Source: Rhina ancylostomus
Taxonomy: Eukaryota
NCBI GenBank assembly: GCA_030265395.1
Contig: JARFYF010000084.1
Location: 87,988,290 to 88,052,289, forward strand
Length of the DNA: 64,000 nucleotides
Reading direction: 5' to 3'
A program made the translations under genes and the position numbers. Positions 1 to 64,000 of the stretch are shown one piece after another (position 1 is the first letter of the stretch; each line of letters begins with the position of its first letter). The notes under the pieces were generated by a model. It had not been told where the DNA came from and did no database searches. It saw only the letters and a program-made list of their open reading frames with translations.

Positions 1-984
1 TAGGCTCACCTTTCCATTTTGCTAATGTTTAGCCTTTAAAGCCTCCAGAATCTCTGATCTCCCACAATTCTGATTTCTTATACATCTCTTGCTTTAATTA
101 TTTCTAGGATTGAGGACTGTACTACTGATTAATTACCTTTTCATTAACCTCTTTAATTTACTCATTTAAATACCTGTCTCTCAACCCCACTTTCCTTGTC
201 ATGTTGCTCAGTGTTAGAGTTTCATTGATATCACTCTTGTGAAATACCTTCAATCATTTTGCATGTTAAAGGTGCAACATGGGTGAGTTCAGAGAGAGTT
301 TGCAATCCTTAGTAAACATGAAGACCTGTGCTTAACTGGTGATATCTGTGTTTGAACTTAAAGCATTGCTCGCCAATACAATGATGTTTAATTTTATGAA
401 ATGTTTTATACACTGTAAAAAAAAAAGCTTTTTTTATTCAACTTTGAAATATGTCCCTGGCATACTTTGAATCCATGTAACAGAATTACAGCAGAATATT
501 TTGAAGGAAGGTTATTGTAGATGTCCATTGGGAAAACACAAGGACAGGATTCAGTCGATAACCTATTCTTAAACATGTTTCCCTACCAGCTGCACCACCG
601 ATTGGTGTTTGGTAACTTTTCTCCCATTCAATCTCCCCCACTACTTTAAGTAAATAATGCTGTTTTCAGTTCATCGTAGTTTCATTTTCGACCAAGCCAA
701 TTTCTTCCATCTAATATTATTCCAATCATCAAGCTGTTCAGCACAACTGTGTTTAGCATTGCTAAAGATTCTGCTTATTGGTTGGCAGAATCCAAACCAA
801 TATATCAATAATAATCTGTATCAAAACCTATTCAGTCAGAGTAAGCTGGTGACTCAAATCATGAAATAATAGTGCATTAAACCACCTCTATTCTGATCAT
901 AGCTGCAGTTATAGTTCTTATTATCAACCCTCTGCCCATGCACTGTAGGGTGTGCAACATCTGCTGTTTTATCTCCTCAATGCC

Positions 985-1267
985 TGTTGCCCAGGGACCC
1001 AAATCTCCTTGCAGGTGAAGCAGCAATTCATGTGTGCTGCTTCCAGTTTTGTTTATCACATTCGTGCTCAAAATGTGGTTTCCTCCACGTTGAGAAGACT
1101 GAATGTAAACTGGGTAACCACTATGAGCTCACAGTCATGGATCACTTTAATTCTCCATCCCATTCTCACTCTAACCTCTGTCTTTGGCCTCCTTTCACCA
1201 TCCTAACAAAGCTTAACATAAACTCAAGAAACAGAATCCCATCTTCCAACTTGCCAATTTCAGCCTT
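985..1267 (+). mobile_element. Penelope-like element remnant (GIY-YIG endonuclease region), frameshifted
   Basis: Joined frames give QQFMCAASSFVYHIR/CSKCGFLHVEKTECKLG...DHFNSPSHSHS, resembling PLE 'FTCxSxNxVYCIxCxxCxxLYIGET...HFNSPSHS'. Confidence 0.7.
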
Positions 1268-1289
1268 GTGCTGTTATAAGACTCGTGAA

Positions 1290-1530
1290 TGGACCCTTTG
1301 TATGCTAAAGTTGAACTCTTTATCTCTTAATCTACCTTGTTATGGTTCTTGCACCTTGTTGTCTACCTGCACTGAACTTTCTCTGAAAATTCTGCATTCT
1401 GTTATTGTTTTTCCTTTTGTACTACCTTGACGTACTTGTGTTTGAAGTGATCTGTCTGGATGGAATGCAAACAAAGCTTTCACTGTGGCATTTGGGAACT
1501 TTAAATAAAAACAGATAGTGGTAATTCCAA
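1290..1530 (+). mobile_element. 3' tail fragment of an interspersed non-LTR repeat
   Basis: ctgcattctgttattg...gatctgtctggatggaatgcaaacaaagctttcactgt motif that I recognise as a recurrent elasmobranch retroposon tail; family not certain. Confidence 0.45.
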
Positions 1531-2119
1531 TCTGTTTAACCATTCTCCACAAAATAATCCCTTTATCGCAGGAAACAATTTCACAAACCTTCTTTGAGCT
1601 GTATCCAAGACAAATATTTTTCTCCTTAAATAAAGTCCACAGTTGTACATAACTATGAGGCTCAAATCCTTGCAGTGTTTCAGCCATATCCCCTTACTCT
1701 TGTACCCCCTGCCCTCCCATTACTTGTTGTATCTGCATTCTAACTTCGTAGACCGACATCCAAATTTCTCTGCACGCCTTAATTAATTCTCGCATCCTTT
1801 AAGTAATACTCTGCTTTTCTGTTCTTCCCTTGGAAGTGAATAACAGATTTCCTCTCATTACATTCAAATGCTGTTTTGCCCACATACTTAACCTGCATCT
1901 CTGCAGACTCTGTGTGCTCCATACCATTTATTACGTGTGAGAACTTACTGGTTGGCACCTGTAAAACAAAATGCCTACCAGCAACTTCCCTGTACCTCTC
2001 CTTCAATCTGTCAGATACNNNNNNNNNNNNNNNNNNNNNNNNNNNNNNNNNNNNNNNNNNNNNNNNNNNNNNNNNNNNNNNNNNNNNNNNNNNNNNNNNN
2101 NNNNNNNNNNNNNNNNNNT

Positions 2120-3153
2120 CGCACCTGATCAGGGAAGCCTGAGAACTAAAGACAATGCCATTCATCATTAACCTGCACAGCAAAGAGCACTATCTGTTTT
2201 TATTTAAAGTTCCCAAATGCCACAGTGTTTTGGTTTTGAAATATCTATCGTCTGTTCTTAATGAGTACCTTTTACGTGCACTTTCCTTTGACAGGTTATT
2301 CAACCCAATTGATCTCTGCCAGTATTTGAGCACACAAGCCTCTTCCCATGTTTTTTCTCTATCTACGTTATACATACTTTGCCACTGTTTTTCCTTTGTC
2401 TTCAAATCCATTGCTGAGTTGCATTTTATATGCTACATCAGTGCCCAATCTGAGCATTCTCATTTATTGTATCAACCTCTCTACATTCTATGATAACATT
2501 GCTTTGAATTTGCCTGAATCACAAGATGGTGAGTGCATCCTGGCAGGAATTCTGTTTGTACTGTGTTTAAGCAAAGATCCTGTCCCAGCCATTGTAAATT
2601 TTAAACATTTAGACAGTCCTGGCAGCAGTATTTGCATTGGATAAGTGTTTAAATCAACTGCAGCTTGGATTGAACACTTTTAAAGACGTACAATGGAAGA
2701 CCACATTGAAGTTATGTTCAATAAAATGTTGGCCCAAGATATGAGGGTACCCTTTTATTTGTATCAGTTTGGACCTGGGCAGTTTCCTGACTCTATGGTG
2801 TAATTTTAACACTGGAGGGGAGCAATTAGATGAAGTGTCGTATAACTAGGCACTAAAGTGGTGTCCCCAGTTCTGCAAATGTACAATAAAAGCCACCTGC
2901 TCTAAGTAAATCCAGACATGGGCTTTGGCAGCACATTTACCATAATGTGAGAAGCATTTAGCACTGAGTACATTAGTACCCAAGCAGGATATGTACTATT
3001 AAAATATACCTCGAGGGCACCCAGACCAAGGCACTTAGAATGCTGGAGTCATTTGGTGCAAGCTAAAAACAGTAACTGGATAGTGCTCTTTGCTGTGCAG
3101 GTTAATGATGAATGGCATTGTCTTTAGTTCTCAGGCTTCCCTGATCAGGTGCG
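2120..3153. repeat. Segment bounded by a perfect 75-bp inverted repeat (2120-2194 / 3079-3153), both arms abutting assembly gaps
   Basis: cgcacctgatcagggaagcc...aagagcactatc is the exact reverse complement of gatagtgctctt...ctgatcaggtgcg. Confidence 0.9.
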
Positions 3154-3914
3154 GNNNNNNNNNNNNNNNNNNNNNNNNNNNNNNNNNNNNNNNNNNNNNN
3201 NNNNNNNNNNNNNNNNNNNNNNNNNNNNNNNNNNNNNNNNNNNNNNNNNNNNNNNNNNNNNNNNNNNNNNNNNNNNNNNNNNNNNNNNNNNNNNNNNNNN
3301 NNNNNNNNNNNNNNNNNNNNNNNNNNNNNNNNNNNNNNNNNNNNNNNNNNNNNNNNNNNNNNNNNNNNNNNNNNNNNNNNNNNNNNNNNNNNNNNNNNNN
3401 NNNNNNNNNNNNNNNNNNNNNNNNNNNNNNNNNNNNNNNNNNNNNNNNNNNNNNNNNNNNNNNNNNNNNNNNNNNNNNNNNNNNNNNNNNNNNNNNNNNN
3501 NNNNNNNNNNNNNNNNNNNNNNNNNNNNNNNNNNNNNNNNNNNNNNNNNNNNNNNNNNNNNNNNNNNNNNNNNNNNNNNNNNNNNNNNNNNNNNNNNNNN
3601 NNNNNNNNNNNNNNNNNNNNNNNNNNNNNNGATAATGTTTAAACATAATCTAATTACCACCCCCCCCCCCCCCCACTGGAGTTTAGAAGAATTAGAAGTG
3701 ATCAAACTGAATCTTGAAAGTTTCTGAGTGGCTGCTGCTCAAATGAGAGAGTCCAGTATTAGGGGGATAGTCCCAAGGTTAAGGATCAGTCACTTCAGGG
3801 AAAGATGAGTAGATTTTTTTTTATGTGTCTGACTGTAAATCTTTGAAATTCTGTGCCCCGTAGAACTGTGATTGCTGAGTCAATATGTATATTGTATAAA
3901 TATAAAACTATGAA

Positions 3915-4135
3915 TCTTAGAACATAGAACAGTACAGCACAGGAAGAGGCCCTTCAGCCCACAATATCGTGCTGAACTAATTAAACGAATGGTGCCTAAT
4001 TAAACTAATCCCTTTTTTTCCCTCTTTCCCCCCCCCCCACTACTTCTACCTTCTCATTTCCATTTCCATGGAGCAGGCTCGATGGGCCGAATGGCCGCCT
4101 GCTCCCTTATCTTGTGATCTTCTGCCTGCACATTA
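3915..4135 (-). mobile_element. CR1/HER1-type LINE or SINE 3' tail fragments
   Basis: agaacatagaacagtacagcacaggaagaggcccttcagccc is the reverse complement of the CR1 tail; an embedded + strand tail gggccgaatggcc is also present. Confidence 0.65.
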
Positions 4136-6379
4136 TGTACATAATTCCTTCTACTGGATTATGCTAGGAGTCCANNNNNNNNNNNNNNNNNNNNNNNNNN
4201 NNNNNNNNNNNNNNNNNNNNNNNNNNNNNNNGTAACTATTTCAATCTTTACTGTATGACTGAGTTAACAGCAGCAGGCTCAGGGCTACAGCAAAGGTGAT
4301 GAAAATTCAATTAGAATTACCAAATCCTGTTGGGAAATATAGATTTTTGAACTTTGTGAAAGCAGAACTAGGCTCTCCTGAAATCTCTTGATGAAAAATC
4401 CTGCTGACATATGCTGAGTTTGCTCATTTTGCAAGTAGCTGGGTGGTGATTGGGACCATGTAACACATACAGCAGTAAAATTCAGTTCCTTTAGTAAGGA
4501 TTAGCAGTGATACAGGAAACTGGTGTCTGTCAAACATTGATTTATGGCTGCTACCATGGTCTTGTTCTTCCCAAGTTCATCTCAACTTTTGATTTCTATT
4601 AGATATTCTGAAATGAAACTCCAACAGCTGGATACATAAATATCTAATTGAAATAACCGAAGAAAAGAAAGGAAACGGGCTAACCATCTGTTTCATTCAA
4701 CCACAAAAGTTGTCTTCCAGTTTTTCACTTTGCTCTTGAAGACTCCTGTGACCCTCAAAAGGCAGTTTCTCTATGGATTGGTATTCTTTCCACAAAATGC
4801 AGTTTCAGAAAAATAACCTGCAAAGTTATTTTCTTTCCACCGGTTCTACTTTATAATATTATGCAGGTGGAATAACCAGGAAATCTTTCCTACAGATGTT
4901 GCTTTATTGGAAATGTGTGTACACTTTCATTTTTGAAAGCTGCTTTTTGAATAAGTGAATGTTCCTGTAACATTGCCATGTGCATGTTGATCCCTCTGTC
5001 TTCATTCAAGCATAAAAAAGGGCATACTGTAATTTTTCTTAATCTGAATATATTTTGATCACCAGATGGTGATCATTGTCAGGATGATTTAGTGGGTGGC
5101 CAAACTATTCCCATTCTGTCACAATATAAGGATCTCACCTTATATTGATTTACAATTTGACAAGATCTCTTGCCAGTTTTTCCCTCGTGTTATGAAAGCA
5201 TCTCATTGATGATAGCAGAGGTGCTTGGAAACTACATCATTCTGCTCCCTCTGAAAAGTACAACTGTTGTAAAAAAAAAACTGGAAATGCTGGAAACACT
5301 CAGCTGGTCAGGCAGCATCTGCAGAAAGAGAGAATATTTCAGGTTTTAGGTCTGCTGCCTTAATCCTGTTGCAGTGTAGTAAATAACAAGGTTTCAGACT
5401 GGTTGGTCTTCCATGTGATCTTGCCTTTTATATGTTAACTAGGAGAATGTTTGCGTTATCCATGCAGCTCGAGCACTTCTCATATCTTTATTTTAAAAGG
5501 TAACAGTAATTGGGATAGTCATAAATAAATACCAGAAGCTTTTCTATAGAGAAGAAAATGATATTGAAGTGAAGACATACAGCTATAGTCGAAACATTTC
5601 TATTAGCTGGTTATTACCATGACATTGGTAAAGGTTTGGTCATGGAGCATTGTGCTTACTTCCCATATGGAGTAAGTTTCATGACATGGATAGCTGAAAA
5701 GATGAGGGTGAAAAACATAGAACTTCTTTTGAGAAAAGTATCCATAAACCATCAAAGACTTTTGAAGGTAGTTTCCTGTAATTTCCTAATGATGACTGCA
5801 GGAACAAATTCAAGGTCAATTTGTAACCTTTATGTAATTTGATGTTTATGATGTTGAGATGCATTTGAAGTCCTCTAACGTTAAATGGTGTGTTTATTCC
5901 CACACACTCAACTACTTTTGTAATCAATTTAAGGAAAAACTTGGCTGACTTTATGTATGAGCATAGTTTGATTTTAGCCCTTTCACAATGAAACTTTTAA
6001 GAAAAAGAATAACACAAAGTGTCCTGCCCAATCAGAAATCTTGATTCTGTTAATTTTCATTATGTCAGTGTGAAAGCAAGTTTTAAATACCTTGTAGTTA
6101 TTCCAGTATCATATCCATTGGTGCCCTCAGCACAGATTATATTACCTGGACTTTGCAGTGGGAGTGCACATATTGGCTGGGATAAACACAGGTTATCATT
6201 CTTGAAGGCTCATTCCAAGCACAGACCTACCCATGCAAAATCAGACATCTGGCCCTCTCTTTAGTCCCACTCTACTCCTACCTATGAATGTTGTTTGAGG
6301 TGATTTCTAAAAAAAGAAATGCCTGTCTGAAGCCACTGGGATAGTGGATTTGGCAATCAGCACACTTGAGGTGAGATGA

Positions 6380-6660
6380 GATGCGATATTTTTATTAGTC
6401 ACATGTACATCAAAACACACAATGAAATACACCTTTTGCATAGAGTGTTCTGGGGGCAGCCCGCAAGTGTCGCCATGCTTCCAGCGCCAACATAGCATGT
6501 CCACAACTTCCTAACCCGTACATCTTTGAAATATGGGAGGAAACCGGAGCACCCGAAGGAAACCCATGCAGACACAGGGAGAACATACAAACTCCTCACA
6601 GACAGTGGCCGGAATTGAACCCGGGTTGCTGGTGCTGTAAACCATTACGCTAACTGCTAC
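6380..6660 (-). mobile_element. tRNA-derived V-SINE
   Basis: Minus strand has B-box ggttcaattcc, V-domain gagtttgtatgttctccctgtgtctgcatgggtttcc...tgctccggtttcctccca and tail gtacatgtgactaataaa. Confidence 0.8.
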
Positions 6661-6951
6661 ATTTTCAATTCACTCAGCATTCTGTGTCCTGATGTGTTCA
6701 AAATCCCAATTGAACAAAAGCTCCCAAGAAAAGTAGACATTCCCCTTAATTTGGACCCTTTTCACTGACCTGGAACAATAAGAACGAGACTATCTTCCTC
6801 TACTTACCCCTGCCCCCCTGCCCCCAGTTGGAAACATCGGTATGATGTGGTAAGTTCAAGACGCACAGTTGCTGTTCTATAAACCTCATTATTTTACACA
6901 CATACATTAAGTTCTGTGTGAGTGTAATTCCAATATCTCTTCTTATCTCAG

Positions 6952-7110
6952 AAAACTGCTGCAGATGGGAAGAGACAAGAAGTCATTGTGTTAGACTCAA
7001 AGCGGAGCAATGCCATTAACATTGGACTGACTGTATTACCTCCTCCGAGAACAATCAAGACTGCGATTCTTAACTTTGATGAATATGCCTTGAACAAGGA
7101 AGGAATAGAG
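6952..7110 (+). CDS. FHOD3: FHOD3 coding exon (FH2 domain, includes AINIGL with the conserved actin-binding Ile)
   Basis: tcttatctcag|AAAACT...ATAGAG|gtaag; [53 protein letters not shown]. Confidence 0.96.
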
Positions 7111-10100
7111 GTAAGAATTCCTTTGTTTGCCTTGTATATCTATGCAATAAATTAAGATAATGATCATTTTCACATGGAACCAGTCTAGCAATCTGTTACA
7201 GTTTTCTTAAATAGTAGAGTTAACTTTTAAACTAAAACACCACGATTAGAATCAGGCTGAATAACATCAGCTTGTGACAAATAGAAGCTGGATTTCGAGT
7301 GCATTCTCCACATATCAATCTTGTTACATGCTGTGGAAAAAGTTCAAAGCTATGAGCATTCAGGTGGAATTTAGGAATTGATTTACTCCAGGTGAAGGAG
7401 AGAAACTCAAACAAGGAAGAGAATGTATCCTATGCCCATTATTTGATGCAGGGACAGATGGAAGTACCTGTTTGTTTCACTACCTAATGCCAATGTAGAA
7501 ATGTCTTCACCAGAAGCACTGCATTAGTTCACCAAGGTAACTCAACTTCACCTTCTCAAGGGCACTTAGGGCTGAGCAATGGATGTTGACCTTTACCAAT
7601 GATACCTACACCTTATGATATGACCATGGCTAGTTTTTGTACAACTTCAAAGTTGAATTTCAAAGATAGGAAAGTGGAATGTTATGGCCTTTTAATTACC
7701 AAATATCAGCATTATTTCATATATATCCAGTGTTCTATAATTTTTATTGAAATACATAAACAGAGTTGGCCACAGTGAGAGCTTAAAAGTTACTGGTGGG
7801 GATATGAGTGCTGAGGGATTGTGTTTATTTTTTAAAAGTAGGCTGAAGATTTTGGCTTTTATTTGTGTTTTTTGGCATTTTGGATGACTACAAAGCTGAG
7901 TGTGAATCACAGTATAAATGAATAAAAGGCTTTCTCCCTCCAACCTTCATCAGTTTAACTTCTGACAGTCATAGCTCCATATGCACAGTGAGAGGAATCA
8001 AGTTAATTGGTGTAAGGTACTAACTCTTCTGGGCTTTCACCTTATTTCAAGCAGCAGTTGCTTGCCAGTAGGAGAAAATTAATTCTTGTTGTAAGGCAGC
8101 CACTGTGTTTGCTTGGAAGATTCCTTCAGAGGAAACTCTGTCTTTAGCTGCTTAGTTTATTGTGAAAGAGGATCAGGCAAACACTAAATAAGTGTCACCA
8201 TAATTGTGATTCTCGGAAACCAATAACTTATTTAAATGTTTCAAGTTTTCTGTGACCAAATCAAGAAAGCAATGTGGGATTTGTTCCCAATCCAACCCTA
8301 ATCTTCTTGGTTCCAAAGTGCCTGATCTTAGAGTCATGTGAGTTGGAAGCAGGTCCTTCAGCACACTGAGTCTGTACCAACCATCAAGCACGCATTTACA
8401 CTAATATTATTTTTATTCTCCCCATATTCCCATCAACTCCCCTCAGATTTTATCATCCACTCATACACTAGAGGCAATTTGCAGTGGCATTTTAACCTAC
8501 CGACTTGCACATTACTGGGACATGGAGGAAACAGGACACTCAGAGGAAGCTCACACATTCACAGAGAGAATGTGCAAACTCCACACAGACAGCACCAGAG
8601 GTCAGCATTGAACCTGGGTCACTGAAGCTGTGAGGTAGCAGCTCTATTAGCTGTGCTACTGTTCTGCTTGGTTGATGGTGGCAGCCCTAACGCAGAAAGA
8701 AAAGATTTTTTTTACTTCAAAGATTAATTGTGAGTTTAAAAAAATAATTGGCAAACGTAACCAATCAGAGGGTTAAATTTCCTCTATGCGCCGGGCTACA
8801 TTGTAAAGCAGCTTCTGAAGAGCGGGTTTATTATTTTCTTAAACCTATTGCGCAGAGGAAAGTTTGCAACTTGTTTCCTCATTATCTATATGATACTTTC
8901 TCCTTCCTTCTCCAGGTTGGATGTGTAAATTAATAGCAATTGTACCATCCTGTTGGATATAATCTGCTCCATTTCACCCAGATGCTTCCTTGTGATTGTC
9001 CAAATCAATTTTGTAAAGACTTGTCTGAAAAGAGCAAAGCAGAAACATATAACCATTGTGCTAAGTCACCATAGCAGATCATGTTTTTGAGATTTCAGCT
9101 GATTACAACTGTCTCTAAATTTGCTGTTTTAGCATACCATCCAAGAAAAGCCAAAGAAAAAATGTGGAAGATTTTCAGGAATGTACTCAACATTGGGGGC
9201 AGAACAGAACGAAAATCAAATCAGATACCAGAAATTAGGAGCAGATGCTGGATCACTGGAAATACGTACCCTGTGAGTCAGCATCTGTGGACAGAGAAAC
9301 AGAGTTCAAATGTAAAATGCATCTTCTTCCTCGAACTCTTGATGAGCATATCTGGGAAATGGGCTGCAGGAAATTAATGTGGAGTTCCAATATTAACGCT
9401 TTCATTTCAAAACCTGCCCAAAGGAGATTTAGGAAAGGCTTTTCATTTTAATGATATATTGTGGAGAGGGTTGGGTGTAAGATGGAAAGGAAGGTTAAGT
9501 TACTCTCACCCATGCTTTGGTGATTGGAAGAGCTTGTGAAATAGGCTTGATCCGCAAGTTAGAGAGACTGGATGTGGGAAAAGAATTTAAAGGAGAGGAA
9601 CTAATTTGTAATATAAATGAAAAATTAAAACAACTCTTTGGTCCTTTCGGATGCTATTCGATGATTTTAGTTTAGTCTTTCCTTCTGCATTCAACTACCG
9701 TGAAGTTTGGACAACCAGTTGTATGAGAAGGGACACATTACTGTTCATCATTCGAAGTACTGTGGAGCACATACTCACTCCCTCTTCCCACCCACTCACT
9801 GTCCAAAGCTTGCAAGGAAATTAAAACGAGTGCAGTAGAATTAATGCTCCCATTTTTTTGTGGGCTTTACTTCTCAGGACTACAGAAATAAAAAAACTTC
9901 AGTTTATCTTTCCCAACTTCAGGATGCTTTGAAGCACTTTCCAACTGAAGTCAGTTTTATGTAGGAAGTGCAGCAGCCAATTTGCAGCCAGTAAGATCTT
10001 TTTTGCACCACGACTGCTACTGCTGTGAAGAAACAGTATCGTTGAATTTTCTTCCAAATTATTCCCTCAGGATTGAAAATGACCTCCTTCCATGAGGCCA

Positions 10101-13100
10101 TTGTAAGACCTGTAGACTCTGCCACAGATGGAGCAGGAAGTGTTTGACACTGTTGATGGATCGTTTAGAAAATTGTGCATGCCTTCCAATGCTTACACTG
10201 GACCTATGTGTATGCTAAAGTTATCAGTACTGTTTCCAGATGCTCCTTGAGATCTTTTATGTGCACTAGAGGCAATTTCAACATTTCAAATAAATAATGG
10301 CACCTCTCCTAGTACTGAAAAGAGAGTCACCATGAATGAGATGGTCAAGACTCTAGAGTCAGATCTGAAACCCATAATCTTCTGACTGGAGAGGGTGTTC
10401 TATCACTAAATTACGACTAACAAAGGAAATGTTGGAGCTGAGAGAAGGCCACTGGTACATTTGTCTCTGGTCCCCTTGAAACCTAACTCCCGTTGTAGCA
10501 TCTGATTAAATTTTGAATATTCTTAATTTTGTCTCTGATGTCCTGTCAAGATGTTTTTTTCCAAAAATTGCATCTTCAGTGAGAATAGTATTCTTCACAG
10601 TTTACAAAATGAACTATTCAGAAGGAAACATTCTGAGACCATAGTTTCTGTTTTAAGAAGAAACTAAAGGGTTCAAAGCAGGGCAAAGTTTAGACTTTCA
10701 AAGCATCACTTAGTAATTTTGTTACTAAGTTTTCCTTCTTTTGAAATCTCAGATATGGCATTTTCAACATAAAAAATATTGATAATCACTAATTATCCAA
10801 AATATTTGCACATTAATAATATTGTTAAACTCAGCCTCATAGGAAAAATAGTGATTAACCTTGCATCAGGAGGCTTGAGGGATTGATTGTTTAGTTGCTC
10901 TTAACCCGTATTGTTAGAGAAGTACACCATAAGGGAAATTCACTCTCAAGCTATAACACATACAGATCATGAAGAAAATGGCCCTTCCTGCAAATTTTGT
11001 CAAATAAATGGCTGTCATAAGTCTGATTTTATTTTTAGAAAATCTTGACCATGATTCCCAGTGAAGAAGAAAAGCAGAAGATCCAAGAAGCCCAGCTGTT
11101 GAATCCTGACATTCCTTTAGGTTCTGCAGAACAGTTTCTTCTCACCTTGTCTTCCATTAGTGAACTCTCAGCTCGACTCCAGCTCTGGGCCTTCAAACTA
11201 GACCATGAAACTGTGGAGAAGGTAACTCAGACCTAAAAATAAATTGATCTATGATATGTGGTGTATTTATTAACGGCATACATTTTACAGTGTTTAGCTG
11301 AATAAGTGAATAAAAAAAGTCTGGCAGGCCCTTTTCTGCTTAGAAGAAATGAGGATAGGTTGCTGTCAGTAACAAATGTTGATGAAAATGATGTTGGAAT
11401 AAAATACCAGGGCTGATTAGGATTTTAATTTCATGCTATACTCATTTGTATGTTTGTGGATGGCTGAGGAAATGTATATTGTTGAAGGCACAGTTTCCTG
11501 TACTAGGTTAATATTGCAGCTCAATACAGTTTGAAAATTTGTGTGTATTAGGGTACAAGTGTAATTTAAAGAAAATTATAAATGTTCAATTATGAATAAC
11601 AACTGCCACGATATGAAGTTACTAAGCTGTATGGGTTAAACTGCATGCTTTGCAAAAGAGTTATCAATCTAGCTGCTTTGTCACTTATCTTAGATGTGCA
11701 GCAAATCTGCACAGGAAAATTTATGGAATGCAAGTCAAGAATTTCCACATCAAGTTTCATTTCCCACACCACCTTTTTCAATAAGCACTGTTTTTTTGTT
11801 ATTGTTGGTGTAATTTATATGCAGTTTCTCTGACTCCAGGATGTAAATGTTACATTAGCTTTATAATATGATTGTAAATATATTGCACAGTGCATGTCCT
11901 ACTTATGACCTTGAGGGTCTGACTTGTCCTTGTTCTGGCTACAGGAAGTTGCAGAGCCTCTACAGGACTTGAAAGAAGGAATGGACCAGTTAGAAAATAA
12001 TAAAACTTTAAGATATATCCTGGCTACATTACTGGCAATAGGGAACTTCTTAAATGCATCAAATGTGAGTCTTCCTGTTTTCTCATTCTTTATATGAAAT
12101 ACATCTGGTTTGGGCATTCTGTGAGAATTATTTTAAGATGTGTCTTAAATTGATGCAAGATAATCAAGTCACATAGCACAAAAAGGACATATTCAGGTTC
12201 CTTACTTNNNNNNNNNNNNNNNNNNNNNNNNNNNNNNNNNNNNNNNNNNNNNNNNNNNNNNNNNNNNNNNNNNNNNNNNNNNNNNNNNNNNNNNNNNNNN
12301 NNNNNNNNNNNNNNNNNNNNNNNNNNNNNNNNNNNNNNNNNNNNNNNNCTGTTCCTCTGATTTAAATATTAGTTTAATCTTCCCTTAAAAGATAATGGGT
12401 TGGATTCTGCTATGAGTAACAAACTCTCAGCCATACATTGAACCTGCACTTTCCAATAGACTTCCCACAGAGTTTCCCAAGGTAAGTTGTGGTTTATTAA
12501 ACAGCACTATACCCCTGAAAGAGATCTTGGACCTTTGCAAACATGGAAAGGATCTGTGTATTGTTGTATATGTGAATATAAATGAATCTTTAAGAACTGA
12601 TTGTATCATACGGGATGACTTTTGGTACATTGTTGTACCAGCCACTGTTAATTGTAAGTTGATTGCTTTCAGTAAAGAACATTCTGTTGGTTGCTCTACC
12701 ATTTTTTACTGGATACATTGTGGTCTTTGTGGGCTCTTTAGTGTTCCAGTCAATGGAACACCAAAGAGCCCATAAAGATGACAAGCATCTAATTAGTTAG
12801 GAAAAATATTGATGAGCAATACAGAGTTTTAACTAGGAAGAGTCAGTTGGAATAGCAAATTTGATGCCAAATCAAATACAATAAGTGCAATAAAAAGATG
12901 AAAAGACAAAATGGATTACAAAGGAGAAAAAAAACAGATGAAATTTTGCAAAATCTTTTATGTGCTCAGTGATGATTAAAGTCTGAAAGATTTCAGCACA
13001 TGATATCTTTATTAGTGGAGAGGTTTCTTGGTTATTTTTAAAAAGTATCATATCAAAAAGAGAGACAATGGTTTCCACTTTGACTCAAACGTGCAGTGTG

Positions 13101-16100
13101 GATTTATCAGGATGATGCCAGTGAAACAAAGTCATAGTATTGAAGAGAAAGTAAGATATTGGGACTATTTCCACTGCACCACAAGATAAATTTATTCAAG
13201 GTTTCTAAAAAAGTGCCAATCATTTTGAATGGATGCACTATTTCCTCAAGTCAATGATGTATGGTAACATTAATTTCTATCTATAAATACGAATTGAAAG
13301 CAGATTAAGGGTAATACTGGGTTATGGTAAAAAAAAGTCTTTCTGCTGCCCTAATGATCTTGAGGAAAGGTAATCTTTTGTCCTTACCTGGTCTGACCTA
13401 TACAGAACTCCAGACTCGTATGTGGTTCACTCTTAATTGCCTTCTGAAAGGTCCAACAAGCCAATCAGCGTAGCAGCAATCAAGGAAAGGCAATGAATGC
13501 TGGCCAGGCTGGTAATGCCCACATCCCACAAACAAATTTTAACATTTTAAATTCTTAAATAATAAACAAACCTAGAATAAAAGAACACAGAAGGCCATTT
13601 GACCATTCGCTTATGTTAACTCCTTAAAAAGTAGTATTCAACTAATCCCACTCTTCTGCTCTTTGTTTATCTCCCTGTAAATTTTGCCTTTTCAAGTATA
13701 TATTCAGTGCCCTTTTAAAAGTTACAGTTGAATTTGCTTCAATATTAGGTAGCACAGTCCAGATCATAAATCACTATATGTGTGAAAAAAGTGTCTAATT
13801 TTTGGTTCTTCTATCAATTATTCAAAATCTGTTTCCAAGTTACCAACTCTCCTGCCAGTGGAAACAGTTTCTCCTTGCTTACTTTGTCAAAACTGATCAT
13901 AATTTTGGTCTCCTCTACTAAATCTCTTCTTAACCTTTACATACCAAAGGAGAGTAATCCCAGTATCTATTATTCCCGCCAAATCAAACTCCCACATTCC
14001 TGCATCATCCTCGTAAATCTCCTCTGTACCCTTTTAAAGGCCTGGTACATAACTGTTTGGCAGCAAGGGCCAAATTGACAGCTCAAAATACTTGTGAGGA
14101 CCACTCCCATCAACAGGGAAGTCTCAAACTTCGTAAAAGATTCTGTCATTCTGGCTGCATGTAGAAGTAAATGGCAGAATACTAAAATTACTGAGAAATC
14201 TGGATGCCAAATTTGTGCCATGTCAGTATTCAATGGTCAATCAACGGTCAATAATGGCTGAGAAAGAGATGGAGGCAGATTTCAGAGTATTTTGTTTTGA
14301 ATTAATTGACTACAGTTGTATTTAAGTATATTGGTTTTGGTGTTTCTAGTGTTCTAATTATTTTAAATTTAATATTTACATTGTAAAATCATTAAAACAC
14401 ATATCATGAATAGAATTACTTAATTTTTATTATTTTTGGTCATTTTTGAATGTTTGTCAATGTCAGTGATATTCACAAATGTTTAAATAGTTCTGCCTGA
14501 AGGCACGACTTAACTGAACGTCAAGATTTGGCAGGGCCTTGCTGTTTAGGATCCAGTTTCAGGGTCCTGGGTAGTGTGTTGGAATTAATCTGTTATGAAG
14601 GCCACTGTCAAGCATTCTGGGACAGTGCCCATCCAGAATGTGTTGCAGGTAAGTGCAGAAATGGGACTAATGAGTGTGAGTGACTCAATGCCAACCAAGG
14701 TGTGTATGGGCCATATGTTGTGTATCAGAGCCTTAAACTTTGTCAAAAATACAATGATCGGAATTGAACCAAGTATTCTAGCTGCAGCATAACCTGTCAT
14801 TTGTAGTGGATTAGCGTCACTTATTTTGTATTCTGGGCCACTGTTTTCAAAGCCAAGGATACCTTAAAAACTTGTCTTGATGCTAATCCAGGAAATCAAG
14901 ATTTTAAATAGGTACCTAAACTTTTTATGGAGTGCAATATAAAAACTGGAATACATACATTATAGTAAAAACTAAAATATAATTCTTTAATTGAAGAATA
15001 AAGGAAGAAACACATCTTATTTTAAGATCAATTGGATTTATTAAAAACTCAGTGGCTCCTATTCCAACAAAGTTCCAAGATTTTGAGCTGTTTTTCTGCA
15101 TTGAGAAGATTAAGTATTTGGCCTAGTTTGTAACTTCTGCAGGTCACTGATTTCTGAAGATTTTGCTGGAGAGGTTTGACAAGCAGAACTCCCTGTGGAG
15201 GATCAGGGAAGTGATGTTAGCAGCTTCTGGATTTCTCTATTTAACTCCAAGTACATATGCCAGAAGTTAATTTACTCCAAAACTAGACCTTAGAAAATAA
15301 CAACAACAAAAAATTCTGATGCAGGGAATCTGAGAAACAAGCAGGAAATGCTGGAAACACTCAGTAAGTCAAGCAGCCTCTGTGGTAAGAGACACAGAGT
15401 TAACATTTTAGTCAAAGACCTTTCATCAGAACCCAAATCTATGCCTATGCTAGGTAACAATGAATGGCTAAGATTAAAGCCTAGCAACAGAAGAACTAAC
15501 TTTAAAAAAAATCAATGTGTAGAGTTGGGGTNNNNNNNNNNNNNNNNNNNNNNNNNNNNNNNNNNNNNNNNNNNNNNNNNNNNNNNNNNNNNNNNNNNNN
15601 NNNNNNNNNNNNNNNNNNNNNNNNNNNNNNNNNNNNNNNNNNNNNNNNNNNNNNNNNNNNNNNNNNNNNNNNNNNNNNNNNNNNNNNNNNNNNNNNNNNN
15701 NNNNNNNNNNNNNNNNNNNNNNNNNNNNNNNNNNNNNNNNNNNNNNNNNNNNNNNNNNNNNNNNNNNNNNNNNNNNNNNNNNNNNNNNNNNNNNNNNNNN
15801 NNNNNNNNNNNNNNNNNNNNNNNAGTAATGGACAGACAAGGAAGGCTTTAAGATAGATATAAGGAGTGGACCTTGCAGGAAAGTATTGAATTGGGGTAGG
15901 TCAAATTATGAGGGCATCAGACAGGAGCTAGGAGAGTAGATTGGGAAGAGTTGTTTTCGGACAAATCCACACCTGACATGTAGAAGTTGTTTAAAGACCA
16001 GCTGCATAGAGTTTTGGACGGGTTCGCTCCAGTAAGAGGGAATGACAAGAATGGCAAGGCACAGGAAACTTGGATGATGAGAGAGGTATTTAATTTAGTC

Positions 16101-19100
16101 AAGAAGAAGGAGGAAGCATATTTAAGGCTCAGGAAGCTGGAATCGAACAGAGTGCTTGAAAACTAAAGGAGCCAGAAGGGGAACTCAAAGGGATGCAGGA
16201 GAGCTAGAAGAGGTCATGAAAAATCCTTGGTGAGTAGGATTAAAGAGAATCCCAAGGCATTTTGTACATAAATCAAGGGCAAGAGGATAACTAGGGAGAT
16301 AGTAGGACCTCTCAAGGATAAAGGAGGGAACTTATGCTTGGAGGCAGAAGATGTGGGCAAAATCCCAAATGAGTACGTTGCATCAGTATTTACCGAGGAG
16401 GATGTAGAGGATAGTGAGATCAGAGTGGAGCATGCTAAGATGCTAGGGCATTTTGAGATTGGAAAAGAGGTATTGCTAGGTCTCTTGAAAAGCATTAAGG
16501 TGGATAAATCCCCAGGGCCTGATGGGATATACCCCAGGGTATTGAGAGATGTGAGAGATGAGAATGCTGGGGCCTTGACCAAGATCTTTGAATCTTTGCT
16601 AGCCACAGGTGTGGTGCTGGAGGTCTGGCAAGTAGCTAATCTTGTTCCTTGGTTCAAGAAGGAAAATAGGGATAATTCTTTAAGTTATAAACCAGTGAGT
16701 CTCACATCAGTAATAGGGAATCTGATAGAGAGGATTCTTAGGGATAGGATTTATGAGCACTTGGAGAAGCACGATCTAATTAGGGACATGCCCCCATGGC
16801 TTTGTGCAGGGCAGGTCATGTCTGACTAATCTGATTGAGTTTTTTGAGGAGGTGACAAAGGTAATTGTTGAAGGTAGAGCAGTGGATTTTATATCCATGG
16901 ATTTTAATAAGGCATTCAACAAGGTCCTGCATGGTTGGCTCATTCAAAAAAATCGGTTATGGGATCCACAGTGGCTTGGCTGATTGGATCCAAAATTGGC
17001 TTGACCGTAGAAGACAGAAGGTTGTGATGGATGGGTCTTATTCTGGATGGAGGTCTGTGACTAGTAATGTTGCACAGAGATCTGTCCTGGGACCTCTGTT
17101 GTTTGTCATATGTTTTTATGTGTGTGTGTGTANNNNNNNNNNNNNNNNNNNNNNNNNNNNNNNNNNNNNNNNNNNNNNNNNNNNNNNNNNNNNNNNNNNN
17201 NNNNNNNNNNNNNNNNNNNNNNNNNNNNNNNNTGAATGGCATTGTGGATTGCACAGAAGATTTCCAAAGAATACAGTGAGATATAGATATACATCAGTTG
17301 CAGATATGGGCAGAGTAGTTGCAGATGGAGTTTAATCCAGGCAAGTGTAAGGGGAGTTTGGGAGATCCAACATAAAGGAGAGTATACAGTTAGTGGCAGG
17401 ATCCTTAATACATAGAAACATAGAAAAACTACAGCACAATTCAGTCCTTTGGCCCACAAAGCTGTGTTGAACATGTCCCTACCCTAGAGATTACGAGGCT
17501 TACCCATAACCCTCTATTTTTCTCAGCTCCATGTACGTATCCAACAGTCTCTCAAAAGACTCTATCGTATCCACCTCCACCACCATTACTGGCAGCCCAT
17601 TCCACACACTCACCACTCTCTGAGTAAAGAAACTTACCCCTGACATCTCCTCTATACCTACTCCCCAGCACCTTCAATTTATGTCCTCCTGTGGCCACCA
17701 TTTCAGCCCTGGGGAAAAGCCTCTGACTATCTACCCAATCAATCCCTCTCATCATCTCATACACCTCTATCAAATCCCCCCTCATCCTCAGTTGCTCCAA
17801 GGAGAAAAGGCCAAGTTCCCTCAACCTGCTTTCATAATGCATGCTCTGCATTCCAGGCAGCATCCTCGTAAATCTCCTCTGTCCCCCTTCTATGGCTTCC
17901 ACATCCTTTCTGTAGTGAGGCGACCAGAACTGAGCATAATACTCCAAGTGGGGCCTGACCAGGGACCTATACAGCTGCAACAATACTTCTCAGCTCTTAA
18001 ATACAATTACCCGATTGACGAAGGACAATACACCATATGCTTTCTTACGCCTTCTAATAGTGTTGATGAACAGAGGGATCTTGGGATTCAGGTACATTGA
18101 TCCCTAAAAGTGGCCACACAGGTTGATCGGGTAGTAGAGAAGGAATAGGGCATACTTGCCTTCATTAGTTGAGGCACTGAGTTCAGCAGCCAGGAAGTTA
18201 TGTTACTATATAAAACCCTGGTTCAGCCATATTTAGAGTATTGGGTTCAAATCTGGTTGCCTCGTTATAGGAAGGATGTAGAGGCTTTGGAGAGGGTGCA
18301 GAGGAAGTTTACCAGGATGTTGCCTAGTTTGGACATGTGCTACGAGGAGAAATTGGACAAGCTGGGCTGGGGTTTTTTTGAGCAGTGGAGGCTGAGGAGA
18401 AATCTGATAGAAGTTTATGAAGTTATGGGAGGCGTAGATAGAGTTGGCAGCCAGTATCTTTTTCCCAGGATTGAAGTGTCTAGTACTGGAGGGCATATAT
18501 TTAAGGTGAGAAGGGGAAAGTACAAAGGAGATGTGCGGGGCAAGTTCTTTTACACAGAGAGTGGTGGGGGCCTGGAATGCACTGCCAGCGATGGTGGTAG
18601 AGGCAGATAGCATAGGAGCATTTAATAGACTCTAATAGGCACATGAATATGCAGAGAAGGGAAAGATATGGTCCAGTGTGGTGAAGAGGGATTAGATGAA
18701 TTAGGAGTCATTGGTTTAGTAATTTTGGCACAATGTCATGGGCCGAAAGGCCTGTCCTGTGCTGTACTGTTCTATGAAAGAGTGCAGGATGGATTAAATG
18801 AGATGAAGGGTGATGGTGCGAGTGAAACGGAGATGGTAATGATTGCATGTAAAACCAGAAGAGTTGCAAATGATTACAGGTGAATAGGAGAGTTGGAGAA
18901 AAACATGGAAAGTTGAGCAAAACAAAAGGCTTTAGTGGCCCAGGGCAGTGTCAGAGAAAGGTAGACCCTATGTGTGCAGACTAACTAATCAGCTGTCCCC
19001 AACCCAAGCTTCAGTAAATACCTTAATGGAAGAGTGGATAAGGTCAGGGAAACACAAGGGAGTGGAATGCTGAATTAAGGAGGTTTAAAGCAGAGTTATT

Positions 19101-22100
19101 ATATTCCTTGGGAAGCTAAGCTGCAAATGAGACCGATGCAAGCTAAAAATAGCTACTCATGCAAGGAGAGGTGCAAGTTCCGAAGACTGAGAGACTGATT
19201 TAAAAACAATAAAGAAAGGTCTACAATGGTAGTTAGAAAGCAGTCAAAGTTAAGAGTAATTTTCTGTTTTCTTTACAAACCTCTGAAAAGAACAAAGTAA
19301 AAAGAAATTTGTATAAAATAGTGGTAACAGATTTGTTAATATGTCCTTTGTATCCATTGTCACAATAGCGGAAAATAAACCACCACTAACTGAATTCAAG
19401 TCAAGGAGAGGAAGTTCATTAAGTCTGAGTTTTTATTTTGTCCATTTCAATGCTCTTAATATCACCAATAACCAAATGCCACAAGCATGATTGTCAATAA
19501 ACTAAAAGAGCAAACAAAAAATTGTTGAGATTGAATTATTATGCACATCAACACTTGATGACATTAGTTTCTGAGTGGCTGAACAGCTGCTAATCAGAAG
19601 GCTGACAAAATGTCAGCTTGTCTACTAATTCAAAGTTTTAAAAATCAGTCGTATCTGAGATAAGGCGGCCTGCCTAGAAGTCATGATTACAGATCTAACA
19701 CAATGCAGAGGGCAGCAAGTGGAAATAGCTTAAGTTTTGTAGTTTAATTATTTTAAAAGTAACTTCCCCAATAGGCAGGAAGTATGACTTTAAAACCAAC
19801 AGCAGCTAGCAATTACTGTTTTATTTTATGATGGTTTGGTGTTGGCCCGGGATCTAAGAGGAGATCGTGTGGAGATATTAGGAACTTGTTGTTCAGGCTT
19901 GGCTTCTTCAATTGCAAATGTTTTGCTGGGATATCTGTGTTGCTGTAGTGGTCAAAGGAGGATTTTTCCATAGCAATGAGCACTTATTTGCACAAACTTC
20001 ATTTCACAAACCACAACCCCCTCTACCCCTCCCTCACCCACTTAATTATCTTTTGTCTTCTGAAAGCATGCATGATGGATACAGATTAATAGTTGTTGGA
20101 AGCNNNNNNNNNAAATACAGTAAGAGTTGACTGACTATTCAAGTTAGGAATCATAGCAGCCTGAGTGAGGTTCTGTGCCCACCTACACCTCCGCCAAGCT
20201 TACTTCTATTTGAAATCACTAGATGTGATCTGGAATAGGAAACATTGGGGATATATTGTCTCTGCCTCAATAATTCAGAGGATACAGCCATTTGTGGCGA
20301 ACACCCATATCCTTGTTCACATTTATATTTTGTATGAATTTTATTTTAAAACACATGACTGGAATGCTATGCCTAAGATCAATGTTGATTTCAAATCAGG
20401 TCTTCATCTGCTTAAATAGGACCTGGCTCTCTCCATTTGTAGCAGAACTCCTCAAATGTTCAAGTAGTCTCAGCCACAATTATCAGCTCTGAAGTTCTGT
20501 TTTTGGAAGGAAAATAATGTTTGCTTGAAGCACTGGATAAAGTATTTTTCTCCCCTTTTCTTGTAGGCCAAAGGCTTTGAGCTGGGGTACTTGGAGAAAG
20601 TTCCAGAGGTGAAAGACACGGTGCATAAGCAATCTCTTCTGCATCACATTGCAACCATTGTGGTGGAAAAATTTCCAGATAGTTCAGACCTGTACTCTGA
20701 GATTGGGGCCATCACGAGGTCAGCCAAGGTATGTCAGCGAAAAAAAATTCTGTCTGTCTATTCTCCAGATGGTGCAGCTGTATTTTCCAGCCAGAGCAAA
20801 AGGTAACAAAATATTGTTTTGCCTTTTACTCGAGAATTTTTCAAGTTAAGGAGTTTGGGGTATTTTGGAATCTTTCACATCCCAGTACATTAATGTAGGG
20901 TCTCAGAAATCAACCAACTTCACCCAGGCTTTCGGTTTGTAGTCTTGCTGGAAAGTTCAGACATAAATATTTTTTTTTGGTTGGGGGAAATATGAAGTCA
21001 TTAATGCATCAGTCATAAAATGGAGAAGGCTATAAAGTAGCATGTGGAATCCAGTGTGGAGATTTGGAGGTTATGCAATACTATCATAAAACCTGCTCTT
21101 GCTACCATGCTCCCATTGCAGCAGAGAATATGAAGCCAGCAACTTATCATCATAAGGAATCAGAGCAAAGGTAGGCAATATGGGCACTCAACCTTGCTCT
21201 GCCTTTGAATATGTTTAAAGTCAAAGTCGAGTGTATTGTCATATGCACAGTACATAGGTGCAATGAAAATCTTACTTGCAGCAGCATCACCAGCACAGAG
21301 TTTTAGAGACACAACATTCACAAGATAAATTATACAATAAAGAAAATAATTAGAACAAAAACAATACAAAGTCCATTGTAGTGCAAAGTGATCAAGTTTA
21401 TGGTTAATATCCTGCTGCCACTTCCAAAGCATTACATGCGCCATTGAGTCAGATCTCAGTTTTATCCCTTGGGTCGGGCCTCATTGCCTTTTCACTGTGG
21501 TGTACAGTGTCACACTTCCTGAGCCGCAATGGGATGGTGATCCATCTGAGCAAATATGAAAAAGGACAAGTATCAAACAAAAATTCATTCTCAAAGGACA
21601 TTGATCATTCTTTGATCTCGAAGAAATTGTGGCAGCAAGCTTGACCACCCAGTTCTATTATATTTTAATCAAGTTGGGAATCACAGCCACTGTACCTAAT
21701 CCTGGCTACAGCTCCCCCAAACTTCCTTTCTACCTAGAGTGACTAGATGATGAGATCTTACAAGTTGCAATGTGAATGCAACTGATCAAGCTAGATGCAA
21801 TTGATCTTACCCATAGCATTCCAGACAATGCGATGTTTTAGAAAAGATAGAAAGGGAGCTTAAGGGAGGGGTGGGGGGAGTTGCACTACTAATCAGGGAC
21901 AATATCACAGCTGCACTCAGAGAGGACATAATGGAGGACCTGTCCACTGAGTCTATATGGGTAGAACTCAAAAATAAGGAAGGTGCAATCACTCTGATGG
22001 GATTACACTACAGGCCCCCCAGTGGCCACTGGGACATTGACTAACAGATATGCAGGCAGATTAGGGTTGTCGTCGTGGGGGACTTCAACTTCCCTAATAT

Positions 22101-25100
22101 AAACTGGAACCTCCTTAGTGCAAGAGGTTTAGACAGGGCAGAATTTGTTAGGTCCATCCAAGAGGGTTTCTTAAATCAACATGTAGATCGTCCAATGAGA
22201 GGAGGGGCCTTCCTGGACCTGGTGTTGGGTAATGAGCCTGGTCAGGTGACCAACCTTTCAGTGGGAGAACAGTAAGGGAACAGTAACCACAGCTCCTTAA
22301 GTTTTAAGACAGCTGTAGAGAAGGATAAGTATGGACCTAGCGTGTGAGTATTAAATTGGAGCAGGGCAAATTACGAGAGCAATAGGCAGGAACTAGGGAA
22401 AATTAATTGGAAACAATTGTTTCTGGGCAAGTCCANNNNNNNNNNNNNNNNNNNNNNNNNNNNNNNNNNNNNNNNNNNNNNNNNNNNNNNNNNNNNNNNN
22501 NNNNNNNNNNNNNNNNNNNNNNNNNNNNNNNNNNNNNNNNNNNNNNNNNNNNNNNNNNNNNNNNNNNNNNNNNNNNNNNNNNNNNNNNNNNNNNNNNNNN
22601 NNNNNNNNNNNNNNNNAGCACTTGAGGATTACAAAGAAGCCAGAAAGGAACTCAAGAAGGGAATTAGGAAAGCCAGGAGAGGCCATGAAAAGTGCTTGTC
22701 AAGTAGGGTTAAAGAGAATCCCAAGGCATTCTATATATACATCAAGAGCAAGAGGATAACTAGGGAGAGGGTAGGACTCAAGGATGAAGGATGGAACATG
22801 TGCTTGGAAGCAGAAGATGTAGGTGAGGTCCTTAATGAGTATTTTGCATCAGTATTTATCAAGGAGAAGGACATTGAGGAGGGAGAGATCAGTGCAGAGC
22901 ATGTTGATATGCTAGGGCATTTCAAGATAGAGGAGGAGGTAGTGTTGGGTCTCTTAAAGAGCATTAAAGTGGATTAGTCCTCAGGGTCTGATGGGATATA
23001 CCCCAGGTTATTGATTGAGACAAGAGATGAGATTGCTGGGGCCTTGACCAAGATCTCCATGTCCTTTCCAGCCACAGACGAGATCCTGGAGGGCTGGCAA
23101 GTAGCTAATGTTGTTCCACTATTTAAGACGGGAAACAGGGATAATCCTGGTAACTATAGACCAATGTCTCACATCAATGGTAGGGAAGTTACTGGAGAGG
23201 ATTGTTATGAGCATTTGGAAAACCACAGCCTAATTAGGGACAATCAGCATGACTTTGTGCAGGGCAAGTCATTCCTTACCAACTTGATTGAGTTTTTTGA
23301 CAAGGTGATGAGGGTGATTGATGAAGGTAGAGCTGTGGATGTTGTCTGCATGGATTTTAGTAAGGTGTTTGACAAGGTCCCTCACGGGAGGCTCACCCAG
23401 AAGGCTAAGATGAACTGGCCGTTTGGATTCAGAACTGGTTTGCCCATAGAAGACAGATGGGTCAATGGGACTTATTCTGGCTGAAGGTCTAGTGGCATTC
23501 CTCAGGGATCCCTAGTAGGACCTCTGCTGTTCGTGATGTTTATAAATGATCTGGATGAAAATGTACATATGTGGGTTAGTAAGTTTGCAGACAATACAAA
23601 GGTTGTTGTATTGTGTACAGCGTAGAAGACTGGAAAAGTATGCAGTGGGATATAGAGCAGGTGCAGATATAAGCAGAGAAATGGCAGATGGAGTTCAACT
23701 GGCCTAATGTGAGGTGCTGCACTGTGGGAGATAAAATGTAAAGAGACAGTACATTGTTAATAGCAAAACCCTTAACAGTGTTGATGAACAGAGGGATTTT
23801 GGGTTCCAAGTTCATAGCTCCCTGAACATGGCTACACAGGTTGATAGGGCGGAAAAGAAGGCATATGGCATGCTGGCCTTCATTAGTCGAGGTACTAATT
23901 CAAGAGTCAGGAAGTTATGCCTGCAACTTTATAAAAGTTTAGTTTGGCTGCATCTGGAGTGTTGCATTCAGTTCTGGTCGCCCCATTATAGGAAGGATCT
24001 CAAGGCTTTGGATAAGGTACAGAAGAGGTTTCCCAAGATGCCTGGATTAGAGGGCATGTGCTGTGAGAATAGGTTGGACAAACTTGGTGTGTTCTCTCTG
24101 GAGTGGCAGAGGCTGAGGGGAGATCTGACTGAGTAAACCTAGGGGGAGATATGAGAGGCATAGATAGACATCCAGTATCTATTCCCCAGGGTTGAAATGT
24201 CTAATACCAGAGGGCATACATTTAAGGTGATGGGGGGAGGGGGGACAAGTTCAAAGGAGATGTGCGGGGCAAATTTTTTTTACNNNNNNNNNNNNNNNNN
24301 NNNNNNNNNNNNNNNNNNNNNNNNNNNNNNNNNNNNNNNNNNNNNNNNNNNNNNNNNNNNNNNNNNNNNNNNNNNNNNNNNNNNNNNNNNNNNNNNNNNN
24401 NNNNNNNNNNNNNNNNNNNNNNNNNNNNNNNNNNNNNNNNNNNNNNNNNNNNNNNNNNNNNNNNNNNNNNNNNNNNNNNNNNNNTCTACGAAAAAAAGCA
24501 TTTCCCACCCCCCCCCCACCCTCACCCCCAGTGATATTAGTTAAAGGATAAATGAATCCCATGGACACCAGGGAAAACTCTTCTCCCCTTCATGTGTAGT
24601 ACAGGATCTTCTGTGCCCATTCCAAGAGAGCAGGCAGGGTGTACTTTGATATCCGATGACAGTCCCTGGATACTCCAGCTCTCTCTCAGAGCTGTACTGA
24701 AGTGTCATGTACAAGGGTCTCAGGAGCAGAGCTTGAACCTTCAGCTTTCTGCCTTGGGTGAGGTAAGAGGATTTTTTGAGTGACACAAACCTATATTCTG
24801 GCATGCTATTCAATATGAAAAGAATATAACAAGAATAGCATCTTGGGCAACCTGAAGGAAGGTTCCAGCATTATTGGCTAGGTGTTAGCTGCCTCACACC
24901 ATGAACGGGCTGGAGACACAAGAGCTTGCAGATGCTGGAATCTGGAGCAAAAACCAAACTGCTGGAGGAACTCAGATTCAGGCAGCATCTGTGGAGGGAA
25001 ATGGACGGTTGATGCTTCAGGTCAAGACCCTTCATCTGGACCAGTTCCTCCAGCGGTTAATATTTTTGCCCCATGAAGTGGGTGAATTGGTAAAGTTATT

Positions 25101-37100: not shown

Positions 37101-40100
37101 TCATTGAAGTTTTCTGCCAGGAAGGCCAAATGTGGTGCTTCCACCCCAAGGACTTAGAGTTGGCAACCTTAATTTAACCCTCTACTGCTGAGACCATCAC
37201 TCCAATTTGATTACACTCTCCCCTTTTCAACAATAATTTTAAGGGGGCTGTTTGCTGCTCATTGTCCAGTTTTCAATTCCATTCGCAGTTCTTCAGGTAA
37301 AGAAGCAAACTGCTGGATGCAGCCAGAGCCAGAGAATGTAACTAGATCAGGTGCGCAATAGTTACTGGAGCAGATCAGTTGCTGGATTATCTGTGGAAAC
37401 TTGCTTGATTTTAAGTTTTTCCTTTACCTATAAGGCACCAATCAGGGGTGTAATTAAATACTGACACCTGGATGAGTGCAGCTCCAACAACATGTAAGAA
37501 GTGTTTGGGGGAGGGGGGAGTGGGGGGCGCGGGGGAGGCATTAAAAATTGGCCTTCCCGACAATGCTCACAGATGATAAAAGGAACCACCATCTGATTGA
37601 CCTGCATTATTGAATTCCATTTCTGATGTAGAAAAAATAATTAAATAATCAATGTTAATGAATTAAAGACTCTATGGATTTGCACAGGATAAGATTAGTC
37701 ATGCCATCTGGTCAGTTACAATCAGTATTAACTGCCACTATTCATTATATCTCTATGTCTTTACAGCAATCTTTGAGTATTTTCATCTATTTATTTTTAT
37801 TTCTTTGCCCTTTTTCAAATGGCTTGCATTACATTTCTAATACTCTATTTGCCTTTCTGTACCTCATGCCTTTTCCTCCTTCACTTTCTTCTCCTTCTAT
37901 TTCCCTTCAGACTGATGAAGATGATGATGGTGAGGTATGGCTGTTGTGTCGGGTTGTGGAGACCTTTGTCTCATGGAAACATTATCACTAAATTCATTTC
38001 GATGCTTTCTGTGCTGCTAACACTGTAATGGCCAACATGAGGAGCAAATGATAGCCAAGCCCTCATGTTTAATTGCACCCTTTCAAACAGCATTAACTTA
38101 CTGACCTTGTTTCTAAGTGTTTTGACAGCATAATTTCATGTATACTAATATCTGGAGAATTTGCGGCTCTCTAATTTGTTGGTTAAGGATTGTGATGGTT
38201 TTTGATTCTTTCCAGATGCAACACAAATTTCCTAAAATTTTTTTAATACTGACTGCAGACATCAAACTTTACATGTCAGAGTTGAATCTGATAATGAACA
38301 TACCGACATCTATATTTGGAATACTTTGTCATGATGGTTACATGATTATTATTACTTCTAATTTTTGTTTAGTTGCAGATTGTTCATTTGTAATTGGCAC
38401 TTTCATCAGCATTGTTTATCCACAAAAATCCCCAGCAGAAACCTCTCTGAATGACATACATGTCTTGTAAACTTCTGCTCAAAACACTGCTAGTTCATGC
38501 AGCAAGGCAAATCATAATAGAGAAAAATAATGCACACTTTAGAAATCTGATATAAAATCAAAGGATATTAGAAATTCACAGCAGGTTTATTCGTAAGCAG
38601 GCTGCCATTTCCTTCAGAATATATTATTGTTAATAGATCACATTTTGGCTGCTTGGAAATCTGATAGTTATGATGATGTTGCCTTGGAAAACCTGAAAGC
38701 TTTATCTTGCAGTTTAAAATACAATCTGAACCATTATTTGAAGTGAAGCTTCTATTTAGTTTACAATTTTTAAAAGAAAAAAATCTTGCCTTTTATCAGT
38801 GAATCTGTGAACAATAAGAAATTGCTGGAAATTACTTCCATGTTTTGCCTGCTAATGTTTGTTGAAGCATTACTGATGACACCAGTACAAAGGAAGGATG
38901 GACTAGATGGATAATCCAGTGATTATGCAATGGCCATTCCATGTTGATTGGAACTATAAAATTTTACAATGCAAAAGAATGTTCATTCCATTTAGTCTGC
39001 ACTAACTCTTTGCTGGAGGAATCAGGTACTAATCCCAATAAATTATTTTACCAAGCCTTATAGTTTGCCTTGTGTTGAAACAAAGTCTGTCTGTCAAAAT
39101 AGACTAAAGGGATTGTGATTTAAATTGTTTAATAATTTTAATGGCAATGGACCAGAGTTTACTATAACAATTGGCTAAAAGATACCCATCCTCTGTTTAT
39201 TCTTGTTCATGTCTGTTTAATTTCTGAATTTAGGTGGCAAATTGCTATGGATGGGAGATGGAAATGGCATATCACCTTCCATGGGGCATTCTGTGCAGGA
39301 CAAACACTCTGTGGCCAATCAGACTCTGGAATCTAAAGTGGCAAATTTCAGTCAGAATACTGAATTCAATGTCAAATTGGCAGGGCAAGTGAAATGAAGA
39401 GAGTGAAAGTAAACTAATAGAAATAAATATAATAATTAAATTAAAATTAATCAATTACTTGTAAAACATACCAGAATTAAAATCTAAAGGAATGGATGTC
39501 CACACTTCTAAAGTTAATGTCCTGAGAGTTGGTTTGACACCAACAAAGGTGCTGTAAAATGTTTTTTAAAAAGGCTGCCTAGACAAGGCCTATCTTTTGT
39601 TCTATAGCAACTGTACAGGGACAGCTTTAGCTGAATGTATTTGAAAAGGGAGTCAAATGGAAAGTTGCTATTTTTACCCAGCTTTTATGGAAATGCATGT
39701 CAGGTTGCAATTTCTGTACTTCAATGTGTGTGCTCACTGGAAATTGCTATCTTAGTTGCATAATCTCAGAGTTATAGTGTCATAGAGTTATACAGCACAG
39801 AAACAGGCCCTTCAGCCCAACTTGTCCATGCTGACCAAGTTGCCAACCTGAGCTAGTCCCCATTTGCCTGCCTTTGGCCTATATCGCTCTAATCCTTTTC
39901 TATCCACGTCCCCACCTCTACCACCTCCTCTGGCAGCTTGTTTCAAATACGCAGCACCCTCTGTGTGGAAAAAGTTGCCCCTCGGGTCCCCTTTAAATCT
40001 CTCCCCTCTTACTTTAAAGCTATGCCCTCTAGTTTTAGATTCCCCTGCACGGGGGAAAAAGACTGTGACCATTCACCTTATTTATGCCCCTCAGAATTTT

Positions 40101-43100
40101 ATATACCTCTATAAAGTCACCTCTCAGCTTCCTATGCTCCAGGAAAAAAAGGCCCCAGCCTACCTGTTCTCTTCTTATAACTCAAGCCCTCCAATACTGG
40201 TAACAGCTTTGTGAATCTTTCCAAATAACAGCCTTTCATGCTTAAAGACATCCATCCTATAGATAGGTAACCAGAACTACACACGATATTTCAAGTGTGT
40301 TCTCACTGTCTCCTGTTATGGTTGCAACGTTAAGTCCTAAGTCCTGTTCACCTCTGCATACATTTAGTGCAAATTCCTGTCTGATGGGCATTCACCATTT
40401 TCCCAAAAGTCAGGATATTTCAATAAGTTACATATTGATAAATACTTTGATTTAAAAACTTGGCTGCTATAAACTGATGATTTTAAAATATAAAACAGAA
40501 ATGTTCAAGTTGACAACTGGAGATATTTGTTCGCAAGTGATCTTTAAATTGGACTTTATCTGTCAAAGTGCGGTTTCATGTGTACTTAGGTTTTCATGCT
40601 ATGGGGTTTGTTATAGAGCAGTGTAGTGATGACATTGGACAAGGATGGCTGGAGATTAGCAAGAAATCAGCACCTTGAGGAAACTTGAATTTCTTTAGTC
40701 TACGGCAGTGTCAACTGGGAAGGACAAGCAAAATTAAGAATGAATGTGTATAATAAATACTTAGTTTACATCCTTCATTGAGCAGAGGCCTGCTCATTAG
40801 CTGGATGTATAGCGATACATAACAGCAACAGCACACATTTACTGAAGCAAGGAGAACAAGGTGCAGCTGTCAAAGTTATTAATCTGCAAATATTCACAAC
40901 ATTGCAAAATATGATGTTGGGTTCAGAAAGCAGCTGCTTACTGGGATGTCCCTTGTTGCCAACACCGTGTCATTCNNNNNNNNTAATGCATAGCTATGCC
41001 ATTGTACAACCTAGTGAAATATCAAGTTCAAGGTTGGATCTGGGTCCTGTTGCCGCAAAAGCAATTTAAATATTTTAAAGAGATGTCAGTCTATTTCATA
41101 TAGGATAACTGCCTAAATCTTCAAGTAATCGTTGCAAAGTTTAAAGGCAAATTTCTGTAGTCGGGAAATGGAACAAAAGTCAAATGAAAATGGCCCTCCA
41201 CAACTCTTCATATATGGGGCCATAAATAAACAGTTAAATAGATGTTTTATCAGCCTAAAACACTGGATGCAGAATTTTTGAGGCTCTCTGCCATCATCTC
41301 TACATAGAGTATGAAGTACACTGATCCTTTGTAAAGTATTGTACAAAATCTACAATTTGGTAGGATGGCAGTAGTGTAGCAAATACAGCAAAGATGAAGC
41401 CTGCCCAAAAATTTTGGCCTTTATTTGTACTCGGAGGCAGGGAAGTGAAGTAAAACATGCTTAAAGAATTTGTAAAGGCTAGAGCCATGGAGGTCCCACT
41501 GAAATTGAGAAATTATTTCTTTAATTTCCCACCTGGCAGTAGGCCAGATTCATGGATTGATATAGTGGTGGGACAGGTTACACCACTATATCAATCCCTC
41601 CACTCTTTGTGAAGGTCAGGCTCTGCATGAGTGATTCATGCCATTCACAACTCATGCAAAGGCAACCAAACATGCCTCACATAGTGTTGGATGCCACTGC
41701 ATGTTATCTGGTACCTCTTTGCTTCAGTGCACTATGTGCACAGAAGGCCCACAAGCAATTTGGTGTCATCATCAAGTAAGTTTTCTGATTGAATTATGTT
41801 GGCTGGCTCGTATAAATATTCACTATGTGATACAAGTTCTATGCCAATATTAGCATCAAGCGACTAGCTTGCAAACTAAAATTCCTGACAATAGGTTGCC
41901 TTTATTATTCTACTAATGTTCTCTTAATGTTTCTCAGAGCCATCTATTTTATAGAAAATACAAAAAGCAATCTGAGATTGTTGGAGAATTTATTATTGCA
42001 ACAGTATGTTATTGTTTTAAAATTACTCTTTGAGCTGAATATAATCCTGTTCTCATAGCATTCACCTCCACAAACATTTTCACAACTTGTACTATGCAAC
42101 ATACTGAAATAATATCCCTGCATTGAAGTAATGACAATATGTACCTGATTTGTTGTATAGACAGGAAAGTTCTCCAGCAATACTGCAACTGTCTCAAGTG
42201 AGACCCAGCCACAGGGATTGCAGTATGCAGAAGAGGCAGCAGAACATGAAAATATGAAAGCAGTGCTTAAAACCTCTGTACCGAGTGGAGAAGTTACTGC
42301 TGGAGTACCAGGCGTGCGAACCCGAACGAGAGCAAGCCGAGGTAAAAGTTCCCATTTAACCTGACCCCTTATCCAGCTTCTGGTATTGTGTCACATAGGC
42401 TTGTCAATCAAGCAGCAGTTGGAGCTGACTGATGCCCAGTCTCCCCCTTCTCTTCTTGAGGTCTTTTCCTTATTAAAAGTTTGAGTACTAACGAAAGCTT
42501 GAGAAAGGAAAAGCTTAGTGATGGAGAATTCAAGAATTCTCCTGTAAAAACATGTTAACTGCTTGTGTCACATTAAGCCAAAGCTCAAGCTGATCCAACT
42601 GCAAATGCATTCATTCCTCAACCTTCAACAAACAGTGCAACTGCAAAAATCTTCGTTCACACAGGTCATTCAACAACCCCAATTACCCAACACAGAGGAA
42701 GAGTGCCTGGGAAAGGCTGGGGTCTCTCTCAGCCAGAAGCCTCTCAATGTTCTGCCATACAGTTATGCTGAAAAATCTGGGTGGAGGTGGACTGCTGGGT
42801 GGCGATTGGGAAGCCAGAAGCTGGCCAGTCAGCAGCCACTCCACCTATGCAGCAACCTATTTCTCCATCAATCCAGCCATGTTCTGTCCCGCAACCTGTT
42901 ACTTCCAGAACCACTAATGCAGAGCTTATATGATTCCACCCAATATCAAGCCCTGGGATCCTGCATCCTTAATTGTGCAAAATGTAAGTTCATTATTAAC
43001 TACGTTACATGGTTTTGCTCTTCAAGGCCGTGTTGGCTCATGGGCTCCAGGAAATGATGACTCCCCAAATGCCACAGATGATGCTGCAGATGAAATCATG

Positions 43101-46100
43101 GACCGGATTGTAAAGTCTGCGACTCAAGTGCCAAACCAGCGAGCAGTGCCTAGAGAGCGGAAGCGGTCTCGTGCAAACAGGAAATCTCGTAAGTAATTAT
43201 TGTTAGAATATTGAACAGCACAGGAACAGGCCCACGATGTCTGTGCCAAACATGATGCCAATTTAAATTAATCCCATCTGCCTGCACTTGGTCTCTGTCC
43301 CTCCATTCCGGCCTGTTCATGTGCCTGTCTAAATGCCTCTTAAACATCACTATCGTATCTGCTTCCAAGACCTCCGTGGCAGCGTTTTCCAGGCACCTAC
43401 CACCCTGTGTTTAATAAAAATACTTGCCTTGCAAAACTTTCCTCCTCTCTTAAAACTGTGCCCTCTGGTATGCCTTTTGACCCTGGAAAAAGACAATGAC
43501 TACCAATATCTATATCTCTCATAATTTTATATACTTCCATCAGGTCACACGTCAGCGTCTTAATGCTTCAAAGAAAACAATCCAAGTTTGTTCAACTGCT
43601 CTTTATGGCCAATACACTCTAAATTTGTGCAATATCTTGGTGAGCCTCTTTTGCACTGTCTCCAAACTGTCCATATACTTCCTGTAACATAGGAACCAGA
43701 AATACACACAATATTTCAAATCTGGCCTAATCAACGTTTTGTACGGCTTCCATGTGATTTCACAACGTTTATACTCAATGCCCCAACTGATAAAAGCAAG
43801 TGTACTGCACACCTTCTTTACCACCCTATTAACTGGTGTTGCCACTTTCAGGTAGCTATGGACTTGTACCCCACGATCCCTGCATATACAGTTTCAGTGC
43901 TCCAACGAGTCCTGCAATTTATTTGTATACTTTCTTTACATTTGACTTCCCAAAACACACCTTGCACGTTTCCAGATTAAACTCCATCTGCCTTTTCTCT
44001 GCCCTTATTTCCAACTGATCTATACCCTGCTATGTCCTTCGACAACCTGCTTCACAATCCACGACTCTGACAATGTTTGTGTCACTAGTGTAGGAAGCAA
44101 ATCAGAAATTCTAAGGATGAGTCCCATTCTTGAACTTTTAGCAAAGCTTAGTTCTCACTTGGTAATGGGCAAGAATGTGTCAGCACAGCCTATACCTTGT
44201 AGCCACTAGCTTCTTCCCCCTTATCCCACCACCCCCCCCCCCCAAGGCTAGCATCTTTCCAAATGTCAGNNNNNNNNNNNNNNNNNNNNNNNNNNNNNNN
44301 NNNNNNNNNNNNNNNNNNNNNNNNNNNNNNNNNNNNNNNNNNNNNNNNNNNNNNNNNNNNNNNNNNNNNAATGTCAGAAACATTTAGGTAAAAAAAAACT
44401 GGAATAAAGCATTATTTAAAAATTCAATACTATCATTGGTTATTTTGCAGAAATATACTATGAAATAAATATGATAAACAATGTTTAAATTATGTTCAGT
44501 AGCATGATTTAAATGAACAGAGCTATTTTAGTTGTGCCAGCAATGGCTGAAGTAAAGCGAGGGGCCAGAGATGAAGCATTATCTTGCCCCTTGGCTTAAC
44601 TATCTTGTGGAAGGCTTCTGGACTCAATGGGAAGAGTGAGAAGTCAATGCGTTCCTCCCCACAGAACAATGTGTAAGATGGAAACTGAGGTTTTTAATTC
44701 AGCATCAAGGGTGTCAAATTCTGACTCATTTTTATTGCAGTTATGAGTAACTCAATAAAGCACAAAGGTCTAGAAATTGCGCATCTCAAAAAGCACAAAG
44801 CTGACAATATGCCAATGAATGCTGTGTGCAAGGGCCTCCAGCAGCAAAATGTTATTGCACTACGGGAGCAGGGCATCTTACACCAAGCTACACAAGATAG
44901 TTTTTGATTGAATTCCATCCTGCAGCATACAAATTGTGCACTATTCATTAAAAAAAATTCTAGGCTAAAGCATTTACTTATAACTGAATACCATCCTTTA
45001 TGAATCAGAATCACATAGTGTGTTCAGTGGTCTTTATCTGTGCTGAGTCTGTTCTTGCTTTTTCACAGCTTTGCAGTTAGTCCAAATCCCCTGCTCTTTC
45101 CTTTATCTCTGCCCAGTTCCCTCTTAACCGTACTTATCTCATTTCCTTGCAGTGTTGAGCTGCTACTTCTATGCATGTAAGGTTTGCTCTGCAGATCACA
45201 ATAACTTGTCCCATTAAAAACAGAAGTTCTCATCATTTTTCCACTGGTTCTGTTGCCAATGACCTTAATTTACTTTCTCTATTTACTCTACCTCTGCCTC
45301 TGTAAACAGTTTCTCCATATAATCTATTAAGACCATTCCTACATTGAATGTTATTAAATCTCCCCTTAAACTTCTATGTTCTGAGTACAACCCCAGCTTT
45401 TCCAATCTCTCCATATAACTGACATTCCTGTATCCCTGACACCTTTCCAGTAAACCTTCTCCATACCTACTCCTAGGTCTTGGCATCCTCAAAGTGTGGC
45501 ACCCACTGGACCCCCAACCATGGATTTCTAAAAGTTTAACATAAACTGCCTCCATTTCAATTGGCATTTCCTTTAAAAGGGTACTACTTCACACAACTTT
45601 GTTAAATATTATCTGCCATTTTTCAATCATCTGTCCATGTTCTCGTAAAGTCCTGCCATTTAGTGTGTCTACACTAAATGGGACCACTGCCTCCTAGAGG
45701 ATTATGTCATTTATACTTCCCAGCAATTGGTAAAGCAGCTTTCTAACCAATAATCCTCTGCATTTAAGTTTTAATAACATGTCCATGATGTTGTTCTTCA
45801 TCAAATATCTTTTGCAAACCAATATCACATCAACTACGTTACTTCCATCAGTCCTTTTCAATACTTCAGCAAAGCACTAATCAAATGCATCTTGCCTTTA
45901 ATAAATTCAGACTTGCTGTTTAAAATTTGTTGGCATTTAACAGAAAAGTGCCAATTAATTTTGTTTGTTAATCACCTGCAATTGTTTCTTTGCCATTAAA
46001 GTTGGGCTGATTTCCCTGGAGACACCTGGTACGTTACCCTTACACTTCTCAAAAAAACAATGGCTTAATATTAATCCTCTGGCATCTGACAGGTTGAAAG

Positions 46101-49100
46101 TTTATGGCCCACAACTTCATTATTTTCACCCTTACTTCTTGCAGACACCAAGACTAAATTGTGCCCTGACTGGCAGTATTTTAAGTGCCTTAATCAGCTT
46201 CACACAAACCTTGATTACTTGGTTTTAGCATTCTCATCTCTATTGAACACTAACCTATTCTCAGACTTTTTTTCCCCTTCTATTTCCCTTCCCTGTTTTC
46301 CTCTGCACTTTTTAAAGTTCAGTTCTCAGGTTGCAGACCTGGATTTAAGCCACCATTTCCTGTTTTATTTTGGTCTACTCTTCTTCAGTAATTGCGAAAA
46401 CTCTCGTTTTGTCTCTACTTCTGTCCCTTTTGTAAAGCTCTAGTTTTGCCCCTCCTATTGAATGTGTCCAACTCATATCTGAACAATCTCATCTCTGAAG
46501 ATTTCTGATTTAATGTTTTAACTGAAAATCTTTGAATCTTATCCACTAAGACATGGTCCCTTTTTCAGTTCACTGAAAATAGTTATCTTCTAGTTGACTC
46601 TTCTTTGTCCTTTTCTATAGCTACTTTAATAACATGATAATAATTGTTTGACAGATGTTTCACCAATAAAATAAACTCACTTTCCCCTCTTTATTCCCCA
46701 GATGCACGTCCAGAAAGGCTTCTTTATGACTTGAGCAGGAAACACACAAATTAAAGTTTTTATGCGATTTAATAATGCCTCCCTCACTTCCTCGCTCACT
46801 TTCTTAAACACATTAAATGTTAGCAATTTAATACTTTGCATTTCTTGCATTGCTTTGTTAGATTGAAACAAAGATAATTTTGTCAAATGGGTCTTTGTTA
46901 GTCCTATTTTAATGCTTACCCTCACTGTGTGCTACCTGGGCACACCAACAAACATTCAAATTTATTGTTGGCTTTGAACCTATATGGTGAATATGTATGC
47001 ATGCATGCATGCTGTGGCCACCACTGAGTGCTGCTTGTTCTCAGCTGAGCCATTAGATGGCAGTCTTTCCTGCAGAGGCAAGGAAGCATAATCAGCTCGT
47101 GGTTAAATTGGTGATAAACCTTCAGTCACTGCCCAGGCTATGAACCATGATGGTCCAGCAAGAATCGAGACCATTTTTTTTAAAGCATTAGATTAATTTA
47201 GACACAAAATTTGGAAAATTGAGTCTTCTCCTTTGTAACTTATGCTAACCATTGATCATTACATTTTTAGATGTGACTTCACTTTGTTATCTTGCATTTG
47301 GTCTCGCCAAAGTAGACAGAGACTAGTTGACCGTTTCGTAGAGCACCTGCACTCCATCCGTAACCACAGTCTGCATCTCCCCATTGCCAGTCACTTCAAC
47401 TCTCCCACTCCATCACAGATATGTCAGTCCTTGGCCTCCTCCACCACCAGAAGTCCAAACGCAAACTGGACAAACCACCTCATTTTCCATCTTGGGACCT
47501 TACAGTCTAATGGCATGAACCTTGAATTCTCCCACTTTAAGTAAACTAAACTTCCCTCACTGCCCCCCCATGCCTCTTCTTTTCTTCCCTTTCCTAGCCT
47601 CTCTTTGGCTATTTTTCTCCTCCCCTCCTCCAATGGGGCACCTGCCTCCATATCTTTTGACCCATCCCCCAGTGGATCTGCTCTCCCCTCCTCACCTGCA
47701 TCTGCCTACCACTATCTCTTACCTGCATCTACGTATCACCACCCTACCTCCTGTCTTTTGTTCCCCCCCCCCCCATATATTGGGCTTCCCCTTTTCCCAT
47801 CTTCAGTCCTGAAGAAGGATCCTGACCCAAAATATTGACCGCCTACTTTTCTCCACAGATGCTGCCTGGCCTGCTTAGTTCCTCCAGCATTGTCGTGTTT
47901 TTCATCTAGACTCCAGCATCTGCAGTCTTTTGTTTTTCTAATGCACTTAACAAGTTCCAAGGTACTTTGCAGGACTTAACAAATAAAATTTCAAACCAAG
48001 ACACTTAAAAAGGACATTAGGACAACTGGGTCAAAGAAAGGTCTTAAAGATGAAAGAGAAGAAGAGAAGCTTTAGAAATCAACTAGGATCCAGACATCCC
48101 CTTCTGGTGGAAGAATGAAAAAATGCACGTGCAAGAGACCAGAAATNNNNNNNNNNNNNNNNNNNNNNNNNNNNNNNNNNNNNNNNNNNNNNNNNNNNNN
48201 NNNNNNNNNNNNNNNNNNNNNNNNNNNNNNNNNNNNNNNNNNNNNNTTCCCCTTTTCCCATCTTCAGTCCTGAAGAAGGATCCTGACCCAAAATGTTGAC
48301 TGCCTGCTTTTCTCCATGGATGCTACCTGGCCTGCTGAGTTCCTCCAGCATCTTGTTGTTTTTTCATCATTTTGCTCCCACTGTCAACAAGAGATAGAGA
48401 AACCAATAGTTAGGAAGATATCAGGGAGGAGGTTAAGAGGAGACATTATTGTGGTGTATAAAATTTGAGGGTATAGGTAGGGTAGACTGCAGGAAACCTG
48501 TCCTCAAGGCAGAGGTAGGTAAAGCAGAAGAGATAGGTTTAGGGTAAGGGGGAAGAGAATTAGAAGGGGATATGAGGGAAACTGTCTTTACCCAGAGGGT
48601 GGCAAGTACCTGGAATGCACTGCCCGGTTGAGGCTGCATCATTGACACCATTTACGAAGTGTCAAGATGAGCATTTGAACCAATTAGGCAAAATAGGCTG
48701 TGGACCAAGTGCTGGGAGATGGGATTAGCATTGGAAGGGTGCCCACTGGTCAGCATGGACAAGTTTGTACAATTCTATGACTCTGACTTGAGCCCTGAGA
48801 GGTGCCTCATCTCATGACAGTTCAACATCTCATGTGAAAGACACAGAGCTGAACTGGATCAACAGCTTTGACCTTTGAGTTCAAGCTTCTAGAGTAGTAC
48901 TTGATCCCAGAACCTTCTGACTGACCCTCAATACAACAAATATTCTAAGTATTAGATTAAACTTTCCATCGCTTGTTATAATGATTTTGTCAGTTTAAAA
49001 TGGAAGAAAGTAGGACAGGAATACCTGGCTCATCAAACCTCCCTGTCATTTCAATATGATCATCGTTGCTTTGTCTCAGGCTTCATCTCCTCTGCCATAC

Positions 49101-51582
49101 CAGTTCACCATCACCCTCAATTATGCAGTCACAGAATTATATAGCACAGAAACAGGCCCTTCAGCCAACCACATCTATGCCGATCTATACTAATCCTNNN
49201 NNNNNNNTCTCTGCCTTGCTCATTCAAGTACCTCTCCAGATGTCTCTTCAATGTTACTGTTCCTGCCTCCTCCAGCAGCTCATTCCAGTACCAACTACAC
49301 TTTTTGTGAAAAATGTACCCCTCAGTTCCTCTTTAAACTTCCTCTCACCTTAAATCTGTGCCTTCTAGATTCTGGCACCCCTCCCATGAGAAACAGACAC
49401 TTGACTACCTACCCTATCTATGCCTCTCATAATTTTATATACCTCTATCATGTCACCTCTTAGCCTCCTTTCGCTTCACAGAAAACAGACCCTGCCTATT
49501 CAATATCTCCTTATATCTCAAGCCCTCCAATAATCTAGTCTTTCTCTAGTTATCTTTCTTTTTTAAACTACTCTCCACCGCCCTTAGAAGCAGAGAATTC
49601 CAGAGATTTACTGTCCTCTGTGAGAAGAAGTTTCTATATGTCTCCATTTTAACTGATTGCTCCCTAATCTTGTACCTCTATCCCCTCATTCGAGACTCAC
49701 CCACTAGTGAGAACACCTCCCTGGTTGTGGCCCCATAGTATTTTATACATTTTATTCCCCCACATCCTGTAACCTCACACTCACTTTTCCTTCACCCACA
49801 AATTAGTTGACCATGATGTGAGTAAAAGCATGCCTGGATTAGCAGCAGGCATCGCTAAACCTGAGGTGCTAACCTGGTGAAGCTACAACTTAGGATCCTG
49901 AGTATACTAAGCAGCATCATGTTTACAAAAGGTAAGCATTTCCACTCCCATAGATCAGGTCAAAGTTACTGCCACTTCCATACCTAAGCATTTCTTGTGG
50001 TGGATATTAAGCAACAAATAAGCAAATTAGGTGGCTCTACAAACCTCTCCAATCTCAATAATGATGAATTGTTACATATGGTTAAAAGATGAGGTTGATA
50101 GTTTGCAACTATCTTCTTCTGCTGGAAAAGTTATCCTGTTCAGCTATCTTCACTGCCCCCCACCCCATCACACACAATTATCTCAAGACAATTTGATTCA
50201 CTCAATATGACCTTGAGAGTGAGTGAGGCACTTGACGTGGTAATGATGGCTTTCAGACAATATCCTTGTTGTAGCTCTGAAGAAATGTGCTCTGGAATAA
50301 ATGGAGTTCATTACCATTCTGTACAAATNNNNNNNNNNNNNNNNNNNNNNNNNNNNNNNNNNNNNNNNNNNNNNNNNNNNNNNNNNNNNNNNNNNNNNNN
50401 NNNNNNNNNNNNNNNNNNNNNNNNNNNNGACAGTCACAGTTAGTGTTTCTCATCCATCAATAGAGAAAACAAGCAGGCTGGTGTCTCTCTCTCTTGTTCT
50501 TCTGTCTCTTTCTCCTCCCTCTCCTTCGGACTGACTCCAACTGGTTGTTCCAACAACGACGGCATGACATTCTTTATCTTCTGTTGACGTAAGCTGGCCA
50601 CGCACACACTCACACACACACTATCTAAAAGGGACACTCACTGATAGTCCCAGTCTGTAACACAAGGGAATCTAGAACTAGGGGTCACTGTTTATAAATA
50701 CAGGCGACCCCTGCATTAAGGCCATTTGGATTATGGAAACTCTCCCTAACAGATCATGTAATGGACCTCGTTTTATTGTTCTAATTGTGTGTTTTCTTGT
50801 AAAAATTGTGTATAATTTATGCTGATTTTATGTTTTTCTTGTGAATGCTGCTTATCTGATGCTCTGTGCCTGTGATGCTGCTGCAAGCAAGTTTTTCATT
50901 GCATCTGTGCACACATGGACTTGTGCGTATGACAATAAACTTGACTTTGACTTTGACACAAATCACCATCCAAAAAAATTGAGATACAGAATAAGATTCA
51001 CTCTTACAGAAATTATGCAGAAAAAAACCATACCTAGGTATCTCCTTTCTACAGAAAGCAATACTAAGCCAACCTGCCCAATTTCTGTCTCAGCAGCCTA
51101 CTCTCAGTCTTCAAGTTATTGGAACGAGCCTTCAACAGTGCTAACATGTGGCACTGACTCACCTCTAACTTGTTCCACTCACACGTTCCATAAAACTGAA
51201 GACTGCTTGCTCATCAGTCCAATTCTGTTGTTCAGCCAACTACAAATAGTGTCTGAGTATCACATTTCTCCCTGTGATACTCAGCTTACTTTTATTCCTA
51301 TTGCTTTATTTTGTTTTCCCATGCATTTTTCTCCTTTTACATGTGTGCTTTCTCATTGCTTTGCAAACATCACATGAAAGGTTTGCTCAGCATTGTATCT
51401 AGAAGTATAGAGGGATTTTTCAACCAAAAATTCTGAAAATGCAATGCCTTGAGTTAAGAATGTGACCTTAGTGCATCTGTATTTCTCTCTCTCTTATAGT
51501 AAGAAGAACATTAAAGAATGGCTTGACACCAGAAGAGGCCAAAGCACTTGGTTTGGTCAGCACTTCTGAGATGCAAGTGTGA
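6952..51582 (+). CDS. FHOD3: FH1/FH2 domain-containing protein 3 (formin), 5'-partial spliced CDS: join(6952..7110,11039..11221,11945..12064,20567..20728,27765..27955,32893..33085,37911..37934,42161..42341,43027..43188,51500..51582)
   Basis: All junctions are AG/GT with compatible phases (0,0,0,0,2,0,0,1,1). Total 1458 nt = 485 aa + TGA. The translation closely matches the vertebrate FHOD3 FH2-DAD C-terminus as I recall it, and the TDE microexon favours FHOD3 over FHOD1. Upstream exons lie outside the window. Confidence 0.95.
8330..8668 (-). mobile_element. HE1-like V-SINE with CR1-type tail
   Basis: Minus strand has tRNA-like head (tagcacagctaatagagctgctacctcacagc...ggttcaat), V-domain tgtggagtttgcacattctc and tail gctgaaggacctgcttcc. 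Confidence 0.8.
9920..10400 (-). mobile_element. Old DeuSINE-like SINE remnant
   Basis: gaagcacttttccaactgaagt...gtaggaagtgcagcagccaatttgca resembles the reverse complement of the Deu-family tail; similar to copies at 29.0, 35.5 and 35.8 kb. Confidence 0.5.
11039..11221 (+). CDS. FHOD3: FHOD3 coding exon (FH2)
   Basis: atttttag|AAAATC...GAGAAG|gtaac; [61 protein letters not shown]. Confidence 0.96.
11945..12064 (+). CDS. FHOD3: FHOD3 coding exon (FH2, GNFLN motif)
   Basis: ctacag|GAAGTT...TCAAAT|gtgagt; [40 protein letters not shown]. Confidence 0.96.
13340..13540 (+). mobile_element. LINE/SINE 3' end fragment (ggcaataaatgctggcc...gcccacatccc tail family)
   Basis: Tail ggcaatgaatgctggccaggctggtaatgcccacatccca; same family at ~7560, ~37540 and ~55200. 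Confidence 0.55.
13570..14050 (-). mobile_element. Old CR1 LINE 3' fragment
   Basis: Minus-strand ORF remnant [13 protein letters not shown]. Confidence 0.7.
15310..15435 (-). mobile_element. Penelope-derived short repeat with hammerhead-like motif
   Basis: Minus strand ggtt-ctgatga-aaggtctttgact-aaaa-tgtt-aact followed by ccacagaggctgcttgacttactgagtgtttccagcat. Confidence 0.65.
15824..18776 (+). mobile_element. CR1-clade LINE (ORF2 with RT, degenerate) interrupted by a nested insertion
   Basis: [44 protein letters not shown]; 3' tail gggccgaaaggcctgtcctgtgctgtactgttctatg; stops and frameshifts. Confidence 0.92.
17411..18054 (-). mobile_element. Younger 5'-truncated CR1 copy inserted antisense within the host CR1
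   Basis: ORF 17552..17983(-) [20 protein letters not shown]...; tail (TTTCTATG)2; flanked by TAATA at 17406-17410 and 18055-18059. Confidence 0.9.
20567..20728 (+). CDS. FHOD3: FHOD3 coding exon (FH2, EVKDT with the conserved Lys)
   Basis: ttcttgtag|GCCAAA...GCCAAG|gtatgt; [54 protein letters not shown]. Confidence 0.96.
21215..21410 (-). mobile_element. Retroposon 3' tail ending in (GACTTT)n; second copy at 50760-50957 (+)
   Basis: gatgctgctgcaag...ttttcattgca...tatgacaata..gactttgacttt shared by both copies. Confidence 0.7.
21815..24283 (+). mobile_element. CR1-clade LINE, APE endonuclease plus RT, degenerate
   Basis: [20 protein letters not shown] (endonuclease); [30 protein letters not shown] (RT); FWSPHYRKD. 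Confidence 0.93.
24915..25045 (-). mobile_element. Penelope-derived short repeat with degenerate hammerhead-like motif
   Basis: Minus strand ggtc-cagatga-agggtcttgacct-gaag-catc-aacc...ccacagatgctgcctga..ctgagttcctccagca. Confidence 0.65.
27349..27373. repeat. (TA)n microsatellite
   Basis: catatatatatatatatatatatatt. Confidence 0.9.
27765..27955 (+). CDS. FHOD3: FHOD3 coding exon (FH2)
   Basis: tttttctcag|GTTGAC...AACAG|gtaca; [63 protein letters not shown](R). Confidence 0.95.
29000..29360 (-). mobile_element. DeuSINE-like SINE remnant
   Basis: ctgttgtaatgttggaaacgtgcaggcaattagcacacagcaaggttccacaaacagcaatg matches the reverse complement of the Deu-domain region. Confidence 0.6.
30310..31028 (+). 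mobile_element. Old CR1 LINE 3' fragment
   Basis: [24 protein letters not shown] remnant; tail gctgaatggcctcctg. Confidence 0.8.
31775..31940 (+). mobile_element. DeuSINE-like tail
   Basis: gcttgctgcacataagttggctgctatgtttcctacatt...gaaacatttggagatattctgagg...tataaaaatgc. Confidence 0.6.
32893..33085 (+). CDS. FHOD3: FHOD3 coding exon (end of FH2)
   Basis: gtcttctag|ATTCCAT...ACAGAT|gtaagt; (R)[64 protein letters not shown]. Confidence 0.96.
35490..36225 (-). mobile_element. Two adjacent DeuSINE-like remnants
   Basis: caaagtgctttaaagtcaatgaa...agatcccacaaaaagcaacgagtaaatgaccagataatctg...cccctgctctt...catggaatcttttac. Confidence 0.6.
37911..37934 (+). CDS. FHOD3: FHOD3 24-nt alternative microexon TDEDDDGE (T(D/E)5XE, muscle-isoform CK2-site exon)
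   Basis: Long pyrimidine tract ...ttcccttcag|ACTGATGAAGATGATGATGGTGAG|gtatgg; phase 0/0, frame-preserving; lies between ...MITD and TGKFS..., the position of the mammalian TDEEEEVE exon. Confidence 0.9.
39770..40335 (-). mobile_element. CR1 LINE 3' fragment
   Basis: Minus-strand [25 protein letters not shown]; tail gggctgaagggcctgtttctgtgctgtataactctatga. Confidence 0.85.
42161..42341 (+). CDS. FHOD3: FHOD3 coding exon (post-FH2 linker)
   Basis: gttgtatag|ACAGGA...AGCCGAG|gtaaaa; [60 protein letters not shown](G). Confidence 0.93.
43027..43188 (+). CDS. FHOD3: FHOD3 coding exon (DAD core and basic region)
   Basis: ctcttcaag|GCCGT...AAATCTC|gtaagt; (G)[53 protein letters not shown](L). Confidence 0.93.
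43205..44085 (-). mobile_element. CR1 LINE 3' fragment beginning ~16 nt after the exon donor
   Basis: Minus-strand [16 protein letters not shown]...[11 protein letters not shown] and [10 protein letters not shown]. Confidence 0.85.
45240..45545 (-). mobile_element. Old CR1 LINE fragment
   Basis: Minus-strand [23 protein letters not shown]. Confidence 0.7.
47280..47940 (+). mobile_element. Penelope-like element 3' part: GIY-YIG remnant, pyrimidine-rich spacer and terminal repeat with hammerhead-like motif
   Basis: [45 protein letters not shown]; then cagtcctgaagaaggatcctgacccaaaatattgaccg at 47804-47841. Confidence 0.8.
48247..48370 (+). mobile_element. Second copy of the Penelope terminal repeat with hammerhead-like motif
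   Basis: Similar but not identical to 47787-47905; cagtc-ctgaaga-a-ggatcctgaccc-aaaa-tgtt-gactg at 48265-48302. Confidence 0.75.
48430..48785 (+). mobile_element. CR1 LINE 3' fragment
   Basis: aggttaagaggagac...tttacccagagggtggcaagtacctggaatgcactgcc...tctatgactct. Confidence 0.75.
49128..49530 (-). mobile_element. CR1 LINE 3' fragment
   Basis: atagcacagaaacaggcccttcagcc...ctatgcctctcataattttatatacctctatca is the reverse complement of the CR1 3' end. Confidence 0.75.
50760..50957 (+). mobile_element. Retroposon 3' tail ending in (GACTTT)n
   Basis: tgtgcctgtgatgctgctgcaagcaagtttttcattgca...gacaataaacttgactttgactttgac. Confidence 0.7.
51500..51582 (+). CDS. FHOD3: FHOD3 terminal coding exon
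   Basis: ctctcttatag|TAAGAAGA...GTGTGA; (L)[26 protein letters not shown]. Confidence 0.94.
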
Positions 51583-54500
51583 AGTGAGTTGACCATGAAC
51601 TGCGACAGATAACATCACTAGCACCTGAACAAGGCACAGCTAGAAACATTCAACTGACAACCATTTGCTGCTCATGGTATCCTGTCATCACCCAGCTCCA
51701 TTCATCATATGATGCATATGAGAAACACGAGCTAGAAAGAGATGGCACATTTGGCACTAAAGTTCTGACAGCTTTTAAAAAAATTAAATCAGGATTGTTC
51801 GGAAATATTTATACCTAGGTAAAAGTATTGCTTTTTTATCTAACTGAAGTGATTAGAAGACTTTAGTGGGTAAGCTGTTGTATGTGATATGTTTACATTG
51901 GCTTTACTTGTGACCTATTTGTGTAGGAGTGAAATGCACCATTTCAGTGTAAGAACCAGGCCTTAAGGAGACAGTGTGCTGATGTTGGCTGGCCACAAAT
52001 GTGACTGCTGTTTAACCTACATCCAAAAAAGGGAGTTAATACAACCTGACAAGAAATTGTTCAATTCTAGAAAGTATTATTTTTGTTGGCTTCTTTGGTA
52101 ATGGCGTTATTTTCTTTGGAGTATCATTGTGATTGTTAAATATTCAATGTTTCTAAGAATACCTTCTAACTATTATAGAATCCTGGGTATGCAGGGAGAG
52201 CAAGTTGCCATGCAGGCAACAGGCATCACTGTATTCATGCAGTTGATTTAATTATTAAAGGCTGAAAGGGATGGTGCTCGTAAAGGTGAAATTCCCCTTT
52301 TTAAATAATAAATACTGCAGTTGTTTCTAACATTAGGATTGCAGTAAAACTTTTTTGGCTAGTTTCAGTCAGAGAGGTAAGGTAATTATTTTTGCTGCAT
52401 GGGATGACAGAGTATGAGCACCTTGATGGCACTGAAATGCATTGGTGCCACAAGAGAACAGTTCATGGTGGGATATCTACATATGGGCTTAGTACATTAG
52501 CTGGTGATCAGAGCTGAGGCTAGATTTCATCTACTTCCTCTCCCTTCATGGGTGAAATATGGTCACTCACAAAATGTAGAAAATTCCAAGAGCGACTAGG
52601 TGTTTAGGGTTTTGCTGCATATAAAACAGTTCTCCCAGTCCGCAATGGGAAATGACGCTTGCGCTTCCTTGAATTTGGAATGGCATGGTAATTGTTGGTA
52701 TGGATACCCCAGCTCTCCATTCCGCTGGAACTTTGAAAATCACAATCAAATGAGGAAAGTAGTTGTAGGAAAAGAGACATGTCCAAAGGTTAATGACAGG
52801 TTAAATTCTGCAAAGGTATTACTCTTGTATAATAACCTACAGATTTTTGACTACTTCAGTAACAATGTGCACATGTATCCAAGAATGATAGAATGATCAT
52901 TCGACTAAAAACCAAACCATTAAGTTGAATCCTGATAATGAGTAAGCAGTCCTCAATTCCTTAGTACAACATGCATTACTGTAGCTTCAGTCAACTAGGT
53001 TAACACAAGAAATAGGTCCTTGAACTTGATAATTTGGCTTCTGTAGTTGTGTTGGGTTGATTCTATATAGAGGAAAGTAAGACCAGTATGAACTGAGTGA
53101 GATGTGGGAGATATTAATCTGCTTATTTGTGTGGCTTGCTTCAGGTTGGTTAAATGATTTACCCACATCTAAGGGGACACTCACTGTTACACTGGCATAA
53201 GGCAAGACCCTAAACATACTACGAGTATGAGTATGCTCACCTGCATAAAATTGCTCACAAGAGTATTATTTTAATACACTATGAAGATTCACGACCATGT
53301 CCAAACTCATGCTGAGATATTTTCAGTTACGTATTGAAAATATTTTGAGTTGTAACTGAATATGCTTTGAAGCTGCTTTTGAGGGAGTTAGATCAGTAAT
53401 CAGTTAGTTCAGAATGTTAGCCACCTGTAATCTTGATGCACTTGAACCCAAGCTTGATTAGAAGAGAGGTTTTGATTAGAACTCAACAAATAGCAATCAT
53501 AAAGAAATATTTATTGAAAGGTTGGCAAAAAGCTCTTACGAAAAGTCTCGGGAAAGAAGTGTAGTTCTGTTAATGTATGGAGAGTATAATAAATATCATC
53601 AAGGGNNNNNNNNNNNNNNNNNNNNNNNNNNNNNNNNNNNNNNNNNNNNNNNNNNNNNNNNNNNNNNNNNNNNNNNNNNNNNNNNNNNNNNNNNNNNNNN
53701 NNNNNNNNNNNNNNNNNNNNNNNNNNNNNNNNNNNNNNNNNNNNNNNNNNNNNNNNNNNNNNNNNNNNNNNNNNNNNNNNNNNNNNNNNNNNNNNNNNNN
53801 NNNNNNNNTTTGAACATGTTATAGTGTTGAGTGTAGAAACAATGAACAAATGCGAGGGTAGAGGTGGCTGGGCCAAGAGTTTTATTTTTTATATCTGTGC
53901 CATGAGCTGGTTCTGGCCATGACATTGTTCTACTAAGTCAATAAAGTTTTTTTTAAAGTTTTGTCCAGTATAGAAATCTTTAAATCTCCACATTGCATTC
54001 CTTATCTGTGGAGTTTGGTGCTGTGAAGCTGCCAGTTTAAAACCTAATTTCTCCTCCGCTCTGGAGGAAAGGCTACTTCTGACTCTGGCCAAGTGTTAAT
54101 AAAATCTATTCTTCTGTAATTCAGATAATTGAATTATTCATTTCTTTAACAAGAGTAACAGCTTTGTGCTATTGTGAGTAGATGTGTTGTTTGATGGAGC
54201 AACGGAATATGTTGGCACTAACGTGGCTTGGGGTCTTGTGGTGGGTGGGGGGGGGAGGAAATCATGAGATGTGAAGGACTTTAACCATAAAACTCCAGGG
54301 ATCGCAAGCAGCAAATTGTGTTAGCGATTGAGTCTCTAAACATAAATGAAGGAGCATGATGGCTAGTTTCTGTTTAATGTACTTCTTGCATTTGTTTATT
54401 TCAGAGAAGTATGTAACTCTTGTTTGAATTAAATTAATGACAAGTTTTCCTACACCTCACCCTCCAGAGCAACTTAAGTGATGTTGGAGAGAACACATGC

Positions 54501-55194
54501 CCTTAAGTCTCATCATTCAATTCAGTATGGCTTTGATGTTTAAGATGGCAGGAAACTAATTTGAAACCAGGAAAATCACTGTGACTGGATGCTATTGCCC
54601 TTTTTGCCATTAGTATGTTTGAAGCTCAGTTAGTATGCCATTAGTTGTTATTAGCTCCAAGGCTGGTATAAACTCATGATCACTGAAATGCTTAAATAAG
54701 TGTACAGCTGTTCCTGCTAATTGATTAATTATTAGCGAAGCTCAAGAGACAAGAGGCTGAACAAAATAACACATCTCCCTCACTTTACACAGATTATTTT
54801 AATACAAAGAAGAGACTAATTTGTGTGTGTGTATATGTTAGATTAAAGTAGGGGGTTCTATTTGAACAGGGTAATCAAAATTACATTTATCATCTCTAAT
54901 TTTAATTGATAAATTGTTGACCAAGCAGCAACAAGTTAATAAAAAGTTAACATTTGATGTAGAATATTCTGGAACTAAATTTATAAATGAAGCATGGGGC
55001 TAGTTGTGTCTTGATCTGTAGAAAATATGCCAGTTTAATGTTGTTATCATATGAAATCCAAAGAATTACCAGTTGCCTTGACCATAATACCAAACTTGAA
55101 CCTTTTTCTCTAGGTACTCACTTCAGCAGCCCCACACCTCATTTATTACTAGGTTTTAAACCAGCCAGAAATCAAAATTAGATTATTTTTATTC

Positions 55195-55640
55195 ATTTGT
55201 GGGGTTTTTTTGGATCCGAATTGGGGGGGAGGGGAGTTATTGCTAGCAAGGCCAGCACTTATTGCCCATCCCTTTGGTGGTAGTGAGCCATTATTTTGAA
55301 TGACTGCAATCCTTCTGGTGAAATAATTTCAATCCTATTGGGTGGGGTTCCAGGATTCACAGCCATGAAGGACTAGCAATGTATTTCCTAGTCTGAATGT
55401 TGTATGACTTGGAGGGAAACCTATCGGCAGTGGTATTCCCATGTGCCTGCAACCTATGTCTCTCTTGGTGCTAGAGATTATGTGCAAGGGAGGTGCTGTT
55501 GGAATAGCCTTAGCCAAGAAACTCCAGTGCATTTTGTAAATGGTACACACTGCATCAGTGGTAGAGAAAATTAATGTTTAGAATAGCAGATAGTAAAGTG
55601 GGATTTTTTTTCCTGGAATAGAGCTAAACTGCTTGGGTCG
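55195..55640 (-). mobile_element. LINE 3' fragment (CTIYKMH family), antisense
   Basis: Minus-strand VCTIYKMH...; tail gggatgggcaataagtgctggccttgctagc. Confidence 0.7.
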
Positions 55641-56239
55641 TGGGAACTGGACTCATCCAGGAAAGTTGAGCTTTCTAGTCACATTTCTTGGTGTGTGCTT
55701 TGCAAGTGTTGGAAAGCAATTGAGCTTTGGAAGTATAACAGTCTCTGCTGGATAACCAATCTGTGACTTACACGTGTAAGTCAGAGGTTTGAAGTAGTGG
55801 AACTGATCAATACTTATGTATTGCACCAGAAGATACCTACATATAGATAACACTGGAACATACAAGAGCACACAATAATAATACGTGATGCAAATCTATT
55901 GGAAACGCATCATATTCAATGATAAGTGAGATTAGAATCTGCAGCCATGTAGTAGATTCTTACAGCAACTATTTTAGACAGTTACCACAGAAAATAACTC
56001 AAAAAGTCAACAAGAGTCATTATGTATGAGATTTAACTGTTCTTTATCTGGCTCTTCATTGTTCCCTAAATATACGTTTCTCAGTTAAATATTTAGTTTA
56101 ACAACAATAGGTGCCAAGATGCATAGAGTAAAATGACAAAAGTACTTACAAGTAAGACTAGCAGACATTCATCCTTGGAGATATAAAACAAAACCTGGTA
56201 AGAAATTTTAATTTCCAAAAATAGAAAAAGCCTGAAACA

Positions 56240-56480
56240 GGGACTCAACCCAGCTTACCACTCCCAGCCCACTTGACTAGAACTCTTATCTGCCATTCCA
56301 CACAATAATTTTCTACAACACCGATGCACCATAGTTGCAGGGTGCACCATCTACAAAATGCATGTGTGGTTACTTGGCTAGGCTACTCTGACAACACCTC
56401 CCTAACACACAATCTCTACCACCAAGAAGAAGGGTTGAAGGCACTTCGCATTATCAGCATCTGTCTGTTTCCTTCCAAGC
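56240..56480 (+). mobile_element. LINE fragment of the same CTIYKMH family, sense
   Basis: tgcagggtgcaccatctacaaaatgca...acacctccctaac...ctaccaccaaga, homologous to the 55.4-kb copy. Confidence 0.7.
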
Positions 56481-58645
56481 CCAGTTTTAATGGAGGTGCG
56501 ACAAAGGTGGGAGCCAACAAATCCAAGGTGAATGGATATTTAAATATTTCAAGAGGTCCTATTTTTAACCATAGCCAGCTAGGTTGCTCTGGCCCTGGGG
56601 AAACTCAGCAGGTGAAAGGAAGGAGAGTGAAAGCCATAGCATAATTGCATTACAGAAGTTTACTGACAAAAGGATTACAGGTTTTACATCAAGCTTACCC
56701 ACTAATAAATCTGCTCTCATTTCTGCCCTCTCCCTCTTCAAATTCCAAGAAAGGCCTACCTACCATCAGAGCACAAACCTGCAGATGATCTATCTTGAAT
56801 CCCATCATGCAGCTGGCTTGCTGTCAGTCAGACTGGCTACAAGCAGTAACCATAGAGAGAAAAAAAATAAAAACTACTCGATGTTCAGGAAAATTGTACT
56901 TCCGAGATTCCCAACTTGGATAAAGCTAAACTCCTCCCCCTCTTCATAACTACTCAGCCTTAGAATTAAAATAGCTAAAGTAAGAAAAATTCTAATTTGG
57001 TCTAACAGAATACTCTTAATGCCATCAACATTTAGATCAGAAATATTCTGCATTTCTATTACAATAACTTTCACAAAATGTTACCCTTTAAACTTTACAT
57101 TTTTGTCTGAACAGTCCTGCGAACTTTGAAAAATTTGCTTTTCACTTGGTATTACTGACCTGTTTGCATTGTCATGTGCAAAAATAATTAATATTCAGAT
57201 TTATTTTTAAAGCAGTCATCAGTATTTAATATTTTAACATTAGTAAGTTGGTGTCACCTGACTAAAAAGCAGAAGTTGTTGAAAGTAATTGTAGCACTGC
57301 CAATACTTTGGCTTTCCAATTTGATTTTATTTTAAATGAATGCAAGATAATTCATCATGAAATTATACTTCTTCCATATTACTTGGTCTTGGCATAATGG
57401 TTGTTATCGTGTTGGTAAAACTTGTGTTCAAATAATCAAAGTCAATTTGTGCTTTCCAAAAGTCAGTATTAGGATTGGTTTTCTCAATGCTATAGTACAC
57501 AGCTGCTACCTGATAACACCTCAAATGTGGGTAAGCGCAGAAAGATTTCCCTTTAATAGATCAACCTAGTCTTGGCCTGCAACATAGCAACTGTCTCTTT
57601 AACTTGGAGTGCACAAGGTTACATTGGCAACACGAGCATTGGATTCTTCTAAGGTTACATACTCTGTAATGAAGCTTCCTGGTGTGTGTGGAAAAAGCTG
57701 AATTTATTTGCTTCCAAAAAAATTAGCGCATATTTTGAAAAAGAAACTCTCAAAATGTAATCCTTTTCAACCTGAGGCCAGGCTTCTTCACGAACTCTGT
57801 GCACTTTTACTGATATAGCGAAGCATTCGATCAGGCTCTATATAGTTTATCAGTCCTTCCAAAGGTTTGCTGGTACAAAGTCCACAACTTGTGGTACCCT
57901 GGCCTGAACATACTCAAACTTTTAAACGCTGAAGCTACCCCACAAATAGTCATCTCCACTTGTGGTTAAAGGAGAAAGAAAAAACTTACTCCAATTTTTG
58001 CTTAATTTGAAAATATCTTCAGAAATATTAACACCATTTTATATTGATAAGGGGGGAATTGTAAAGAAATTAACAGTTTTTAAACGAAGTCTTGTAAAGT
58101 AGAAAGGGCAAGTTTCTAAGAACAATAAAAATAAAGAAGGATAATGCTGTACAGTTGTGTAAATGTCACTCTTCATGATGTTTCTGTGTAGTATAGTGTA
58201 AGATAAATCAGACACACTGGTTGCAGTGTTATTCTGTGAATTGTAATTTAAAAAAAGCCATGCATGGTCATTTATTTACTTCATGAATTGCTCATAATAG
58301 ATAAGGGAGTTTGTTACATTGTTACATTTGTGTGTGAAATTGCATTTGTCTTGTGTTTTTACTTTAAGAACTTGAAACTACTGTTGTAGAACTCTTCACT
58401 CCACAGATAACATTTATTCAGCTTTAGGAAGCCTTGTTGCTACATTAATACTAGTGGGAAGGAGCATCAGTCCACCTGATCTTCCCTCTCCATCCATGCG
58501 CCTTTCTCCACTAATACTGCAATGTCCTCTGGTGCCATTCAAAGTAATGATATGAAACTGGCTACAAAAACCCATATTTTAACTCTTGCCATAACTCTGG
58601 CAATTCAACAGCTTGCAGCAACAGTACTGTGTACAAATATATTGC

Positions 58646-58659
58646 AATAAAGCTTTATT
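58646..58659. terminator. Polyadenylation signal, palindromic AATAAAGCTTTATT (AATAAA on both strands)
   Basis: AATAAA 58646-58651 and TTTATT 58654-58659; TGTA at 58630; downstream ttttatttgtgatg. Confidence 0.5.
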
Positions 58660-61600
58660 AAGCCTATTTTTCCAGTTTTATTTGTGATGATTGGTCAAGC
58701 CTAGCAAATGGAAGGCACAGATGTGAGTGCAGTCCTGTAGTACATGATTTTCCCAGATAGTAACTTATTCTAGAAGATTTCAAAAAAGCTTTTTCTCACC
58801 ATAAGTGATAATTTCCTTAATCTAATTTCTGACCAGTGCCACCACTGAGGGTGTGGCTTGTGGGGTGAGATTGTAGAATTAGTTAAATTAAGCTGCCATT
58901 ATGGGCCATGACTCCTGAACTGATGCCAGTGTCAAGGCACTGACTTTGCTGTGTTTCTCTTTGGAAGTTCTGGTTTGCAGAGTGGCAGTGGTAGTGGCAT
59001 CAGGTTGACTGGGTCTCTGCCCGGAGCAGCACAAAACAAGTGAAGGTAGAGTTTGGCAAAACAAGGAGGGGCAATTAAATAATTCAGTCAGTTTTTAAAG
59101 TTAATTTTTTAATTTACTCTTGACTGTCAAAGATATTGGGGATGACTGTCAGCTTTACAATAATTGGCCTCCATGCTGGCTGTGCTGTAACTGCAGCAGA
59201 TAGTCTGCTACCTGCCCTTGCAATGCACTCGACCCTGCATACACACTGAGAGTCTAGACATGGTCTTGTGCGAAGGGCCACACTGGAAGGAGTGTATCCC
59301 AGGGGCAAGCAGCCAGTGACATTTCAGGTACTGGAAGAACTACCTGAATATTTAATTCACAGGTTTTTACATTTGAAGCATTTATGAAAGTTTGTTTCCC
59401 TCAAATGAACGAATCCCTTGCTGGTGAACTGGTTATTCTGCAGTAGACAGGTCAATTTTTACAAAGATAACTTCACCTAACTATAATTTTTGTTAATACT
59501 CTGAAACCCTTTCAGCTCTGCATGGATTCACACCACATTAGCCCGCTGAAATCTCAATTCCCCATGTGTTAAGCTGGTTCATTCTTTTATAGATGAGTCT
59601 CAAAGTGACTGTCACACTTAACACAGCAATTTTCAATGCAACCACAGGACATGGAATACCTGGCCTTTATTTTATCATTCAACTCATTTTCCAGGTCCAG
59701 CATCTAGTTATTGGCTCTTTCCACCAAGATATTACAATGCTCACAATGAAACCAATTGTGCATTAGGTACCCACATTGGTGAACACCCCTATGCTGTCTG
59801 GGGTGACCTGTCAATTTAAGAACAGAAACAGTAGTCGTCACTCAGTCCTCCATCCTTCACAGCCACTCTCTGTGGCAAGTCCTTATGCACCTGTTTTAAT
59901 GACCACCCCCTAACCTTGTAATATATGCCTCAGTTTCAGATTCTCTCACTATTAGAAACGTCTTGCCATCTACTCTGAATCGCAAGATCCGGAAGGGGAC
60001 ATGACAGTAACATCTCTGCTCATTCTTCGGAACTGCAAATAATAAAGATCTATTTTCTCTTACATTTGTCCATTCCCCCTTGCATTCTGATCTCTATTTT
60101 TGATGTTTTCTTTCAACAGAACTCAGTCTACACTCAAGGAACAGCATTTCATCTTCTATCCAGGCCTTGCACAGCCTTCAGAACTTTCCGCAAACACTGC
60201 CTGAACAGGATTCTTCTCAGATTTATGGCAACTATGGTGTTCATTACCTCCAGCATCCAATATTGCTTCCCTCTCCCCCCTCCCCCCCCCTTTTTTGTCC
60301 TCTCACTTCCAATGTCTCCTCCAGACATCAGCTGATCAGNNNNNNNNNNNNNNNNNNNNNNNNNNNNNNNNNNNNNNNNNNNNNNNNNNNNNNNNNNNNN
60401 NNNNNNNNNNNNNNNNNNNNNNNNNNNNNNNNNNNNNNNCAGCACTATTTGCATCAGTCTCTCTTGATCTCCACCCCTCCCCTTCTCAGAAATTTACAAC
60501 ATATTTTCCCATACTGTCGAAAGGTCTTCCCATGAAAGATTTTTTTCAGTCATTCCACAAATGCTGCCTGACCTGCTGGGAATTTACGGATTTTTTTACT
60601 GCAGAACCCTTTTTAAAGCTGAAGGTTGGTAGAACAGGTGTGTGAACACAATTCCTGACAAGGCAATAGGAAGGGAAAAAAAACAGAAAATCCTTATGAA
60701 CTTAGAGATGCTGCATTGGTCTGATACGGCCCAGAGAAATCTCTTGTTTTTAAACAATTCCAGCAGTGCACGATTAACATGCTAAACAAAAAGTAGTGCC
60801 TTAATTTGTGAAGATGTTAAAAGTGCCTGTGGCCAGTTTTAATATCTGCTTATTAGCTTTAAGTGAGTCATCTTCTGGAACTCCTCAATCTCTTGCCCTT
60901 CTGCAGGTTCCCGTCTCTCACCAGTTAGAATAAATTCTTGATTCATCCATCCTTGGATCCAAACTAGATGATCTCATGTTTGGCTCCGTTGAGTTCCCTC
61001 TGTCTCAGTTTTATCGCTTACTTGACCCGGCTGTAGACATTTGCAATTTCCTACTTAATTCTGAATAAATACTGTCTCTTTTAATTTAGATTCATCTGTA
61101 AACTCAATAGCTACCTATGTAGTCCTTCATTTATTATTAATAAATGTTAATACACTAATTCATCAGGGTGCCACCTTGGGAACATCACTTGTCCCAGCCT
61201 GTCGATCTCAGTATTTTCCCCCTTTTAAACCATTTCTCAGGTAATTTCTAATCCAAGACTAAAGGCTGCTTCCAAATCTGGAAACTCTGACCTTAAACCA
61301 TGATCTTTTGTGGAATAATACCAGTTGAGTTCTGAAAGTTCATCTAAATAAATCTATGAAATCATTTTTTTTTAAAACCTTATCCATGACTTTAAAAACT
61401 AAACACTTTTTACAACTCGCATTCAATGAACTCATGCTGGATCAGTGCATTTTTCTTGAGTGTTCAACTTTTCCCTTGTGACAGATTCTTGTACCTTAAG
61501 CCCATCCTGGCTTGAGGATTGGCAGGAAGACAGAACATGGTACAAATAAACCATCATTTTGGGCTTAATCTCACTGAAATGTACAAAATTCAGAAAAGCC

Positions 61601-62239
61601 TTCACCCTAGCTGCAGAGTCTAGCAAAATAGTGCCTAGTTTCAGAATGAGTCATTTCGCAGAGATGAGGAGAAATATTCAGAGGACACTGATGCACTCAA
61701 ATATCACTCCTGATTCTTTCTGCGCAGCCATGTTACTCAATTTATTTGCTTTGTGGTTTATACAAAAAACTAGCACATTGTCCATCTTTTTTAATTCAAA
61801 TAAGAGTTCCCATTAGATATGGGGGTAATTATCAGCACTCTATATTGCACTAGCCTAACATGGTATATCAGTCTGTTCTTTATTGTCCACTATGCCAACA
61901 AGTTATGACCAATATCTAGAGGAAATTGCACAGAGTAAAAGGAGCTGAATAAGAGTCTTAAACTTGCAACAAGAGAAAAGGAGATAGAAAGGAAACCTAC
62001 ATTTTTAAAAGCTTCTGTGTCCTGCCTTAATAATAGAAAATCTACAGTCTCAAAACTGATCATTTCATGTGCTCAATCACATACATCCCAAAACATATGC
62101 AAAGTAGTCGTCATGGCCAAACTTTTGTTTAGCTACCATCGTAACCGAGTCCAAGAATTCTGAACACCTCCACTGCAACTACATCTTACCACTAGCTGGC
62201 AAGATCAGGGGAGGGAATAGTAATATCAGGAGCATATCA

Positions 62240-63818
62240 ACATTACATTGAGGAAGTGTTTAAGGGTTTTTAATGCGTAAAGATGGAAAAACCCACAGGG
62301 CCTGATTAGGTATATCGTAGGATACAATGAAAAGCAAGAAAGGTTATTGCTGGGGCCTTGGCAGAGATTTTTGTGTCTTTAAGTATTGGAAGACTGCAGG
62401 ATAGCTAATGCTGTGCCATTATTTACGAAGGCAGCATGGATAAGTCAGGGGACTACAGGCTGGTGAGCCTGATATCAGTGGTGGGGAAGTTATTGGAAGG
62501 GATTCTGAGAGATGGGATTTATTTGCATTTGAAAAAGTAAGGACTGATTAGGGATAGTCAGCATGGCTTTGTGCTTGGGGAATTGTATCTCACAAATTTG
62601 ATTGAGTTTTTTAAAAGAGGTTACCAAGAGAACTGATGAGGACAGGATGGTAGATGTTGTCTATATGACCTTTGACAAGGTCCCACATNNNNNNNNNNNT
62701 TGTCCAGAAGGTTAGAGCACATGGGATCCAGGGCAAGTTAGCAAACTGGGCACAAAGTTGGCTTGGTGGTAGCAGGCAGAGGATGGTAATGGAGGGTTTC
62801 TCAGAAGAGGTCTGTGACCAATGTGCCATAGGGATCGGTGCTGAATCCTGTTGTTTGTCATATATATTAATGATCTGGATGAGGTTGTAGGTGTCATAAT
62901 CAGCAAGTTTGCAGATGACACCAAAATTAGCAGTATAGTGGACAGTGAAGAAGGTTGTCTAAGGTTACAATACAATCTAGAACAACTGGAAAACTGGGCA
63001 AGGGAATGGCAGATAGAATTTAACTAGGACAAATGCAAAGCGATGCATTTTAGGAAGTTAAACCAGGGCAGCACATACACAGTGAATGGCAGGGCCCTGG
63101 GGAGTGTTGTTGAACAGAGAGCCCTTGGGCTACAAATACATAGTTTCTTGAAAATGGGAACACAGGTAGACAGGGTGATGAGGAAGGAAGGCATATGGCA
63201 TGCTTGCCTTCATCAGCTGAGGCAACGAGTCCAAGAGTTGGAACGTCATATTACAGTTGTACTAAACACTTGTTCGGCTACACTTGGAGCACTGTGTGCA
63301 GTGCTTGTCACCATCCTAAAGAAAGGACATGACTAAGTTAGAGAGGTTGCACATGTTCACAAGATTCACAACGATGTTGCCTGATTGGAGGGCTTGACAG
63401 GGCTCAGGAGAGATTGGATAGACTAGGTTTGTTTTCCCTGGAGTGAAGAGGCTGGAAGGTGACATGATAAAGGTGTGTAAAGTTATGAGAGGCGCAGATA
63501 GGGTAGATAGCCAGTGTCTGTTTCCCATTTAGAGTGTCTAAAACTAAAGGGCATAGGTTTAAGGTGAGAGGAGGAGGATTAAAGGGGATCTGACCATTAC
63601 ATTTTTCACATGCAGAACTATCATAGTTCAGCTGCCAGAGGAGGTGGTGGAGGCAAGAACAGCAACAACATTTAAGAGGCATCTTGACAGTTACTTGAAT
63701 GAGCAAAGGATATATAATTAATGCAGGCAAGTGGGATTAGTATAGATAGGCATGATGGTTGGCATAGNNNNNNNNNNNNNNNNNNNNNNNNNNNNTCTAT
63801 GCTGTACAACTGACTATA
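62240..63818 (+). mobile_element. CR1-clade LINE RT region and 3' end, degenerate
   Basis: HGIQGKLANWAQSWL, YINDLDE..ISKFADDTK, MHFRKLNQGSTYTVNGRALGSVVEQRALG; tail tctatgctgtacaact. Confidence 0.9.
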
Positions 63819-64000
63819 ATTGATCCTCACAAATGCTAATGCACACGTTGCCCTTTTTTTAAAAAAATGAAGTGTTGTCCAAATGATACATGTTGGGGGT
63901 TGGGGATTATGATCATTCCTGTATATGGGCCAGGGACTGACATGCTAGCTTTAAAGCTGCTGCTAGCAGCCTCTCTCAGAGTACTGAACCCTTCCAAGAG

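Follow-up and report, generated by a model that had tools for sequence, protein, structure and literature searches.

The stretch analysed here, called the window below, is 64,000 nt of Rhina ancylostomus DNA (contig JARFYF010000084.1) and contains the last coding exons of FHOD3. Between the final two of these exons lie two copies of a hammerhead ribozyme motif within remains of a Penelope-like element (PLE). The features of this region are, in window coordinates:

43017..43187 (+): penultimate coding exon of FHOD3, approximate (tblastn), 93% to ray FHOD3 P0022, residues 1581-1637
47293..47316 (-): 24 nt of the element, inverted, at the 5' truncation point, YIG-ETK-coding on the minus strand
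47317..47544 (+): GIY-YIG endonuclease remnant, decayed, C-terminal part, up to the family stop
47545..47803 (+): pyrimidine-rich 3' UTR; over 47317-47940 several loci match collinearly at 70-78%
47804..47841 (+): hammerhead copy 1, with A for G12 at 47829, U17 at 47836, a stem II G-to-A change at 47819 and ACGU changed to AUAU at 47833-47834
47842..47939 (+): remainder of the terminal repeat (as far as 47906), then a tail of 33 nt (47907-47939)
47940..48146 (no strand): non-element intron DNA, 207 nt, single-copy-like and found in related organisms too
48147..48246 (no strand): run of 100 N, an assembly gap or a mask, the two being indistinguishable
48247..48368 (+): second terminal-repeat fragment, without tail, holding hammerhead copy 2 at 48265-48302 (G12-to-A at 48290, stem II G-to-A at 48280, C-to-T at 48294 and 48301, U17 at 48297)
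51499..51582 (+): last coding exon of FHOD3, to the stop, 96% to P0022, residues 1638-1664

The FH2 domain is encoded on plus-strand exons, several rays and sharks have an FHOD3 that matches one exon at 100% identity, and the ray FHOD3 protein aligns by tblastn as 24 collinear pieces that begin 93 kb upstream of the window and end at 51579. A PDB search with one exon returned other formins only, and the identity as FHOD3 was settled by the exon match and the tblastn mapping. The last FHOD3 intron therefore runs on the plus strand from about 43188 to 51498. It had been proposed that the motifs occupy the sense strand of an FHOD3 intron, and the exon mapping confirms this, placing them in the last intron of the gene of a cartilaginous fish. 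At about 37910-37934 (+), an acidic TDEDDDGE stretch followed by a splice donor resembles the muscle-specific micro-exon of FHOD3. The introns also hold decayed LINE reading frames at 16200-18650, 22350-24550 and 48425-48730, which from their translations are presumably of the CR1-like class.

Copy 1 forms the 3' end of a 5'-truncated element whose homology to other loci extends from about 47317 to 47939. The inverted piece at the truncation point has 4 mismatches to the natural copy L044 and matches L113 at 23/24 positions. The endonuclease remnant, one stretch of which is frameshifted, shares 44% identity with L123's open endonuclease frame (E 4e-22); its sense part covers only the C-terminal portion, and the YIG-coding piece is the 24-nt inversion. 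Copy 1 does not directly follow this remnant, as the earlier note had it, since the stop at 47542-47544 is succeeded by the 3' UTR of about 260 nt. Among 56 family copies, 23 carry the tail, 18 have an inverted partner at most 1.3 kb upstream, and 31 have N within 700 nt upstream. In many copies among loci L171-L290 the 5' truncation falls inside the hammerhead or shortly ahead of it, and several of these copies have a short inversion at the junction.

At the level of the family, the element comprises reverse transcriptase motifs, legible in the frames of L121-L123, a CX4CxxC linker, found in L044, L123 and other copies, a C-terminal GIY-YIG domain and a hammerhead in the 3' repeat. GIY-YIG was recognised in the family by Pfam at E 0.007, below the curated cutoff; the decayed fragments tried gave no reverse transcriptase domain in Pfam, and the endonuclease remnant of the window gave no relevant match. 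The hammerhead occupies the position of PLE terminal repeats, being 3' of the reverse transcriptase-endonuclease remnants in L121, L123 and L124 and 5' of the body in L122. This organisation agrees with that described for the Neptune clade in the available part of Craig et al. 2021 (PMC8557442), in which reverse transcriptase is followed by a CX2-5CxxC linker and then by a GIY-YIG domain at the C-terminus, the hammerhead lies in the terminal repeat, and inverted truncated partners and a tail of 30-40 bp occur. The linker is given there as a Neptune feature, absent in Penelope/Poseidon and reduced in Nematis, so the choice between Neptune and Nematis rests on this motif; a further difference is that the copies examined here contained no intact ORF. 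By these definitions, and judged by motifs and not by a tree, the element is classed as an abundant Neptune-type Penelope-like retrotransposon (PMC8557442). The near-full-length elements begin with an inverted terminal repeat (L122, 4240-4760; L121, 5338-5524), and L122 shows an inverted, tail-bearing copy facing a forward one that continues into the body of the element.

Both motifs read as the earlier note had described them, letter by letter, and both lie inside a 117-nt direct repeat (47786-47902 and 48247-48363) with 91% identity. Copy 2 departs from the family at three CpG positions (48290, 48294, 48301) and one non-CpG position (48280). Exact complementarity of CAGTC and GACTG in stem I had been noted, and it exists in copy 2; copy 1 instead has GACCG, which is also the family majority for the 3' arm and gives a stem of 3 bp followed, past an A.C mismatch, by one further pair. 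This majority rules out a perfect 5-bp stem I as the ancestral state, and the perfect stem of copy 2 is a CpG accident arising from the change at 48301. An Rfam scan of 44000-52000 returned no hammerhead family at E up to 10, which is weak evidence because minimal decayed motifs fall outside the Rfam hammerhead models.

The earlier note had expected that active copies might exist elsewhere in the genome, and intact cores are indeed abundant there. The intact-core pattern has 807 exact matches in the genome of the species against 0 for the reversed control, and the exact 5' 20-mer has 3,398 against 0, which puts the motif well above chance expectation. These intact cores and the column counts agree with a core of CUGANGA ... 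GAAA-N-palindrome-U-H, and the family motif is GUC CUGAAGA A GGGUC-CU-GACCC GAAA CG U U GAC, as in L044. The motif includes an unpaired base after A9 and the G10.1-C11.1 pair, and stem II can be read as 4 bp with a 4-nt loop or as 5 bp with a 2-nt loop. The expected helix lengths, 2-3 bp or more for helix I and 4 bp or more for helix II, are reached, the minimum free energy structure of the intact L044 being a hammerhead fold with 3 bp plus 4 bp. A type I minimal hammerhead of a Penelope-like element with a palindromic ACGU and an extra A after A9, as originally proposed, is thus what the family contains.

Of the first 100 intact-core matches listed, 96 carry U at position 17, and C and A stand there in 2 each. 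For a sample picked on the 3' side only, 120 loci were taken, 38 of which were truncated, gapped or carried indels and were set aside; U17 is present in 79 of the 82 copies with a readable in-register core. A C17 ancestor is therefore ruled out for this PLE family, and the earlier reconstruction with C17 and GACTG is wrong for it; that reconstruction matches sister families instead, in which 913 intact C17 cores, mostly CUGAUGA, were found. The alignment between families is too uniform, and too much selected by pattern, for covariation to be read from it. Among 213 matches, the first 100 show no linkage of the stem II G-to-A change to loss of G12 such as would mark a subfamily. In 5 of the 100 first-listed 20-mer copies the 5' arm of stem I reads CGGTC, which would pair fully with GACCG; these copies possibly derive from an older or minor source gene. 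An extra A after A9 reportedly occurs in the hammerhead of the CChMVd viroid as well, an analogy drawn in the earlier note. The extra A stands, while the viroid analogy is unneeded, given that an extra base at this place is a general feature of PLE minimal hammerheads and part of their published consensus (PMC4209133).

The terminal repeats of metazoan PLEs carry minimal type I hammerheads (Cervera and De la Pena 2014, PMC4209133). The motif described here shares with them the CUGANGA core, the extra base between A9 and G10.1, the G10.1-C11.1 pair, the palindromic 15.2/16.2 positions, a short helix I, a U-rich 5' flank, the lack of a helix III loop and an occurrence mostly as single dispersed copies from truncated elements, as far as these are set out in the accessible part of that paper. 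A 3-bp helix I is usual in the published set, and U17 occurs in 24 of its 56 rows, counted by eye, so that the U17 family motif, compared as sequence, fits the published consensus (PMC4209133). It differs in its short stem II and in the A.C mismatch of helix I after 3 bp, and the 56 rows of Fig. S3 in PMC4209133 are without cartilaginous fish; the two window copies differ further in having no G12. The known motif is in this way extended to a cartilaginous-fish family outside the 2014 survey (PMC4209133). Our search of freely accessible papers found no literature on elasmobranch Penelope hammerheads.

The computed fold of the intact copy L044 is a hammerhead at -7.0 kcal/mol. In the two window copies, the combined stems I and II were computed at +2.2 and -2.5 kcal/mol, compared to -5.6 kcal/mol for an alternative fold, and the duplex energy of the palindrome was -1.7 kcal/mol for ACGU versus +1.6 for AUAU and +2.6 for AUGU. 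G12 is the general base of the hammerhead (PMC6155905, in the part available), and GUU is a cleavable site, though not among the two fastest (PMC3138052). In the accessible part of PMC4209133, minimal hammerheads show no cleavage as monomers and low cleavage as dimers, and their likely role is the processing of element transcripts. On the basis of this literature, two family motifs would build helix III by pairing of their self-complementary ACGU, and the dimer would cut after GUU, by which element transcripts would be processed; the minimal hammerhead of the parent element was likely capable of weak RNA cutting as a dimer. In the window copies, loss of G12 together with a weakened stem II and palindrome would abolish cleavage. 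Since G12 is lost, another fold is preferred and the palindrome duplex is weakened, both copies are predicted to be inactive, and this is likely.

The C11.1-G12 CpG was counted in 3,252 copies with identical flanks. It is intact as CG in 1,337, reads CA (G12-to-A) in 932 and TG (C-to-T) in 983, so that about 29% of family copies share the G12 loss of the window copies. The CA/TG ratio is 0.95 (95% CI 0.87-1.04, p=0.25), with the reservation that C11.1-to-U is an imperfect control and not neutral, as it alters or weakens the conserved G10.1-C11.1 pair. Divergence from the majority in 34 copies reaches 37% at CpG positions versus 6% elsewhere. Symmetric decay of this CpG, with A found at 47829 and 48290, supports the proposal that G12 was lost by CpG decay. 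The earlier note had gone further and named selection as the reason for the loss, which our data do not support: G12-to-A is no commoner than C-to-T at the same CpG, and the sole same-family antisense copy in the mapped part of FHOD3 has lost G12 as well. Selection is therefore not needed, and the window copies have likely decayed by routine mutation.

The same origin might nevertheless have been followed by some selection, if intact hammerheads in sense introns cut the pre-mRNA often enough to favour changes that inactivate them, or the removal of the insertion. The ribozyme CpG does decay more than a control CpG outside the ribozyme (2,479 intact, 1,220 and 1,206 changed, ratio 1.01), being intact in 41% versus 51% and decayed in 59% versus 49% (chi-square 71); in the 82-copy sample it is intact in 30 copies (37%), as against 37 and 38 (45%, 46%) for two neighbouring CpGs. 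Read by eye, the mapped part of FHOD3 contains eleven core-bearing copies from several families; 8 of these are antisense and 3 sense, an excess that is not significant (about p=0.23 by hand), and none of the 11 has an intact core in either orientation. In Xenopus introns, tandem retrozymes are under-represented according to the available part of bioRxiv 10.64898/2026.07.22.740005, yet 42-44% of Xenopus retrozymes still overlap introns there. The direction that destroys G12 shows no excess, the antisense copy carries the identical loss, minimal hammerheads hardly cleave in the published assays described above, and the insertions are common to diverged relatives and have thus been tolerated for a long time. 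We therefore regard a contribution of selection as improbable. For the extra decay of the ribozyme CpG, sequence context would be the simpler cause, and weak selection would fit also; the view that selection against intact sense-intronic hammerheads left its mark in the difference of 59% versus 49% has, in our judgement, only a slim chance of being right. If it were, host pre-mRNA would truly be cut in vivo by the minimal hammerheads of Penelope elements, and such cutting could be put to a ready population test with the thousands of dated copies that rays and sharks carry. No literature was found that joins self-cleaving ribozymes, intron orientation bias and retrotransposons. In locus L062, an open frame about 290-460 nt upstream of the hammerhead looks like an ERCC3/XPB exon; this frame is in sense orientation to a family copy without G12.

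The two copies had been described as terminal repeats of one element, but the DNA between them matches none of the element sequences compared and the N run intervenes. When 47940-48146 was compared with family loci, including near-full-length elements and the body of L122 after its 5' repeat, no match was obtained, and this segment has single-copy-like depth in runs where the repeat has a depth of 10^5 to 10^6. The 3' junction of copy 1 is spanned by contigs of X2, X3 and X4, which run from the element end through 47940-48146, and that of copy 2 by contigs of X1, X3 and X4; X1 may be the same species and does not count as independent support. None of the runs listed for this sequence is of RNA. 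The flanks are up to 6-8% divergent in X3 and X4. The insertions thus seem to be old and shared, predating the split from relatives whose flanks differ by 6-8%, and the window copies appear to be two truncated insertions or parts of one complex insertion, both conclusions being less sure than those above. A short non-autonomous element or retrozyme, with the copies as its paired terminal repeats able to cleave as a cis dimer, would account for their direct orientation, their assembled spacing of 461 nt and the presence of the tail on one copy only. The 461 nt are, however, an assembled figure across the N run and not a true spacing, and the unrepeated intervening DNA, together with two cores lacking G12, largely refutes this reading, which we consider very unlikely. 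Animal non-LTR retrozymes, reported in the one chondrichthyan sampled, share type I hammerheads akin to those of Penelope terminal repeats, but they consist of tandem units each with a complete hammerhead, whereas here there is an upstream coding remnant, no tandem unit and no intact core, as compared with the available part of bioRxiv 10.64898/2026.07.22.740005.

A separate matter is the identity of the first 48 nt of the copy 2 repeat to copy 1. This stretch starts exactly at the 3' edge of the N run, which is also N in the species' own genome assembly and whose length of 100 is the commonest at the gap edges examined (135 of 399). The 48 nt share four minority states, with a joint chance of about 7e-4 if these are independent, while further 3' none of the 11 departures from the majority is common to both copies, and only 1 of 561 other copy pairs is alike over the first 48 nt. 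An exact duplicate of at least 14 nt lies nearby at 40 of the 399 gap edges of the assembly. It is therefore conceivable, although we would sooner bet against it, that most of the copy 2 hammerhead is not independent and was borrowed by the assembler at the gap edge or acquired by gene conversion. The coincidence shrinks to one of about 8% if the two non-CpG states came from one template, as in one complex insertion; most gap-edge duplicates are simple overlaps, unlike that of copy 2; no peak of 48-nt duplicates was found at the 399 edges; and three runs confirm the 3' junction of copy 2. The contigs neither bridge the N run nor resolve the 5' part of copy 2, and this missing coverage is no evidence either way. 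The identity may stem from borrowing during assembly, from gene conversion or from a single complex insertion, and non-independence would concern the origin of the pair only, being compatible with decayed PLE copies. Elsewhere in the window, 1779-2189 (-) and 3084-3154 (+) form an inverted duplicate beside two N runs, possibly an assembly artefact or another fold-back repeat.

Taken as a whole, it is highly probable that an abundant PLE of Neptune type left the two motifs as its decayed 3' ends, in sense in the last intron of FHOD3, that the parent ribozyme was likely a weak dimer cutter and that the copies are likely inactive through routine methyl-CpG decay. The window copies are real but ordinary, debris of a known PLE motif with thousands of siblings in the genome. 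The intact cores, at least 807 with U17 and 913 with C17 (the latter in sister families), constitute a resource within one genome, and combined with gene annotation they offer a route to ribozyme action in vivo, a question left open in PMC4209133. Decayed terminal-repeat fragments of sister Penelope families lie in the window at 15336-15432 (-), 24931-25036 (-), 5273-5319 (-) and 60554-60578 (+), none of the four with an intact core, and a second decayed PLE endonuclease remnant is found at about 1065-1178 (+) (tblastn E 2e-4).
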